The notes beneath the pieces are model-generated. The model did not search any database, was not told the DNA's origin, and saw nothing but the letters and a program-made list of their open reading frames with translations. Made by a program: the position numbers and the translations under genes. This document shows positions 1 through 64,000 of a stretch of 64,000 nucleotides of DNA, piece after piece (within the stretch, counting starts at the first letter, position 1; each line of letters begins with the position of its first letter). Source of the stretch: Actinomycetota bacterium (GTDB lineage Bacteria; Actinomycetota; Acidimicrobiia; Acidimicrobiales; SZUA-35); assembly GCA_039029735.1 (NCBI GenBank), contig JBCCFL010000034.1, forward strand, positions 1,890-65,889, in the 5' to 3' direction.

Positions 1-673
1 CGACGCCACTGTTTCCACGTCTGGCCTCGGCACCGTCGGAATCGAGGAGCCTCCCGGGTTCGATGCGGTGGTCAATGGCTACGACGTGGCCACGCTCGAC
101 GAACTGCAGAGCCTCGACCCGATCGGGGAGGACGACCCTGAGCTCACCACCTACTGGGACAGCGATCTGTACACGTTCGACCCCGCCGAGGTGACGGCCG
201 ACGGGATCATCGTGTCGGCTGGTGGCCAGTTCGGAGGCATCCGGGGCCTTCGCAAGGAGCTGGAGCTCTACCAGGTGATCCTGCGCGACTCGCCCCGGTT
301 CACTCTCGCCATGCAGACCGGCGGCGACTTCGGCAGCGAGGGTTTCCGGCAGTTCGACTTCACCATCAATCCCGATGGCTCGGTCACCTTCGGGCGGACC
401 ACGGCTGGCAACTCGACCGACCCCACACCAACGGGCGTCGTGGTGGACCTCGGGGTCGACTCCAGCCGCTACATGGTTGGTATCGGCCGCGACGGTGCCG
501 ACGTCGTGTTCGTGGCCTGGCGTACGGCCGACCCGTCGGCGATGGTGTCGACTGTGGTCGAACTGCCCGACGCGTTCGACCGCCCCGAGTACAACACCGT
601 GATGTTCGTCTGGGAGGGGAGCGTCGAGATCAACCGAGTGGCGGACCTGTCGATCGGTGGTCTGAACCCGTAG
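1..673 (+). CDS. C-terminal part of a hypothetical (probably secreted, beta-rich) protein, 5'-truncated by the window edge
   Basis: Frame is open from nt 2 to TAG at 671-673, with GC3-biased codons; no recognisable motif. Confidence 0.7.
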   Translation, partial: DATVSTSGLGTVGIEEPPGFDAVVNGYDVATLDELQSLDPIGEDDPELTTYWDSDLYTFDPAEVTADGIIVSAGGQFGGIRGLRKELELYQVILRDSPRFTLAMQTGGDFGSEGFRQFDFTINPDGSVTFGRTTAGNSTDPTPTGVVVDLGVDSSRYMVGIGRDGADVVFVAWRTADPSAMVSTVVELPDAFDRPEYNTVMFVWEGSVEINRVADLSIGGLNP

Positions 674-676
674 CAG

Positions 677-1867
677 CTACGGCACGTTGAGGATCGTCTC
701 GCAGTTGTTGGTGTTGGCCACGTCGCCTGCGGTCTCGCGGCCGTTGCCACCATCGCAGGTGTCGATGCCATCGTTGCCTGACACGTTGTCGTCTCCGGGG
801 CCGCCGTTCACGGTGTCGTCGTTTTGGCCGCCGCGGACGGTGTCGTTTCCGTTGTCGCCGTAGACGGTGTCTTTGCCGCCGTTGCCGGAGACGGAGTCGT
901 TGCCGTCGTCGCCGTGGACGTTGGTGTCGTTGTCGCCTCCGCCGTTGACGGCGTCGTTGTCGGGTCCGCCGGAGATGAGGCCGTCGTTGCCGGAGCCGCC
1001 GGAGATGGTGTCTTCGCCGTCGTTGCCGGAGATGGTGTCGGTGTCGGAGGAGCCGCCGAGGGTGTCGTTGCCGATGCCGCCGGTGATGGTGTCGTTGCCG
1101 GAGCCGCCGAACACGGTGTCGCCGCCGGCTTCGCCGTTGATGGTGTCGTCGCCGGCGTTGCCCGAGAGGGTGTCGCCGCCTGGTCCGCCGAAGATGGTGT
1201 CGTTGCCGGGGCCACCGACGATCATGTCGGCGCCGCCCTCGCCGCAGATGGTGTCGTTGCCGTCGAGGGCGTTGATCACATCCGGGCCGGGGGTACCGAG
1301 TATCACATCGTCACCCGTGGTGGGCACGTCGCCGTTGTTCAGATTCACGGTCACCGTGAGGCCGTTGCACGGAGGCGGGGCACAGTTCAGGTCGTCGCAG
1401 TGCATGACCTTGAGGTCGCCGTTGGTGTTGTCGTAGTACGAGATCACGGGGTACTCGTTGCTGTCGAGGGCCAACGAGCTGAACGCGCCTACGTCGCCGG
1501 CGGTGTCGGGGCTGGTGATCGACTCACCGGTGCCGTCACAGTTCGGATCGTCGCAGCGCATGACCTTCAGATCGGCGTTCGCGAAGTCGTGGTAGGCGAT
1601 GGCCGGGTAGCCGTTGTCGTCGAGGGCGAGGGCGTTGTCGACACCGTCGTCGAGGATCTCTCGCACCTCTCCAACACCATCGCAGGCAGGATCATTGCAA
1701 TGGTACAGGTACAGGTTGCCGTTGAAAGCACCGGTGTAGGTGAACACCGGGTTGCCACTGCCGTCGAGCACGAGCGAGGTGTGCGCACCAGTTGCCGAGC
1801 CGAAGTTGTTGGGTACGTTGATCACCTCGCCACTGCCGTCGCAGTTGGGATCGTCGCAGTCCAGCAC
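677..1867 (-). CDS. Cys-rich repeat protein with hemolysin-type (RTX) calcium-binding GGxGxD repeats; probably N-terminally truncated
   Basis: Four C(D/N)D(P/L)xC-type repeats, then many GGxGNDT(I/L/V)x nonapeptides; begins mid-repeat with no signal peptide and an in-frame TGA three codons upstream. Confidence 0.75.
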   Translation of the reverse strand: MLDCDDPNCDGSGEVINVPNNFGSATGAHTSLVLDGSGNPVFTYTGAFNGNLYLYHCNDPACDGVGEVREILDDGVDNALALDDNGYPAIAYHDFANADLKVMRCDDPNCDGTGESITSPDTAGDVGAFSSLALDSNEYPVISYYDNTNGDLKVMHCDDLNCAPPPCNGLTVTVNLNNGDVPTTGDDVILGTPGPDVINALDGNDTICGEGGADMIVGGPGNDTIFGGPGGDTLSGNAGDDTINGEAGGDTVFGGSGNDTITGGIGNDTLGGSSDTDTISGNDGEDTISGGSGNDGLISGGPDNDAVNGGGDNDTNVHGDDGNDSVSGNGGKDTVYGDNGNDTVRGGQNDDTVNGGPGDDNVSGNDGIDTCDGGNGRETAGDVANTNNCETILNVP

Positions 1868-1889
1868 GTTGATTCAACTGTGGACGAAT

Positions 1890-2726
1890 TCAGTTCGGGC
1901 CTTCCCAGAGACGGACCCAGCCTGATTCCACTTCGAGGTCGGCGGTCTCGTATCCCTGCTCGCCCGGGAGCAGCACGCGGTACTCGCCGTCGGGGTCGGC
2001 CACCCGCACCCGCTGGTAGGGGAGGCGGCGCTTGGCCGCTGCCAGCACCTCGGCCGCCGAGCCATAGCGGGCCAGGCACTCGATCATTCGCACGGTGGGC
2101 GTCATCATCGTCATCTCGCCGTCGCGCCATCGGGTGAGCGCCTCGCCCGGCGACATCCAGGCCATGTTCACGATCTCGCCGTCGTCGACGTCGGCCTCTT
2201 GATCGGGGGGAGCCACGGCGACGAAGAACCGGGCATCGAAGCGTCGGGGTGAACCGAGGGGAGTGATGAACCGCGCCACCTCTTCGATGGCGGTCACGTC
2301 GAGGGTGATACCCAGATCGAGAAGGCGATCGACGAACACGCCTTCGTCGGCCCGTACCTGGTCGCGAAGCGTGCCGACGTCGACCGACGGGCCGTTGTCG
2401 GCTGCGAGCAGCAGGCCCGCCTCCTCCAGCGTTTCCCGACACGCCGCCAGCCACCACGCGAGGCCACCCCGGTCGACCTCGAGGATGCTCGACGCCTCGG
2501 CGTCGGACAGCCCCGAGCAGAGTGTGTCGAAGTCGTCCACGTGATCAGATGGATCGACGCGACCACCAGGGAACACCCAGTTGTCCGGGGCGAACACCAC
2601 TCGGGCCGTACGGCGCAGCATCAGCACCTGCAGCTCGGGCCGGTCGGCCAAGAGCATCACGGTGGCCGCAGGGCGGATCGGTACCGATTCGGGGTCGAAG
2701 TCCTCGGTGTTGGCCCAGTTGCTCAC
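1890..2726 (-). CDS. NUDIX hydrolase (NUDT19-like, possibly acyl-CoA diphosphatase)
   Basis: RPAATVMLL, VFPGGRVD, ACRETLEEAG Nudix box, FITP..SPRRFDARFF; GTG overlaps the upstream stop (GTGA). Confidence 0.88.
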   Translation of the reverse strand: MSNWANTEDFDPESVPIRPAATVMLLADRPELQVLMLRRTARVVFAPDNWVFPGGRVDPSDHVDDFDTLCSGLSDAEASSILEVDRGGLAWWLAACRETLEEAGLLLAADNGPSVDVGTLRDQVRADEGVFVDRLLDLGITLDVTAIEEVARFITPLGSPRRFDARFFVAVAPPDQEADVDDGEIVNMAWMSPGEALTRWRDGEMTMMTPTVRMIECLARYGSAAEVLAAAKRRLPYQRVRVADPDGEYRVLLPGEQGYETADLEVESGWVRLWEGPN

Positions 2727-3322
2727 GGTCCGCCGACCCGCATCAGCAGCGAGGTCGAGTCGAGCGCCGAGGCGGCCACCGCGTCCCACGCCTCGTTCCC
2801 CGGATCACCGGGCCGCAGGCCCGACGGCTGCGCCAGCAGGTACAAGCGGAACTGGAGTTCCTTCTCGCCGTCGCCCAGCTGGTCGAGGCAGGGCGTGCCG
2901 TAGCCGAGGCTGCCGTAGTCATTGAGGGTCTCGAAGGCGCCCGCCGGGGCGATCCCGGAGTCGAGGCGCGACTCGCCAGGGCCGATCCCCGCCATGAGCC
3001 ACAGCAGAAGGGGTTCGTTGGGATTGGTCTGATCGGTGAGTGTCACCGCCAGCTCCGCCACACCGTTGCCGACATCGCCCCATTCGAGCACCGGGAAGAC
3101 GTTCCGGCCAGCGCACGTCACATCCACCGGTGCGATTCCACCAGCGTCGAAGTCGGGGCTGGACAGCGCAATCCCCGACTCGGTGCTCTCGGATTCGAGC
3201 GCGGAGGTGGGTGGGCTGGGTCGGGTGGTGGTGGTCTGACCGAGTTCGGGCTCGGCGAGCTCACGACCATCACTGGCGCAGCTCGCCAGCACCAGCAACA
3301 CCACGAGGAGCCAGTTGCGCAC
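2723..3322 (-). CDS. YbhB/YbcL (PEBP/Raf-kinase-inhibitor-like) lipoprotein
   Basis: Lipobox LASC; LSSPDF..G.I..TC.G.N..P.L.W, ELAVTLTD, GYGTPC, FRLYLL; TAGGGT -10 just upstream. Confidence 0.8.
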   Translation of the reverse strand: MRNWLLVVLLVLASCASDGRELAEPELGQTTTTRPSPPTSALESESTESGIALSSPDFDAGGIAPVDVTCAGRNVFPVLEWGDVGNGVAELAVTLTDQTNPNEPLLLWLMAGIGPGESRLDSGIAPAGAFETLNDYGSLGYGTPCLDQLGDGEKELQFRLYLLAQPSGLRPGDPGNEAWDAVAASALDSTSLLMRVGGP

Positions 3323-3436
3323 GGGTGCACACCCTAGCGGCCTCGTTCCCAGGCGTTCGGGCATGCGGCCCGCTCCTATGCTGATCGCTTCGCCGAACCC
3401 GGCACCAGAGGCAGCGCACCGAAGGGAGGATCGAAC

Positions 3437-4777
3437 GTGGCTCGTCGCCGACTCCCACCACCCAGATCCCTCCTCTCCCGGCGTTGGACCGCCCCCGTGC
3501 GGGCGGTGGTGGGTGGCCGTCGCCTGCCCCGGGTCGGTTCGGCGTGGCGTCCGTCGTCGTGGCCCCCGCTCGGAGGTCTGCTCGGCCCCGCCATCGGCGA
3601 CGCAAGTCAGAGCCTCGGCGCGCTCGCACTGTCGGCCACCACGAGCCTCGTCACTGGGTTCACCTTCGCCGCCGTTGCCGACACGCTCCGCACCTTCCCC
3701 GGCCTGCTGTTGTTCATCCCGGCCGCCATCGGCCTTCGAGGCAACGTCTTCGGTCCGCTGGGGAGTCGGCTCTCCACGTCGATCCGGGCCGGAACGTTCT
3801 CGTGGAGTTGGCGGCTCGACTCGCTGCTCGGTCAGAACGTGATCGCCGCCATGGCCACCTCCCTCGGCGCGGCCCTTGGCCTGGCCGTGGTGGCTGAGAT
3901 TCTGGCGTTGCTGTTGCGGGAGGGATCGGTGTCGGTGATCAGCCTCGCCGACTTCGTTGTGGTGTCGGTGTTCGGCGGCACGATCGCCTCGATCGTGGTG
4001 CTCATGATCACCCTTGGCCTCGCCGTGGCATCGGCCCGCTTCGGGTGGGACCTCGACAACGTGACCGCGCCACTCGTGTCGGCCTCGGGTGACTTCGTCA
4101 CGCTGCCGGCCATCGTGTTGGCCACAGCGCTGATCCAGCGAGGCGGCCTCACCCAGGCGCTGGCGGTTGCGTTCGCCGTGATCTCGTTGGCGGCGGTGCT
4201 GGTCGTCATCCGCTCGTCGTTCACGATCAGCCGCAGAGTGTTGTTCGAGGCGCTGCCCGTGCTCGTGGGCGCCGGCACGTTGAGCCTCGTGGCGGGTGCC
4301 GTGCTGGAGCGGTCGATCGACCGGTTCCTCACCTTCTCCGTGCTCCTGGTGCTCCTGCCTGGCTACCTGGCCACTGCGGGGGCCCTCGGAGGGATCCTGT
4401 CGAGCCGGCTGTCCACCAAGGTGCACCTCGGCCTCATCGAGTCGGCCCGCTTCCCCCGAGGTGGAGCCCGCGACGACATCCGTGTGACGTTCGCCCTCGC
4501 CATCCCGATCTTCGCCCTCCTGGCGTTGCTGGCCGGCACCATCGGTGTTCTGGCCGGCGAGACCTCGCCCGGGCTGCCCCTGCTGATCGCGGCCGCCCTG
4601 ACGGGAGGGCTGGTCGCCACCACCTTCGTGGCCGCCATTGCCTACTACGGCACGCTGCTGGTGGTGCGCTTCGGGCTCGATCCAGACAATCACGGCATCC
4701 CGCTCGTGAGCGCCAGCCTCGACGTGATCGGGGCGTTGACCCTGATCGGCGCGCTGGTGTTGTGGGGGGTGGCATGA
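3437..4777 (+). CDS. mgtE: Magnesium transporter, duplicated MgtE/SLC41 integral membrane domain
   Basis: Two repeats: PAAIGLRGNVFG...DLDNVTAPLVSASGD and PGYLATAGALGG...DPDNHGIPLVSASLD; about 10-12 TM helices; no CBS domains; start uncertain. Confidence 0.8.
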   Translation: MARRRLPPPRSLLSRRWTAPVRAVVGGRRLPRVGSAWRPSSWPPLGGLLGPAIGDASQSLGALALSATTSLVTGFTFAAVADTLRTFPGLLLFIPAAIGLRGNVFGPLGSRLSTSIRAGTFSWSWRLDSLLGQNVIAAMATSLGAALGLAVVAEILALLLREGSVSVISLADFVVVSVFGGTIASIVVLMITLGLAVASARFGWDLDNVTAPLVSASGDFVTLPAIVLATALIQRGGLTQALAVAFAVISLAAVLVVIRSSFTISRRVLFEALPVLVGAGTLSLVAGAVLERSIDRFLTFSVLLVLLPGYLATAGALGGILSSRLSTKVHLGLIESARFPRGGARDDIRVTFALAIPIFALLALLAGTIGVLAGETSPGLPLLIAAALTGGLVATTFVAAIAYYGTLLVVRFGLDPDNHGIPLVSASLDVIGALTLIGALVLWGVA

Positions 4778-6009
4778 TGCCATCCGTGGAACCACGGAAC
4801 CTGCGCGAGATGCTGGCCGAGGCCAAGGACACCAGCGAGGTGATGGTCGACCTGGCGTACGCCGCGCTGTTCTTCGATGACCCCGACATGGCCGATGAGG
4901 TCGAAGAGCTCGAAACCCAGATCAGCGAACTCGTCCACCAGATGCGGGCCCTGTGCATCATCGCCGTTCGCAATCCCCGTGAGGCGGAGGCGATGTCGGC
5001 TGTGCTGCAGGTGATCAGCGCCGTGGAGTCGATCGGCAACGATGCCGTCGACATCGCCAAGGTGGTGTCGCGCCGCCTCGGGATTCCCCGACAGCTCGTG
5101 GTCGACATGTCGGCGGCCGAGGAGGTCTCGCACCGGGTGGAGGTGCAGGCGGGATCCCACTTCGCCAACCGGCCGCTGTCGTCGTTCGAGCTGCCCGTGG
5201 TCACCGGTATGCGTGTGCTCGCCGTGCGGCGGGGCCGGAGCTGGCTCGTGGATCCGTCGGGCGACGACATTCTGAACCCCGGCGACGTGCTGTTCCTGCG
5301 AGGGTCGCCCGAGGGCATTGTGCGGCTCCGTGAGCTTGCCGGCGCGCCCCCGTGGCGCCCCGCCCAGCCCGAGGAGGGTGCGCTCACCGATCTCGACCGC
5401 GCCGTCGACACCATCGTTGAGATGAAGAATCTGTCGGAGGTGGCGGTGGGGCTCGCCTACTCGGCGCTCGTGTTCCGCGATCGCAGCTTGGCGGCCGAGG
5501 TGCGCCACCTGGAGGACCGCCTCGACGAGATGAAGATCCGGCTCGAACTCTGGGTGCTGCGGGCGGCCAAAGACGACGTCGACCCGTCACGCCTGCGCGG
5601 CCTGCTCCACCTGGCCGCAGCGGCCGAGGATCTGGGAGACCAGGCCCAGCAGATGGTGTGGCTGATCGAGAAGTCGAGCGATCTCCACCCGGTGCTTCAG
5701 GTGGCGCTCGGCGACACCGACGACATCGTGGTGCGCGTACCCGTGGCCGAAGACGCCCGGGTGGCAGGCTCGGCCCTCGGCGACCTCGAACTGCCGATCG
5801 AGCCGGGGTTCAACGTGCTGGCCATCGAGCGCGACGGCCGCTACCTCTACCGGCCGCGCAAGCACGTGGAGCTGCGGGTGGGCGATCAGGTGCTGGCGAA
5901 CGGCCCCGAAGAGGGGCAAGGGGCGTTGGCCGAGATGTTCGGCTGGCGCCTCGTCGAGATCGACGACGAGATCGGCCTCGAACCCCTGAACGCAACAGCC
6001 GGCGACTGA
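4774..6009 (+). CDS. PhoU/TrkA-C (RCK_C) tandem-repeat regulatory protein
   Basis: Two [PhoU-like helical + TrkA-C] units (EAKDTSEVMVDLAYAAL / EMKNLSEVAVGLAYSAL; VLAVRRG / VLAIERDG); ATGA overlap with the transporter. Confidence 0.85.
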   Translation: MMPSVEPRNLREMLAEAKDTSEVMVDLAYAALFFDDPDMADEVEELETQISELVHQMRALCIIAVRNPREAEAMSAVLQVISAVESIGNDAVDIAKVVSRRLGIPRQLVVDMSAAEEVSHRVEVQAGSHFANRPLSSFELPVVTGMRVLAVRRGRSWLVDPSGDDILNPGDVLFLRGSPEGIVRLRELAGAPPWRPAQPEEGALTDLDRAVDTIVEMKNLSEVAVGLAYSALVFRDRSLAAEVRHLEDRLDEMKIRLELWVLRAAKDDVDPSRLRGLLHLAAAAEDLGDQAQQMVWLIEKSSDLHPVLQVALGDTDDIVVRVPVAEDARVAGSALGDLELPIEPGFNVLAIERDGRYLYRPRKHVELRVGDQVLANGPEEGQGALAEMFGWRLVEIDDEIGLEPLNATAGD

Positions 6010-6090
6010 TCCTCCCGGAGGAGGTCAATCGCCGGCTGACGTTGGAGAGGATGAGCCGAGGCCTGGCCTCAGCTCACGATGGAGGTGGGT

Positions 6091-7233
6091 TCAGCCCCGC
6101 GGGGCGGGCGGCGGCAGCGGGGGCTGCGTTGGCGAACTCGGAGCTGCCGGTGGCGGGGGAGGGGAGGCGCTCTCGATCGTCGTCTCGGTGCCCGATCCTG
6201 AGGTGCTGGCGCTCGACGTTGCCGACACCCGAGCCCGGGGTCGGGCGGGGCGCACTGCTGGCTGCTCGCCGTCGCCATTGCCGTCGTCGGGGCCGCCATC
6301 GCGCAGCATCTCGGCGATGCCACCGATGGAGCCGAGCGTGGCGCTCATGTCGGCCGGTACGAAGATCTTGGTGGCGTGGCCGTTGGCGATGTTCTCCAGC
6401 GCCTCCAGGTACTTGATGGCGATCACGCGATCGTCGGTGCCAGAGGTGTTGATGGCGCCGTACACCTCGCGGATGGCCTCGGCCTCACCTTGGGCCACCA
6501 CCTCGAGGTTGAACTGCTCGGCCTCGGCCTTCACCTTGATGGCTTGGGCCTCACCCTCGGCCGTCAGGATCTGCCTCTGCTTCACGCCCTCAGCGGTGAG
6601 AATCGCGGAGGCCTTGTCACCCTCGGCCCTGGTGACCGCAGCCTCGCGGGCACCTTCGGCCTCGGTGACCACGGCGCGCCGGGTCCGCTCCGCCTTCATC
6701 TGCTCGTGCATGGCGTGCATGACGTCCTGCGGCGGATCGATCCGCTGGATCTCCACGCGGACCACCCGCACGCCCCACTTGTCGGTGGCGTCGTCGAGAA
6801 TCTGCCGTAGTGCAGCGTTCACCCGCTCACGCGATGTGAAGGCCTCATCCAGCGTCATCTCGCCGACCACGTTACGCAGGTTGGTCTGGGCCAGCTTGGT
6901 GACAGCCAGCACGAAGTTCGAGATGTTGTAGAGGAGCCGCTGGGGATCAGTCGGCTCGAAGTAGACGACCGCGTCGACCGACACGGCCACGTTGTCTTCG
7001 GTGATCACTTCCTGGGGCGGCACGTCGATCACCTGCTCCCGCATGTCGACCGCACGCATGCGCTCGATCACCGGGTAGATGAGTCGTAGCCCGGGGTCGA
7101 CCGTGCCCTTGTAGCGGCCGAGTTGCTCGACGACGCCCTTCTGGTAGGGCCGAACGATCTTCACCCCCATCGCGACATACACCATGAGCACCACGAAGAT
7201 GATCAGGAGGAGCGTCAGGACTAACTGTGGCAT
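6091..7233 (-). CDS. SPFH/Band 7 (stomatin/QmcA-like) membrane protein
   Basis: N-terminal TM; VPPQEVITEDNV.V.VDAVVYF, QTNLRNVVGEMTLD, KWGVRVVRVEIQRIDPP; GGAG RBS. Confidence 0.93.
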   Translation of the reverse strand: MPQLVLTLLLIIFVVLMVYVAMGVKIVRPYQKGVVEQLGRYKGTVDPGLRLIYPVIERMRAVDMREQVIDVPPQEVITEDNVAVSVDAVVYFEPTDPQRLLYNISNFVLAVTKLAQTNLRNVVGEMTLDEAFTSRERVNAALRQILDDATDKWGVRVVRVEIQRIDPPQDVMHAMHEQMKAERTRRAVVTEAEGAREAAVTRAEGDKASAILTAEGVKQRQILTAEGEAQAIKVKAEAEQFNLEVVAQGEAEAIREVYGAINTSGTDDRVIAIKYLEALENIANGHATKIFVPADMSATLGSIGGIAEMLRDGGPDDGNGDGEQPAVRPARPRARVSATSSASTSGSGTETTIESASPPPPPAAPSSPTQPPLPPPAPRG

Positions 7234-7279
7234 GTGTTCTACCTCTCCTTGCGGGCGGTCTGGTTGCTGGCGGGGCGCA

Positions 7280-7771
7280 TCAGGCGAGCCCCGGCGGCTC
7301 GTGGCCGAAATCGACAACGGTGGGCTCGACGATGAGGCGGGTGCCTCGCACCTCGAGCACCCGGATCTGGTGGCCAACGGGGATACGGGCGTTCGTGGCG
7401 GTGTCGGCTCGCCAGTCCTCGGTACCGACCCGCACCTGGCCGCTCCCGCCAGCAACGGCGCCGATCTCCTCGATCACGGTGCCCTCGATGCCGACGAGGC
7501 GGCTTGATCCGATTCCGATCGGGTTCGGCATGGTGGCGTCGAGGCGGCGTGACAGTGGGCGAAGGCCCAGGAAGGCGGCGAACGACACGAGCAGGAACAC
7601 CGGGAAGCTGAACATCAGCCCCAATCCGAGGAGACTCACGATGGCCGCCGCGAGACCTCCGGCGGCGAAGGGCAGCAGGAAGAACGTTCCCGCCATCGTG
7701 AGCTCACCGATGCCGAATCCTGCGGTCACCGCAAGCCAGACGACAGCCCAGAAGTACGGTTCGTCTATCAC
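7280..7771 (-). CDS. NfeD-family membrane protein (SPFH partner)
   Basis: Three TM helices then an OB-fold tail (GQVRVGTEDWRA, VLEVRGTRLIV); canonical nfeD-SPFH pairing. Confidence 0.9.
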   Translation of the reverse strand: MIDEPYFWAVVWLAVTAGFGIGELTMAGTFFLLPFAAGGLAAAIVSLLGLGLMFSFPVFLLVSFAAFLGLRPLSRRLDATMPNPIGIGSSRLVGIEGTVIEEIGAVAGGSGQVRVGTEDWRADTATNARIPVGHQIRVLEVRGTRLIVEPTVVDFGHEPPGLA

Positions 7772-7924
7772 GTACCCTCCTCACCTGTGCCGGTGGGCCC
7801 GGCGTTCCTCACCTGTCGTGCATCGTCGCACGCCATCAACAACGTCGCGTGATCAGGCTTGGTTCCCGAACTCGCATCGATCTCGGGTCGTGGCCGATCC
7901 ATAGAAACCATTAGCGTAATTGTG

Positions 7925-8773
7925 ATGGCCCGCCTGCTCTGCGTCCATGCTCATCCTGATGACGAGGCCTCCAAGGGCGCGCCCACCGTGGCTCGCGCCG
8001 TGGCTGAGGGCCATGAGGCCTTCCTCGTCTGCTGCACGGGTGGTGAGGAGGGCGACATCCTCAACGAGGCGCTCGACACCCCCGAGGTCCGGGAGAACCT
8101 TCCCAGAGTGAGGGCCGAGGAGCTCGAGGCCTCGGTCAAGGCCATTGGTTACAACGAACTCATCTGGTTGGGTTACCGCGACTCCGGCATGGAGGACACC
8201 GAGGCCAACGCCGACCCTGCCTGCTTCGCCCAGGCCGACATCGACGAGGCGACGGGTCGCCTGGTGGCGATCATCCGCCGACTCCGGCCCGAGGTGATCA
8301 TCACCTACTCCGACGACCAGCAGGGCTACCGACACCCCGATCATCTCCGGGTGTACGACATCAGCATCCTCGCGTGGGACCGGGCCGGCGATCCCGACTG
8401 GTACCCCTGGGCGGGCCCGCCATTCACCCCGTCGAAGATCTACTACTCGGTGTGGAGTCGGGAGCGGCTGAAGGCCCATCACGAGCTGTTCGGCGAGCTC
8501 GGCCTGGAATCGCCTTACGACGAGAAGTGGTTCACCCGCCCTTCAGGCGATCACCGGATCACCACCAAAATCGACATCAGCGGTCACTACTCGGTGCGCC
8601 GCGAGGCGCTGTTGGCCCACGCCACCCAGGTCGACCCGAACTCTCCGTTCTGGTTCGGCCTGCCCGACGACGCGGCCATGAAGGCCTATCCGTGGGACGA
8701 CTACATCCTCGGTCACACCCGGGTGGAGACCACCATGCCCGAATCGGATCTGTTCGCCGGGGTGCGGTCATGA
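7925..8773 (+). CDS. mca: Mycothiol conjugate amidase
   Basis: VHAHPDDEASKG, LGYRDSG, GYRHPDH, ALLAHATQVDP. Confidence 0.92.
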   Translation: MARLLCVHAHPDDEASKGAPTVARAVAEGHEAFLVCCTGGEEGDILNEALDTPEVRENLPRVRAEELEASVKAIGYNELIWLGYRDSGMEDTEANADPACFAQADIDEATGRLVAIIRRLRPEVIITYSDDQQGYRHPDHLRVYDISILAWDRAGDPDWYPWAGPPFTPSKIYYSVWSRERLKAHHELFGELGLESPYDEKWFTRPSGDHRITTKIDISGHYSVRREALLAHATQVDPNSPFWFGLPDDAAMKAYPWDDYILGHTRVETTMPESDLFAGVRS

Positions 8774-9120
8774 CGGCGCCGCTCAGCGACGAATGGGTGG
8801 CGGCCCTGGTGGCGGCCAGCGCCGATCGGCAGGGCCGAGGCGCCGGCGAAACGGTGGCGATCACGATCGGCAAGACGAAGGCGGCCGCATTTGCGATCAC
8901 CGACGGTCAGGTGGCCGGCCCGGGCGACCCCGAGGATGCGGCGGTCACGGTGCCCGTCACGGCTGCACAACTCGACGCGATCGTCGCCGGCGAGACGTCG
9001 CTCGCGCAGGACTTCATGCGGGGCGACGTGAAACCGGTGGGGGCCACGGGCCCGCTCCTCGCTCTCGTGGAGCTGTTCGAGGACGAGGCGTTCAGGCGCG
9101 AGCTCGCTGCCCGGCTCTGA
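8770..9120 (+). CDS. SCP2 sterol-carrier-domain protein
   Basis: AQDFMRGDVKPVG resembles the SCP2 AFMxGKLKVxG motif; ATGA overlap with mca. Confidence 0.72.
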   Translation: MTAPLSDEWVAALVAASADRQGRGAGETVAITIGKTKAAAFAITDGQVAGPGDPEDAAVTVPVTAAQLDAIVAGETSLAQDFMRGDVKPVGATGPLLALVELFEDEAFRRELAARL

Positions 9121-9925
9121 TCTCGCGGAACCCGATCAGCTCGGCTCCGGTGCGGGCGAGCGCGGTCCGGAAGGTCCAGTCGTGGCACACGAGGTGTGCG
9201 TCTGACACGTACGCCGCCCAGGTCGGGGTGATGGCGCGCAGCTCGGGGGAGTCGACGGCCGGCCGCACGTGCAACTCGGTGACGCCGGGCTGAAGGTCTG
9301 AAATCGCCGCGTCGAGCACCGGCCGGGCCTCTTCACCCAGCGGAGCGGCCACCACGTGGTCGGGGGTGAGCACCCCCTCGGCCGCGGCCAGATCGCGGGC
9401 GGGGAAGCCGAGATCCACCTCGGGGGAGGGCAGGCTGATCGGCAGATCGAACTCGACTGCCAGTTCGAGGTAGCTGTCGAAGAACTCCGGGCGGGCACAT
9501 AGCGCATCCAGATGGGAGCTCAGGTGGGTGGGGTCGAAGCCCCAGAGGATCGCCCGTTCGAGCTGGGCCCGACACTCACGCCTGGTCTCGTCGACATCTG
9601 CATGCTCCCAGAGGTCGCTGGCAGTTCGGGGGAAACCGCCGGCACCTCCGAGGAGGGACGGCGCTTGGGTGACTGGGCTCCACTGGTACGTCTCGTGTTC
9701 GGCGTTGACCGTAAGGTTGACGCCAACATCGTCGCCCTGGTGCTCCGCCGCTGCGCCCCGGGCCCAGGGGCACGGCACCTGAAGCCCGGCCGAGGTCGCC
9801 ACGCCGTTGCGAAGGGCGTCGACCGTGGCGCGGTTCGCCGCGTTCGACGAGCCGTAGCCGTCACACACCACGATCACGAGCCGGGCGTCGTCGGAGCGTC
9901 CCAATCGGTGGTTGAGGCGGGTCAT
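9092..9925 (-). CDS. ChbG/HpnK (YdjC-family) carbohydrate deacetylase
   Basis: IVVCDGYG..NAAN, QLERA..WGFDPTHLSSH, GVTELHVRP. Confidence 0.8.
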   Translation of the reverse strand: MTRLNHRLGRSDDARLVIVVCDGYGSSNAANRATVDALRNGVATSAGLQVPCPWARGAAAEHQGDDVGVNLTVNAEHETYQWSPVTQAPSLLGGAGGFPRTASDLWEHADVDETRRECRAQLERAILWGFDPTHLSSHLDALCARPEFFDSYLELAVEFDLPISLPSPEVDLGFPARDLAAAEGVLTPDHVVAAPLGEEARPVLDAAISDLQPGVTELHVRPAVDSPELRAITPTWAAYVSDAHLVCHDWTFRTALARTGAELIGFREIRAGQRARA

Positions 9926-9987
9926 GAGTCGACGCTACTGGGCTCGCAGCAGCATCGGCGGCCGAGGACGGCCGCGGACGGCTGCGG

Positions 9988-11637
9988 TCAGGGCGCGGGC
10001 ACCGCCCGCTCGGCGATCGAGCTGAGGGGCGCGTCGCCGGGAAGTGTGCCGAACTCGCGACCCCAGTCGCCGTCCAGGCGCGTTCGCAGGTAGGTGTCGG
10101 CCACGTCGTTGTGGCCATGGCGCACGAGCAGGGCTGCACTCCAGGTGATGGCCAGACGCTCGACGAGCCGCCGGGCGTCCACCTCGTGATGAGGGACTGC
10201 CCCGAGGGCGGCTTCGACTTCGGCGATCGATGCGTCGAGCCTGTGGTCGAGGCCAGCTCCCAGCTTCAACTCGAGCATCAGCGCGTCGGCAACCGCGGGA
10301 GTGCGAGCCAGGGCCCTCAGAACGTCGAGGGCGATCACGTTGCCCGAGCCCTCCCAGATCGAGTTCAGGGGAGCCTCCCGGTAGAGGCGACCGAGGATCG
10401 ACTCTTCGACGAATCCGTTCCCCCCAACGCATTCCAGCGCCTCGCGCACCACCGGCGACGAACGCTTCGTGATCCAGTACTTGCCGACCGCCGACCCGAT
10501 GCGGGCCAAGGCGGCCTCGGTGTCGTCGACGGGGGCTCGTTCGAAGGCACCCGCGAGGCGCACGTCGAGCAGGGTCGCAGCCTCGGTCTCGATCTCGAGA
10601 TCGGCCACCACGTTCTGCATGAGTGGTTTGTCGATGAGGGTGGCGCCGAAGGCGGCTCGGTTCGCCACGTGCCAGCTGGCCTGGGCCACCGCCTGCCGCA
10701 TGAGGGCGACCGCCCAGGTGGTGCAGTCGAGCCGGGTGCCGGCGACCATGTCGATGATCGTCTGGATGCCTCGACCCTCGTCGCCAACGAGGGTTGCGTG
10801 CGCGTTCACGAGTTCCATCTCGCTCGACGCGTTGGATCGGTTCCCGACCTTGTCCTTGAGGCGCTGCAACCGGAGCCCGTTGCGTGTGCCGTCGTCGAGT
10901 ACGCGGGGCACGATGAAGCAGGAGAGGCCGGCGGGTGCGTAGGCCAACGTCAGGAAGGCGTCGCACATCGGTGCCGAAACGAACCACTTGGCCCCGTTCA
11001 GGACATAGGACTCTCCTGCCCCACCGATCCCGTCGGGAACGGCCATGGTGGTGTTGGCCCGAACATCGGACCCGCCTTGGCGTTCGGTCATCGACATGCC
11101 GATCAGCACCCCGGCCTTGGCTCCAGGGGCTCCGAGGGCGCCGTCGTAGTGGCGAGTACGCACTTTCGGGGCCCACGTCGCGGCAACGTCAGGCTGATGA
11201 TCAAGGGCGTAGAGCGCCGCTCCGGTCATCGAGATTGCGCAGCCGTGACCGACCTCGACCTGCGCCATCAGGTACATCGCCGCGTTCCGGGCGACGTAGT
11301 CGCCGTTGCCTGGGTCGGTGCCGTAGTGGCGGCAGTGGAGGCCCTCGGTCACGGAGAGGTCGACGAGCGAGTGGTACGAGGGGTGATAACGCACCTCGTC
11401 GATGCGATCTCCGAAGCGGTCGTGGGTGACCAACTCGGGCTCGAAGCGGTTGGCATCCCGACCCCAGCCGAACACCTCGTCGGAACCCACCCGGGCCCCG
11501 AAGGCATCCAGCCACGCGACGTGCGCCGCTGCACCTTCGCGTTCAACGGCCCCACGTAGGGCCGGGTCAGTCCGGAACACGTTGTAGGGCTCGAGCGGCG
11601 GCGGCTGGTTCGTACTCGCAGTGGCTTGTGGGCTCAT
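9988..11637 (-). CDS. AidB-like acyl-CoA dehydrogenase
   Basis: NQPPPL..YN.F..D, GMSMTERQGGSDV, KWFVSAP, RLKDKVGNRSNASSE, RLYREAPLNSIWEGSGNV. Confidence 0.9.
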   Translation of the reverse strand: MSPQATASTNQPPPLEPYNVFRTDPALRGAVEREGAAAHVAWLDAFGARVGSDEVFGWGRDANRFEPELVTHDRFGDRIDEVRYHPSYHSLVDLSVTEGLHCRHYGTDPGNGDYVARNAAMYLMAQVEVGHGCAISMTGAALYALDHQPDVAATWAPKVRTRHYDGALGAPGAKAGVLIGMSMTERQGGSDVRANTTMAVPDGIGGAGESYVLNGAKWFVSAPMCDAFLTLAYAPAGLSCFIVPRVLDDGTRNGLRLQRLKDKVGNRSNASSEMELVNAHATLVGDEGRGIQTIIDMVAGTRLDCTTWAVALMRQAVAQASWHVANRAAFGATLIDKPLMQNVVADLEIETEAATLLDVRLAGAFERAPVDDTEAALARIGSAVGKYWITKRSSPVVREALECVGGNGFVEESILGRLYREAPLNSIWEGSGNVIALDVLRALARTPAVADALMLELKLGAGLDHRLDASIAEVEAALGAVPHHEVDARRLVERLAITWSAALLVRHGHNDVADTYLRTRLDGDWGREFGTLPGDAPLSSIAERAVPAP

Positions 11638-11766
11638 GGCAGTCCTCACGATGCGATGTTGGGACGACGCAGGGTCGTGGCACCTGCACGCTACGAGGCT
11701 CGATCTGTTGGTGCCAAGGTTGTGGCCACCCGGCACTCATGCGGCCCTCCGGCGGCCTCGGTGGCG

Positions 11767-12276
11767 TCAGGTGCCGTCGGGGTCCAGGGGTTGATCGGGG
11801 CCATCGCACGCTGACCACAGCCCGTGTCCGTTGGCCTTTGCTCGGGCTTCGGCGCGCACGAGGGCGATCTCGTGGGTGGTGTTGGGGGCGTAGCTGACAG
11901 CTTCGGCGTAGCCGTGGGCCACCATCCACTCGTTCACGAACACCCCGTCCTCGGCTCGGTACAGATACAGAAGTAGCCGGTCGTAGTGATCGCGGGCCTC
12001 GACATCGCGGCTCACGACCACCGCCGTGCCGGGGGGCAGCAGTGCTGTCAGGGCGTCGGTGGCTTCGGCCCCGAAGCACTGAACGGGCACCGTGCGGGCC
12101 ACCGTTTCGGGGGTGTCGATGCCGAGCAACCGCACCGGCTCCACTCCCGAGGCGAACCGCAGATCCACCGTGTCGCCGTCAATCACCCGATGGACGATGG
12201 CGACCGAGGGATCGGGTGGCGGCGACAGCGACGGTGAACCGCAACCGACGAGCGCGGCAAGGACCGCCGCCCCCAA
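11767..12276 (-). CDS. Thermonuclease (SNase-family) lipoprotein
   Basis: RVIDGDTV, VRLLGIDTPE, DHYDRLLLY, GLWSAC; lipobox LVGC; start uncertain. Confidence 0.87.
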   Translation of the reverse strand: MGAAVLAALVGCGSPSLSPPPDPSVAIVHRVIDGDTVDLRFASGVEPVRLLGIDTPETVARTVPVQCFGAEATDALTALLPPGTAVVVSRDVEARDHYDRLLLYLYRAEDGVFVNEWMVAHGYAEAVSYAPNTTHEIALVRAEARAKANGHGLWSACDGPDQPLDPDGT

Positions 12277-12283
12277 CCCCGAT

Positions 12284-13462
12284 CTAGATCCGATCGATGA
12301 TCGTGCCCGTTCCCAGTCCACCGCCGCAGCACATCGTGATGAGGGCGCTGTTCTTGTCGGCTCGTTCGAGCTCGTGCAGCGCCTTGGTCATCAGGAAGGC
12401 TCCGGTGCCTCCGAGCGGGTGGCCCAATGCGATGGCGCCACCGTTGGGGTTGACGATATCCATGTCGGCCCCGAGCTCCCGCTGCCACGCCAGCACAACG
12501 GAGGCGAACGCCTCGTTGATCTCGACGAGGTCGACGTCGCTCATCGTGCGACCGGTGCGCTCGAAGAGGCGACGGGTGGCGTCGATCGGGCCGGTGAGCA
12601 TCAGCACCGGATCCACACCCACGAGACAGGTGTCGACGATCTTGGCCTTCGGGGTGAGCCCCAGCTGCTGGGCCTTGTCGGCGTTCATGATCAGCACCGC
12701 CGCTGCCCCATCGGAGATCTGCGACGATGAGCCAGCGGTGTGCACACCGTTCTCTCGGGCGACGGCCTTGAGGCCGGCGAGGCCTTCGAGCGTGGTGTTG
12801 CGGAGGCCCTCGTCGCGCTCAACGAGATGCGTGGTGCCGGTGGGCGCGCCGTCGTCGTTGACGTCGGGCGCCTCGATCGCGTGCACCTGAGACCCGAAGC
12901 GATCCTCGGCCCACGCCTGGGCGGCGAGGGTCTGTGAGCGGAGACCGAACTCATCGGCGTCGGCCCGGGTGATGTTCCACTTGTCGGCGATGCGCTCGGC
13001 ACCCTCGAACTGGCTCGTGAACTCGTACTCGTTGAAGTAGGTCTTGGGAATGGGCACACCGAGGCCCAACTTCTTCGACGAGTTCATGCCAATCGGGATG
13101 CGGCTCATCACCTCGACACCACAGGCGATCGCAACGTCGACGACGCCCGACTGCACCAGGGCCGTGGCCATGTTGGTTGCCTGTTGCGACGACCCGCACT
13201 GCGTGTCGACCGTGGTGGCGGGCGTCTCCATCGGCAGGCCGGCCGTGAGCCACGCCGTGCGGCCCACGTTGAAGGACTGTTCGCCGACCTGGCTGACGCA
13301 CCCGGTGACGACCTGGCCCACCTCGGCCGGATCGATACCAGTGCGGCGGATCAGTTCGGACTGCACCTCGGCGAGGAGATCGACCGGGTGCACGGTTGAC
13401 AGACCGCCGTTGCGGCGGCCGATCGGGGACCGGACAGCTTCGATGATGACGACGTCGCTCAT
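12284..13462 (-). CDS. Acetyl-CoA C-acyltransferase (thiolase, FadA-like)
   Basis: TVDTQCGSSQQA, NEAFA, GGAIALGHPLG, CCGGGLG. Confidence 0.95.
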   Translation of the reverse strand: MSDVVIIEAVRSPIGRRNGGLSTVHPVDLLAEVQSELIRRTGIDPAEVGQVVTGCVSQVGEQSFNVGRTAWLTAGLPMETPATTVDTQCGSSQQATNMATALVQSGVVDVAIACGVEVMSRIPIGMNSSKKLGLGVPIPKTYFNEYEFTSQFEGAERIADKWNITRADADEFGLRSQTLAAQAWAEDRFGSQVHAIEAPDVNDDGAPTGTTHLVERDEGLRNTTLEGLAGLKAVARENGVHTAGSSSQISDGAAAVLIMNADKAQQLGLTPKAKIVDTCLVGVDPVLMLTGPIDATRRLFERTGRTMSDVDLVEINEAFASVVLAWQRELGADMDIVNPNGGAIALGHPLGGTGAFLMTKALHELERADKNSALITMCCGGGLGTGTIIDRI

Positions 13463-13495
13463 GGGGCGAGCTTAGGTTCTCCGGCTCTGGGACCG

Positions 13496-13666
13496 TTAAG
13501 CGGCGGCGCGGGCGGGGGCGGCGCCCTCGGCGGTGGCGTAGGGGCGGTGCGAGCGGCCGAGGGCAGCCCGGGCATCAGCCAGGCCCCGGCGGCCGACCTT
13601 GATGGTGTGATCGTCGAGCTTCCAGAGCTCTTCGTCGAACGAGATGAGGTGGAGTTGGTGTGCCAT
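13496..13666 (-). CDS. Small hypothetical protein (56 aa), absent from the supplied ORF track
   Basis: MAHQLHLISFDEELWKLDDHTIKVGRRGLADARAALGRSHRPYATAEGAAPARAAA*; GC3-biased codons; -10-like GATACT 6 nt before the ATG. Confidence 0.72.
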   Translation of the reverse strand: MAHQLHLISFDEELWKLDDHTIKVGRRGLADARAALGRSHRPYATAEGAAPARAAA

Positions 13667-13672
13667 GGGACG

Positions 13673-13694
13673 AGTATCACGAAGGGGTGTGACA
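13673..13694 (-). promoter_or_regulatory. Possible PafBC/RecA-NDp-like promoter for the 56-aa ORF
   Basis: Minus strand reads TGTC-ACACCCCTTCGT(12 nt)-GATACT-6 nt-ATG; one mismatch in the -10 element. Confidence 0.45.
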
Positions 13695-13851
13695 CTGAAG
13701 CCACAGAACGGCGTTCGGGCTGGTCAGAGACCCTTCCTCACCGGATCGAACGGCGTGTGACGAGCGTCAGACCGGCCCACGCGGCCAGGCAGAAGGTGGC
13801 AACGGGGCCGTCGTCTGGGGCCGCGCCGCGGAGTTGGCTACGTTGGCCGCC

Positions 13852-14814
13852 ATGCGTCGCTACGGAATGACCGTTCCTTTCCCCGGTGTGAGCCTTTCCG
13901 ATCATGCGGAGTGGTACCGGGAGCTCGTCGATCTCGGCTACACCGACGTGTGGACCGCCGAGGCCGATGGGGCAGACGGGTTCACCCCACTCACCCTCGC
14001 CGCCGCCTGGGCCCCCGAGCTGCGACTCGGGGTGGCGATCGTGCCGGCCTACACCCGGGGCCCCGCCCTCCTGGCCCAGAGCGCAGCCGCACTGGCCGAC
14101 GCCGCCCCCGGCCGGTTCGTGCTCGGCGTCGGGTCGTCGTCGAACGTGATCGTGGAGCGCTGGAACGGCATTGCCTTCGACGAGCCCTACCGCAAGACCC
14201 GCGACGTGGTGCGCTTTCTCAAGGCGGCCATGACGGGGGAGAAGGTCACCGAGAGCTACGACACCTTCTCGATCAACGGCTTCCGTCTCGGCGTCCGCCC
14301 GGCCGAGCACCCGCCGATCCTCGTTGCGGCGCTGCGTGAGGGCATGCTGAAGATGGCCGGCCGAGAGGCGGACGGTGCCATCATCAACTGGCTCTCCGCC
14401 GACGATGTGCGCACCGTGGCCCCGATCGTCCATGCCCAGGGCGACGACAAGGAGATCGTGGCCCGGATCTTCGTGTGCCCGAGCACCGACACCGACACGG
14501 TGCGGGCTCAGGCCAAGCGGGCGATCGCCGCCTACCTGAACGTGCCGGTGTACGCCGCCTTCCATCAGTGGATCGGGCGTGGTGATCGCCTCCAGCCGAT
14601 GTGGGACGCATGGGCCGCAGGCGACCGGAAGCTGGCCCTGGAGGTCATTCCCGACGAGGTGGTGGACGAGTTGATCATCCACGGCTCGCCCGAGGCGTGC
14701 CGGGAGCACATCGACCGCTATTGCGAGGCCGGCGTCACCACGCCGGCGCTGTCGGTGATGGGGTTCGCCGGGGTGGATCCGCGCCAGGCCATCCGCGATC
14801 TCGCACCCCGCTGA
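13852..14814 (+). CDS. LLM-class F420-dependent oxidoreductase
   Basis: LGYTDVWTAE.DGADGFTP, GRFVLGVGSSS, AALREGMLKMAG.EADG. Confidence 0.92.
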   Translation: MRRYGMTVPFPGVSLSDHAEWYRELVDLGYTDVWTAEADGADGFTPLTLAAAWAPELRLGVAIVPAYTRGPALLAQSAAALADAAPGRFVLGVGSSSNVIVERWNGIAFDEPYRKTRDVVRFLKAAMTGEKVTESYDTFSINGFRLGVRPAEHPPILVAALREGMLKMAGREADGAIINWLSADDVRTVAPIVHAQGDDKEIVARIFVCPSTDTDTVRAQAKRAIAAYLNVPVYAAFHQWIGRGDRLQPMWDAWAAGDRKLALEVIPDEVVDELIIHGSPEACREHIDRYCEAGVTTPALSVMGFAGVDPRQAIRDLAPR

Positions 14815-14882
14815 TCCGACCGAAGCGCGGGAGTCGACCGTCGATCGCTGCAGGACCGGTTGCAACGGTCGATCAGAAAAGG

Positions 14883-15371
14883 ATGGAGCCGACCAGGATC
14901 TATCCCCTGTTCTTCGGCGTCGCCGACTCCCTGCAGGCTCGCGGTGCGGCAGCTGTCGTCGGTCGACATCCCCGCTTCGAGATCGTTGGAGAGGCCTCGA
15001 ACTCGGTGATGACGGTCGACGGGGCCGAGCAGACCCAGCCCAACGTGGTGGTCATCTCCGAACACTCACCCGGGATGCCGGGATCCGCGGTGATCGGCGA
15101 ACTCGTGGCGATCGCCAGCCAGCCGCTGGTGATCGTGATCGGTCCAAACGGCTCGCAACCGGGCTACACGTCGGTTCTCGCCGTTCCTGAGCATGCGCCC
15201 GATGCACTGGCGAGGGCGCTCGATGCGACGGCCGCCCAGTTGGACAATCCAGACGCACGGATCGAGCGGCGCCGAGGCGCCGACCGGAGGGTCCAACAGG
15301 ATTGGAAGAAGGTCTTCGCCGAGCGACGAGTCACCGTTCGACGAGCGGCCGATCCGGAGGCCGAGAGGTGA
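14883..15371 (+). CDS. Degenerate receiver-domain protein with Arg-rich C-terminal tail
   Basis: FEIVGEAS...QPNVVVISEHSPGMPG aligns to NarL-type REC (PDVVLLD..MPG..G) but lacks the Asp; tail ERRRGADRR...ERR. Confidence 0.65.
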   Translation: MEPTRIYPLFFGVADSLQARGAAAVVGRHPRFEIVGEASNSVMTVDGAEQTQPNVVVISEHSPGMPGSAVIGELVAIASQPLVIVIGPNGSQPGYTSVLAVPEHAPDALARALDATAAQLDNPDARIERRRGADRRVQQDWKKVFAERRVTVRRAADPEAER

Positions 15372-15394
15372 TCGACGACTAGGGCTCGTCCGGC

Positions 15395-17818
15395 TCAGGC
15401 CGGGAGCCACACCAGCACGAAGTCCTCCACGCTGATGTCGTTCTTCTCCAGGCCGATCTCCACGGTGGTGACGTCGTCGGCCTTGGTCGACCACTCGTCG
15501 TCGATCTCGATGACGGCCTCGTTCAGCTCGTACTCGAGGTCCTCGAGCTCGTCGATCTTCTCGCCCACCCGATTGCGGGCCGCCTCCACCCGTTTCTTGG
15601 CCGCCGATGACATGCGAGCGCCCGATGCGGCGCGCCGAGCGGCCGTTGCCAGGCCCCGGGTTCGGCTCCGACCGCCGAGCAGACCGCCGAGCACGCTGGT
15701 GCCAACGTCCACCCACTGCTGATTGCGGCGACCTTCGGCCTGGGTCTCCAGTTCGGACATCCGATCCTCGGCCTTGGCCAACGCACGCTCGATCGTGGCC
15801 TTCTTCTTCTCCAGCCTGGTGCGAATCTTGTCGGTCTCGGCGTCGGCCCCGTCCTCGGCTGCTGCGCCGCAGCGGACCGCGAAGGCCTCGGCTGATTCGC
15901 CTGGCCGTGACCACAGCTTCAGCGACGGATTGTTCAGCAGCGACACTGTCATCGAGGCGTAGAGGTGGTTCTTCAGATCGGTCTGCGCCGATCGCAGCGC
16001 CGTCTTGGTCATCTTGGTCGGCGGCAGCACATAGACGGGACTGTCTGGCGCATCGCTCACCATGTCGCGGTCGTCGAGGTCGACGGCAACGGCGTCTTCC
16101 ACGACGAAGCCGTCTTCTGTGATCGGGATGATCGCCTCCCACTCGGTGGTGTGGCGCAGCTTCGCTTTCGTCTCGTCGAACAACAGCTGCACACGGGCCG
16201 CCATCGCTGGCCGCAGCCGGCCGGTGCCTCCTGGTTCGATTCCCACCGAGCCGAGCCACGGCGTGTCGGCGCGCACGTAGCGAACGGTGAGCGTGTCGGG
16301 CAGCTCGGGCATGAGGGTCGACTCGTCGTCGCCCAACTCGGGCCCGCGCGCTGGAGCCGAGGCGGAGGGTGCTGCGGCCGGGGCTGGCGCCGCGGTTGCG
16401 CTCGAACTGCTTGCCCCGCCGAGGGCGGCGGCCTGTTCGTCGGCCATGAGGCTCGTGATCTGGTCACCGGTGAGCGGGCCAGCCAGGTAGCTCATCGCCC
16501 AGCGGGTGGTGAGGAGCGGGAGGTCGCTCGAGCGTGTGGTGCGGAGCACAAACTGACGCTTGCCGAGCCCGGAGATGGTGGCCTCCAGGGCGGCCATGTC
16601 GGTTGAACCGTCGGCCGCCCGGAGGCCGTCGACGAGGCGAGCCTTGTCCTGCTCGGTCTGGAGGCGACCGATGAGCCAGGTGCCAGCGTTTGAGATCGCC
16701 TTGTAGTCGAGATCGACCGGGTTCTGGGTGGACAGCACGAGGCCGACGCCGAACGCACGGGCCTGCTTCAGCAGGGTCAGGATCGGCTTCTTCGGAGCCG
16801 GGTTGCCCACTGGTGGTGCCAGGCCCATCACCTCGTCGATGTACACGAGCACTCGCAGCTCGCCAGTACCGGGCTGCGTGCGCATCCACGAGATCAGCTT
16901 CGACAGGATCAGCGTGATGGCGAAGTGGCGTTCGGTCTCGCTGAGGTGGCTGAGCGACACCACCGACGCCCGGGCCCGACCGTCGGGGCGCCACAGCATC
17001 TGCTCGATGTCGAGCGGGGCACCCTCGGCCCAGCCGGCGAAGCTGGGCGAGGCGAGCAGGCCGTTCAGTGTCATCACCAGTTCCTGGCGGTCGTCAGCTG
17101 GGAAGAAGGTGTCGAGGTCCAACACGCCGAGCTTGCGGATCGGCGGGTCGAGGATCTGGCCGAGCAGGGTGGGGAGATCGAGATCCTGGCCGGCATCCCA
17201 CGACCGGGCGATCAGGTTGGCGAGCAGGATGTGCTCACGGCCCGAGAGCGGATCGCTGTTGATGCCAACGAGGCCGAGCAGGCCGCTCACGGTGGAGTCG
17301 ACCTCGTCCTGACGGGCTGACGCATCGGTGGTGGTCGGCACCGTGAGCCGGCCCAGCACGTCGAGCGGCACACCGGCGCGTGAACCGGGGGTGTAGATCA
17401 CCGGGTCGGCGGCTTCGGCCAGCGTGGCGACGTCGGGCGAGCCCATGCCCCACGAGTCGAGGCCGTTGCGCCACAGGTCGGCCGTCGACGCGGCCATCTC
17501 CGCGGTGGAGGTGCCCTGGACACGGGCCGTGCCGGCATCCATCCACGGCTCGAAGTCAGTGCCGTCGAGCGACGGGAAGGTGAGGCACAGGTTGCCGAGG
17601 TCACCCTTGGGGTCAATCGCCAGCACCGGGATGCCAGAGAGGAGTGCCTCCTCGATCAGCACCACGCCGAGGCCAGTCTTGCCCGAGCCGGTCATGCCAA
17701 CGATCACGCCATGGGTGGTGAAGTCGGCCGAGTCCAACAGGATCGGATCCCCTGTCCGATCACCGGAGTCGGCATCGATCGACTCACCAATGAAGAGGTG
17801 CCCCGCAGGTCGTTCCAT
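15395..17818 (-). CDS. HerA/FtsK-superfamily ATPase (DUF87/DUF853-like) with C-terminal coiled coil
   Basis: HGVIVGMTGSGKTG Walker A, IDPKGDL, VYIDEV Walker B, LLKQARAFGVG..LSTQNPVDLDYK. Confidence 0.88.
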   Translation of the reverse strand: MERPAGHLFIGESIDADSGDRTGDPILLDSADFTTHGVIVGMTGSGKTGLGVVLIEEALLSGIPVLAIDPKGDLGNLCLTFPSLDGTDFEPWMDAGTARVQGTSTAEMAASTADLWRNGLDSWGMGSPDVATLAEAADPVIYTPGSRAGVPLDVLGRLTVPTTTDASARQDEVDSTVSGLLGLVGINSDPLSGREHILLANLIARSWDAGQDLDLPTLLGQILDPPIRKLGVLDLDTFFPADDRQELVMTLNGLLASPSFAGWAEGAPLDIEQMLWRPDGRARASVVSLSHLSETERHFAITLILSKLISWMRTQPGTGELRVLVYIDEVMGLAPPVGNPAPKKPILTLLKQARAFGVGLVLSTQNPVDLDYKAISNAGTWLIGRLQTEQDKARLVDGLRAADGSTDMAALEATISGLGKRQFVLRTTRSSDLPLLTTRWAMSYLAGPLTGDQITSLMADEQAAALGGASSSSATAAPAPAAAPSASAPARGPELGDDESTLMPELPDTLTVRYVRADTPWLGSVGIEPGGTGRLRPAMAARVQLLFDETKAKLRHTTEWEAIIPITEDGFVVEDAVAVDLDDRDMVSDAPDSPVYVLPPTKMTKTALRSAQTDLKNHLYASMTVSLLNNPSLKLWSRPGESAEAFAVRCGAAAEDGADAETDKIRTRLEKKKATIERALAKAEDRMSELETQAEGRRNQQWVDVGTSVLGGLLGGRSRTRGLATAARRAASGARMSSAAKKRVEAARNRVGEKIDELEDLEYELNEAVIEIDDEWSTKADDVTTVEIGLEKNDISVEDFVLVWLPA

Positions 17819-17951
17819 GCGGTCACCATACGGCGTCTCAAGTACGGTCTCGGCCCATGCAGCCAAGAGGACAGCTCTCATCATTCCGAACGTGTCCAGC
17901 CGAGGACGTTTCGACGCAGTCGAAACTCCGTACGTGAGCGGAGCGAGCGAC

Positions 17952-18737
17952 ATGCAAAGCAAGACGCTGGAAACGCTCATCGTCGACGTGGCTGACAACG
18001 GCGTGGTCACCGTCACGATGAACCGCCCCGAGAAGAAGAACGCGGCCAACGCCACGATGTGGACCGAGCTCCGCGAGACATGGACCGAGATCGGGCTCGA
18101 CCCAACCGTGCGCTGCGTGGTGATGACCGGCTCCGGTGACGCCTTCTGCTCAGGCGCCGACCTCGGTGGGCAGGGTCAGGAGCGTCATCAGCTGCAGGCG
18201 ATGAACGAGATCCACATGACCCTGCAGGCGTTCCACTCGATGATGATGCCCGTTGTGGCCAAGGTGAACGGCGTGGCCGCCGGGGCCGGGATGAACATGG
18301 CCCTGGCGTGCGACATCTTGATCGCCAGCGATCAGGCCCGGTTCTCCGAGATCTTCGCCCGTCGGGGCCTCACGGTCGACTTCGGCGGCACGTGGATGCT
18401 GCCCCGACTCATCGGCCTGCACAAGGCGAAGGAGCTCGCCTTCTTCGGCGACGTGATCTCGGCCGCCGATGCCGAGCGCTTCGGGTTCGTGAACCGGGTG
18501 GTGCCCCACGACGTGCTCGACGACACGGTGGACTCCTGGGCTGATGCCCTTGCGGCCGGCCCGCCTCTGGCGCTGTCGATGACGAAGCGGCTGCTCACCC
18601 TCAACGCCACCAACGACTTCTGGAGCGCCCTCGAGGCCGAGGGGATGGCCCAGACCGTCAACTTCGGCACCGATGACACCCGCGAGGCAATCAAGGCGTT
18701 CCTCGACAAGCGTCCCCCGGAGTTCCGCGGCCGCTGA
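17952..18737 (+). CDS. Enoyl-CoA hydratase/isomerase
   Basis: MNRPEKKNA, AFCSGADL, VNGVAAGAG..ALACD, RRGLTVDFGG. Confidence 0.93.
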   Translation: MQSKTLETLIVDVADNGVVTVTMNRPEKKNAANATMWTELRETWTEIGLDPTVRCVVMTGSGDAFCSGADLGGQGQERHQLQAMNEIHMTLQAFHSMMMPVVAKVNGVAAGAGMNMALACDILIASDQARFSEIFARRGLTVDFGGTWMLPRLIGLHKAKELAFFGDVISAADAERFGFVNRVVPHDVLDDTVDSWADALAAGPPLALSMTKRLLTLNATNDFWSALEAEGMAQTVNFGTDDTREAIKAFLDKRPPEFRGR

Positions 18738-19126
18738 CCGTCTGGCCGATCCCAATGGCCACCGGAGCATCGCTGGAGGGTGCGTCGCCGAGCCTGCTCG
18801 CATCAATCGCCGAGGCCGCCCCAGACTGACCGGTGGTCAGGTTGTGGTTGCGAGAAACGCTGCGGCGCTGACCAGGGCCGACGGTGTGAACGCTTTGAGA
18901 ACCGGCCGGGGTGCTCTTGACAAACGGCTCCGACTCGGTCACCAGGGTAAGGGGTCACACGCCACGGGGTTCCGGATGGTGTTTTCCCTGGTCAGAGCTT
19001 TGGTGTATCACGCCCCTGGGGGTACTGGGTTACAGTGGCGCCCAAGCGGGAATCCGAGCGGAATGGCGAGGACACCGTCAACGTTCTCTCTGGAGAACGC
19101 AATCGTCCCGGCATGAGGAGGCCACA

Positions 19127-19306
19127 ATGACTGAGGCTGAAGCCACCATCGACATCGTTGAAATCACCTCCATCGAGGAAGCCCTCGCCCTGATCGACCA
19201 GGGCCTCGGCGTCATGACCGATCGTCAGTTGGTGTCGACCGCCGAGGTGACAGATCTGCTCCTCGACGTACGTGCCCTGCTGAGCGAGTCGGCCGCCAAC
19301 TCATAG
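19127..19306 (+). CDS. Small acidic helical hypothetical protein (59 aa)
   Basis: Strong RBS GAGGAGG before the ATG; MTEAEATIDIV...VSTAEVTDLLLDVRALL; TACAGT -10 at 19031. Confidence 0.75.
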   Translation: MTEAEATIDIVEITSIEEALALIDQGLGVMTDRQLVSTAEVTDLLLDVRALLSESAANS

Positions 19307-19837
19307 GCGTCCGCGGCCCAGCGGCCAGAACCGCTGGGCCATTCGGGCGAACACCACGCCCACCACCACCCCAGCGGCGACGTCGGACGCATGATGCATG
19401 CGGTTGTGCACCCTGCTCAGCGCCACGATCGATCCCAGAATCGCCCAGATCGGGCGCGCCCGAGGAATCGACTCGGAGAGCAACAACGCCGCCAGCGTCG
19501 CTGAGCTGGCGTGCCCACTTGGGAAGCTGGCCGTCTTGGGCCGCCGCACCTCGTAGGCCCGCTCCTCGGACAGTGGCGGCCGCTCGCGCCGAAAGATCCG
19601 CTTGATCCCCTGGTTCACGACGAGCGACTCGATTCCGAGCATCACGGCGAGGCGAACGGCGTGCGGGCGGTGCCCGGGCCGCACCACGGCGATGGCGATA
19701 CTGATCGCGTGCCAGGCCACCGAGAAGTCGGCGGCCTCACTGGCGGCGGCGAACACGGCGTCGGGCACGGGTTTGCCCCGCACACGCTCGAACTGGGCGT
19801 CAACTGCCTCGTCGATCTGATGCACCGGGCCAGTCAC
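19301..19837 (-). CDS. PAP2-family phosphatase
   Basis: K.IFRRERP, SFPSGH, SRVHNRMHHASD catalytic motifs. Confidence 0.92.
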   Translation of the reverse strand: MTGPVHQIDEAVDAQFERVRGKPVPDAVFAAASEAADFSVAWHAISIAIAVVRPGHRPHAVRLAVMLGIESLVVNQGIKRIFRRERPPLSEERAYEVRRPKTASFPSGHASSATLAALLLSESIPRARPIWAILGSIVALSRVHNRMHHASDVAAGVVVGVVFARMAQRFWPLGRGRL

Positions 19838-19888
19838 GGGCCACAGCCTACGGCGGCGGTGGCCCCTGACATGGCCGGGTGAATCCGA

Positions 19889-20677
19889 TCAGCCCTTCGG
19901 CGCTGGATTGAAGGCCGGCTCACGCTTGGCCAAGAAGGCGTCCATCCCCTCGTGCGCCTCAGGGGTGTCGAACAGGGCGTAGTAGCTGCGGCGCTCGAAG
20001 AGCACGCCCTCGGCCAGGCTCGTCTGCTCCGCCCGATCGACGGCCTCGGTGGCCACCGTGGTCACGTGGCGGGCGAACCCACCGATGGTGGCCGCCACCT
20101 CCCGAGCTGTGGCGAGCAGTTCGCCGTTGGCCACGACACGGCTCACCAGCCCGGCCCGTTCGGCCTCGTCGGCCCGCATCATCCGGCCGGTGAGGATCAG
20201 GTCCATCGCCTTGGCCCGCCCCACGAGGCGGGTGAGGCGTTGGGTGCCGCCCATGCCGGGAATGAGGCCCAGCTTGATCTCCGGCTGGCCGAACCGGGCA
20301 GATTCACCGGCCAGGATCACGTCGCACATCATGGCCAGCTCGCAACCACCGCCGAGGGCGTAGCCGTTCACTGCTGCCACTTTCGGGATTCGGAGCGCAG
20401 CCAGGTCGTCCCATGGCGCGAACACGTTGGCGGCCGTCATGGACCGGTACGTGTGGCGTCGGAGTTCGCTGATGTCGGCCCCGGCGGCGAAGGCCCGGTC
20501 ACCGCTGCCGGTGATCAGGATGCAGCCGATCTCGGGATCGGCGTCCGCCGCCGTGGCCTCGGCCACGAGCGTGGTCATCACGGTGTGGTCCAATGCGTTC
20601 AGCACCTCGGGTCGATTGATGGTCAGCTCGAGCACCCGACCGTGGCGCTCGATCTTCACGACCTCCGGGCCGCTCAT
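19889..20677 (-). CDS. Enoyl-CoA hydratase (EchA8/PaaF-like)
   Basis: AFAAGADI, GYALGGGCELAMMCD, FGQPEIKLG, PGMGGTQRL; ATGA overlap with the upstream gene. Confidence 0.93.
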   Translation of the reverse strand: MSGPEVVKIERHGRVLELTINRPEVLNALDHTVMTTLVAEATAADADPEIGCILITGSGDRAFAAGADISELRRHTYRSMTAANVFAPWDDLAALRIPKVAAVNGYALGGGCELAMMCDVILAGESARFGQPEIKLGLIPGMGGTQRLTRLVGRAKAMDLILTGRMMRADEAERAGLVSRVVANGELLATAREVAATIGGFARHVTTVATEAVDRAEQTSLAEGVLFERRSYYALFDTPEAHEGMDAFLAKREPAFNPAPKG

Positions 20678-22083
20678 GAGTCCCAGATGGCGCCGTAGGC
20701 GGGGATGCCTCGACGTTCCATGCCCTCGACCACCTTCCAGGTGAGGGTCTTGTTCGAGATGCAGATCACGGCCTCGGCGTCGAACGCCTGCACGGCCTGC
20801 CACGTGAGTTTCACCATGTCGGGTTTGCCCTTGGCGGTGGTGTCCCAGAACGTGGCGTTGGGTTCGACGTCGAGGATCTCATCCACGAGCCCCTGGCCGT
20901 AGGTCGTCCACGGGTCACGCGTGGCCCACACGAGATGGGCTGGCACCTCCTGGGCCAGCAGGTGGGGGAGCGTCGGGCCGATACCGCTTCCGGTGGCCAC
21001 CCACACCACCCGCGTGAACAGGCGGTCCACGTTGCCGACACCGGCGGTGGTGATGCCCTTCACCCACACGTGCGATGGCATGTCGTCGATGAACTGGCCC
21101 GTCCAGTCGCCGGCCCGCGAGATCGTGAGGCGGAAGCCGCTGCGATCCGGGCTCGGAACGTTGGCGAACGAGTGCCACTCCAGCAGTGGGTTCCGACTCA
21201 GCGTGGTGGAAGATCCGGCGAAGGGCGTCTCGCCGTAGTCGAAGCGGGCCAGGGCCACGTGGTCCGATGGCCGCTCGATGTCGACCGGCACCTTCTTCAG
21301 CCGCATCCAGGGCAACGCCACGCTCAAGGTCACCAGCGCAAGGAGCCAAACCCCGAGCGAGCTGCCCACGGCGGTGCCAAGGGCGGTGCTGCCTCGCCCA
21401 GCGTCGATGAACAGGATGGTGAACACCCAGAACAGCGCCAGCGACATCCAGCCGCCGAAGCGGTGCATCCGTTCGAACAGATCGTGGTGGGCAGCGCGGA
21501 AGGTCGGAATCGAGAAGCCGATCAGGGCGCCAAGCAATGCAGCGAGCCCCGCAGCCACGACGATCAAGCCGGTTGACACGCCAGGCCGATCGGTGGCCGC
21601 GTGCCACCCGAGCGAGCCCAACAGCACCACGAACCACAACGAGCCAGCGATGGCCCCTCCCACGTGGACACCACCGAAGTGGTACACCTTGCCGAGCACT
21701 CGACGAATCGAGAGCGGCCATGACGTGGGCGCAGCGGTTGCCACCCGGAACAACAGGTTGATCACGTGCTGCTGGCGGATTCCGATCGCCACCGTGAGGT
21801 TCACGATCGCCACGTTGGCCACCGCTTCCAGGGCGATGTCGCCCTGGAACCACCCGCCGGGCCCGATGGCGTAGACGGCGAGCGCCGCGTTGATTGCCAG
21901 CATCGTGACTGCCAGCCGGTTGTGGTGCATGAGCCGCTTCGTCGCCCAGATCCGGCGATGCCACGGCAGGAGGGGAGGCAGCTCGACTCGGCCGTGGTCG
22001 TCGGCGTCATAGAGGGGGATCGGCTCGCGCCGTGACGGCGCGCCGTCCAGATCCATTTCGGGGCGGGGATCGAGGGCAGTCAT
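20674..22083 (-). CDS. Integral membrane protein with C-terminal FAD/NAD(P)-binding FNR (ferric-reductase-like) domain
   Basis: About six TM helices with His (YHFGGVH, HHDLFERMHRF), then EWHSFA (FAD), AGDWT, VATGSGIGP (NAD(P)); ATGA overlap with the A-domain gene. Confidence 0.82.
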   Translation of the reverse strand: MTALDPRPEMDLDGAPSRREPIPLYDADDHGRVELPPLLPWHRRIWATKRLMHHNRLAVTMLAINAALAVYAIGPGGWFQGDIALEAVANVAIVNLTVAIGIRQQHVINLLFRVATAAPTSWPLSIRRVLGKVYHFGGVHVGGAIAGSLWFVVLLGSLGWHAATDRPGVSTGLIVVAAGLAALLGALIGFSIPTFRAAHHDLFERMHRFGGWMSLALFWVFTILFIDAGRGSTALGTAVGSSLGVWLLALVTLSVALPWMRLKKVPVDIERPSDHVALARFDYGETPFAGSSTTLSRNPLLEWHSFANVPSPDRSGFRLTISRAGDWTGQFIDDMPSHVWVKGITTAGVGNVDRLFTRVVWVATGSGIGPTLPHLLAQEVPAHLVWATRDPWTTYGQGLVDEILDVEPNATFWDTTAKGKPDMVKLTWQAVQAFDAEAVICISNKTLTWKVVEGMERRGIPAYGAIWDS

Positions 22084-23720
22084 CGGGCCACCCCCTCGGC
22101 CTTCGCCTGCTCGAGCAGGAGTCGCTTGTCCACCTTGCCCCGGGAGGTGCGCGGGAGCTCGGCCAACGCCTGCACACGGGCCGGCACGCAGTAGTAGGGC
22201 AACATGTCGGCCACGGCCTCGGCGGCTGCCTCCACGTCCACCGTCTCGGGTTGGACGAAGGCCACCAGGGTGCGGTCGTCGTATTTGAGTGCGACCGCCG
22301 CCGTACACCCGGCTGCCGTCTCCAGGGCCGCCGACACGCTGTCGAGCTCCACCCGGAAGCCACGGATCTTCACCTGGTCGTCGGTCCTGCCGAAGTGCTC
22401 CAGCTGGCCATCGGCTGTCCAGCGGCCGAGGTCGCGGGTGCGGAACATCATCCGGCCCTCGCCCAGGAACGGGTCTGGGGCGTAGCGTTCCGCGGTGAGC
22501 TCGGGGTTGTGCAGGTAGCCAGCGGTCACACAGTCGCCGCCGGCCCACATCTCACCCACCTCACCGATCGGTAGAGGCCTCCGCTGTTCGTCGAGCACAT
22601 ACACCGTGTTGTTGGGAGTGGGGCGCCCGATGGTGAGATGGCCGACCTCGGGTCGGTAGTGCTGGGCGGTGTTGATGATCGTGGTTTCCGTTGGGCCACA
22701 CGAGTTGTGGAACCGGGCGAAGGCGCCCCAGGTGTCGGCGAGTGGCTTGGGGCAGGGCTCTCCCGCCACGGCGACCACGGACACCTGCTGGCAGCGGGTG
22801 GCGTCGATCGAGCCCAGGATCGACGGGGTGGCGATGATGACGTCGACCTGTTCGGCCACGGCTTGGATGTCGCGACCCCTGATCACGAGGGTGGCGCCGT
22901 TCATCAGCGCCCCGAGCGTCTCCCACGCCGCCATGTCGAAGGCGATGCTGAGGATCTGCCCCACACGCATCCCGGGGCGCATGCCGAGGTCGCCGGGCGA
23001 GGTGAGCAACACGTTGCACACGTTGCCGTGGGTGACCTGCACGCCGTTCGGCCGGCCGGTGGTGCCCGACGTGAACAGGATGAAGCATCGGTGATCAGGC
23101 GAGACATCAACCGATGGGGCGGTCGCGGCGAGAGTCGAGGGATCATCGAGCACCTCGGCCGCTGCCATCAGCGCGTCTATCGCGATCACTGTGGTGCCGG
23201 GAAGGTCAGGTAGTTCGTCGAGCAGGTCGGACAGCGTGAGCACGACGGATGCGCCGATCTCGTTGGCCACGTGCTGGAGCTGACTGGCAGGGGCGACACC
23301 GACGTGCTGGGGGACGTACGCCGCCCCGACCTTGAGCGTTCCCAGCATGCCGACCACCATCGGGATCGACCGGCTCAGGAACAGTGCCACGTTGTCGCCG
23401 GGCCGCACCCCCAGTTCGATCAGTTGCTGTGCCAGGCGGTTGGCGTGGGCGTCCAGGTGGCCGTAGGTGATGGTGGAGCCTTGGTGCTCGACCGCAGTTG
23501 CCAGCGGGCGTTCCGCGGCGCGAGCTTCGAACGCCTCGTGGATCAGCTGGTGCCGGGGAGCCACGGCCGGCCCCTGACCGAAGCGGACGAACTGCTCCTG
23601 ATGAGCCGGTGCCAACGAGGCGAGCGCCGAGCGGAGGATCTCCGGCGGGTCGGCGATGTGGACCTCGGTGGTTTGGGGCCCGGTTTCGGGCACGCGGGTG
23701 GGAACAATGGTCGTGGCCAT
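22080..23720 (-). CDS. Stand-alone NRPS-type amino-acid adenylation domain (no T or C domain)
   Basis: A2 LKVGAAYVP, A3 FTSGTTGRPNG, A4 FDMAAWE, A5 NSCGPTE, A7 FRTRDL, A8 GRTDDQVKIRGFRVEL, A10 GKVDK; ends about 14 aa after A10; AAGGAG RBS. Confidence 0.9.
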   Translation of the reverse strand: MATTIVPTRVPETGPQTTEVHIADPPEILRSALASLAPAHQEQFVRFGQGPAVAPRHQLIHEAFEARAAERPLATAVEHQGSTITYGHLDAHANRLAQQLIELGVRPGDNVALFLSRSIPMVVGMLGTLKVGAAYVPQHVGVAPASQLQHVANEIGASVVLTLSDLLDELPDLPGTTVIAIDALMAAAEVLDDPSTLAATAPSVDVSPDHRCFILFTSGTTGRPNGVQVTHGNVCNVLLTSPGDLGMRPGMRVGQILSIAFDMAAWETLGALMNGATLVIRGRDIQAVAEQVDVIIATPSILGSIDATRCQQVSVVAVAGEPCPKPLADTWGAFARFHNSCGPTETTIINTAQHYRPEVGHLTIGRPTPNNTVYVLDEQRRPLPIGEVGEMWAGGDCVTAGYLHNPELTAERYAPDPFLGEGRMMFRTRDLGRWTADGQLEHFGRTDDQVKIRGFRVELDSVSAALETAAGCTAAVALKYDDRTLVAFVQPETVDVEAAAEAVADMLPYYCVPARVQALAELPRTSRGKVDKRLLLEQAKAEGVAR

Positions 23721-23933
23721 CGTGATCTCCTTCTCGTTCGATGACGGCGGGCTGCGCCTCGCGGTGCTCGGCTCCGTTTCCGAGGTCGGGACGCAGGTCG
23801 GCAAACCGGGCCATCCCGGTGATGGATCCGTGCTTTCACCGGTGTTCAGTGCACGATCAGAGATATGACCACCCGGTCAGAGTCATGACACACGGCGCAT
23901 CGGGATTGGCCGCGGTCGGCTAGACAGGAGTGC

Positions 23934-24938
23934 ATGGATCAACCGCTCCGATTCGGGATCCTGGGCGCAGCCCGGATCGCACCCAAGGCTCTGATCGATC
24001 CGGCGAAGAAGGTCGACTCAGTTGTGGTGACGAGGGTCGCCGCCCGGGATCGGTCGCGGGCCCAGGCCTTCGCCGCCGAGCACGGCATCGCAGGCGTGGC
24101 CGATGACTACCAGGCCCTGGTGGAGGCCGACGACGTGGACGTGGTGTACAACCCGCTGCCGATGTCGCTCCATGCCGAGTGGACGATCGCCGCCCTTCGA
24201 GCGGGCAAGCACGTGTTCTGCGAGAAGCCTTTCGCCGCCAATGCCACTGAGGCCCAGGAGATGGTGCGGGTCGCCGACGAGGAGGGCCTCGTGCTCGGCG
24301 AGGCATTCCACTATCGGTACCACCCGCTGTTCGGACGCCTTCTGGACGAGGTGCAGTCCGGCCGGATCGGCGACCTTCGGCGCCTGGACGCCTCGTTCTG
24401 CGTGCCGATTGGTCGCCCTGACATCCGGTGGGACTTCGCAACAGCCGGGGGCTCGTTGATGGACCTCGGGTGCTATCCGATGAGCTGGGTGCGCCACATC
24501 ACCGGCGCCGAGCCCACTGTGCGTTCGGCAACGGCCACTGTGCTCGACGACGCTCCCCACATCGACGCCGACATCGAGGCCAACCTGGCGTTCCCTGGTG
24601 AGGTCGAGGCCCGAGTGACGAGTTCGATGATCGACGAGAACCGTCGGATCGAGCTCGTCATCGAAGGCACCGCCGGCCGCATCGACGTGGTCAACCCGAT
24701 GGCACCCCAGATGGGCAATCTCGTGCGGATCGAAACCGAGCGAGGTGTGACTGCGGGCCCCATCGACGGTGGCATCAGCTATGACCACATGTTCCGTGCC
24801 TTCGTGGACCACCTCTGCCTCGGTGCGCCGTTCCCCACTCGAGGAGCGGACTCGGTGGCCAACATGGCGGCGATCGACGCGGTCTATGCCGCCGCGGGGC
24901 TCCCCGTCCGAGGCACCGATCCGGGTGACGGGTCATGA
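23934..24938 (+). CDS. Gfo/Idh/MocA oxidoreductase
   Basis: GILGAARIA, GKHVFCEKP, GGSLMDLGCY. Confidence 0.93.
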   Translation: MDQPLRFGILGAARIAPKALIDPAKKVDSVVVTRVAARDRSRAQAFAAEHGIAGVADDYQALVEADDVDVVYNPLPMSLHAEWTIAALRAGKHVFCEKPFAANATEAQEMVRVADEEGLVLGEAFHYRYHPLFGRLLDEVQSGRIGDLRRLDASFCVPIGRPDIRWDFATAGGSLMDLGCYPMSWVRHITGAEPTVRSATATVLDDAPHIDADIEANLAFPGEVEARVTSSMIDENRRIELVIEGTAGRIDVVNPMAPQMGNLVRIETERGVTAGPIDGGISYDHMFRAFVDHLCLGAPFPTRGADSVANMAAIDAVYAAAGLPVRGTDPGDGS

Positions 24939-25399
24939 CCGATTTCCGGGTGGGGGCGTCCATCCCCGCTCCGCCTGCGGCCGTGTTCGAGGTGATCGCC
25001 CACGCTGAGCGCTTCGCCGAGGTGGTGCCCCACATCGAGCGAATCGAGTTCGTCAGCGAGCAACGCCGAGGGGTGGGCACGAGGTTTCGAGAAACTCGCC
25101 TGTTCAAGCGGCGGGAGGCCACCTCTGAGCTGGAAGTCACTGGCTACGAGCCGCCGCGTCTGGTGAGGCTGGTGGCTGACGAGGGCGGCACCGTGTGGGA
25201 CTCGACCTTCACCCTGGCGGCCTCCGCCGACGCCGCGGCAACCGACCTCACCCTGGTGATGACGGCCAGCGCCTACACCTGGTCGGCGCGACTGCTGAAC
25301 CCCGTGCTCCGGCGGGTGATCACCAAGGGCCTCGTCGACGACCTCGACGCCGTGGCCGCCCACTTCGCATCGCCCGCCTCAGGCGGGGGAGGCGAGTAG
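24935..25399 (+). CDS. SRPBCC/polyketide-cyclase-family protein
   Basis: IPAPPAAVFEVI, GVGTRFRETR, C-terminal helix; ATGA overlap. Confidence 0.85.
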   Translation: MTDFRVGASIPAPPAAVFEVIAHAERFAEVVPHIERIEFVSEQRRGVGTRFRETRLFKRREATSELEVTGYEPPRLVRLVADEGGTVWDSTFTLAASADAAATDLTLVMTASAYTWSARLLNPVLRRVITKGLVDDLDAVAAHFASPASGGGGE

Positions 25400-26251
25400 C
25401 GGCTCCATCGTCTCGTCGACCTCCAGCGCGTCTCCCACCGAGATCACGGTGCCAGCGGGCCCGATGGAACAGCCCACGCCGAACACCGCGTTGCCCTCGA
25501 TGACCGACCGCATGATCTCGTTGTAGGCCGGAGCGGCATCCACCCAGCGGTGTGCCTTGAGTACCACGGCGGGCTCCTTGCGACGCTCACCGCTGTTCTG
25601 ATCCACCTGCGGCACCGCACACCGCGGCCACGGGGCTCCGTGGGCGAGTGCGGCGGCGCCGATTCGGAACCGGGCCCACGTGTCCTCCGCGAACGGCTCG
25701 GGACCATCGACCACGACGTTGGCCCTGAAGCGGTCGATGCCGAACGGTTCGTTCGCCCGTTCCTCCAGCCAGGTCGACGAGGCCGTGTTGGCCACCAGCA
25801 CGGGGGCGAGATCGCTGAACGCGATTCGCTGCCCGCCGAACACATCGAGCGGTTCCGGCGGCACCAGCTCCGACTCCGGCGTGCGGGCGTAGAGGCGTGC
25901 GCTGTCGCCGAGCAGGGCGGTGAACCACTCGGCCGCCGCCTCGCCAGCGTCGCCGACTAGCACCTTCACCCCGATCAACGAACCGGTCTCGGTATCAGCC
26001 GTCGAAGGTCGCTCGACCTCGATCGTCGGTTGGCCCGGCGCCGACAGCCGCAGGCCCCCGTCGATCGGTACGGCGTCGACCGTGGCCATCACCGCGTGCT
26101 GGCGCTGGGTGAGCGGCGTGATGCCGGCCGCCACCTGCCACTCGCGGTCACCGACGAGCCCGACCGGCCCGACCGTGGCCGACTGCACCGAGAGCGCTCG
26201 GCACGACTTGATCGGGTGGATGTGGAGGCTCTTCACGACACCGACAGACAT
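25379..26251 (-). CDS. MOSC-domain protein (YcbX/mARC-like)
   Basis: HPIKSC, DREW, RFRANVVV, FAEDTW, PWPRC. Confidence 0.9.
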   Translation of the reverse strand: MSVGVVKSLHIHPIKSCRALSVQSATVGPVGLVGDREWQVAAGITPLTQRQHAVMATVDAVPIDGGLRLSAPGQPTIEVERPSTADTETGSLIGVKVLVGDAGEAAAEWFTALLGDSARLYARTPESELVPPEPLDVFGGQRIAFSDLAPVLVANTASSTWLEERANEPFGIDRFRANVVVDGPEPFAEDTWARFRIGAAALAHGAPWPRCAVPQVDQNSGERRKEPAVVLKAHRWVDAAPAYNEIMRSVIEGNAVFGVGCSIGPAGTVISVGDALEVDETMEPLLASPA

Positions 26252-26333
26252 GAAGCGGATCGTAGTTGGTCTGGCCTCGGCCGGCCGCAGGCATGTGTTG
26301 CCTCACCACCATGGTCGTCCTACGGTTCATGCC

Positions 26334-26741
26334 GTGGCCGACTCGCCCGAGATCCGCATCTCAGACATCGATCGCCAAGCGATGATCGACCGCCTCTCGA
26401 AGGCGTACTCGGAGGGCCGCCTCACCGAGGGCGAGTTGGGCGAGCGGATCATGGCCGCCGGCGAGGCGCGCACTGCGGGGGAGTTGGCCGAGCTCGCCCG
26501 CGACCTTCCGGCCCCGTTGCCGGCACCAGTGGAGCGGCCGGTTGCCGAGGGGTTCCTGGCTCGGCTCGCCGGCACCCAGGTGTTCTTCATTGCGCCGATC
26601 ATCTGCACCGCGATCTGGCTCATCACAAGCCCGACGGCCTATTTCTGGCCGGTGTGGGTGTGGTTCGGCTGCATGATCCCGGTGTTGTTCGCGTTGCTCT
26701 CGAACGGCGACGATGACGAAGACGAGGAACTCGACGACTAG
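26334..26741 (+). CDS. DUF1707 (SHOCT-like) protein with C-terminal 2TM
   Basis: RISDIDRQ...L.KAYSEGRL...E..ER; YFWPVW. Confidence 0.85.
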   Translation: MADSPEIRISDIDRQAMIDRLSKAYSEGRLTEGELGERIMAAGEARTAGELAELARDLPAPLPAPVERPVAEGFLARLAGTQVFFIAPIICTAIWLITSPTAYFWPVWVWFGCMIPVLFALLSNGDDDEDEELDD

Positions 26742-26757
26742 CCGGGGGTGATCGGGC

Positions 26758-27249
26758 GTGGCGGAGAACCTGGGTTGGCTGGTGGTCCTGAGCACGCCGA
26801 TCATCGTGATCGTGGGCTCGTGGGTCACCGCCGTGATCAACTTCGACAAGGGCAAGCGCACGCCGGGCACGGTCGGTGTCTTCGCTCCGATTGCGGCGAT
26901 CGTCGCATCGATCGTCGCCGCCATCGGCGGTCTGATCCTGATTCTGAACACGGAGGCTGGCGAGGACTTCTTCGCCACCCTCGTGTGGATGTGGCTCGTC
27001 GTCGTGGTGGTGGTGCCGGCCGTTGGGCTTCTCGTGCTGTTCGTCGGGTTCACCTGGTCGGCGATCGGAGCCAGCCGGCTTGCCCGGCCCGATTCACGCT
27101 GGGCCAACGCGCGCTACGGGCCCGCCAAGATGGCGCGAGCGATGGCTCGATATCCCGACGTGGTCATGCCCGCCGTCTTGCCTGGACCAGCGACCGTCGC
27201 TCCACCCAGCGCCCCCGGGGTGGATGCGCCCCCTTGGTCGCCGTCTTGA
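26758..27249 (+). CDS. Hypothetical membrane protein (about 3 TM)
   Basis: Hydrophobic segments and codon bias; no family recognised. Confidence 0.65.
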   Translation: MAENLGWLVVLSTPIIVIVGSWVTAVINFDKGKRTPGTVGVFAPIAAIVASIVAAIGGLILILNTEAGEDFFATLVWMWLVVVVVVPAVGLLVLFVGFTWSAIGASRLARPDSRWANARYGPAKMARAMARYPDVVMPAVLPGPATVAPPSAPGVDAPPWSPS

Positions 27250-27305
27250 GTCCGGCCGGAGTGGCCTCCTAAGTTGGCCTGACATCCGAGTTCTTGGGAG
27301 GCCAC

Positions 27306-28103
27306 ATGTCCGACGCTGTGCTGTACGAAGTCGACGATCACGTGGCGGTGATCACCCTCAATCGCCCCGACCGGCTGAACGCATGGAACGATGCCATCCA
27401 CCGGGGCTACTTCGATTCCCTTGATCGCGCTGCCGCCGACCCCGACGTGCGGGTGATCGTGGTCACCGGTGCCGGCCGCGGGTTCTGTGCGGGTGCCGAC
27501 ATGAACGTGCTCCAGGGCATCGGCGAGGGCCGAGGCGCGGAGGAAACCAGTGGTGAGCCCGACCTGCGCGACGCACGTCATGCGATGTCGATTCCCAAAC
27601 TGGTGATCGCCGCCGTGAACGGTGCGGCTGCCGGGCTCGGCCTCGTGCACGCAATGGCGGCCGACATGCGCTTTGCCGCGGAGGGCGCCAAGTTCACTGT
27701 GGCGTTCAGCCGGCGGGGGCTGGTTGCCGAGCACGGCCTGTCATGGACGTTGCCCCGCCTGGTCGGCCAGGCGGTGGCGATGGATCTGATCGTGTCGGGC
27801 CGGGTGATCCTGGCCGAGGAGGCGAAGGAGCTCGGGCTCGTGAACCGGGTGTCGGCCCCTGACGCATTGATGGAGGAGACGCTCGCCTACGCCAAGGACG
27901 TGGCGGCCAATGTGTCGCCCATGTCGATGGCCATCATGAAGCACCAGGTGTACGAGCATCCTCTCATGAGCCTCGACGACGCCATGGACGAGTCGAACCG
28001 CCTCATGCGCGAGTCGCTGCGCCGCCCCGACTTCAAGGAGGGTGTCGCCAGCTTCGTCGAGAAGCGGCCGCCGCAGTTCGCCCCGTTCTCCGGGATGCCG
28101 TAG
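27306..28103 (+). CDS. Enoyl-CoA hydratase/isomerase
   Basis: LNRPDRLNA, GFCAGADM, FSRRGLVAEHG; GGAGG RBS. Confidence 0.93.
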   Translation: MSDAVLYEVDDHVAVITLNRPDRLNAWNDAIHRGYFDSLDRAAADPDVRVIVVTGAGRGFCAGADMNVLQGIGEGRGAEETSGEPDLRDARHAMSIPKLVIAAVNGAAAGLGLVHAMAADMRFAAEGAKFTVAFSRRGLVAEHGLSWTLPRLVGQAVAMDLIVSGRVILAEEAKELGLVNRVSAPDALMEETLAYAKDVAANVSPMSMAIMKHQVYEHPLMSLDDAMDESNRLMRESLRRPDFKEGVASFVEKRPPQFAPFSGMP

Positions 28104-28124
28104 CCAAGGAGTCGAGCGCGACTC

Positions 28125-29120
28125 TCAGCCGGCGATGCCGATACACACCTCGCACTGGGCGTCCCAGTCCACCGCATTGGCGGCTTGGCGGTCGTTCTCT
28201 GACTGGTACTGCGGCTCGTCGGAGCGGCCGTTGCGGGTGTCGCCGGCGGAGCCAGAGGTGGAGCCAGCGTTCTGACGGCGCCGACTCCAGCTCAGCGGCG
28301 ATCCCTTCCAGTCGTCGTCCACGTAGCGATAGGGCAGGTCGACAATGCCGGGCGCAGCCATGGCATGGGCCGCCTCGAGCCCCTCGGTGAGGATCGTCCG
28401 CTGGCCGGGCTGGTCATGGGGCAGACCCGTGGTGTGACCGAGGGGGAGATCGAGGAACACTGACCGGGGCGGGTTGGCGTGCGCCGTGATCGTGCGAGCA
28501 GAGGTGAAGCCGATCGTCGGCATGCCGGCGGCTTCGAGATGGCGTGCGATCAGTCCGACCGACTGATGGCAGACCGGTCAAACCGGCACGAGGAGCACGA
28601 GATCGGCTTCCTCAGCCGCGCACAGGTCGAGCAGGCGTGGCACCGTCTCGGCCTCCAGCCGACGGGTGGAGTAGATGCCGCCCATGAAGGCGAACGACCG
28701 CGGGCTCAACTCGCCGATCACGCCGTCGGTGGCCATCTCGTTGAGCCGGTCGAGCGGGAACACGCAGTTCGGATCGTGGCGAGCGTCGGTCTGGTCGTAG
28801 GCGAAGTGGGCGGTACGGAGCTCGGAGGTGGGAGTGTCGGTGTCGATCACCCGCACTGACGTGTCGTCCTTGGTGTGGAAGGCGACCTGGCCCCGCCGGT
28901 ACAGCCCGCCCGACCCGACGAGTGTGACCCGGCACTGCGACAACGGCTTGTCGATCGGAACGAACGCCGGTGCCTCGGCGCGCTCGGCCCAGCGATACGA
29001 GTCGTAGCCGAGCGAGTCGTAGAGAGACCTGGTTTCTTCGATGTAGTCGGCAGGGGGGAGCGGGGAGTGGCCCGCTCTCAGCTCGGACGGCGCAGCATCA
29101 TCGGCCGGGGTGGGATCCAT
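28125..29120 (-). CDS. Selenoprotein of the D-proline/glycine reductase component B family (PrdB/GrdB-like); Sec encoded by TGA 28580-28578 (codon 181)
   Basis: KPLSQCRVTLVGSGG, DARHDPNCVFPLDRL.E...G.IG, then VLLVPV-U-PVCHQSVGLIARHLEAAGMPT; the frame continues past TGA to a stop at 28125. Confidence 0.85.
28549..28567 (-). promoter_or_regulatory. Putative bacterial SECIS hairpin
   Basis: mRNA UGA-CCGGUCUGCC-AUCAGUC-GGUCG-GACUGAU: perfect 7-bp stem with a G-starting loop 17 nt after the UGA. Confidence 0.75.
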
Positions 29121-29124
29121 CGCG

Positions 29125-30360
29125 TCATTCTGACACGGCCGCCGAGGTGGCCGCGAACGCTCCAGGGGCGGCGAACAGGTCTCGCCGCCATCGGTGGGGC
29201 GTGGCGACGGCGGCGCGGGGGTAGTCCTCGAACAACCAGCGGACGAAGTTCTTCCGGGTCCATGGGGTGGCACCGGCGACATCGATGGCCAACGTCGCGC
29301 CCCGCGGGGACGAGAGCACGTTCGACAGGGTGCGGGCCAGCGCGTGGTCGCGTTGCATGCCGCGGCGCAGGTCGGTGCGGTAGCGCTCGGCCACGACGTC
29401 CACTGCTGTGGCCGGGTCGCCCGCAAGAGCCGCAACAGCGGCCCGTCCGGTGTCGAGGGCCTGTCCGATGCCTTCGCCTGTCATCGGATCGGTGGCGGCT
29501 GCGGCGTCGCCAACGAACAGCACACGGCCACTCGTGAGCGGTGATCGGCCGAGCCGGGCCGGGATGGGCCAGGCTCGGTGGGCCGCTTCGGGTTGGGCAT
29601 CGGGGCCGAGGAACTCGGCGATGTGAGGCCGGGTCAGGATCTCGGGCCAGAGGTCCTTCATGTCCTGTGTGTTGTGCCGGCCGCCGCGCTGGATACCGAA
29701 GCCGACGTTGGCCGTCCCGTCGCCGAGCGGGAACGACCATACGTAGCCCGGCAACAGGTCGGGCTCGAACCAGACGATGAGCTCACTGGCGGCCCGGTCT
29801 GACACGCCCACCATGTACTGGCGGAAGGCGTGCCACTCGCCGAGGTAGCGGGGGGTGGCCAGGCCAAGCATCTTGCGGGTGGGTGACCACATCCCGTCGG
29901 CGGCCACGAGCCACCGGGCGGTGATCGTGGCGCCTCCGGCCTCGGCCACCACCGCATCGTCGGTTGTGCTCACGGCTGTGAGCGGGGTGTTCTGCCGCAC
30001 GGTGGCACCGGCCTTCTCGGCCATGGTCACGAGCGCCGCATCGAGTTCGCGGCGGCGGCACACGGCGGCGAACGCGCCCGAGTCGCGGGGAAGGGGGAAG
30101 ACGATCTCTCGACCCCGCGGGCTTCGGAGCACGACGTCGTCGACCTGCATCCAGCTCGGCAGCGCTGATCGATCGAGACCCAGGTCGTCGAGGGTGCGCA
30201 GCGCGCCGGCGGTGAGGCCGTCACCGCAGCACTTGTCGCGAGGAAACTCGGTCTTGTCGACCATCACGGTACTGAGGCCGGCTTGCGCCGCATCGATGGC
30301 GGCGGCTGAACCCGCCGGTCCGGCACCGACGATCAGAACATCACAGTCAAAGGAAGTCAC
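29125..30360 (-). CDS. Geranylgeranyl-reductase-family flavoprotein (MenJ-like)
   Basis: DVLIVGAGPAG, FPRDKCCGDGL, PGYVWSFP, VGDAA...DPMTGEGIGQA. Confidence 0.9.
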   Translation of the reverse strand: MTSFDCDVLIVGAGPAGSAAAIDAAQAGLSTVMVDKTEFPRDKCCGDGLTAGALRTLDDLGLDRSALPSWMQVDDVVLRSPRGREIVFPLPRDSGAFAAVCRRRELDAALVTMAEKAGATVRQNTPLTAVSTTDDAVVAEAGGATITARWLVAADGMWSPTRKMLGLATPRYLGEWHAFRQYMVGVSDRAASELIVWFEPDLLPGYVWSFPLGDGTANVGFGIQRGGRHNTQDMKDLWPEILTRPHIAEFLGPDAQPEAAHRAWPIPARLGRSPLTSGRVLFVGDAAAATDPMTGEGIGQALDTGRAAVAALAGDPATAVDVVAERYRTDLRRGMQRDHALARTLSNVLSSPRGATLAIDVAGATPWTRKNFVRWLFEDYPRAAVATPHRWRRDLFAAPGAFAATSAAVSE

Positions 30361-30449
30361 GCGTCGGCGACGGTACCAGTGCACCCCCCGCCGATGCGGG
30401 GTCAGGCCTTTGCGAGTTCGCCCGGGGGCGAACGTCGTTGGTGGGCCGA

Positions 30450-33400
30450 TCAGCCCTCGTCGCCGGGGGCGGGGGCGGGATCTGGATCTGGATCGGGCGC
30501 TGGGTCCGGGATCGGCTCGGGCTCGGGCGTCGGCTCGGGCTCGGGCTCCGGCGTTGGCGGCAGCGTCGGACCCGCCGGATCAGGGGGAACGGTGGAGTTG
30601 CCGTTGCAGTCCAGACCCTCGGCCGGCCGATACAGGGCGAACACGGAGTCCTCGACCACCTCGCCGCCGGGGTAGGTGCGGATCCGAGGTGTGGTGTAGA
30701 TCGAGCACTGGCCCCGTGAGCTGCGGAGCAGTGGCAGGTCCTCCACCTCGATGTGCTTGGTCGAATAGAAGGTGACCGTGATCGAGGTGCTCGTGTAGGT
30801 CGGCCACACCAGAATCCCGTAGTCGGTGGTGTTCTTCACCGACAGGTCGGGGCGAGGGAACGAGATCGTGGCCTCGCGGCCCCGCGGGTAGCGGGTGAAG
30901 TAGAGCGAGTGCGACTGGTACTCGTTGAAGTCGAGGCCGGCGTAGAACGCGGCATTGAAGAACGTGGTGGCGAACTGGCTCACGCCTCCGCCCACCTGAG
31001 GCTCCAGCACGCCATTGGCGATGGCACCGGCGGCTACGAAGCCGTTCTCGGTGGTGCGGCGGCCGACGTGGCTGTTGAGGGAGAAGTCCTCGCCGGGGCG
31101 GATGATCACGCCGCTTGTGAGATCGGCGAAGCGCTGGATGTTGGTGACGCGACCCTGGCAGCACGAGTGGTTCGTGGTGAAGGTGCTCACCTCTTCGATG
31201 ATCCCGAGCGACTCAAGCTCGGTGACACCCTCGTCACTTCCGACGACCTCGGGCTCGATCACGACCACCCGGCGCTCGGCCTCGTCGTCCTCGTCCTCGT
31301 CGTCCTCGTCCTCGGCCTCGGTGTCGTTCGAGGGGGGAGGGGGTGGCGACGCCAGGTCGTCCTTGAGATCACCGACCGAGACGACGTCGCAGCAGACGAC
31401 AGTCTCCGACGCAGGCACGATCACCGGTTTGTCGTTCACGATCGTGAACCGAGCCTGCTGATCCTCCGAGCCGAGCACGGGGAAGGCAGGCTTGAGCACG
31501 TCCAGGGCACGGTCGGTGTCGATCACCCAGCCGGCCTCGCCGTCGTCGAGCGTCAACTCGACCCAGCTCTGGAGGTCATCCCGGCTGATCTCGGCCGTGG
31601 CGTCGAGCACCTGCACCAGGAGAGGGCTCGCCGTTGCCTCATTGGCCTCGTCGGCCACGTTCTGGATCTGGCCGTCGGTGTAGACCGGGATGGCTTCGTC
31701 GGCATCGAGTTCCACCATGCGGTCGCCGCCGTCGCCGAGTGCCGCCGGAAGGGCAGCGGCCAGCTGATCGGTGTCGAAGGTGATGGCGGTGGCGCCCGGC
31801 TCGACGCGGAACTCGTTGTTCGTCAGCACGAGCTCCGGTTCCCGAGGCTCGCCCAGCTCGGTACTGATCAGAGCCGAGCCGGCGTCGGCCGTGACCTCGG
31901 AGTCAACGAGGTAGGTCGGCTCGATCACCGTCTCACCGAAGAAGCTGCCGACCCAGCGGAACGGGCCGCCCCGGCGGGCCTCGAGAGCGGCGTCGGTGAT
32001 GGTCTCGGCGTCCAGCGATGCGCCGAGGCTCGCGGCAGATGCCGAGATGGTCTGCTCGCCGACCACGAGTTCGAGGTCGGTGTCGGCCAGATCGGCGTCC
32101 AGATCGGCGATGGTGTCGGCGAGCTCCTCTTCGCTCTGACCACCGATCGGGGTGGAGCCGAGCACGGTGCCTCGGGCCACCTCACCTCGGGTGAGGATCG
32201 AGTCGAGTAGCCATGCGGCCAGGAACAACACCACGACGCCCACGAGCACGAACGCAACGGCCGTGACCGGGCGAAGGCCCCGTGAGCGTCCGGTCTTGAC
32301 TGCGGGGACGGCGGCCGGCGCATCACTCGGGGCGACCGCCGGGTCGCCGACGGGGATGACCATTGTGTCGCCCCCGACGTCGGCGGGGAACTCCTTCGTG
32401 GTCTCCTCAGCCGTGGTGTCATCAGCGTCGGCCGGGGTGGGGATGGCGACAGTTGCGTCGGCGTCGTCTGGCGAGTGCTCACCGTCAGGCTTGGTGTCGG
32501 TGTCGGTGTCGGGGGCAACGAGTGGAACTGCAGGCGCAGACCCTGTTGCGGCGCCGGAGGTGGTCGGTTGGAAGCCCAGGGCGACGGTCTCCGCCTCGCC
32601 TGGCCCCGACGACGGCGCAGCCGCACTGTCGGGCGGTGGTGGCGATGCATCCGACGTGGTGGCGCCGTCGTCGCCGCCGGACTCGGCCGCCTTGATCTTC
32701 GCCACCTCGGCCGCTCCGAGGGCGACCGTGTCGTCAACGGCGTCGGCGGCGTCGGTGCTGCCCGAGGTTTCACCAGCCGGACTGTCGGCCGAGGTGTCGG
32801 TTGCGCCGAGAGCCACGGTGGCATCCGTCGTGTTGTCGCTGGAGCCAGCGGCGTCTGCTGCCGCGATCGCAACGGTTGCGTCCGTGACGGGATCGCTGGC
32901 GTCAGCGTCGGTGGCGGCGTCGGCCGCGCCGAGGGCGACGGTCGCGTCGGAGGTGTCGTCGTCGGCCCCGGCCGGCGGGTCCTCGTCAGTGGGCTGGAAG
33001 CCGAGCGCGATCGTGGCGGCGTCGCTGGTTGCGGGAGGCTCGGGCGTCGCCGCTGGCGGGCGGCTCACGATCACGGTGTCGTCAGGGTCGCCAGCCGCAT
33101 CGGTCGCCGGCTCGTCGATGGTCACGCCATCGGTGCCGACTGGATCGGTCGGAGGGGTGTCGCTCGGAGCCGCAGCGGCGCTGGCGTTGACGATCACCGT
33201 TGGATCGGCGTCGTCGAGATCGGTCGGTGAAGGCGGAGGTACCACGTCCGCTCCGTCGGCATCACCTGGGCCATCTGGACCAGTCGCATCGGGAGCAGAT
33301 TCACCTGGGTGGGCGGGAGGCGACGGCGGAGTGGCCACGCCCACGATCACCGTGGCGTCACTGGCGTCACTGGCGTCACTGGCGTCACTGGCGTCACTGG

Positions 33401-34706
33401 CGTTGCTGGCGTCACTGGCGTCACTGGCGTTGCTGGCGTCACTGGCGGTCTCGGGCGTGGCCGGTGTCGATGTGTCTGCGTCCGCGGCCGGGGCCGAGTC
33501 GTCATTCGAGGTCGAGGTCGAGGTCGAGGCGGCGTCGGCGTCCGGCGTATCGGCCGGCGGTACCTGTAGCACCTGGGCGTGATGCGGGTCAGCGGCGAAG
33601 GTCGGGGTGAACACCACCGTGTCCTCGCCTGACGACTCGTCATCGCCGTTCTCGGCCGACGGCGCGTCGTCGGTGGCCGAGGCCTCGTCGTCGACTGTTG
33701 TGGCGCCCGGTGGAGGCGGAGGCGGGCCACCGACGGGCTTCGTCACCTGGTCACCCGGGTTGGACGGCGCAGCGGCGGCCACAGTGTCATCGTCGGACGA
33801 CTGCTCGGCCGCTGGCGCACCGGCCTCGTCGGCCGCCGGGGCGCTGTCGGCGTCTGTCGCCTCGGCGGCGCGTTCGCCGTGCTCATTCTCCTCGGCGGTG
33901 GCCGTGGCTTCTGGGGTGGCCTCCGCGTGTACCGCGCCCTCGGCATCGACGGGCGGCGAGGGTGCAGCCTCGGGGTCGATGACCGGAGGGGTGGAACCCC
34001 CGGCCGCCAGGATCGCCGTCGGTTCGTCGAGCGTGGACGGCGCAGTGGAGGAGCGTGGTTCCACACTGACCGTGTCCTCGGCTGGCGTTGCAGGCAGGGC
34101 CAGCACGGCGTCGTCTGCGTCGGATCCGGTGATCTTCACCGTTCCGGTCGGCGCATCACCGCCTGTTGCTGCATCACCGCCTGTTGCTGCATCACCGTCG
34201 GCGGCTGCATCACCGTCGGCGGTTGCATCGCCTCCGGCTGGTGTGTCGCCTTCGGCTGGTGCGTCGCCTTCGGCTGGTGCGTCGACGGCGGCTGGCGTGT
34301 CGCTGGTGGGCGCTGCGCTGCCCTCGGTGGCGGCGTCGTCGACCATGCCCAGCATGGCGGGAACCTGATCGGCGGCTGGAGCCCGCCCGACGATCACGGT
34401 GTCACCGTCGGAGCCGGTGCCCTCGTGCGCTGCAGCGTGGCCGCTCGACTCCTGTGGCTCACTGGGCGTGCCTGAGTCGTCGCCGCCGGAGTCGGTGACG
34501 TCGGCGCCTTCTGTGGTGTCGGTGGAGGATCCACCGGTAAGCATTTCGATGAGCTCTGACAACTCGTCGTGACCGAGGCGAATCGTCTCGTCGGGCGCCT
34601 CGCCGGATCGATCCGGTCGGTCAGCTCCCGGCGTGGGGTTTCCCCCGCCCGGGGTCGGCGACGAGTCGCCAGGCACCGCTTCGCCGTCGTTGTTCGGTTC
34701 GGTCAC
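30450..34706 (-). CDS. VanW-family membrane protein with about 800-aa acidic disordered N-terminus, PG_binding_4-like repeats and Pro-rich tail
   Basis: RVTNIQR..D....[40 protein letters not shown]...NTT; one TM near 32210-32270. Confidence 0.85.
33353..33447. repeat. 9-bp coding tandem repeat, about 10 units (Ala-Ser-Asp/Asn)
   Basis: (tggcgtcac)n with two tggcgttgc variants. Confidence 0.9.
34150..34285. repeat. Degenerate 18-bp coding tandem repeat (GDA/TxxG/E hexapeptide)
   Basis: gcatcaccgcctgttgct x2 plus variants encoding [36 protein letters not shown]. Confidence 0.8.
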
Positions 34707-34808
34707 TGGACAAAGAGTTTGCCATGGGCGAACCCCCAGGTCCGCTCATGGTTTTCGTGTTTCTCCGGAGCTGTGACATGATCGAAACCCGCACAGGGGA
34801 GGTAGCCA

Positions 34809-35735
34809 ATGAGTGGTCTTTGTGAGGGCCGGATTGCCATCGTGACGGGCGCCGGACGAGGCATCGGTCGAGAGCATGCACTCATGCTCGCCGCCGAGGG
34901 CGCCAAGGTGGTCGTGAACGATCTCGGTGGCGAGGTCGACGGCACGGGCGGCGACGGCTCGCCAGCGCAGCAGGTGGTCAAGGAGATCACCGACATGGGC
35001 GGCGAGGCCATCGCGAATGGCGACGACGTGTCCGACTGGGAAGGCTCCCAGCGGATGGTCAACATGGCCGTCGAGACCTTCGGTGGGCTCGATGCGATCG
35101 TGAACAATGCCGGCATCCTTCGCGACCGCATGCTGGCCAACATGACCGAAGCCGAGTGGGATGCGGTGATCAAGGTGCATCTCAAGGGCACCTTTGCCCC
35201 CGCCCGGTGGGCCGCGGCCTATTGGCGGGAGCGGGCCAAGGCGGGTGAGACGAACGACGGCCGGATCATCAACACCAGCTCGGTGTCGGGCATCTACGGC
35301 AACCCTGGTCAAACGAACTACGGCGCCGCCAAAGCCGGCATCGCCGCCTTCACCGTGATCGCCGCTCAGGAGATGCACCGCTACGGCGTGACGGTGAACG
35401 CCATTGCCCCCGGAGCGCTCACCCGGATGACCGAGAACCTCGGCATGGGTGAGCTCGACGAGGAGGGCAAGGAATCGATGAGCCCCCGCTGGATCGCGCC
35501 GATCTGTGCGTGGCTCGTGTCGACCGAGTCCGCCCCGGTTACCGGGCGTGTATTCGAGGCCAGCGGCCGCGTGCTCGGTATCGCCGAGATGTGGAACCGT
35601 GGGCCCACGGTCGAACCCGTCGACGACCCGAAGCTGATCGGCCCGCTCGTGAAGGACCTCATGGCCCAGGCCCAGCCGAACAGCGACATGAATGGCGCCC
35701 CGGTCACCGGCCCCGGCCGCCCCACCCCGTATTAA
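34809..35735 (+). CDS. SDR oxidoreductase (3-hydroxyacyl-CoA dehydrogenase, MFE-2-like)
   Basis: TGAGRGIG, VNDLG, NNAGILRD, NYGAAKAG. Confidence 0.93.
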   Translation: MSGLCEGRIAIVTGAGRGIGREHALMLAAEGAKVVVNDLGGEVDGTGGDGSPAQQVVKEITDMGGEAIANGDDVSDWEGSQRMVNMAVETFGGLDAIVNNAGILRDRMLANMTEAEWDAVIKVHLKGTFAPARWAAAYWRERAKAGETNDGRIINTSSVSGIYGNPGQTNYGAAKAGIAAFTVIAAQEMHRYGVTVNAIAPGALTRMTENLGMGELDEEGKESMSPRWIAPICAWLVSTESAPVTGRVFEASGRVLGIAEMWNRGPTVEPVDDPKLIGPLVKDLMAQAQPNSDMNGAPVTGPGRPTPY

Positions 35736-35765
35736 CCCATTCGCTCCAACCAGGAGGACAACACC

Positions 35766-36638
35766 ATGCCGCTCAATCCAGATGCTGTTGGCGCCAAGGG
35801 CGAACCCCGCCGTGCGTCGTGGACCGCCGACGATGCGCTGCTCTACGCGCTCGGTATCGGCGCTGGGGTGACCGACCCCGTCGGCGACGAGCTCGAGTTC
35901 ACCACCGAGAACACGGCGGGCGTCGACCAGAAGGTGTTCCCGACGATGGTGGTGCTCTTCGGCTTCACCTCCAGCGGTGGCAAGTCGGCGATGAGCCAGA
36001 TCGGTTCGTTCGACCCCCGCATGCTCGTACACGGCGAGCAGGGGATCCGCCTGCATCGCCCAATGCCAACCAGTGGTGAGGTGGAGACCGTCGACGAGAT
36101 CACCGGGATCTACGACAAGGGCAAGGGCGCAGTGGTGGCCACGAAGACCACCGGCACCCTCGTCGAGGACGGCCAGACGCTGTACGAGTCGACGTCGTCG
36201 GTGTTCATCGTCGGCGAAGGCGGCTGGGGCGGAGATCGGGGCCCGAGCGAGAAGGCCAACGTGGCCCCCGATCGCGACCCGGACTACCAGGTTTCGGCCG
36301 ACACCCGGTCCGACCAGGCCCTGCTCTACCGGCTGTGCGGAGATCGCAACCCGCTCCACTCCGACAAGCAGTTCTCCGACGTGGGCGGCTTCCCGAAGCC
36401 GATCCTCCACGGGCTCTGCACCTACGGCTTCACGGGGCGCATGCTGCTCCACACACTGTGCGGCTCGGAGCCCGGGAACTTCTCGGGCATGGATGGCCGG
36501 TTCTCCTCGCCGGTGCTCCCGGGCGAGACGCTCACCGTCAAGGTGTGGGAGAACGGCGACAGTACCGCCACCTTCCAGACCCTCGGTGGCGACGGCCGCG
36601 TCGTGATCGACAACGGTGGTCTGCAATACACCAGCTGA
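35766..36638 (+). CDS. MaoC-family (R)-enoyl-CoA hydratase 2
   Basis: LLYALGIG, VHGEQ, YRLCGDRNPLHSD, PILHGLCTYG. Confidence 0.93.
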   Translation: MPLNPDAVGAKGEPRRASWTADDALLYALGIGAGVTDPVGDELEFTTENTAGVDQKVFPTMVVLFGFTSSGGKSAMSQIGSFDPRMLVHGEQGIRLHRPMPTSGEVETVDEITGIYDKGKGAVVATKTTGTLVEDGQTLYESTSSVFIVGEGGWGGDRGPSEKANVAPDRDPDYQVSADTRSDQALLYRLCGDRNPLHSDKQFSDVGGFPKPILHGLCTYGFTGRMLLHTLCGSEPGNFSGMDGRFSSPVLPGETLTVKVWENGDSTATFQTLGGDGRVVIDNGGLQYTS

Positions 36639-36659
36639 CCAGATTGGGATGATCAACTC

Positions 36660-36699
36660 ATGACAAGGGGCGGGGTCTATCGATCCCGCCCCTTGTCGT
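36660..36699 (+). terminator. GC-rich stem-loop after the SDR-MaoC operon
   Basis: GACAAGGGGCGGG (36662-36674) pairs with CCCGCCCCTTGTC (36685-36697); no U-tract. Confidence 0.7.
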
Positions 36700-36808
36700 A
36701 TGAGCAGACTGGCCCGGGTGGCTCCAACATCGTTCGCGTTGCAGGTGGGTCTCGATACGATCTCGATCGGGGCGAGCACGTACGGCTGAACGTGGAGGAC
36801 GGCGGGGG

Positions 36809-37938
<1,130 letters not shown>

Positions 37939-37942
<4 letters not shown>

Positions 37943-38598
37943 AACAGCTTCTGCTGGGGGCGCTCGATACCGCGGAGCTCGTCGTAGTCGACCTCGACCC
38001 AGTCGATCGCACGATCTGTGGCCAACGTCTTGGCCTGGAGCTTGATCTCCTGGGCCACGAACAGGCCGCGCACTGGTGACAGGTCGGGTTGACGGTTGAG
38101 GAAGTCGAGGTAGCGCGACAACTGCTCCACCCCGTCGATCTCGCCTCGGCGCTTGACCTCGACCGCCACCACCTGATCGGTGGCGTCTCGGCAGAGCAGG
38201 TCGACCGGGCCGATCTCGGTGGGGTATTCCCGGCGAATGAGCTTCATGCCGTCTCCGAGCTGCTCGGGGTCGATTGCCAGCAGCTCCTGGAGATGTGCCT
38301 CCACCCCGTCCTTCTGCAGGCCGGGGTCGTCACCGAACTCGTAGCTCGAATCGCTCAGGATCTCGTGCAGCGTGATCGTGAGCGTCTCGTCCTTGGGGTT
38401 GGTCACCACCCACGCCGCGTCGTCGGTGCGCAGCGTATTCGGCGCCGTCATCCAGTTGAGGGGCTTGTAGGCGCCGCCATCAGCGTGAACGGCCACGCAG
38501 CCGTCGGCCTTCACCATGATGAGCCGAACCGCCCGGGGGAGATGGGCTGTCAACCGACCGTCGTAGTCCACGGTGCAGTCGGCGACGAGCAGGCGCAT
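37939..38598 (-). CDS. nucS: Mismatch-specific endonuclease NucS/EndoMS
   Basis: [63 protein letters not shown]. Confidence 0.96.
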
Positions 38599-40184
38599 CA
38601 GTCGAGATCGCGACCGCTCAGCCGCTTGGTGATCAGGGCCCGCCGCTCGCGCATCTCGGCGTAGCTCAGGCTGTCGTACTCGGCGGGGTCCACCCCGAGC
38701 CCGGCCTTCAGGCCCTCGGTGTCGACCTTCCACTCGTCCTGCTGCACGCCGAGCTGGTTGGCGATCGACGAACCGTGGGTGGTGGCGAAGTGCATCGCGA
38801 TGTTGGTGACAACAGAGAACATGTCGAGTTCGGGGGCCAGCGTGGCGATTGCGCCGTCGACGAAGATCAGGTTCTTCACGTAGAGCATCAACGGCTTGGG
38901 TAGACGAGCACCGTAGCCGAGCAGGGCCTTCACGATGCGCTGCAGCTCGGCGATCAGTTCCTCGGGCGTCATCTTCGATGGGTCCGGTGGCGGGCCGTCG
39001 AGCCCGAGATCGGCGATTACTGCGTCGACGTCGGTGTCGGACGGGAGTGCGCCCAGGTCGCGCAGCGCAGCCACCTGACCATGGATGTCGTTCATGGTCG
39101 CCGTCATCATCATCCGCAGGAACGCCAGCCGCTCGTCCTCGGTGAGGCGGCCGGTGATGCCGAAGTCGACCAGACCGATGCGTCCGTCGTGAAGCACGAA
39201 GAGGTTCCCGCCGTGAAGGTCGCCGTGGAACACGCCATGCATGAAGGCGCCTTCGAGGAAGCCGAGCATCGCAGTCTGGATGATCTTGTGGGTGTCGAGC
39301 CCGGCATCGGTCATGCCAACCACGTCGTCGAAGCGGAAGCCCTCGAGCCGCTCCATCACCAGGATTCGCTTCGTCACGAAGTCGGGATGCGGGCGGGGCA
39401 CCACGAAGCCGGGCTGGTCGAGGCTCACGAACACCTCGGCGATGTCCATCATGTTGGCCGCTTCGAGCCGGAAGTCCAGCTCCTCGATGATCGTCTCGGC
39501 GAACAGCTCCACCAGCGCCGGGGGGTTCGCCAACGCCGACACCGGGATGCGGCCCACCAGGAACGGAGCCAGCCAGGCGAGCACCTTCAGATCGCGCCGT
39601 ACCAGTCGATCGATTCCCGGCCGCTGCACCTTGATCACCACGGTCTCACCCGTCTGCAGCACAGCGGCGTGCACCTGGGCGATCGAGGCTGCGGCCAGCG
39701 GCGTGGGTTCGATGGAGCGGAAGATGCGGTGCACGGGCGCGCCGAGTTCGGACTCGATCAGGGTCACCACGTCGCCATAGGGGACGGGCGGCACCTGATC
39801 ACGGCACTTCTTGCACTCGTCCACGAGCTCCTGGGGGAACACGCCTTCGCCCGCCGAGATGATCTGGGCCAGCTTGATGTACGTGGGGCCGAGGGTCTCG
39901 GCCGCCTCCCGAAACCGGCGACTGATGCCCTGGCGCGACCGGTCGGAGCCACGGTCCCGGACGTACCAGAGCACAACCGCCAGGCCGAGCACCCGGAGCA
40001 CGGTGAGCGCCCGGCTGACGGGCGGCAGCTTCGGTTGCCGGGTCAACGTGGGTAGCTCGGCTGCCTGGGCACGGCGAAGGCGCGCCACGGGGCGGCGCCA
40101 CAGAAGTTCGCGGGATGCGACGCTCCAGGGCGGGTTCTCGGAGAACGAGCCGATGTGGAGGTCGTCGGGCGGGCTGGAGGTCAT
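38598..40184 (-). CDS. AarF/ABC1/UbiB-family atypical kinase
   Basis: [46 protein letters not shown]. Confidence 0.92.
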
Positions 40185-40285
40185 CACAAGGCACCAGTGT
40201 GGGCGACGGAGAGCGGCAGGGCGGGATCGGGCGGCCGTGACCGACGGCCCAGCGCGGCGATGGGCATGGCGCGCCCTCGCTGGCG

Positions 40286-41038
40286 CTACGAGTTGAGGAT
40301 CTCGAGGCTGCGTTCGGCCCACTCGGGCCTGCAGATGAGCAGGTCGGGCAGGTACGGATCGGCGTTGTTGTAGGTCATCGGCGACCCGTCGATCCGTGAG
40401 CAATGCAGGCCGGCAGCCTGGGCGACCGCGACCGGCGCACACGAGTCCCACTCGTACTGGCCGCCGGAGTGGGCGTAGATGTCGGCATCGCCGCGCACCA
40501 CCGCCATCGCCTTCGCCCCGGCGGAACCCATTTCGATGTACTCGGCGTCCAGCGCACGAGCCAGCTCTTGAGCGGCCGGCGGGCGTCGGGTGCGGCTCAC
40601 GATCACTCTCGGCACCGGGCCGGGCGCTGGCGGCAGCACCGGCGCCGTACCGGTGCCGAGCACGAGGTTCTCGGCCGGCAGAGCCACCGCACCGGCCACG
40701 GGCGCGCCGGCCACGACCAGGGCGATGTGGACGGCCCAGTCGACCCGGGGTGGCTCGGCGAATTCGCGAGTGCCGTCGAGAGGATCGACGATCCAGATGC
40801 GTTCGGCGCTCAGCCGCTCCACGTTGTCGGCGCCCTCTTCGGAGAGCACGGCATCGTCAGGGCGCTGCGTCGACAGCGTCTCCATGATGAGCTTGTGGGC
40901 AGCAGCGTCGCCCGCGTCCTTCAGATCCCAGTGGGCGGCTTCGTCGGCAACCATGCGGCCGCGGAGTTCGACCAGGAGCGATCCGACGGCGCCGGCAAGA
41001 TCGGCGGCGAGCGTGTGGTCTTCAGGGTGAACCGTCAC
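40286..41038 (-). CDS. cysQ: 3'(2'),5'-bisphosphate nucleotidase
   Basis: VLSEE, WIVDPLDGTREF, MGSAGAKA, GGQYEWD. Confidence 0.92.
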   Translation of the reverse strand: MTVHPEDHTLAADLAGAVGSLLVELRGRMVADEAAHWDLKDAGDAAAHKLIMETLSTQRPDDAVLSEEGADNVERLSAERIWIVDPLDGTREFAEPPRVDWAVHIALVVAGAPVAGAVALPAENLVLGTGTAPVLPPAPGPVPRVIVSRTRRPPAAQELARALDAEYIEMGSAGAKAMAVVRGDADIYAHSGGQYEWDSCAPVAVAQAAGLHCSRIDGSPMTYNNADPYLPDLLICRPEWAERSLEILNS

Positions 41039-41057
41039 TCCTGCACCCTATCCGCCG

Positions 41058-41312
41058 CTATCGAACCGGCTCCCCGTAGGGCGAGTCTGCCTTTTCGTAG
41101 CACTCCAGGTGATACTGCTCCACCCGCTGCCACACTCCGTCCTCGTAGACGTTGCAGATCACCTGCTGATCGCGGTGGCGGGCGCGGAACTTCACCCGCT
41201 CGCCGCAGTACGGGCAGTCTGCGGTACAACCCGCCTCGATCAGGCGGACCACCGCTCGACTCTCCCATGGCTCAGCGGACGCAGGCGGGGCGGCGGAGGA
41301 CGGTGACGACAT
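41058..41312 (-). CDS. Small putative zinc-binding hypothetical protein
   Basis: C-x3-CPYC ... VICNVY ... HLEC; lies between ettA and cysQ on the same strand. Confidence 0.7.
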   Translation of the reverse strand: MSSPSSAAPPASAEPWESRAVVRLIEAGCTADCPYCGERVKFRARHRDQQVICNVYEDGVWQRVEQYHLECYEKADSPYGEPVR

Positions 41313-41349
41313 GGTCTTCCATCGGCGTCGCCCGCCCGGCGTTGAGGTG

Positions 41350-43035
41350 TCAGCGCGTGAGCGGCTTGTAGCTCACCCGGGTGGGGCCAGCGTCGTCGCC
41401 GAGTTCTTCGGCCCGGAACGCCTCGTACTCCGAGAAGTTGCCCTCGAACCAGCGCACCTGCGAGTTGCCCTCGAACGACAGGATGTGGGTGGCGATGCGA
41501 TCGAGGAACCAACGGTCGTGGCTGATGACCACGGCGCACCCCGGGAATCGTTCGAGCGCATCCTCGAGGGCGCGCAGCGTGTCGACGTCGAGGTCATTGG
41601 TGGGCTCGTCGAGCAACAGCACGTTGCCGCCTCGCTTGAGCACCCGGGCGAGGTGCACCCGGTTGCGCTCACCACCCGACAACACGCCCACGTTCTTCTG
41701 CTGATCCGAACCCTTGAAGTTGAACGACGCCACGTAGGCCCGGCCGTTGATCTCGCGATCACCGACCTGTACCACGTCGTGGCCCTCGGCGATCGCCTCG
41801 TACACGCTCTGGTCGGCGTCGAGCACGTCTCGGGACTGGTCGACGTAGGCCATCTCCACGGTGGATCCGATCGTTATCGAACCCGAGTCCGGCTGCTCAC
41901 CGTCACCCTCGGCGGCGCCGACCAACATGTTGAACAGCGTTGTCTTGCCGGCGCCGTTGCCGCCGATCACACCGACGATGCCGGCGGGTGGGAGTGAGAA
42001 CGAGAGGTCCTCGATGAGGAGCTTGTCGCCGAAGCCCTTGTTGAGCCCATCGACCTCGATCACCTGATCGCCGAGGCGGGGCCCGGGCGGGATGTGGATC
42101 TGCACCTTCTCGTCGGCGGGGTCGTACTCTTCGGCTTCGGCCCGCAGCGTTTCGTACGCGCTGAGGCGGGCCTTGCCTTTGGCCTGACGAGCCTTCGGTG
42201 CCATCCGCACCCATTCGAGCTCGCGGGTGAGGGTGCGCTTGCGGGCGGCCTGGGCCCGTTCCTCGGAGCTGAGCCTCTCCTGCTTCTGGTCGAGCCAGGA
42301 GCTGTAGTTGCCCTCGAACGGGATGCCGCGGCCGCGGTCGAGTTCGAGAATCCAGCGAGCGACGTTGTCGAGGAAGTAGCGGTCGTGGGTGATGGCTACC
42401 ACGGTGCCGAGGTACTCCGAGAGGTGTCGTTCGAGCCATGCAACCGACTCGGCGTCGAGGTGGTTGGTTGGCTCGTCCAGCAGGAGCAGATCGGGCTTGG
42501 AGATGAGAAGGCGGCAGAGCGCGATCCGTCGACGTTCGCCGCCGGACAGATGCTCGACGCCACCGTCTTTCGGGGGGAGGCGCAGCGCTTCCATGGCGAT
42601 CTCGATGGTGCGCTGGAGATCCCAGGCGTTGGCCGCCTCGATCTTGTCTTCCAGTTCGGCCTGACGTATGCCGAGCTTCTCGTAGTCGGCATCGGGATCG
42701 GACCAGCCAGCGAGCACGGCGTCGTAGTCGGCGAGCAACTGCACGGTGTCGCCGGCACCGTCCATCACGTTGCCCTGCACGTCCTTCTCGGGATCGAGAA
42801 CGGGCTCCTGCTCCAGGTAGCCAACAGTGAAGCCAGGCGTGAGTCGAGCGTCGCCGGTGTACCCGTCGTCGATGCCGGCCATGACCTTCAGCAGCGACGA
42901 CTTTCCGGCTCCGTTGCCGCCCAGCACACCGATCTTGGCGCCCGGGAAGAACGACAACGTGATGTTGTCCAGCACCTGTCGGTCTGGCGGATGGAACCGG
43001 CCGACCTTGTGCATGGTGTAGATGAACTGGGCCAT
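41350..43035 (-). CDS. ettA: Energy-dependent translational throttle ABC-F ATPase
   Basis: MAQFIYTM.KV, two ABC domains (GGNGAGKS / GGNGAGKT, LSGGE), ELEWVR..PKARQAK.KARL linker. Confidence 0.96.
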   Translation of the reverse strand: MAQFIYTMHKVGRFHPPDRQVLDNITLSFFPGAKIGVLGGNGAGKSSLLKVMAGIDDGYTGDARLTPGFTVGYLEQEPVLDPEKDVQGNVMDGAGDTVQLLADYDAVLAGWSDPDADYEKLGIRQAELEDKIEAANAWDLQRTIEIAMEALRLPPKDGGVEHLSGGERRRIALCRLLISKPDLLLLDEPTNHLDAESVAWLERHLSEYLGTVVAITHDRYFLDNVARWILELDRGRGIPFEGNYSSWLDQKQERLSSEERAQAARKRTLTRELEWVRMAPKARQAKGKARLSAYETLRAEAEEYDPADEKVQIHIPPGPRLGDQVIEVDGLNKGFGDKLLIEDLSFSLPPAGIVGVIGGNGAGKTTLFNMLVGAAEGDGEQPDSGSITIGSTVEMAYVDQSRDVLDADQSVYEAIAEGHDVVQVGDREINGRAYVASFNFKGSDQQKNVGVLSGGERNRVHLARVLKRGGNVLLLDEPTNDLDVDTLRALEDALERFPGCAVVISHDRWFLDRIATHILSFEGNSQVRWFEGNFSEYEAFRAEELGDDAGPTRVSYKPLTR

Positions 43036-43097
43036 GGCTCGACGCTAGAGCCTCAGGGGCGTGGCTCCGCCCCGTCCGTTGAATTCGGTGCTGCCGA

Positions 43098-43129
43098 GAT
43101 GGGGACCGGCGCCGGTGCCGATCCCCATC
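43098..43129 (-). terminator. Stem-loop after the NYN/histone-like gene
   Basis: GATGGGGATCGGC...GCCGGTCCCCATC on the minus strand, 18 nt after the stop. Confidence 0.65.
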
Positions 43130-43147
43130 GAGGAGCAGGAACGGCGA

Positions 43148-43648
43148 TCAGGCCTTCTTGGTGGCCTTCTTCGTGGCCTTCTTGGTCGCCTTCTTCTTGG
43201 CGACGGCCTTCTTCGGCGCGGCCTTCTTGGCTGCGGCCTTCTTCGGTGCAACCTTCTTGGTCGCCTTCTTGGCGGAGGCCTTCTTGGCGCCGACGGTCTT
43301 CTTGGCTGCGGCCTTCTTCGGCGCGGCCTTCTTGGCTGCGGCCTTCTTCGGCGCGGCGGCCTTCTTCGGCGCGGCGGCCTTCTTCGGCGCAGCCTTCTTG
43401 GCGGCCTTCTTCGGTGCGGCCTTCTTGGCTGCGGCCTTCTTCGGCGCGGCCTTCTTGGCGGCGGCCTTCTTCGTGGCCTTCTTGGTGGCAGCCTTCTTCG
43501 GGGTTGCCTTCTTCTTGGCCACGGCGCGCTTCACCCGGGCAGAGGTGGTTGCGGTCGCGGCCGTCTTCTTCGCGCCAGCTGCCTTGGCAGCCGCTTTCTT
43601 GGTGGTCGCCTTCTTCTTGGCGGCCGATTTCTTGGTGGTGGTAGCCAC
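43148..43648 (-). CDS. Possible internally initiated histone-H1-like nucleoid protein (166 aa)
   Basis: GAGGAG 10 nt upstream of the in-frame GTG that begins VATTTKKSAAKKK. Confidence 0.5.
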   Translation of the reverse strand: MATTTKKSAAKKKATTKKAAAKAAGAKKTAATATTSARVKRAVAKKKATPKKAATKKATKKAAAKKAAPKKAAAKKAAPKKAAKKAAPKKAAAPKKAAAPKKAAAKKAAPKKAAAKKTVGAKKASAKKATKKVAPKKAAAKKAAPKKAVAKKKATKKATKKATKKA

Positions 43649-44725
43649 GGATGATGTGCTCCTCGTGAGATTCCGCTCTCGGGCAGAGCCGTCGGCGACG
43701 GAATCTGCGAGTTGAGCGGTTTTGGCGGGTGTACCTCGGCGACCCTGGGGTGCCGAAGGAACCTTCTCCTTGTCATTGCTTTTCTTCTTTGTGTCGCCCG
43801 TGGGGACGACACGCACCAACGAGACGTTGATGCCGCGGCGGTCGGAGTCGATCGACTCGACCTTCACGATCACGGTTTGTCCGGTGGACACAACGTCGCG
43901 AGCCCTGGAGGGGGGTGGATCACCCATGGCTCGGGACGGAAGATAACAGCGGGCCGATGCCGCTCTGAGGTAGCAGCCGTGTGATGAGAACCGCTCCACC
44001 ACGGCCTCGACGTCTTCGCCGATCGAGTAGCGACTCACGAATCGGATGAACGATCGTGCGTCGTTCAGCTCCTCGACGTTCTTGCCCGACGACTTGCGTG
44101 GCTTGGACGCTGCCTTCGAGGCCTTGGACGTCTGCTTGCGGGGCGGAGGGTTCGATGCCGACGGCTTCGGCGCTGGACCGGATGCGGCCTTGGTGGTCTT
44201 CGAGGCTTTGGTTGCTTTGGTCGCCTTGGTTCCCCGGCGACTCTTCTTCTTCGATGACCCGCGTTCGTTGGCTTCGCGTACCGCTCGTCGGCTCGTGGGG
44301 CCGCGCACGGGAACGCGATCGACGAAGATCCAGCCGACGCCGGGTATGGGCTTGCCTCCGATGAGGCGACCCTCGTCGAACAACCAGTCGTGCTCGCCGT
44401 GGAACTCCTGGAACGAATCGTTTGAGAAGACGACGGCGCTGGCCTTCTGCGCGACCTGGAGGATGAACGCATCGCCTCGACCCACCGCGCCAGCTGGAGG
44501 CGTGATGATCTCACCCGCCGACGACGCCGCTTCGAACTCAGCACGTTCCGACTCATCGATCCGATGCGCAAACGTGGCATCGACCACGACCGTCAACGAC
44601 TCGTAGTCGTACTCGGCGGAGATGGCGCGTACGGCCTCGTCGAGTTGCGCGAGGCTCGGCAGGGACCGACCCTCGGTTGCGATGTTGGAGCCGTCCACCA
44701 CAAGATGTCGCCCGCTACGTGCCAT
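43148..44725 (-). CDS. Zc3h12a/Regnase-like NYN (PIN-fold) ribonuclease + S1 domain + histone-H1-like Lys/Ala tail
   Basis: VVDGSNIA, VVVDA, GDAFILQVA, VFSNDSFQEF; S1: IGEDVEAVVERFSSHGCY...V.VKVESID.DRRGINVSL; KKAAA/KKAAP repeats. Confidence 0.85.
   Translation of the reverse strand: MARSGRHLVVDGSNIATEGRSLPSLAQLDEAVRAISAEYDYESLTVVVDATFAHRIDESERAEFEAASSAGEIITPPAGAVGRGDAFILQVAQKASAVVFSNDSFQEFHGEHDWLFDEGRLIGGKPIPGVGWIFVDRVPVRGPTSRRAVREANERGSSKKKSRRGTKATKATKASKTTKAASGPAPKPSASNPPPRKQTSKASKAASKPRKSSGKNVEELNDARSFIRFVSRYSIGEDVEAVVERFSSHGCYLRAASARCYLPSRAMGDPPPSRARDVVSTGQTVIVKVESIDSDRRGINVSLVRVVPTGDTKKKSNDKEKVPSAPQGRRGTPAKTAQLADSVADGSARERNLTRSTSSVATTTKKSAAKKKATTKKAAAKAAGAKKTAATATTSARVKRAVAKKKATPKKAATKKATKKAAAKKAAPKKAAAKKAAPKKAAKKAAPKKAAAPKKAAAPKKAAAKKAAPKKAAAKKTVGAKKASAKKATKKVAPKKAAAKKAAPKKAVAKKKATKKATKKATKKA
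43150..43640. repeat. Low-complexity 12-18-bp coding repeats (KKAA/KKAAP/KKAT)
   Basis: Recurrent ggccttctt(c/g)g units. Confidence 0.9.
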
Positions 44726-44924
44726 GCCTACCCGTTCGATCCTCTTGGCGACGCCCAGAAATCCTGGTCTCAAATCACCAGACAGATTTCGAGTCGGTCA
44801 TGCTATCCCGAATGAGAGCACAAAGGGGGATATGCCCATGCCGCACGTCGAGTAGGGTCGGCCGCGTGCAGCGCATGGATGGCCAGGAACGCGGTCGTCG
44901 TGCTCGACCAGCGAAGGAGACATC

Positions 44925-45563
44925 GTGATCAAGGCCGTGCTGTTCGACTTCGGTGGTGTCATCACGACGAGTCCCTTCGATGCGTTCGCCCGGTATGAGC
45001 GCGAGCGCGGCCTGCCCGACGGATTGATCCGATCGATCAACGCGACGAACCCCGACGACAACGCGTGGGCGAAGCTCGAGCGCAGCGATGTCGACGCCGA
45101 CGGCTTCGCCGAGCTCTTCGCCGCCGAGGCCGCCGAACGAGGGCACGACGTGAGTGGGCACGACGTGCTCGATCTGTTGGCCGGGGACATCCGCCCTCAG
45201 ATGGTTGCGGCCCTGCACCGCATCCGCGATGCAGGGTTGACTGTGGCCTGCCTCACGAACAACTTCCGACCGCGCTCCGACACGGATCGCACCGCTGGCT
45301 ACCGCAGCGAGGTCATGGCGCTGTTCCACGCCGTGGTCGAGAGTTCGGTGGTCGGGGTGCGCAAGCCGGAACCCGAGTTCTATCGCATCGCACTCGAGAC
45401 GATCGGCGCTGAGCCCGCCAACGCCGTGTTCCTCGACGACCTCGGCGTCAACCTCAAGACAGCGCGGGCCATGGGCATGACCACGATCAAGGTGGTCGAC
45501 CCCGACGAGGCGCTCCGCGAACTCGGCGCCATCATCGGGATCGATCTGGTCTCCGCGTCCTAA
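44925..45563 (+). CDS. HAD-IA family hydrolase (epoxide-hydrolase N-terminal-like)
   Basis: LFDFGGV, LTNN, RKPEP..Y, FLDDLGVNL; AAGGAG RBS. Confidence 0.92.
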   Translation: MIKAVLFDFGGVITTSPFDAFARYERERGLPDGLIRSINATNPDDNAWAKLERSDVDADGFAELFAAEAAERGHDVSGHDVLDLLAGDIRPQMVAALHRIRDAGLTVACLTNNFRPRSDTDRTAGYRSEVMALFHAVVESSVVGVRKPEPEFYRIALETIGAEPANAVFLDDLGVNLKTARAMGMTTIKVVDPDEALRELGAIIGIDLVSAS

Positions 45564-45635
45564 CGCCGGTCGTCCGGAGGACGACCTTACGGCCGTTCGC
45601 GGGGGCGAACGGCGTGGCTGTCGCGCTCGTGTGGG

Positions 45636-48600
45636 TTATGACGGTGCGCCGAGAACGCCGAAGGCGCGGTTGAGGAGGTCCTCCTGCTCCTGCGCGTGGA
45701 TCGCAGCCGAACCGGTGGCCGGGCTGCCTGACTCGGTCCGGCTCACCCGTCGGATCTGGTGAGTGAACTCGAAGGCCTCGTAGAGGCGCCCCTTCACCGC
45801 GTTCCACGGGCCCATGTTCTCGGGCTCCTCCTGCAGCCACACGATCTCGGTGGCGTTGGGGTAGCGGCCGACCGCATTGGACACTGCGTCGTAGGGCCAG
45901 GGGTAGAGCTGCTCCACGCGCACGACGGCGGCCGCCATCGCCCCGAGTTCGCTGCGCCGGGCGAAGGCCTCCTGGGCCACCTTGCCCGAGGCGAGGATCA
46001 CCCGCTTGACCCGTGACGGATCCTCGATGCCGGGGTCGTCCAGTACCTCCTGGAACGAGCCCGAGGTCAAGGCGTCGATCGGCGAACGGGTGGTCTTGGC
46101 CCGGAGCCCCGACTTCGGAGTGAACACCACCAGAGGCTTGCGCACCGTGCGCATCATCTGCCGGCGGATGAGGTGGAAGAACTGGGCGGCGGTGGTCACG
46201 TTCGCCACCTGGATGTTGTCCTCGGCGCAGAGCAGGAGGAACCGTTCGAGCCGGCCCGACGAGTGCTCGGGGCCTTGCCCCTCGAAGCCGTGGGGAAGGA
46301 GCAGCACCAGCCCGGTGGTCTCCTTCCACTTGTCTTCGGCGGCGACGAGGTACTGGTCGATGATGATCTGTGCGCCGTTGATGAAGTCGCCGAACTGGGC
46401 CTCCCAGATCGTGAGCACGTCCGGCTTCGCCAACGAGTAGCCGTACTCGAAGCCGAGCCCGGCGTACTCCGAGAGCGTGGAGTCGTAGATCCAGAACTCG
46501 GTGTCGACCGGCCCGAGTTGCGACAGCGGCGTGTACTCCTCGCCGGTCACGTGGTCGTGGAGGGTGGCGTGGCGATGGGCGAAGGTGCCACGGCGGGTGT
46601 CCTGGCCGGCCATGCGCACGCTCGTTCCCTGATCGAGGAACGAGCCGATCGCAAATGCCTCGGCCAGTGCCCAGTCGACCTCGCCGGCTTCCCACATCTT
46701 GTGCCTGTTGTCGAACTGCCGGGCCAGCTTCGGGTGCACCGTGAAGCCCTCGGGAACGACGGTGAGCGCGTTGTACACCCGGTCGAGCACCTGGCGGCTC
46801 ACGCCGGTTTCGATGTGGGGGAGCACACCGGTGGCCGGAGGCGACGGCTTGGCCCGGAGCCCGGCCGGCGGCGCCTCCTGGCGAGTTTCGTCGAGGGCCT
46901 TCTGCTGCAGGTCCTCGAAGTAGGAGTAGGCCCGCTGGGCGTCCTCGACCGAGATCTCGCCCCGGTCGACGAGGTTCTGGATGTACTGCTCGCGCACGGG
47001 GGCCCGCGCACGGATCTTGCCGTACATGATCGGCTGGGTGTAGCTCGGGTCGTCGCCCTCGTTGTGGCCGAACCGGCGGTAGCCGATCATGTCGATCACG
47101 ACGTCTTTGTTGAACTTCTGGCGGAAGTCGAACGCGAGGTGAGCCACGCGCACGCACGCTTCGGGGTCGTCGGCGTTCACGTGGAAGATCGGGGCCTGCA
47201 CGGTTTTGGCCACGTCGGTGGAGTACTCCGAGGACCGTGACTGGTGCGGGGCCGTGGTGTAGCCGAGCTGGTTGTTGATGATGAGGTGGATCGTGCCGCC
47301 CACCTTGTACCCCCGGACCTGGCTGAGGTTCAGGGTCTCGGTGACCACACCCTGGCCGGCGAAGGCGGCGTCGCCGTGGATCAGGATGGGCAGGATCGGG
47401 TAGTCACCACGATCGCTGTGGTCCATGTAGGCCCGGGCCATGCCGACCACCACGGGGTCGACCGCTTCGAGGTGTGACGGGTTCGCGGCGAGCTCGATGT
47501 CGATGGCATTGCCGTCGGGGCTGGCGTGCTTGCTCTCGAAGCCGAGGTGGTACTTCACATCGCCCGAGCCCTGGATGTCGTTCTCGTCCACCGTGCCCTC
47601 GAACTCGCTGAAGAGGTCGCGGTAACGCTTGCCCAAGATGTTGACGAGCACGTTGAGCCGACCACGGTGGGCCATGCCGAGGATGGCCCGCTCCATCTGG
47701 GCGTCGGCCGCAGCGGAGAGAATCGCGTCGAGCGTCGGGATGGCGCTCTCGCCTCCTTCGAGGCCGAAGCGCTTCTGGCCGACGTAGCGGGTGGCGAGGA
47801 ACTTCTCGAGACCTTCGGCTGCGCTCAGCCGCTCGAGGATGTGGTTGTGGGCCTCCTCGTCGAGCGAGAACTGGGCGCCTTCCATCTGCTCCTGGATCCA
47901 GCGCTTCTCGGCCGGATTGGCGATGTGCATGTACTCGATGCCGATCGTGCGGGCGTAGGCGTCGCGCAACAGGCCCAAGATGTCGCCAAGCTTGAGCTTC
48001 TTGGCCTCGCCTCCCAGCGCGGCGTAGATCCCGTCGCGGGTGCCGGTGAGGAACTCCCGATCGAGATCCCAGATCGTCAGGCCGTAGGTGGCCGGGTCGA
48101 GCTCGGTGTGTTCCTTCCAGTCACCGTCCTTGAGGGGGTTGGTGTTGGCGATGAGGTGGCCCCGCACGCGGTACTGGTTGATGAGGGTGCTCACCGCCAT
48201 CTGCTTGGCGATGGCCCCGTCGCCCGAGCCGTCGTCGTCGGTCACCCCGTGATCGGTGTTCCAGTGCACCGCCACGTAGGGCACACCGACGTCGCGGAAC
48301 GCCTCGTCGTAGAACTCGTCCTCGCCGATCAGCAGCTCATGCACCTTCTTCAGGAACAGGCCGGACTCGGCGCCCTGAATGATGCGATGGTCGTAGGTGG
48401 AGGTGATGGCGATCACCTTCGAGATGCCGAGCTGGGCCACCACCCGGGGATCGGCCGCCTGGTACTCGGCCGGGTAGTTGATGGCGCCAACGCCGATGAT
48501 GGCGCCCTGGCCTGGCATGAGCCGTGGCACCGACTGCACGGTGCCGATCGTGCCCGGGTTGGTGAGCGTGACCGTGGCACCGGTCATGTCGTCGACCGTG

Positions 48601-49427
48601 AGCTTGTTGTCGCGCACCTTGGCGATCAGGGCCTCGTAGGCCTCGACGAACTCGGAGAAGTCCATCTTGTCGGCGGCCTTGACCACGGGAACGACGAGTG
48701 AGCGCGACCCATCGGACTTCTGCTGGTCCACCGCGATGCCGAGGTTGACGTCGTCATTGCGCACGAGGCGCGGCTTGCCGTCGGCCCCGGTGGTGAACGT
48801 GTTGTTGAGTGCCGGCACCTCGTTGGCGATGGCCTTCACCACGGCGTGGCCGATGATGTGGGTGAAGCTCACCTTGCCGCCGCGCACGCGCTTGAGGTGA
48901 TTGTTGAGAACCCGCCGGTTCACCTCGAGCAGCTTGGCTGGAACCTCACGGAAACTGGTGGCCGTCGGCACACCGAGGCTGGCCTCCATATTGGTGACGA
49001 TTCGGGCCCCGACGCCCCGAATCGGTTCACCCGGCTCGGCCGGTGGCTCTGTTGGTGTCGCAGCCGGAGCGGGAGCCGCAGCTGCCTGGGCTGGTGCGGG
49101 CGCCGCTGCTGCTGGCGCAGGCGCGCCGTTGGTGTCGGCGGGCGTGACGGGCGCAGGGGCCGGTGCTGGTGCCGGCGCCAGGCTCGAGGCCACTGCCGGT
49201 GGCGGCTCCGCGGCGGGAGCTGCCGGGGCGGGCTCGATGGGCTTGCGGCGCTCCACCATTGGCTCGGGAGCCGCAGCAGCAGGCTCGGCGGCGCCTGCCT
49301 CGTGGCGGGCAAACACCTCCTGCCACTCCTGGGGCACGGACTGGGGATCGCCCCGGTACTGCTCGAGTAGCTCGTCGAACAGCCAGGAATTGGGTCCGGC
49401 AGCGGCGGGGCCATGGTTCGGGTTCAC
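45636..49427 (-). CDS. kgd: Multifunctional 2-oxoglutarate decarboxylase/dehydrogenase (E2-like + E1)
   Basis: GPNSWL...Y..DP.SV..W, TNPGTIGT..SVPRL, TSTYDHRIIQGA, GMAHRGRLN, HGDAAFAGQG, WEAQFGDF. Confidence 0.96.
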   Translation of the reverse strand: MNPNHGPAAAGPNSWLFDELLEQYRGDPQSVPQEWQEVFARHEAGAAEPAAAAPEPMVERRKPIEPAPAAPAAEPPPAVASSLAPAPAPAPAPVTPADTNGAPAPAAAAPAPAQAAAAPAPAATPTEPPAEPGEPIRGVGARIVTNMEASLGVPTATSFREVPAKLLEVNRRVLNNHLKRVRGGKVSFTHIIGHAVVKAIANEVPALNNTFTTGADGKPRLVRNDDVNLGIAVDQQKSDGSRSLVVPVVKAADKMDFSEFVEAYEALIAKVRDNKLTVDDMTGATVTLTNPGTIGTVQSVPRLMPGQGAIIGVGAINYPAEYQAADPRVVAQLGISKVIAITSTYDHRIIQGAESGLFLKKVHELLIGEDEFYDEAFRDVGVPYVAVHWNTDHGVTDDDGSGDGAIAKQMAVSTLINQYRVRGHLIANTNPLKDGDWKEHTELDPATYGLTIWDLDREFLTGTRDGIYAALGGEAKKLKLGDILGLLRDAYARTIGIEYMHIANPAEKRWIQEQMEGAQFSLDEEAHNHILERLSAAEGLEKFLATRYVGQKRFGLEGGESAIPTLDAILSAAADAQMERAILGMAHRGRLNVLVNILGKRYRDLFSEFEGTVDENDIQGSGDVKYHLGFESKHASPDGNAIDIELAANPSHLEAVDPVVVGMARAYMDHSDRGDYPILPILIHGDAAFAGQGVVTETLNLSQVRGYKVGGTIHLIINNQLGYTTAPHQSRSSEYSTDVAKTVQAPIFHVNADDPEACVRVAHLAFDFRQKFNKDVVIDMIGYRRFGHNEGDDPSYTQPIMYGKIRARAPVREQYIQNLVDRGEISVEDAQRAYSYFEDLQQKALDETRQEAPPAGLRAKPSPPATGVLPHIETGVSRQVLDRVYNALTVVPEGFTVHPKLARQFDNRHKMWEAGEVDWALAEAFAIGSFLDQGTSVRMAGQDTRRGTFAHRHATLHDHVTGEEYTPLSQLGPVDTEFWIYDSTLSEYAGLGFEYGYSLAKPDVLTIWEAQFGDFINGAQIIIDQYLVAAEDKWKETTGLVLLLPHGFEGQGPEHSSGRLERFLLLCAEDNIQVANVTTAAQFFHLIRRQMMRTVRKPLVVFTPKSGLRAKTTRSPIDALTSGSFQEVLDDPGIEDPSRVKRVILASGKVAQEAFARRSELGAMAAAVVRVEQLYPWPYDAVSNAVGRYPNATEIVWLQEEPENMGPWNAVKGRLYEAFEFTHQIRRVSRTESGSPATGSAAIHAQEQEDLLNRAFGVLGAPS

Positions 49428-49496
49428 AGTCGCGAGCCTAGTTCGCCGACGCGACCCCCGGAGCAGCCACGTTCGCCGCAGCGAGGCGGAATCGGG

Positions 49497-50111
49497 TCAA
49501 CCAGCAGTTCGTTCGATGACCCTGGTCATCCAACGTTCGAACTGGGCGTCCGGGTGGAGGCCCGTCACCGTGAGCTCGCCGATGCGCCACGCGGGTGTGG
49601 CGGTCACACCGAGTTCGTGGGCCTCGTCTCGACCTGCTTCGAGCAACCGCTGGCCCTCGCCGTCAGCCCACCGACCCCACAGCGTGGCCGACGCCTCCTG
49701 CCCCAGCACGGTGTCGGTATGGCGGCGCAGCGAATCCCGGTCGTCGATCGGGCTGCCGTCCACCCAGTAGGCGGTGGCGAGAGCGTCGTCGAGGTCGGCG
49801 ACGGCGTTGGGGTGATGAGCGACGACGAGCTCGAGCACCTCGAGTACGAGATGGGAGTTCGGGGTGAACGTCGGCTTCACGAAGGGTTGGTTGCGGGTGG
49901 CGCACTCCTCGGCGATGTGATCGAACACCCCGTCGAGGCGCCCTCCAGGGCGGACGGGCCGACCCTCGGGTGGGATCTCCGGATGCAGTTCGTAGGCCCG
50001 CAGCCGCACCTCGACGCCCTGGCCGCGAAGCCACTCCGTCTGATGCCGCGCGCCGTAGGCCCAGGGGCAGATGTAGTCGGTCCACACCGTGACCGTCACC
50101 GGAGGCGTCAT
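49497..50111 (-). CDS. DsbA/FrnE-family thioredoxin-fold protein
   Basis: WTDYICPWAY, YELHP, GVTATP (cis-Pro loop). Confidence 0.85.
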   Translation of the reverse strand: MTPPVTVTVWTDYICPWAYGARHQTEWLRGQGVEVRLRAYELHPEIPPEGRPVRPGGRLDGVFDHIAEECATRNQPFVKPTFTPNSHLVLEVLELVVAHHPNAVADLDDALATAYWVDGSPIDDRDSLRRHTDTVLGQEASATLWGRWADGEGQRLLEAGRDEAHELGVTATPAWRIGELTVTGLHPDAQFERWMTRVIERTAG

Positions 50112-50173
50112 GGTCTTACGGTAGAGGTCTGCTCATGGGTGGCGGAACCTCAGGACTGGCCTATTGTGCTGGG

Positions 50174-50971
50174 GTGCTCGTGGCGACGTGGAATGTGAAC
50201 TCGCTCAAGGCGCGCCTTCCACGAGTGGAGGAGTGGCTCACCCAGACGGCCCCCGACGTGGTCTGTCTCCAGGAGACGAAGCTCTCCGACGGTGCCTTCC
50301 CGGCGCTGGCCTTTGAGGCCCTCGGCTACCAGACGGTGCACCATGGCCAGGGTCAGTGGAACGGCGTTGCCATCTGTTCCCGAGTGGGCATCGACGATGT
50401 GCAGGCAGGCTTCGCGGAGGGGATCGAGCCCGACACCGACGCCCGCCTGGTGTCGGCCACGTGTGGCGGTGTGCGCGTGCACAGCGTGTACGTGCCCAAC
50501 GGTCGCGAGGTCGACCACGACCACTATCACTACAAGCTCTCCTGGCTGGCGCGGCTGCGGGCCCACCTCGAGGCCACCTGCACTCCTGCTGATGACGTGA
50601 TCGTTGCCGGCGACTGGAACATCATCCCGGCCGACATCGATGTGTGGGACCCGAAGGAGTTCGTCGGACACACCCACGTGACTCCGGCTGAGCGCGACGC
50701 GCTCGCCTCGGTGGTCGACTGGGGTCTCTTCGACACGTTCCGCACCCGCTATGGCGACGCCGCGGGGCTGTTCAGCTACTACGACTACACCGCCGGCCGG
50801 TTCCACAAGCGCCAGGGCATGCGGATCGACTACCTCCTCGCCACCGAATCACTCGCCGCCGCGTCAACGCTCGACCTCGTCGATCGAAATGCCCGCAAGG
50901 GCACGAAGCCGAGCGACCACGCTCCCGTGCTCGCTGGCTACGACCGCGACAGCGAGTCGGGCGCGTGCTGA
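50174..50971 (+). CDS. xth: Exodeoxyribonuclease III (AP endonuclease)
   Basis: ATWNVNS, LQETK, YVPNG, GDWN, GMRID, PSDHAPV. Confidence 0.95.
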   Translation: MLVATWNVNSLKARLPRVEEWLTQTAPDVVCLQETKLSDGAFPALAFEALGYQTVHHGQGQWNGVAICSRVGIDDVQAGFAEGIEPDTDARLVSATCGGVRVHSVYVPNGREVDHDHYHYKLSWLARLRAHLEATCTPADDVIVAGDWNIIPADIDVWDPKEFVGHTHVTPAERDALASVVDWGLFDTFRTRYGDAAGLFSYYDYTAGRFHKRQGMRIDYLLATESLAAASTLDLVDRNARKGTKPSDHAPVLAGYDRDSESGAC

Positions 50972-53121
50972 GTTCGCTCGACCATCACGAACTCTTAGTC
51001 TTCTGGACACAACTCCTCGCGCTCTACGCAACTGCTCGGATGCTCGGCGCCCTCGCTCGGCGCGTCGGGCTCCCCTCCGTCATCGGTGAACTCGGGGCTG
51101 GGCTCGTCCTCGGGCCGAGCGTGTTCGGCCTGGTCTGGCCGGGAGGGTTCGACTGGTTCTTGCCCGAGAGCGAGGTCCAGTCGGCGATGTTGCTGTCGGT
51201 GAGTTGGTTCTCGGCCGCCTTCCTCCTCGTCGTGGCCGGTTTCGAGACCGATCTCGACCTGATTCGCCGCCTTGGCCGCGCCGCAGCACTCGTCACCGCA
51301 GGCAGCCTGCTCGTGCCGTTCGCTGGCGGTCTCGTGGTGGGCGCCTATGTGCCCGACTCGTTCTACGGCGAGTCGGCCAACTCATTGGTGTTCACGCTGT
51401 TCATCGCCACGAGCGTCGCCGTTTCGGCCTTGGCGGTGGTGGCCAAGATCCTGGGCGACCTCGGCCTCATGCGCCGCGACGTCGGTCAGATCACCATCGC
51501 GGTTGGCATGTCGAACGATCTCATTGGCTGGGTGATCCTCGGTGTCATCGCTGGCCTCGCCGCCTCGGGTGAGGTGTCCGCCGCCGACGCCAGCTTCACG
51601 GTGATCGGCCTGGCGTTGTTTCTCGTGCTGGCGCTCACGCTCGGCCAGCGGATGGTCGACGCCGGTCTGCGAGTAGTGCGGCGGGACGGCAAGAACCTCC
51701 AGGGCGCCCTCACCGTGACCGTCGCCGCCATGCTCGTGCTCGGCGTGATCACCCAGGCGCTCGGGGTGGAGGCCGTGCTCGGAACGTTCGTGGCGGGCGT
51801 GCTGCTTGCCCGGTCGCGCTACCAGCAGATCGAAGGCGAGCATGTGATCGAGGACCTCACCTCGGTGCTGTTCGCTCCGCTGTTCTTCGCCACCGCCGGG
51901 CTGCGCCTCAACCTTGGGCTGCTCCAGGGTGAAGCGCTCACCTGGGCCCTGGCGCTGCTGGCAGTGGCGCTCGTGCTCAAGTTCGTCGGCTCGTTCGCCG
52001 GTGCCCGCCTCGCCGGCCTGACCAGCCGGGAGGGCGTGGTGCTCGGTGCCGGGCTCAATGCCCGCGGCGCCCTCGAGATCATCATCGCCACCGTGGGCCT
52101 GTCGTTGGGCGTGTTCAACGAGACCTCGTTCACGGTGATCGTGATGATCCCACTGGTCACGTCGCTCGTCGCCTCGATCGGTGTTCGCCTCGCAGGGCAC
52201 AACCTCGAAGGATCGGTGGCCGAGCGAGAACGGCTGGCACAGGAGGCGGCGCTCGAACGCAACCTGCTGGTACGAAACAGCCGCATCCTGTTGCCCTCGG
52301 GCACCGACGACAACAGCATCGTGGCGGCCCAGATCGTGCACTTCGCGTGGCCCGAGTCACTCGGGTCGACGGTCATCTCGGTGCAGAACCACAACGGCGA
52401 CGAGCCAGAAAACCTCGAACCGCTCCGCAACGTGCTCTACGGCCGCGAGATCGACGTGAAGCCGGTGTCGGCTGAGACTGCGCTCGACAGCACCGTGGCC
52501 GAGTCGAAGTTGGGCTACGGCGTGATCGCCGTCGGCACGGTGGCCGACCCCGGCAAGGGCGTGTTCTTCTCGCCGTTCGTCGACGCCTTGTTGGGCCGCG
52601 TCGACCTGCCGGTGGTGATCGTGCGAAAGGCGAAGAACCTGCCGGGCCGCCTCCCCGGAGCCTTCGCCCAGGCGCTCGTCCCGGTCGTCGCCAGTTCGTC
52701 GTCTCGGGCCGCCGAGGAGTTGGCTGCGAACTTCGCCAGCAGCCTCGGAACCCAGCTGATGCTCAGCCACGTGATCTACCGGCCCCGCGCCGAACTCGTA
52801 CCTGGTGGCCGGTTGTTCGGGCGGCTGCGCGATGCCGCATTCCCCGAGGACTCCGATGTGGCCGAGCGGGTACTGGCCAAGGCCCACGACCACGCCCTCG
52901 ACGTCGGTTCGATCGCCGACACCGAGATCCGCTTCGCCGCCTCGCCGGCCGAGGAGATCGTTCGCCACGCCAACGAGATCGAAGCCGACCTGATCGTGAT
53001 CGGTGCTCAGCTCCGCAATCTCGACGGGCGCCCCAGCCTCGGTCCGAACGCGGAGCACATCCTCGAGCACGCGCCACAAACCGTGGTGGCCGTGGTCATG
53101 CCCGACAATCGCCCCGACTGA
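50965..53121 (+). CDS. CPA2 cation:proton antiporter with C-terminal universal-stress-protein domain(s)
   Basis: P.VIGEL.AG.VLGPS, NDLIGW, PLFFATAGL, GLNARGALE; USP motif PAEEIVRHA....ADLIVIG...LG. Confidence 0.9.
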   Translation: MLSSLDHHELLVFWTQLLALYATARMLGALARRVGLPSVIGELGAGLVLGPSVFGLVWPGGFDWFLPESEVQSAMLLSVSWFSAAFLLVVAGFETDLDLIRRLGRAAALVTAGSLLVPFAGGLVVGAYVPDSFYGESANSLVFTLFIATSVAVSALAVVAKILGDLGLMRRDVGQITIAVGMSNDLIGWVILGVIAGLAASGEVSAADASFTVIGLALFLVLALTLGQRMVDAGLRVVRRDGKNLQGALTVTVAAMLVLGVITQALGVEAVLGTFVAGVLLARSRYQQIEGEHVIEDLTSVLFAPLFFATAGLRLNLGLLQGEALTWALALLAVALVLKFVGSFAGARLAGLTSREGVVLGAGLNARGALEIIIATVGLSLGVFNETSFTVIVMIPLVTSLVASIGVRLAGHNLEGSVAERERLAQEAALERNLLVRNSRILLPSGTDDNSIVAAQIVHFAWPESLGSTVISVQNHNGDEPENLEPLRNVLYGREIDVKPVSAETALDSTVAESKLGYGVIAVGTVADPGKGVFFSPFVDALLGRVDLPVVIVRKAKNLPGRLPGAFAQALVPVVASSSSRAAEELAANFASSLGTQLMLSHVIYRPRAELVPGGRLFGRLRDAAFPEDSDVAERVLAKAHDHALDVGSIADTEIRFAASPAEEIVRHANEIEADLIVIGAQLRNLDGRPSLGPNAEHILEHAPQTVVAVVMPDNRPD

Positions 53122-53151
53122 CCCAACGGCGATGAGGGCACACCGCCCCGA

Positions 53152-55188
53152 TCAGGCGTGTTCGGCGGGTGCGTTGAGCAGGTTGATGAGGTCGTCGCCG
53201 TAGCGGCTGAGTTTCGACGGGCCGATGCCGTCGATGGCGGCGAGAGCCGCCCGGTTGGTGGGGCGCGCCCTGGCCAATGAGCGGAGGGTCCGGTCGCTCA
53301 ACACCACATGCACCGGCACATCCGACGCGCGGGCCCGCCGTTGCCGCCACTGTCGCAGCGCCTGGTACGCCCGCTGCTCGGCCGCGGGATCGTCGGCTGC
53401 GGCCGAGGCGAAGGCCGGCTGTGCGGCACGCCGGCGCCCTCGCGCCGATGACGGCGGCGGCGCGTCGGCCAGGCGCTGGCGGGAGGCGGCGATCTTGGCC
53501 CGCCAATCCACGCGGTGGGCCGGGGCCACGCCGAGCCGGGAGATCGCCGCGGCCGGGCCGGCCAACAGTGGCGACACCTCACGACCCACGGGCCGGTTGG
53601 TGAACGTGCGCGCGGCGGCCCACGAGAGGTGCAGTTCCTGCTCGGCGCGGGTGACGGCCACATAGAAGAGGCGTCGCTCCTCGGCCTTCTGGCCGCCGGT
53701 CTCGGCGTAGGCGATCGGCACGAAGCCGTCTTCCAGGCCGGCGACGTGAACCACCGGCCACTCGAGGCCCTTGGCACCGTGAAAGGTGGTCAGCTCCACG
53801 GCATCGGCGTTGTCGGCCACATCGTTGCCGTCGAGTGTCGAGAGCCAGGCCGCCAATCCGGGGCCCGAGGGGGCAGGGTCGACGGCGAGGTAGTCGTTGA
53901 CGAGGCGCAGCAGCGCTGCCCGGTTGGCCCGGCGTTCGACCTCAGGGCCGGAGGTCGGTGCGTCCTCCATGGTTGCCTCGGCGCTCAGCTCAGCCGCTGC
54001 GTCGGCCACATCCACGCCGGGGGAGGTGAGCTGCCCGATCAGGCTCGCCACCTCGGGTGACGCCAGCGGCCCCGCGCCGGCCCGGTGCCGAGCTGGAACG
54101 CCGAGATCGTTGAGCGTCTGCTCGATGAGGAGCAGTTGGGCGTTGGTGCGGACGAGCACGGCCTGATCCGACCACGAGCCGGCCACCCGGCGGGCTTCGC
54201 GGATGCGTTCGGCGACACCAACGGCCTCGGCCTTGTCGTCGGGGTAGGCCGTGACCGAGGGCCGCGGGCCGTCGGGCCGATGCGCCACCAGGCCTGGACC
54301 GTCGCTCAGGGTGGCGGCGAGTTCGAGCACCTGAGGGCTCGACCGGTAGTTGTCGGCGAGGGTGATCACGGTTGCCCCCGGCTCGCGGCGGGCGAAGGTG
54401 GCCAGCAGATCGGGTTCCGCGCCGTTCCAGCCGTAGATCGCCTGGTTCGTGTCGCCCACCACGAACAGGTCGGGCCGATCGCCCCGCCAGTGCGACAACA
54501 GCTCGTACTGCAGCGGGTTCACGTCTTGGAACTCGTCGACGCAGAGGTGGCGGTAGCGCCACCGCACGGCCTCGGCGTAGCCAGGGTCGCTCTGGAGGTC
54601 ACGGATGGCGAGCTCCAGGAGATCGTCGAAGTCGACCATGCGGCGCCGACGCTTCTCCTGGGCGAAGCGCACCATCACGTCCGCCAGCTGGTCGGCCGTG
54701 ATCGGCGGCGTGCGACCGGCTTCTGCTGCCGCCATCGAATACTGCTCAGGCGTGATCAGGCGGGCCCGGGCCCAGTCGATCTCGGCCAACACGTCGCTCG
54801 CCCGGACGCCGCGGCCGAGCGACGCGGCGCGGGCGAGGAACCGGCTGCGCCTGTCGAGGATCGCGGGCGGCGTGGTGTTGCGGTCGGCCCAGCGCCGCCT
54901 GAGCTGCACGAGGGCGATCCCGTGGAACGTGCCGGCGGCCACCTCGTCGCGCAGGCCCAGGGTGCGCAGCCGGTGCCGCAGCTCGCCTGCGGCCTTGCGG
55001 GTGAAGGTGAGGGCGAGCACCCGTGTGGGGTCGGTGTCGTCGGTGGCGATGCGCCACGCGATACGACGTGTGAGTACCCGGGTCTTGCCCGATCCGGCGC
55101 CAGCCATCACCACGACCGGCCCCCCGGTTGCGGTCACCGCCGCCAGCTGTGCCTCGTTCAGCCCGGCCACGAGCTGGTCCGCATCCAC
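53152..55188 (-). CDS. uvrD2: ATP-dependent DNA helicase UvrD2 with HRDC domain
   Basis: AGAGSGKTR, TFTRKAA, VDEFQD, TFHGAKGLEW, ERRLFYVAVTRA; C-terminal HRDC (L..WR..RA....VP..VV..D.TL). Confidence 0.92.
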   Translation of the reverse strand: MDADQLVAGLNEAQLAAVTATGGPVVVMAGAGSGKTRVLTRRIAWRIATDDTDPTRVLALTFTRKAAGELRHRLRTLGLRDEVAAGTFHGIALVQLRRRWADRNTTPPAILDRRSRFLARAASLGRGVRASDVLAEIDWARARLITPEQYSMAAAEAGRTPPITADQLADVMVRFAQEKRRRRMVDFDDLLELAIRDLQSDPGYAEAVRWRYRHLCVDEFQDVNPLQYELLSHWRGDRPDLFVVGDTNQAIYGWNGAEPDLLATFARREPGATVITLADNYRSSPQVLELAATLSDGPGLVAHRPDGPRPSVTAYPDDKAEAVGVAERIREARRVAGSWSDQAVLVRTNAQLLLIEQTLNDLGVPARHRAGAGPLASPEVASLIGQLTSPGVDVADAAAELSAEATMEDAPTSGPEVERRANRAALLRLVNDYLAVDPAPSGPGLAAWLSTLDGNDVADNADAVELTTFHGAKGLEWPVVHVAGLEDGFVPIAYAETGGQKAEERRLFYVAVTRAEQELHLSWAAARTFTNRPVGREVSPLLAGPAAAISRLGVAPAHRVDWRAKIAASRQRLADAPPPSSARGRRRAAQPAFASAAADDPAAEQRAYQALRQWRQRRARASDVPVHVVLSDRTLRSLARARPTNRAALAAIDGIGPSKLSRYGDDLINLLNAPAEHA

Positions 55189-55195
55189 GGTTCCG

Positions 55196-55217
55196 ACCCT
55201 ACCGCCCACCGGTGACA
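55196..55217 (-). promoter_or_regulatory. PafBC/RecA-NDp-like promoter of uvrD2 (leaderless)
   Basis: TGTC-ACCGGTGGGCGG(12 nt)-TAGGGT-7 nt-GTG matches the TGTC-N12-TANNNT geometry. Confidence 0.6.
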
Positions 55218-55273
55218 GCCAGCTTCGGTCGCTCTGGAGGTACCCCCGGACTCGATTCAACTACGATCGCGAA

Positions 55274-55894
55274 GTGTCGTTCCCCAAAGGCAACCTCAAC
55301 GAATCCGAGCAGGTCGTGCTGGATCTGCGTCCGCACTGGTGGTTCTTCATGCCCCAGGTCGTGGTTCTCGTCATCATCATCGCCGTCGGGATCCTGAGCC
55401 TCGTGTTCGGGCTCCCGGGCCTTGCCCAGCTGTTCGTGGCCGCCCTGATCCTGGCCGCGCTCGCGTGGTTCGCCTTTCGTTACGTTGTGTGGACCACCAC
55501 CAGGTTCGTGATCACCAGTGATCGGCTGATCAACCGCACGGGCGTGCTCCGGCGCGAAGGCATCGAGATCCCGCTCGAGCGGGTGAACACCGTGTTCTTC
55601 AAGCAGACCATCTTCGAGCGCATGATCGGGATGGGCGACCTCGAGATCGAGTCGGCCGGCGAGCAAGGGGCCCAACGCGTGTCGAACATCGCCAGCCCCC
55701 TCGCGGTGCAGAACGAGATCTACACCCAGATGGAGGGCAACGAGAACCGGAAGTTCGACCGCATCGGCTCCACCGGCGCGCCGACGCTGTCGATCCCGGA
55801 GCAGATCGAGAAGCTCGCCGAGCTCCACCGCCAAGGGGTGCTCTCCGACGCCGAGTTCCAGGCCAGCAAGGCCGAACTCCTCGGCCGCCTCTAG
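55274..55894 (+). CDS. bPH_2 (bacterial PH) membrane protein with SHOCT domain
   Basis: RPHW, 2 TM, TSDRLI.RTGV..R...EIPLERV, C-terminal IEKLAELHRQGVLSDAEFQASKAELL. Confidence 0.9.
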   Translation: MSFPKGNLNESEQVVLDLRPHWWFFMPQVVVLVIIIAVGILSLVFGLPGLAQLFVAALILAALAWFAFRYVVWTTTRFVITSDRLINRTGVLRREGIEIPLERVNTVFFKQTIFERMIGMGDLEIESAGEQGAQRVSNIASPLAVQNEIYTQMEGNENRKFDRIGSTGAPTLSIPEQIEKLAELHRQGVLSDAEFQASKAELLGRL

Positions 55895-55916
55895 CGTCGC
55901 GCCGCCCGCAGCCGTC

Positions 55917-56696
55917 ATGGCTCCACCGCCGGTGCTGCTGGTGTCGATCGACGGGGTGGCCCCGGCTGAGATCGACCCCACCACGATGCCGAACCTCCTG
56001 GCGCTGGCCGAGGTCGGCGCGTCGTGCTTCGACGCTCGCACGATCGAGCCGTGCTGGACGCTGCCTGCGCATCTGTCGATGGTGCGCGGCGTTGCCCCGA
56101 GCGTCCACGGTGTGTTCGACAACACCCCGGTTCCACCCGCCACCGACGTCTCGTCGGTGCTCGGCGTGGCCCGCCGGGCCGGGCGGGTGACGGCGGCGGT
56201 GCACAACTGGAGCCCGTTCGACGTGCTCTTCGACGCAGGAGACACGTTCGGCACGCTCTTCGTCGACCGTGGCTATGACCCTCACGGCGACGCCGCCATG
56301 GCGGAGGCAACCACGTGGTTCGTGGCCCACACGGGGGCCGATGTTGTGTTCTCCTACTTCGCCGGGCCCGACCTGGCTGGGCATGAGTACGGATGGGGGA
56401 GCGAGGCGTACCGACGCGCGCTCGGGCGGGCCGATGCGGCGCTGGGGGATCTGCTCGCCGAGCTCGCGGGCTGGCGTGTGATCGTCACCACCGACCATGG
56501 CGGGCTCGGCACGAACCACGGAGGCCTCAGCGACGCCGAGATGACCACCTTCGTGGTGGTTGCGGGGCCCGGGGTGCCGAGTGGACGTCAGCTCGGCGAG
56601 GCGTCGATCCTCGACGTCGCCCCCACCGTGGCGGCCCTGGCCGAGATGGCCCCGGACCCGCACTGGGTCGGCGCGTCGCTGGTGACGATCGCCTGA
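55917..56696 (+). CDS. Alkaline-phosphatase-superfamily (nucleotide pyrophosphatase/phosphodiesterase) protein
   Basis: VSIDG, WTLPAHLSM..G, D.AGH, TTDHGG, DVAPT. Confidence 0.87.
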   Translation: MAPPPVLLVSIDGVAPAEIDPTTMPNLLALAEVGASCFDARTIEPCWTLPAHLSMVRGVAPSVHGVFDNTPVPPATDVSSVLGVARRAGRVTAAVHNWSPFDVLFDAGDTFGTLFVDRGYDPHGDAAMAEATTWFVAHTGADVVFSYFAGPDLAGHEYGWGSEAYRRALGRADAALGDLLAELAGWRVIVTTDHGGLGTNHGGLSDAEMTTFVVVAGPGVPSGRQLGEASILDVAPTVAALAEMAPDPHWVGASLVTIA

Positions 56697-56751
56697 CCGG
56701 CGGCGCCCCTCCCGCCGCACGACCGGGAGCGGCCACTAGGGTCGTCTCACT

Positions 56752-58161
56752 ATGACTGCTCGCCCCGCTGCCCAGTACTCGGTGACCTTCCAGGTCCGCC
56801 TCGACAACACCCCCGGTGTACTCGGGCGACTCGCCACGGCGATCGGCGAGGCCGGAGGCAACATCTTCGCCATCGAAGGGTTCGTGGCCAAGGGCCCCAC
56901 CCTCGAACGCGAGATCGTGGTCAACTGCTCCGGCGTCGACCATCAGCGCGAGATCGTGGCCGTGGTGCAGTCAGTGGAGGGGGTCGAGATGCTCGACCAC
57001 TGGGATCGCACGTTCCGCATGCACGAGGGCGGCAAGATCGAGGTGCTCCCGCTCCACCCCGTTGGTGACGCCGACGATCTCTCGATGGCCTACACGCCGG
57101 GTGTCGCCCGGGTGTGCATGGCGATCAACGGCGACGAGAGCATGGCCGACACCCACACCATCCGGAAGAACACGGTGGCCATCGTGTCCGACGGCACCGC
57201 GGTGCTCGGCCTCGGCGACATCGGGCCGAAGGCCGCCATGCCGGTGATGGAGGGCAAGGCGTTGCTGTTCAAGGAGTTCGGCCAGGTGGACGCCTTCCCG
57301 ATCTGCCTCGATGTCGACACCCCGGAGGAACTGATCGAGACCGTGGTGCGCCTGGCCCCCACGTTCGGTGGCGTGAACCTGGAAGACATCGCCGCCCCCG
57401 GCGCGTTCGAGGTCGAGGCGGCGCTGAAGGAACGCCTCGACATCCCGGTGTTCCACGATGACCAGCACGGCACGGCCGTGGTTGCGCTCGCCGGGTTGCA
57501 GAACGCGCTCAAGATCGTGGGCAAGAGCATGGCCGACGTGTCGGTGGTCATCGCAGGAGCGGGAGCCGCCGGCATCGCCATCGCCAAGATCCTCATCGAG
57601 TGCGGGGTCGGCGAGATCATCGGCGCCGACCGCAAGGGTGCGATCCACACCGGTCGCACCGACCTCAACACCGCCAAGCAGTGGCTGGCCGACAACACCA
57701 ACCAGAGCGGCAAGTCGGGCTCGATCAGCGACATCATGGGCGGCACCGACGTGTTCCTCGGCGTGAGCGGCCCCGGCCTGATCAGCCCCGACGATGTGAA
57801 GGCGATGGCCGCCGATCCGATCGTGTTCGCCATGGCCAACCCCGACCCCGAGATCCTGCCCGAGCACGTGGAGGGTCTCGTCGGCGTGATGGCCACCGGC
57901 CGCAGCGACTACCCGAATCAGATCAACAACGTGCTGGCGTTCCCTGGCATCTTCCGTGGTGCGCTCGACGCCTTCGCCAGCGACATCACCGAGCCGATGA
58001 AGCTGGCGGCGGCCACGGCCATCGCAGAGTCGGTGTCGGCCGACGAGCTGAGCCCCACCTTCATCGTGCCCTCGGTGTTCGACAAGGCCGTACCCATGCG
58101 AGTGGCTGCCGCCGTTCGCGACGCCGCCATCGCCGACGGCGTGGCCCGCATCACCGCCTGA
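56752..58161 (+). CDS. ACT-domain NAD(P)-dependent malic enzyme
   Basis: N-terminal ACT; YTPGVA, GTAVLGLG, PVMEGK, HDDQHGTA, GAGAAG, NQINNVLAFPG. Confidence 0.94.
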   Translation: MTARPAAQYSVTFQVRLDNTPGVLGRLATAIGEAGGNIFAIEGFVAKGPTLEREIVVNCSGVDHQREIVAVVQSVEGVEMLDHWDRTFRMHEGGKIEVLPLHPVGDADDLSMAYTPGVARVCMAINGDESMADTHTIRKNTVAIVSDGTAVLGLGDIGPKAAMPVMEGKALLFKEFGQVDAFPICLDVDTPEELIETVVRLAPTFGGVNLEDIAAPGAFEVEAALKERLDIPVFHDDQHGTAVVALAGLQNALKIVGKSMADVSVVIAGAGAAGIAIAKILIECGVGEIIGADRKGAIHTGRTDLNTAKQWLADNTNQSGKSGSISDIMGGTDVFLGVSGPGLISPDDVKAMAADPIVFAMANPDPEILPEHVEGLVGVMATGRSDYPNQINNVLAFPGIFRGALDAFASDITEPMKLAAATAIAESVSADELSPTFIVPSVFDKAVPMRVAAAVRDAAIADGVARITA

Positions 58162-58169
58162 GCCGCATC

Positions 58170-59144
58170 GTGCGCGTTGCCGTGGTGGGGGCCGCCGGGA
58201 TGATCGGCCGCAAGCTGATCGCTCAGCTGCTCGGCGCCGGCGCGCTCGCCGGCCATGAGATCGAGGCCGTCCACGCGTTCGATGTCGTGACGCCCACGGC
58301 CCAACGCGGCGCTGTGTCTGTCACTGCCACCGCGATCGACATCACCACGATGGCTGGGGCCAACGCCGTACTCGCAACCGACCCCGACGTGATCTACCAC
58401 CTGGCTGCGGTGGTGTCGGGTGAGGCCGAAGCCGACTTCGCCAAGGGCTATCGGGTGAACGTGGACGGCACGCGCACCCTCCTGGAGGCCTGCCGGGCTG
58501 CGACCGAGGCGGGGGCCAGCCCGCCCCGGATGGTGTTCACCTCGTCCATCGCTGTGTTCGGTGGGCAACTCCCCGACGTCATCGGTGATGACCACCACCT
58601 GTCGCCTCAGACCAGCTACGGCACCCAGAAGGTGATCGGCGAACAGCTCGTGCAGGACTACACGCGGCGTGGCTTCGTCGATGGCGTGTCGGTGCGGCTC
58701 CCCACCATCTGCATCCGGCCCGGCGCCCCGAACAAGGCCGCCTCGGGCTTCTACTCGTCGATCCTGCGTGAACCGCTCCAGGGGCAGCCTGCGGTGATCC
58801 CGGTGGCAGCCGATCTGCGGCACACCTTCGCCAGCCCCCGAGCGGCCGTGTCGTCGCTTGTGCGAGCGGCGACCCTCAACTCCGCCGCAATCGGATCCAC
58901 CCGGTCGCTCACGCTGCCCGGGCTGTCGGCCACGATCTCCGAGCAGCTCGCGGCACTCGAACGAGTGGCAGGAGCCGACGTGGCCGCCCTCGTGCGCCGG
59001 GAGCCCGACCCGGCGATCGAGGCGATTGTCGAGGGGTGGCCCCGGGCGCTCGCCGCTGAACGGGCGATCGCGCTGGGCTTCGAGGCAGAATCGTCGTTCG
59101 ACGAGATCATCGCCGTGTTCCAAGAGGACGAACTGGGGCACTGA
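58170..59144 (+). CDS. denD: D-erythronate dehydrogenase-like NAD-dependent epimerase/dehydratase
   Basis: GAAGMIG, HLAAVVSGEAEADF..GYRVN, SYGTQK, RPGAPNKAASGF.S.I.REPL. Confidence 0.82.
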   Translation: MRVAVVGAAGMIGRKLIAQLLGAGALAGHEIEAVHAFDVVTPTAQRGAVSVTATAIDITTMAGANAVLATDPDVIYHLAAVVSGEAEADFAKGYRVNVDGTRTLLEACRAATEAGASPPRMVFTSSIAVFGGQLPDVIGDDHHLSPQTSYGTQKVIGEQLVQDYTRRGFVDGVSVRLPTICIRPGAPNKAASGFYSSILREPLQGQPAVIPVAADLRHTFASPRAAVSSLVRAATLNSAAIGSTRSLTLPGLSATISEQLAALERVAGADVAALVRREPDPAIEAIVEGWPRALAAERAIALGFEAESSFDEIIAVFQEDELGH

Positions 59145-59264
59145 ACCCCGAAAGTGGACGCTTGGTGGTCGCTTCCCGAGCGGCAACCGAACGTCCTGAT
59201 CACCTCGGCCCGGCCCCGGCTTACGATCCCCGCACCTCGATCCCGATCGTGCGGAGGAATGGGA

Positions 59265-62200
59265 ATGGGCACCACGTCGAACACCGGCCCGGGAACACCG
59301 GAGTTGTTCCCCGACATCGATGGCACCGGGGCGCCGAACGGGCCGAGTCTGTCAGGGCGGCGGGTGTTCCAGCTCGCCATCCCGGTCGTCTGCCTCGTGA
59401 TCATCGGTCTCGTGCTCATGGTCGGGCAGCTGTCGGCGGCGCCGGCAGCCGTCGACGCCCAGCTCACCTACGTTGGGTGCGCCACCTTCGCCGGTGAGTC
59501 AGAGCCCTGTGAAACCGGCGTCACCGTTAGCAGCGCTCGGCTCTTCGAACCGTGGGAGGACGACGATCCCTGGTCGAACGACACGTGCGCCGGTGGCCGC
59601 TGGAACGCAACGGCGGGCGCCCGGGCGATCGAGGTACGGGACGGGTGCCGAGGCATGTTCGAGATCAGCTACAGCTCCGACGAGTCCGGCTTCGCCAACC
59701 CCTTCGATGCCAACGTCGGTGTCTCGGTGCACTGCGACGGGGCGCTGTCGAGCGAGGTCACCCGCTGTGATGCCGGTGGCCCGATCGGTGCCGTTCAGGA
59801 CTTCATGTTCGACTGCCCCGGTGGGCTGCGCTGGCAGTCTGGGTGGGACTACTTCGAGACCAAGGGCTGTGGGACCACGCACTTCATCGTGTGGCCGCTG
59901 GTGTGTGCCAACACCCAGCGCAGTGCCGACAACGGGTGCATCGAGACCCCAGGTGGCCAGACCTACGCGGCCGAGATGCGGTGCACGAGTGACAACGAGC
60001 AGCTCACCCGCTGCACCCCCACCGCCGACTTCGTGACGGGTGCCCTCTTCCAGCCCAACGCCTCTTCGGGCTGCGACGGGCGAGTGGACGGTCAATCGGC
60101 GTGGGAGATCGTCGATCCGGCCACGCAGACGGTCGAGGTGTTCAGCGGCTGCGACGCGGTGTTCACCGTGTTCTACAAGGGCGACCCTGGTGCGTTCTCG
60201 GTCTCCTCCGCTGAGCCCTACTCGTTGCATTCGGTTCACTGCGCCGCACCGTCACCGAGCGAGGAGGGCTCGTGCGCCCTCGCGGTGGACAGTGTGCGCC
60301 GGGTGGCGCAGGCCACCGTCACCCAGGGGGACGGCTGCGAGACCTGGTCCAGTACGGCATCGTCGATCACGGTCGACGGGTGCAGCAGCCGCTTCAACGT
60401 CTACCACGAGGGTGAGGTGGTCACGAACCGGGGCACGTTCACCTGCACCACCTACTCCGACTCGACTGGCCCGTCGCCCTGGTTCCGCTGCATGCCCGAC
60501 GTCGACGGCATCACGTCCATCAATCTGATCCGCGAGCTCGCCGCCGGCACCTGCAAGCCGGCTGACGAGCCGGTGCGCTGGCACCGTGACGGCGACGCCG
60601 TGCACGTCTACGCCGAGTGCCAGGGCGAGTTCGAGGTGCTCTACACCGGCCCGGAGAAGAACACCTTCGATGTGCCGGCCGACCAGCCGTTCACCGCATC
60701 GGTGATCGTCTGCGGCGCCAGTGGATCGCGTACCTGCTCGATCCCGACCGGCAGCCGTGTGGAGAGTGTGCACAACACCGCCGGTCACGGCACGGCCACC
60801 AGATGCGCATCGAGTGAGTGGTCGCACAGCACGACCGCCAAGACGATCTCGGTGCAAGGCTGCACGAGCCGGTTCATCGTGTACCACGATGGCGCCACAT
60901 TCGGTGAGGTGGTCGAGATCGACGGCGCAGAGCAGATCAAGTTTCCGTGGGATCGGAACGAGAGCTGGGAGACCTTCTTCGAGGCCGGCCACACCAAGGT
61001 GACCGAGACCGACTACCGGCCCGTGCCGAATCGGGCCGGGGCTGAGGTGCTCGCGCCGGTGGGTGGACGTGCCGAGTACTTCTGCTCGATCGAGCACAAC
61101 ACGGTCGCCGGGGAGGCTCACGCCCTCATCTTCCTCGAAACCGCCTATGGCCGGTTCGAGTTCCATCACCTCGACGTGCCCGACGCCGAGACCCGCTACG
61201 GCGGTGTCGGTGGCACGATCCAGGTGGTTCAGGGCCAGGTTCTCGGTGTGCTCGACGGCGCCACCGGCGAGTTCGAGGACGTGGATCCGATCGACGGGCG
61301 CTTCTGCCACTCGCACTCCGACGGCGTGCACCTGCACATGGTGGTGCCGACCAACGTGACCGAGATGGACGGCGTACCCATCGGCAAGGACGTGTGCGCC
61401 ACGAGCTGCGCTCGCACGTCGACCAACGAGCGGGTTGGTGGGAACCGCACGCGGCCGCCCGAGCCGGCACCCCCCTCGCCGCCAGCCCCCGGGCCCGAGC
61501 CCGAGCCCACCGAATGTGCTCTGCTCACCAACGGTGACTTCTCGGCCGGTACTCAGGCCTGGCGGTCGACCTGGGGTCAGAGCTCGGTGGTCGACGGCGA
61601 GTTGGTGGTGACCGGCGGGATCCGAGTGCAGGATGTGGCGGCGACCGCCGACGAGGTCTACACCTTCACCGGCATAGCCCGCACGATCGGCAACACGCCG
61701 GCGCGCGATGCCGGCATCGACTTCATCGATGGCGCCGGCAACAAGATCTCGGGCTTCAGTGGCGAGGTGCCGGCGAGCGCGTCGGACCGACAGTTCCTGC
61801 TGAGCGCGGTCGCGCCGGCCGGCACCCAACAGGTGCGGGTGTGGGTCTACTCGGGGAACGCGGGAACGACCGTGTTCGATGATCTCTCCCTGACCCCTGC
61901 GTTCTGCGAGGTGCCCATCGCGCCGACGCCGGAGCCGCCGGAGAACCCAGCACCGGCGCCGGCATGTCAGCTCCTCGCGAACGGGAACTTCGACGCTGGC
62001 GTGGACGGCTGGCCCGTCCTGTGGGGCTCTGGCACCGCGGAGGGCGGCGAACTCGTGATGCGCGACGGCGTGCGTTACCAGGATGTGCGAGCCGAGAGCG
62101 GCACGAGCTACACCCTCACCGGCCGCCACCGCACCATCGGTAACACACCGGCCCGTGACGCCGGGATCGACTTCCTCGATGCCAGCCGGCAGAAGCTCTC

Positions 62201-62354
62201 CGGCCACTCCGCTGGCCTCGGCCAGAGTGGTGACGGGGCCACGTTCACCGAGACCGCCACCGCTCCCTCCGGAACTGTGTACGTTCGGGTGTGGGCCTAC
62301 TCCGGTCGGTCCGGAGCCACGGCCTTCGACGATCTGGCGCTGTCGACGTGCTGA
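59265..62354 (+). CDS. Large secreted/surface protein: Cys-rich DUF3011-like repeats + M23-like peptidase + two CBM4_9-like domains
   Basis: GGAGG RBS; signal/TM; about six C..C..C..W..V.V..GC...F.V repeats; VLAPVGG, HHLD, VVQGQVLG, GVHLHM; two L(T/A)NG.F..G...W modules. Confidence 0.75.
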   Translation: MGTTSNTGPGTPELFPDIDGTGAPNGPSLSGRRVFQLAIPVVCLVIIGLVLMVGQLSAAPAAVDAQLTYVGCATFAGESEPCETGVTVSSARLFEPWEDDDPWSNDTCAGGRWNATAGARAIEVRDGCRGMFEISYSSDESGFANPFDANVGVSVHCDGALSSEVTRCDAGGPIGAVQDFMFDCPGGLRWQSGWDYFETKGCGTTHFIVWPLVCANTQRSADNGCIETPGGQTYAAEMRCTSDNEQLTRCTPTADFVTGALFQPNASSGCDGRVDGQSAWEIVDPATQTVEVFSGCDAVFTVFYKGDPGAFSVSSAEPYSLHSVHCAAPSPSEEGSCALAVDSVRRVAQATVTQGDGCETWSSTASSITVDGCSSRFNVYHEGEVVTNRGTFTCTTYSDSTGPSPWFRCMPDVDGITSINLIRELAAGTCKPADEPVRWHRDGDAVHVYAECQGEFEVLYTGPEKNTFDVPADQPFTASVIVCGASGSRTCSIPTGSRVESVHNTAGHGTATRCASSEWSHSTTAKTISVQGCTSRFIVYHDGATFGEVVEIDGAEQIKFPWDRNESWETFFEAGHTKVTETDYRPVPNRAGAEVLAPVGGRAEYFCSIEHNTVAGEAHALIFLETAYGRFEFHHLDVPDAETRYGGVGGTIQVVQGQVLGVLDGATGEFEDVDPIDGRFCHSHSDGVHLHMVVPTNVTEMDGVPIGKDVCATSCARTSTNERVGGNRTRPPEPAPPSPPAPGPEPEPTECALLTNGDFSAGTQAWRSTWGQSSVVDGELVVTGGIRVQDVAATADEVYTFTGIARTIGNTPARDAGIDFIDGAGNKISGFSGEVPASASDRQFLLSAVAPAGTQQVRVWVYSGNAGTTVFDDLSLTPAFCEVPIAPTPEPPENPAPAPACQLLANGNFDAGVDGWPVLWGSGTAEGGELVMRDGVRYQDVRAESGTSYTLTGRHRTIGNTPARDAGIDFLDASRQKLSGHSAGLGQSGDGATFTETATAPSGTVYVRVWAYSGRSGATAFDDLALSTC

Positions 62355-63683
62355 TCAAGCCGCGTCGTCAGGCAGGCCGTACACCCCCCAGCGTTGATGT
62401 CTCGGATCGGGTTCGAGGCAGGTGGAGACGGCAAGGTTCGGACCAGCGCCGGCATCCTCGACCTCGAGACACCAGCCGGTCTCTGCGCTCCGGATGCGGT
62501 AGCCGTTGGTGTGCTCGATATACCACCGCTGGTTCAGCGCGCCATTGCACGGTGAGGTGATCACGGAGTCGCTGGCGTCCACCGTCCAACACGACGAGCC
62601 CTGGGTGTCGGTCACCACGTACCCCTCGTCTGCGGGGCTCACCCGCCACAGCGGATTCACGTCAAAGCGACAGGAGGATCGTTCGAGCACGAGGTTCGCT
62701 CCCGACACCGAGGTGCAGTCGTTGCCGACGAGGAAGGACGAGAACTGCACCGACGCATCGTCGAAGATCGCAAGGAACGTGGTCTGGTCGGCCAACGTGG
62801 TACTGGTCGTCGGTGGGGGCCCCGGGAGGACCGGGATCACCTCGGTCGTCGTCGTTGATGAGGCCGCGCCCGGTGTGGTGGTGGTTGGAGCCGTCGTTTC
62901 GGCGGCGGGAGCCTCGTCTTCTGGGTCGCTCGGCGGCGCCGTCGGTGCGTCCTCGGTGCCCGCATCGACCTCGGCCGGCGCTGCGGCGATACCCCCGGCG
63001 GCGTCCTGCACGGAGTTGGGTCCGAACGGATCCGGCTCGAACGGGGTTGTCGTGCTGGGAACCGGTGCCGGCGCAACCGGCCCGTTGAGGATCAGGTCGG
63101 CGTCACCCCCACCGAAGGCGACGACGATGCCCGCAACCACGACGGCAAGCGCGATGGTGGCGATGATCAGCTGACGCAGACGGGTCAGCCCCCGGCGCTG
63201 GTGGGTCCGAACGGTGCTTGCCTCCACTTGCATGATGTCGGCAGCCTCAGACGACGTCATTTGTGAGAAGAAGCGCAGTCGGAGCGCCTCCTCTTGAGGT
63301 GATGAGAGCTGGGTGAGCAGCGCATTCATATCGATACCGGCCGCGACTTCGTCGTCGAACGACGTGGCCAGGAAGTCCTCGATGTCGTTGTGGTCAGCGA
63401 TGTCTTCGGTGGGTGCCGCCCGTTCTCGGGCCGTGCGATTTCGGGCGGCCTTGTACAGATATGCCCGCAAGACCGGTTCGTCGGTGCTGCGCAGGCGATC
63501 AAAAGCGCGGGCCAGATCGAGCAAGGCGAGATCGGCCACGCCCTCGGCGTCGTCGGCCCCCCGCCGGAGCGCGTAGCGCACGAGGTCGGACCGATAGCGG
63601 CGGTAGATCGTGTCGAAGTCGGGCGGGGCGCCCCGACCCGGGTCAGCCGGGTGCGTCGACTGGGTTGTTCGGCTCTGCGCCAT
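62355..63683 (-). CDS. ECF sigma factor fused to a TM helix, Pro/Thr linker and ricin-B-like lectin domain
   Basis: Sigma2 FDTIYRRY...DAE....RAYLYKAARN; sigma4 LS..QEEAL.LRFF......EAA........VRTHQRRGL; TM; SC..V...C.....QRW repeats. Confidence 0.82.
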   Translation of the reverse strand: MAQSRTTQSTHPADPGRGAPPDFDTIYRRYRSDLVRYALRRGADDAEGVADLALLDLARAFDRLRSTDEPVLRAYLYKAARNRTARERAAPTEDIADHNDIEDFLATSFDDEVAAGIDMNALLTQLSSPQEEALRLRFFSQMTSSEAADIMQVEASTVRTHQRRGLTRLRQLIIATIALAVVVAGIVVAFGGGDADLILNGPVAPAPVPSTTTPFEPDPFGPNSVQDAAGGIAAAPAEVDAGTEDAPTAPPSDPEDEAPAAETTAPTTTTPGAASSTTTTEVIPVLPGPPPTTSTTLADQTTFLAIFDDASVQFSSFLVGNDCTSVSGANLVLERSSCRFDVNPLWRVSPADEGYVVTDTQGSSCWTVDASDSVITSPCNGALNQRWYIEHTNGYRIRSAETGWCLEVEDAGAGPNLAVSTCLEPDPRHQRWGVYGLPDDAA

Positions 63684-63952
63684 TGTCGGCTCCGGTCAGC
63701 GAATGGCGACGCAACGTAGCCGACGACGGGGTCGGCGCAACAGGGTGGTTGTCCATGCCCTTACGTCGCGTGTTATGGGCAGAATCACCCAATCGATCGG
63801 CCGCGTCATCAGGATCGACCCCAACCGACCCTCTCCCCCTGGAAGCAGGTTGAAGGTGCCGGGCGCAGTGCGCCAGGCGGAATCGGGCGAGGAGCAACAG
63901 GGTGCATTCACGGTTCGAACTCGGACACGACGACGACATCGGGCGATTCGAT

Positions 63953-64000
63953 GTGAGGTGGCTGATCGGAGGGCTCGCCGCGGCCGTTGCCCTCCTGGCC
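63953..64000 (+). CDS. Probable start of a secreted protein, 3'-truncated by the window edge
   Basis: GTG then VRWLIGGLAAAVALLA, signal-peptide-like; divergent from the ECF gene. Confidence 0.4.
   Translation, partial: MRWLIGGLAAAVALLA

Follow-up and report, generated by a model that had tools for sequence, protein, structure and literature searches.

Described systems related to the locus

The closest described relatives of the locus analyzed here are the fungal proteins TmpL (Alternaria brassicicola, Aspergillus fumigatus), TmpB (A. nidulans AN9129) and those of the ChNPS12 type, in which an adenylation (A) domain without thiolation (T) or condensation domains is followed in one polypeptide by six helices and then by a FAD/NAD(P) domain. 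These proteins are reported to have roles in sporulation signaling, ROS balance, and virulence; TmpL mutants were reported to have disturbed ROS levels, and flavin binding was demonstrated for a recombinant TmpL domain (PMC2766074). The phenotypes of the fungal mutants were described as signaling and redox phenotypes, with no nutrient growth defect (PMC4804170, PMC2766074). TmpL orthologues were stated to be confined to filamentous fungi (Kim et al., 2009; PMC2766074), and Bushley and Turgeon had assigned free-standing A domains of bacteria to the ChNPS12 clade (PMC2823734). In Aspergilli, a crotonase gene adjoins tmpB, and the fungal paralogue TmpA works with the CoA ligase AfeA (PMC4804170). 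The TmpA–AfeA system, a stand-alone membrane flavoprotein and a neighboring, separate adenylate-forming enzyme in one pathway, resembles the arrangement found in this study, although AfeA is a 4CL-like (coumarate-ligase-like) enzyme encoded divergently from tmpA, whereas the adenylation enzyme described here is of the NRPS type and its gene overlaps that of the flavoprotein.

Three other groups share parts of this architecture. The fungal class IV "adenylate-forming reductases" (C. subvermispora Nps1; C. cinerea 03009 and 06235) are compared here through descriptions in citing papers, namely the pairing of an A domain with an FNR-type domain at the terminus, designated "Type IV (L-serine reductases)" (Kalb 2014, as cited in PMC8070225), and the Ala/Val/Ser specificity of 03009 and 06235 (Brandenburger, as cited in PMC9605436). 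NOX2, FRE, bacterial FRD-FAD-NAD proteins, and YedZ/MsrQ display a six-helix fold and a FAD/NAD(P)H domain. Lastly, DltA and its homologues, which are NRPS-type adenylation enzymes, were reported to form aminoacyl-CoA when CoA stands in for the carrier (PMC4176424); this use of the CoA thiol is a side activity of DltA, whose natural acceptor is the carrier DltC.

Organization and conservation of the three-gene locus

The window, that is, the whole 64,000-nucleotide stretch of DNA analyzed, contains on its minus strand the genes A (23720-22080), B (22083-20674), and C (20677-19889). As a preceding sequence-only reading had noticed, they are chained by two ATGA overlaps (22083-22080 and 20677-20674). 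The features are as follows.

23727..23733, minus: Shine-Dalgarno-like GAAGGAG, 6 nt 5' of the gene A ATG (read from the sequence)
22080..23720, minus: gene A, stand-alone NRPS-type adenylation enzyme without a carrier (T/PCP) domain, 546 aa, P0001 (PF00501; TIGR01733); start ATG 23720, stop TGA 22080
22080..22083, minus: ATGA overlap, A stop / B start (sequence)
20674..22083, minus: gene B, TmpA/TmpL-type membrane flavoprotein, 469 aa, P0002 (PF26733, "03009_C", and fungal homology); start ATG 22083, stop TGA 20674
21304..21921, minus: predicted six-helix ferric-reductase-fold membrane domain of B, residues about 55-260 (hydropathy, K/R counts, conservation, Atlas model)
20677..21300, minus: predicted NOX/FRE-type FAD- and NAD(P)H-binding domain of B, residues 262-469, with EWHSFA, AGDWT, GSGIGP, and C-terminal GAIWDS (profile comparisons)
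20674..20677, minus: ATGA overlap, B stop / C start (sequence)
19889..20677, minus: gene C, canonical crotonase / enoyl-CoA hydratase with both catalytic Glu residues, 262 aa, P0003 (PF00378); start ATG 20677, stop TGA 19889
19301..19837, minus: PAP2 phosphatase gene (PF01569), 51 nt downstream of gene C

The PAP2 gene, being on the same strand, may be co-transcribed with A-B-C; no PAP2 match of at least 80 aa was listed in 80 related loci, which places it outside the conserved unit. By Pfam, the window is rich in acyl-CoA genes, including those for a thiolase, an AidB-like acyl-CoA dehydrogenase, two more crotonases, a MaoC hydratase, and an SDR.

As the fungal reference, a 994-aa A. fumigatus protein was used, which has the length of TmpL and was taken to be TmpL. 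P0002 aligned with its C-terminal half at 43% identity (97% coverage, E 3.5e-109) and with that of AN9129/TmpB at 40% identity (E 1.4e-98), the coverage of B being 96-97% in both cases, while P0001 aligned with the N-terminal half of the A. fumigatus protein at 45% over 516 aa (E 7e-138). The earlier suggestion that the locus is a split counterpart of fungal TmpL/NPS12 was thereby borne out. The fungal and bacterial proteins have in common the same substrate pocket code, a Cys residue in motif A5, and four His residues; in the tree, the fungal proteins formed a separate clade with a support of 100. The single polypeptide of the fungi corresponds in the window to two translationally coupled genes, with the crotonase gene in the same operon. 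A-B-C is almost certainly a module of the TmpL/TmpB type.

Conservation was assessed in the best 80 bacterial loci, which came from Actinomycetota, Chloroflexota, Bacteroidota, Pseudomonadota, and Myxococcota. Gene A lay directly upstream of gene B in all 80, and a crotonase gene lay downstream of B in 79; in two of these 79 the partner was a different paralogue (39% identity), and in one locus the crotonase gene lay 1.2 kb away. A and B, split in the genome of the window, were fused into one ORF in 22 of the 80 loci, and at least seven changes between the fused and split states were required on the tree. Over 72 loci, pairwise identities correlated with r values of 0.90 for A-B, 0.64 for B-ECH, and 0.68 for A-ECH. 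The same three genes were present in an annotated isolate record of Microbulbifer (CP128431.1). Since the gene order recurs in the best 80 loci of other genomes, the A-B-C arrangement is far beyond what chance would produce. The conservation of the A-B pair had been part of the sequence-only reading and stood; its description as a two-gene bacterial form had to be extended, because the crotonase matches the pair in its conservation and is reported beside tmpB in Aspergilli, so that the unit comprises three genes. The triad was rare and patchy: within the order it was present in 2 of 101 genomes, and within the phylum in 4 of 401 (the genome of the window counted in both), and B-like proteins without A or the crotonase were encoded on plasmids of Pantoea piersonii (47% identity) and of cyanobacteria (31%). 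We found no publication on a bacterial A-B-crotonase operon.

Properties of the encoded proteins

The Pfam profile search identified P0001 as a complete adenylation domain (PF00501, E 5.5e-70). Its score against TIGR01733 (336.3 bits) exceeded the curated cut-off of 317.4, and its best PDB matches were NRPS A domains, with LgrA at E 2.7e-111; DltA models matched at E about 1e-55. The protein ends only 17 residues beyond the A10 lysine, and no PP-binding domain was listed for it at E<=0.1 (PF00550/Pfam), in agreement with the claim that it is a complete A domain lacking a T domain. D262 and K529, which were kept in 75/75 bacterial relatives, are taken by us to be the alpha-amino-binding Asp (PheA 235) and the catalytic Lys (PheA 517), respectively; the PheA mapping agrees with the published one (PMC4804170). 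Furthermore, the pocket code D-M-W-I-A-A-[S/A/C]-I-[V/I]-K was common to the 75 bacterial and 11 fungal A domains. The deviating motifs TSGTTGRPNG, NSCGPTE, and RTRDL of P0001 had been proposed as subfamily markers, which was true in part. The Tyr-to-Cys change in NxYGPTE (motif A5) marks the whole family (75/75 bacterial, 9/11 fungal), whereas the other two mark the bacterial branch only: PNG was present in all 75 bacterial A domains and is replaced by PKG in 10 of the 11 fungal ones, and RTRDL occurred in 69/75 bacterial but 0/11 fungal domains, the latter having NTGDL.

The absence of nearby carrier, PPTase, condensation, and thioesterase genes, likewise noted earlier, held at a larger scale. 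A Pfam scan of 17 + 28 other ORFs in the window detected none of these domains, and the 8 PP-binding, 4 Condensation, 1 ACPS, and 10 Thioesterase matches of the whole-genome scan were all outside the 67.9-kb contig (C34) that carries the locus. NRPS genes and small carrier ORFs were located on contigs C3, C6, C11, C24, and C44, and the free-standing ORFs of carrier size (100, 103, and 160 aa) and a single PPTase likewise lay on other contigs. Across the best 80 loci, no carrier gene was a conserved neighbor; PF00550 was absent from all of the 120 longer homologues listed, and the Ppant-site motif GG[DH]S[LIV] was found in none of the 22 fused A-B ORFs, which, being mostly about 1003-1049 aa long, are too short to accommodate a T domain. 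From these sequence data it therefore appears unlikely that A loads a carrier encoded elsewhere.

P0002 contains six hydrophobic segments by hydropathy, and the motifs EWHSFA (302-307), AGDWT (324-328), and ATGSGIGP (363-370) were located in it, consistent with its prior description as a roughly six-TM protein with ferric-reductase/FNR motifs. In searches against Pfam (E<=0.1) and NCBIfam models no family was matched, including Ferric_reduct, FAD_binding_8, and NAD_binding_6; a larger protein database assigned it to PF26733.1, a family named "Adenylate-forming reductase 03009, C-terminal" after the C. cinerea protein, although 03009 itself was not identified among the homologues listed. The nearest Atlas clusters by features were "Integral membrane protein TmpA" (score 0.98). 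With the NOX family, B has in common EWH[PS]F...GDWT and GxGxxP; its FAD/NAD profile matched NOX2 in the PDB at E 0.0084, and an hhalign comparison of this part with the genome's own ferric-reductase protein gave 92.6% probability (E 4.4e-7). Flavin binding by B is accordingly predicted from its NOX-type FAD/NAD motifs. In comparisons in which both sides were predicted structures, the whole Atlas model of P0002 had a TM-score of 0.71 to the FRE and NOX1 models, and residues 40-265 scored 0.65-0.67 to Ferric_reduct/YedZ models.

Despite this resemblance, B differs from NOX proteins and ferric reductases in its histidines. The genome's own ferric-reductase protein, serving as a control, contained Hx13H and Hx12H, whereas the two-haem Hx12-14H pairs of helices 3 and 5 were absent from B, in which only H135-x4-H140 and H200-x6-H207 were present. 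These four histidines were invariant in 30/30 bacterial and 28/28 fungal sequences, which shared 100 conserved B positions, the four His among them; R103, Q104, N109, R127, Y134, R196, E204, and R208 of the membrane domain were also conserved. With the topology predicted from K/R counts, the four His and the conserved polar residues all fell on the cytoplasmic side, in K/R-rich loops or at cytoplasmic helix ends, and the periplasmic side held no polar residue conserved across this bacterial and fungal set; the TM2-TM3 loop was long and conserved. B is thus predicted to be a ferric-reductase fold without the two-haem histidine pairs, and we infer that its four-His site may be one haem or metal site with a catalytic role.

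P0003 matched PF00378 at E 7.7e-67 and M. tuberculosis EchA8 at E 5.2e-85, in accord with the enoyl-CoA hydratase assignment made beforehand, and its catalytic residues Glu113 and Glu133 were conserved in 78/78 aligned partner crotonases. Retention of both Glu residues and closeness to EchA8 imply that a CoA thioester is involved.

Proposed chemistry and alternative explanations

The reading we favor, to which we give an even chance of being correct, is that of a bacterial split-gene TmpL/TmpB/NPS12 that together with the conserved crotonase constitutes a self-contained three-enzyme module, A, B, and C very likely acting on one substrate. In the proposed mechanism, an alpha-amino acid would be adenylated by A, which retains Asp235 and Lys517 and has a pocket code common to bacteria and fungi, and the acyl group would then be transferred to the free CoA thiol, so that A would serve as an aminoacyl-CoA ligase. 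With no carrier domain available, CoA is the most likely acyl acceptor; we put this assignment slightly below an even chance. Against it, A domains of the NRPS type ordinarily depend on a Ppant carrier, and the genome does encode ORFs of carrier size and a PPTase on other contigs. In favor of it are the CoA thioester implied by the crotonase and the pairing of the paralogous TmpA with a CoA ligase, AfeA. DltA offers a likeness for such use of CoA, differing in that no carrier is linked to gene A. Sited in the membrane beside A, B would relay electrons from NAD(P)H via FAD to the cytoplasm-facing four-His site (one haem or metal), at which the CoA-bound substrate would be oxidized or reduced at C2-C3. 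Against catalysis by this site, NOX-type domains normally only shuttle electrons. The crotonase would hydrate or dehydrate the same C2-C3 position. The expected product is a modified derivative of an amino acid, small and possibly able to diffuse, in line with the fungal genetics.

Published proposals differ from this scheme: they describe either an "adenylate-forming reductase" yielding an aldehyde (Kalb 2014 and Brandenburger, as cited in other papers) or a step in which the activated amino acid is oxidized (PMC4804170). In the former, the flavin domain of B would act, free of a carrier, on the aminoacyl-adenylate (or aminoacyl-CoA) to give an amino aldehyde, which could dimerize to pyrazine-type volatiles or signals, the crotonase being an accessory or having another substrate. 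The name of PF26733, the NAD(P)H- and FAD-binding motifs of B, and the cited type IV class with its FNR domain and the substrates of 03009 and 06235 (PMC8070225; PMC9605436) all point in this direction. Such a reductase would, however, leave unexplained the catalytically intact crotonase in 79/80 loci and beside tmpB, and would give the conserved four-His membrane site no role. Moreover, we know of no precedent in which a flavin reduces an acyl-adenylate to the aldehyde, which also counts against this explanation, and we consider it unlikely. We regard as more doubtful still a short degradative pathway of the beta-oxidation kind with an unusual amino or beta-amino acid as its substrate, in which a ligase, a flavoprotein dehydrogenase/enoyl reductase, and a hydratase would feed general acyl-CoA metabolism instead of producing a signal. 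The triad does resemble the opening reactions of beta-oxidation, its crotonase belongs to the housekeeping type, and acyl-CoA genes abound in the window, but conservation of these neighbors beside the triad does not extend to other genomes, an NAD(P)H-binding domain of the NOX type would be odd for a dehydrogenase, and the fungal mutants show signaling and redox phenotypes (PMC4804170, PMC2766074). So rare and patchy a distribution fits specialized metabolism.

The remaining two explanations have very low probability. An ordinary NRPS system, with A loading in trans a stand-alone carrier or an NRPS encoded elsewhere and with B and C as tailoring enzymes, would accord with the NRPS genes and small carrier ORFs on the other contigs and with the reading by Bushley and Turgeon of the clade's bacterial stand-alone A domains (PMC2823734); it is opposed by the location of every carrier, condensation, PPTase, and thioesterase match off the contig and by the lack of a carrier neighbor in the 80 loci, and the repeated fusion of A to B without a T domain ties A to B rather than to an NRPS. 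Scarcely any weight, finally, is given to B being a true NOX/ferric reductase that moves electrons across the membrane for metal reduction or superoxide formation, with A merely regulatory. The structural resemblance to FRE, NOX1, Ferric_reduct, and YedZ and the ROS disturbance described for TmpL mutants (PMC2766074) would suit it, but the two-haem pairs are missing, the periplasmic side has no conserved polar residue, and the three Pfam families of such proteins were unmatched.

Under the favored reading of a split TmpL/TmpB/NPS12 with its own crotonase, this bacterial operon would be the counterpart of fungal proteins needed for sporulation signaling and virulence.

The three-gene unit and its conservation

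The genes of the unit are coupled by ATGA overlaps from A to B and from B to C, and were delineated as follows.

Gene A, ATG 23720 to TGA 22080, minus strand: NRPS-type adenylation enzyme of 546 aa (P0001), with GAAGGAG preceding the start
Gene B, ATG 22083 to TGA 20674, minus strand: six-helix membrane flavoprotein of 469 aa (P0002)
Gene C, ATG 20677 to TGA 19889, minus strand: crotonase of 262 aa (P0003)

To place the unit among related genomes, one genome per species was scanned across 185,579 species, and at least 520 of the 596 candidate stretches were confirmed. Gene order was counted in the 80 best-scoring loci. An A-domain gene was located directly upstream of the B homologue on the same strand in all 80, although contig ends truncate it in L003, L007, L021, L066, and L068 and it was apparently frameshifted in L055. 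In this last locus, from a Caldilineaceae MAG, the gene matches as two adjoining pieces in different frames (L055:1619-2966) and ends at query residue 480; the cause may be a frameshift, decay of the gene, or misassembly. A crotonase gene was found downstream in 79 of the 80 loci, the exception being L036, where no DNA is left downstream; it lies 1.2 kb away in L008, and in L035 and L069 it is a different paralogue (39% identity). The same order was also seen in the annotated isolate Microbulbifer sp. (CP128431.1), where the genes are labelled "AMP-binding protein", "hypothetical protein", and "enoyl-CoA hydratase-related protein", and the unit occurs in cultured Streptomyces, Micromonospora, Salinispora, Aquimarina, and Microbulbifer. 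Its distribution is rare and patchy: among the genomes sampled, 2 of 101 in the order and 4 of 401 in the phylum carry it, the genome under study being included in both counts.

Among the 80 loci, A and B were separate in 58 and formed one reading frame in 22, the fused ORFs being mostly about 1003–1049 aa long as against 546 plus 469 aa in the window. On a midpoint-rooted FastTree phylogeny of 105 B sequences, which mostly follows the phyla and places the fungi in a single clade (support 100), the fused or split state requires at least seven changes. Across 72 loci, pairwise identities were correlated between A and B (r = 0.90), between B and the crotonase (r = 0.64), and between A and the crotonase (r = 0.68), kin not being independent in this comparison.

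Clustering of the flanking genes yielded DUF6733 (PF20507, about 244 aa, with a signal-peptide-like N-terminus) as the only further conserved neighbour, confined to Bacteroidota, the other clusters being lineage synteny. It directly follows the crotonase gene, in the same orientation and with a median gap of about 67 nt (for example, L012:8286-9032), in 22 loci, all from Bacteroidota (L002, L004, L005, L010-L012, L014, L016, L020, L023-L026, L029, L032, L035, L039, L040, L043, L044, L046, and L059). DUF6733 may be a fourth, lineage-specific member, perhaps serving as an outer-membrane passage for the product. The immediate neighbours in the window, a PAP2 phosphatase gene 51 nt downstream of C and a divergent GFO/IDH/MocA oxidoreductase gene upstream of A, were rejected as members, no match of at least 80 aa to them being listed in any of the 80 loci.

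The window has a G+C content of about 68%. An Rfam search of positions 18800-24300 gave no matches at E ≤ 1, the promoter scan gave no promoter-like sites, and the single terminator-like site detected, inside gene B, was within shuffle expectation. Among sequencing runs listed as containing the sequence there was no RNA run, the single one being a DNA run from a marine metagenome, which may be the source. In Pfam scans, the 45 other ORFs in the window proved to be ordinary chromosomal genes, many with roles in acyl-CoA metabolism, and no NRPS component was among them. Acyl-CoA genes are abundant around the triad (9988-18737, 27273-28103, and 34806-36638) and include those for an AidB-like acyl-CoA dehydrogenase and a thiolase, two further crotonases, a MaoC hydratase, an SDR, and a luciferase-like monooxygenase. 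In other genomes, no gene of this group is conserved with the triad. Further ORFs of the window were also noted. An 886-aa ORF at 15395-18055 (minus strand), whose sole match is a short HerA/DUF87 segment, overlaps the plus-strand ORF 17424-18737, in which the crotonase domain begins at residue 191, so that the real start is probably near 17990. The sole Pfam match of a 1431-aa ORF at 30450-34745 (minus strand) is a C-terminal VanW domain, and the ORF at 62355-63695 (minus strand) joins sigma-70 region 4 to ricin-type lectin domains, an unusual pairing.

Relationship to the fungal Tmp proteins

Although the local Pfam and NCBIfam copies contained no family for B, the ferric-reductase/FNR motifs pointed out in the sequence-only reading were present, and database searches revealed abundant relatives. 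Among 8000 scored candidates of similar length, more than 2096 matched B; the best 120 listed were 57–71% identical, belonged to the precomputed family PF26733, and were almost all annotated as "hypothetical protein". Among 1.84 billion cluster representatives, 482 were matched in a profile search at E ≤ 1e-30, and a phylum-wide scan of 401 genomes for distant paralogues found none at E ≤ 1e-6 beyond four orthologues. In the ESM Atlas, PF26733 is named "03009_C / Adenylate-forming reductase 03009, C-terminal", and the nearest clusters to B are titled "Integral membrane protein TmpA".

The 228 longer proteins matching B include bacterial fusions of PF00501 with PF26733 of about 1000 aa (Aquimarina, Fulvivirgaceae, and Pantoea; 47–65% identical) as well as fungal proteins. 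B was 43% identical to a 994-aa protein of A. fumigatus (E = 3.5e-109), which, judging from the species and from the matching length given for TmpL (PMC2766074), we infer to be TmpL, and 40% identical to A. nidulans AN9129 (E = 1.4e-98), renamed TmpB in PMC4804170. Basidiomycete proteins annotated as "nonribosomal peptide synthetase 12" were also matched.

Stand-alone B-like proteins are encoded on plasmids of Pantoea piersonii (NZ_CP104760.1, L106:6001-7242; 47% identical), where neither an A domain nor a crotonase was matched within 6 kb, and of Fischerella (AP018300.1, L105:7001-8182). The cyanobacterial copies are 31% identical and sit amid transposase genes. These proteins look like bacterial counterparts of the stand-alone fungal TmpA.

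The adenylation domain encoded by gene A is complete and of the NRPS type (PF00501, E = 5.5e-70; TIGR01733, 336.3 bits against a cut-off of 317.4). Its best solved relatives in the PDB are NRPS A domains, and over 516 residues it shares 45% identity with the N-terminal half of the 994-aa A. fumigatus protein (E = 7e-138). In an alignment of 75 bacterial and 11 fungal sequences, the pocket code read D-M-W-I-A-A-[S/A/C]-I-[V/I]-K in bacteria and fungi alike, at positions that we take to be PheA 235/236/239/278/299/301/322/330/331/517. This mapping agrees with PMC4804170, where a hydrophobic amino acid is predicted for the fungal A domain. Serine is a reported substrate of "Type IV" reductases (cited in PMC8070225), and alanine, valine, and serine are reported for 03009 and 06235 (cited in PMC9605436). 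Since the code is common to both kingdoms, the bacterial and fungal domains are expected to accept the same or a similar alpha-amino acid. Three deviations from the canonical A-domain motifs had been proposed as possible markers of the subfamily, and they behaved differently: the Asn of PNG was bacterial only (75/75 bacteria; Lys in 10/11 fungi) and the second Arg of RTRDL mostly so (69/75 bacteria; 0/11 fungi), whereas Cys for Tyr in NxYGPTE proved to be family-wide (75/75 bacteria, 9/11 fungi).

Gene C encodes a crotonase of the canonical kind (PF00378) that matches M. tuberculosis EchA8 at E = 5.2e-85, and both catalytic glutamates were kept in all 78 sequences compared. A crotonase gene has been reported to adjoin tmpB in Aspergilli (PMC4804170). 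With 40–45% identity to TmpL/TmpB, conserved catalytic residues common to both, and even the crotonase partner included, the bacterial operon is a split, operonic variant of a known family. The initial observation of three chained genes was confirmed, and its reading as a bacterial TmpL/NPS12 counterpart was supported, with the crotonase added as the third member. Our literature search found no paper describing the bacterial operon.

The membrane domain of B

A confident Atlas model of B itself (pTM 0.85) superposed on models of fungal ferric reductases and NOX1 with a TM-score of about 0.7, and residues 40-265 superposed on Ferric_reduct and YedZ models with TM-scores of 0.65–0.67. At the sequence level, only the FAD/NAD part was recognized: the profile of B weakly matched NOX2 in the PDB (E = 0.0084), restricted to the FAD motif LEWH[SP]F...GDWT, and its profile–profile match to the ferric-reductase protein of its own genome covered residues 296-377 (92.6% probability, E = 4.4e-7). 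Flavin binding has been shown for the C-terminal domain of TmpL (PMC2766074).

Hydropathy analysis indicated six hydrophobic segments, and the Lys/Arg-rich N-terminus, loops 103-138 and 192-211, and stretch after residue 260 were assigned to the cytoplasm on the basis of this composition. The conserved polar residues of the membrane part (R103, Q104, N109, R127, Y134, H135, H140, R196, H200, E204, H207, and R208) all fall in these parts or at cytoplasmic helix ends. Its only invariant histidines are H135-x4-H140 and H200-x6-H207; these four, present in all 30 bacterial and all 28 fungal sequences, belong with the C-terminal GAIWDS to a set of 100 positions conserved in both kingdoms.

As an internal control, we used a classical ferric-reductase/NOX-like protein of 542 aa from the same genome (contig C2, L093:1087-2715), which carries the Hx13H and Hx12H haem motifs. 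While B shares the fold of this family in the models, it differs in lacking the two-haem His pairs and in its cytoplasmic placement of conserved residues. A two-haem wire across the membrane is thus not encoded, which argues against the rival reading of true trans-membrane electron transfer by B; a 2.3-bit stretch aligning H207 with the helix-5 His of NOX2 is a hint only. B would accordingly hold at most one haem, or a metal, at its cytoplasmic face next to the flavin domain.

A candidate carrier-free route and its implications

A. nidulans tmpA has been under study since 2006 and TmpL since 2009; to our knowledge, no substrate-to-product reaction is known for the Tmp family. We consider it very probable that the three proteins share one substrate. 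As an intact housekeeping-type crotonase travels with A and B, a 2-enoyl- or 3-hydroxyacyl-CoA intermediate is implied. Direct reduction to an amino aldehyde and a catabolic route were considered as less likely rivals. The pathways of TmpA and TmpB, both plasma-membrane proteins, are reported to yield extracellular sporulation signals (PMC4804170).

The simplest route without a carrier would be for A to pass the aminoacyl group to free CoA. DltA and its homologues are reported to make aminoacyl-CoA when CoA replaces the carrier (PMC4176424), and the stand-alone paralogue TmpA shares a pathway with AfeA, a 4CL-like ligase encoded by the adjacent gene (PMC4804170), a pairing with a CoA ligase that suggests the same CoA route for the triad. 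The rival, that A loads a carrier in trans, is in line with PMC2823734, where stand-alone A domains of bacteria, noticed as nesting within the ChNPS12 clade, were interpreted as NRPS parts acting in trans. The 6.05-Mb genome (99 contigs, 96.8% complete) does contain 8 PP-binding, 4 Condensation, 1 ACPS, and 10 Thioesterase matches, none of them on the contig that holds the window (C34). A itself ends 17 residues past the A10 lysine with no PP-binding match among its listed Pfam matches, PF00550 was absent from the best 120 longer homologues listed, and the GG[DH]S[LIV] motif was found in none of the 22 fused A-B ORFs. We give CoA as the acyl acceptor slightly less than an even chance.

Under the CoA route, B would work at the cytoplasmic membrane face, with electrons passing from NAD(P)H via FAD to the four-His site, and would act in one of two ways: by desaturating the aminoacyl-CoA ahead of its hydration, or by reducing the product that dehydration of a 3-hydroxy aminoacyl-CoA (seryl-CoA, for example) yields. 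In its full form, this would be an ancient carrier-free NRPS-like pathway common to bacteria and fungi, in which A loads an amino acid onto free CoA, the cytoplasm-facing four-His haem or metal centre of B desaturates or reduces it without trans-membrane electron transfer, and the crotonase finishes a TmpB/TmpL-type diffusible signal or redox metabolite, the operon holding every enzyme needed. We regard this complete scheme as possible but, taken as a whole, rather unlikely.

In fungi, Tmp proteins are important for sporulation signalling and for the balance of oxidative stress, and they contribute to the virulence of one plant and one human pathogen; ROS and virulence phenotypes have been reported for TmpL (PMC2766074). 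TmpL orthologues were said in that 2009 paper to occur only in filamentous fungi, a confinement that the compact, intron-free bacterial operon contradicts. Its presence in cultured bacteria makes the chemistry directly accessible to heterologous expression and to reconstitution in vitro. The proposed pathway would extend NRPS-type enzymology by a mode that is independent of carriers, and the ferric-reductase fold by a non-shuttling, possibly catalytic form.
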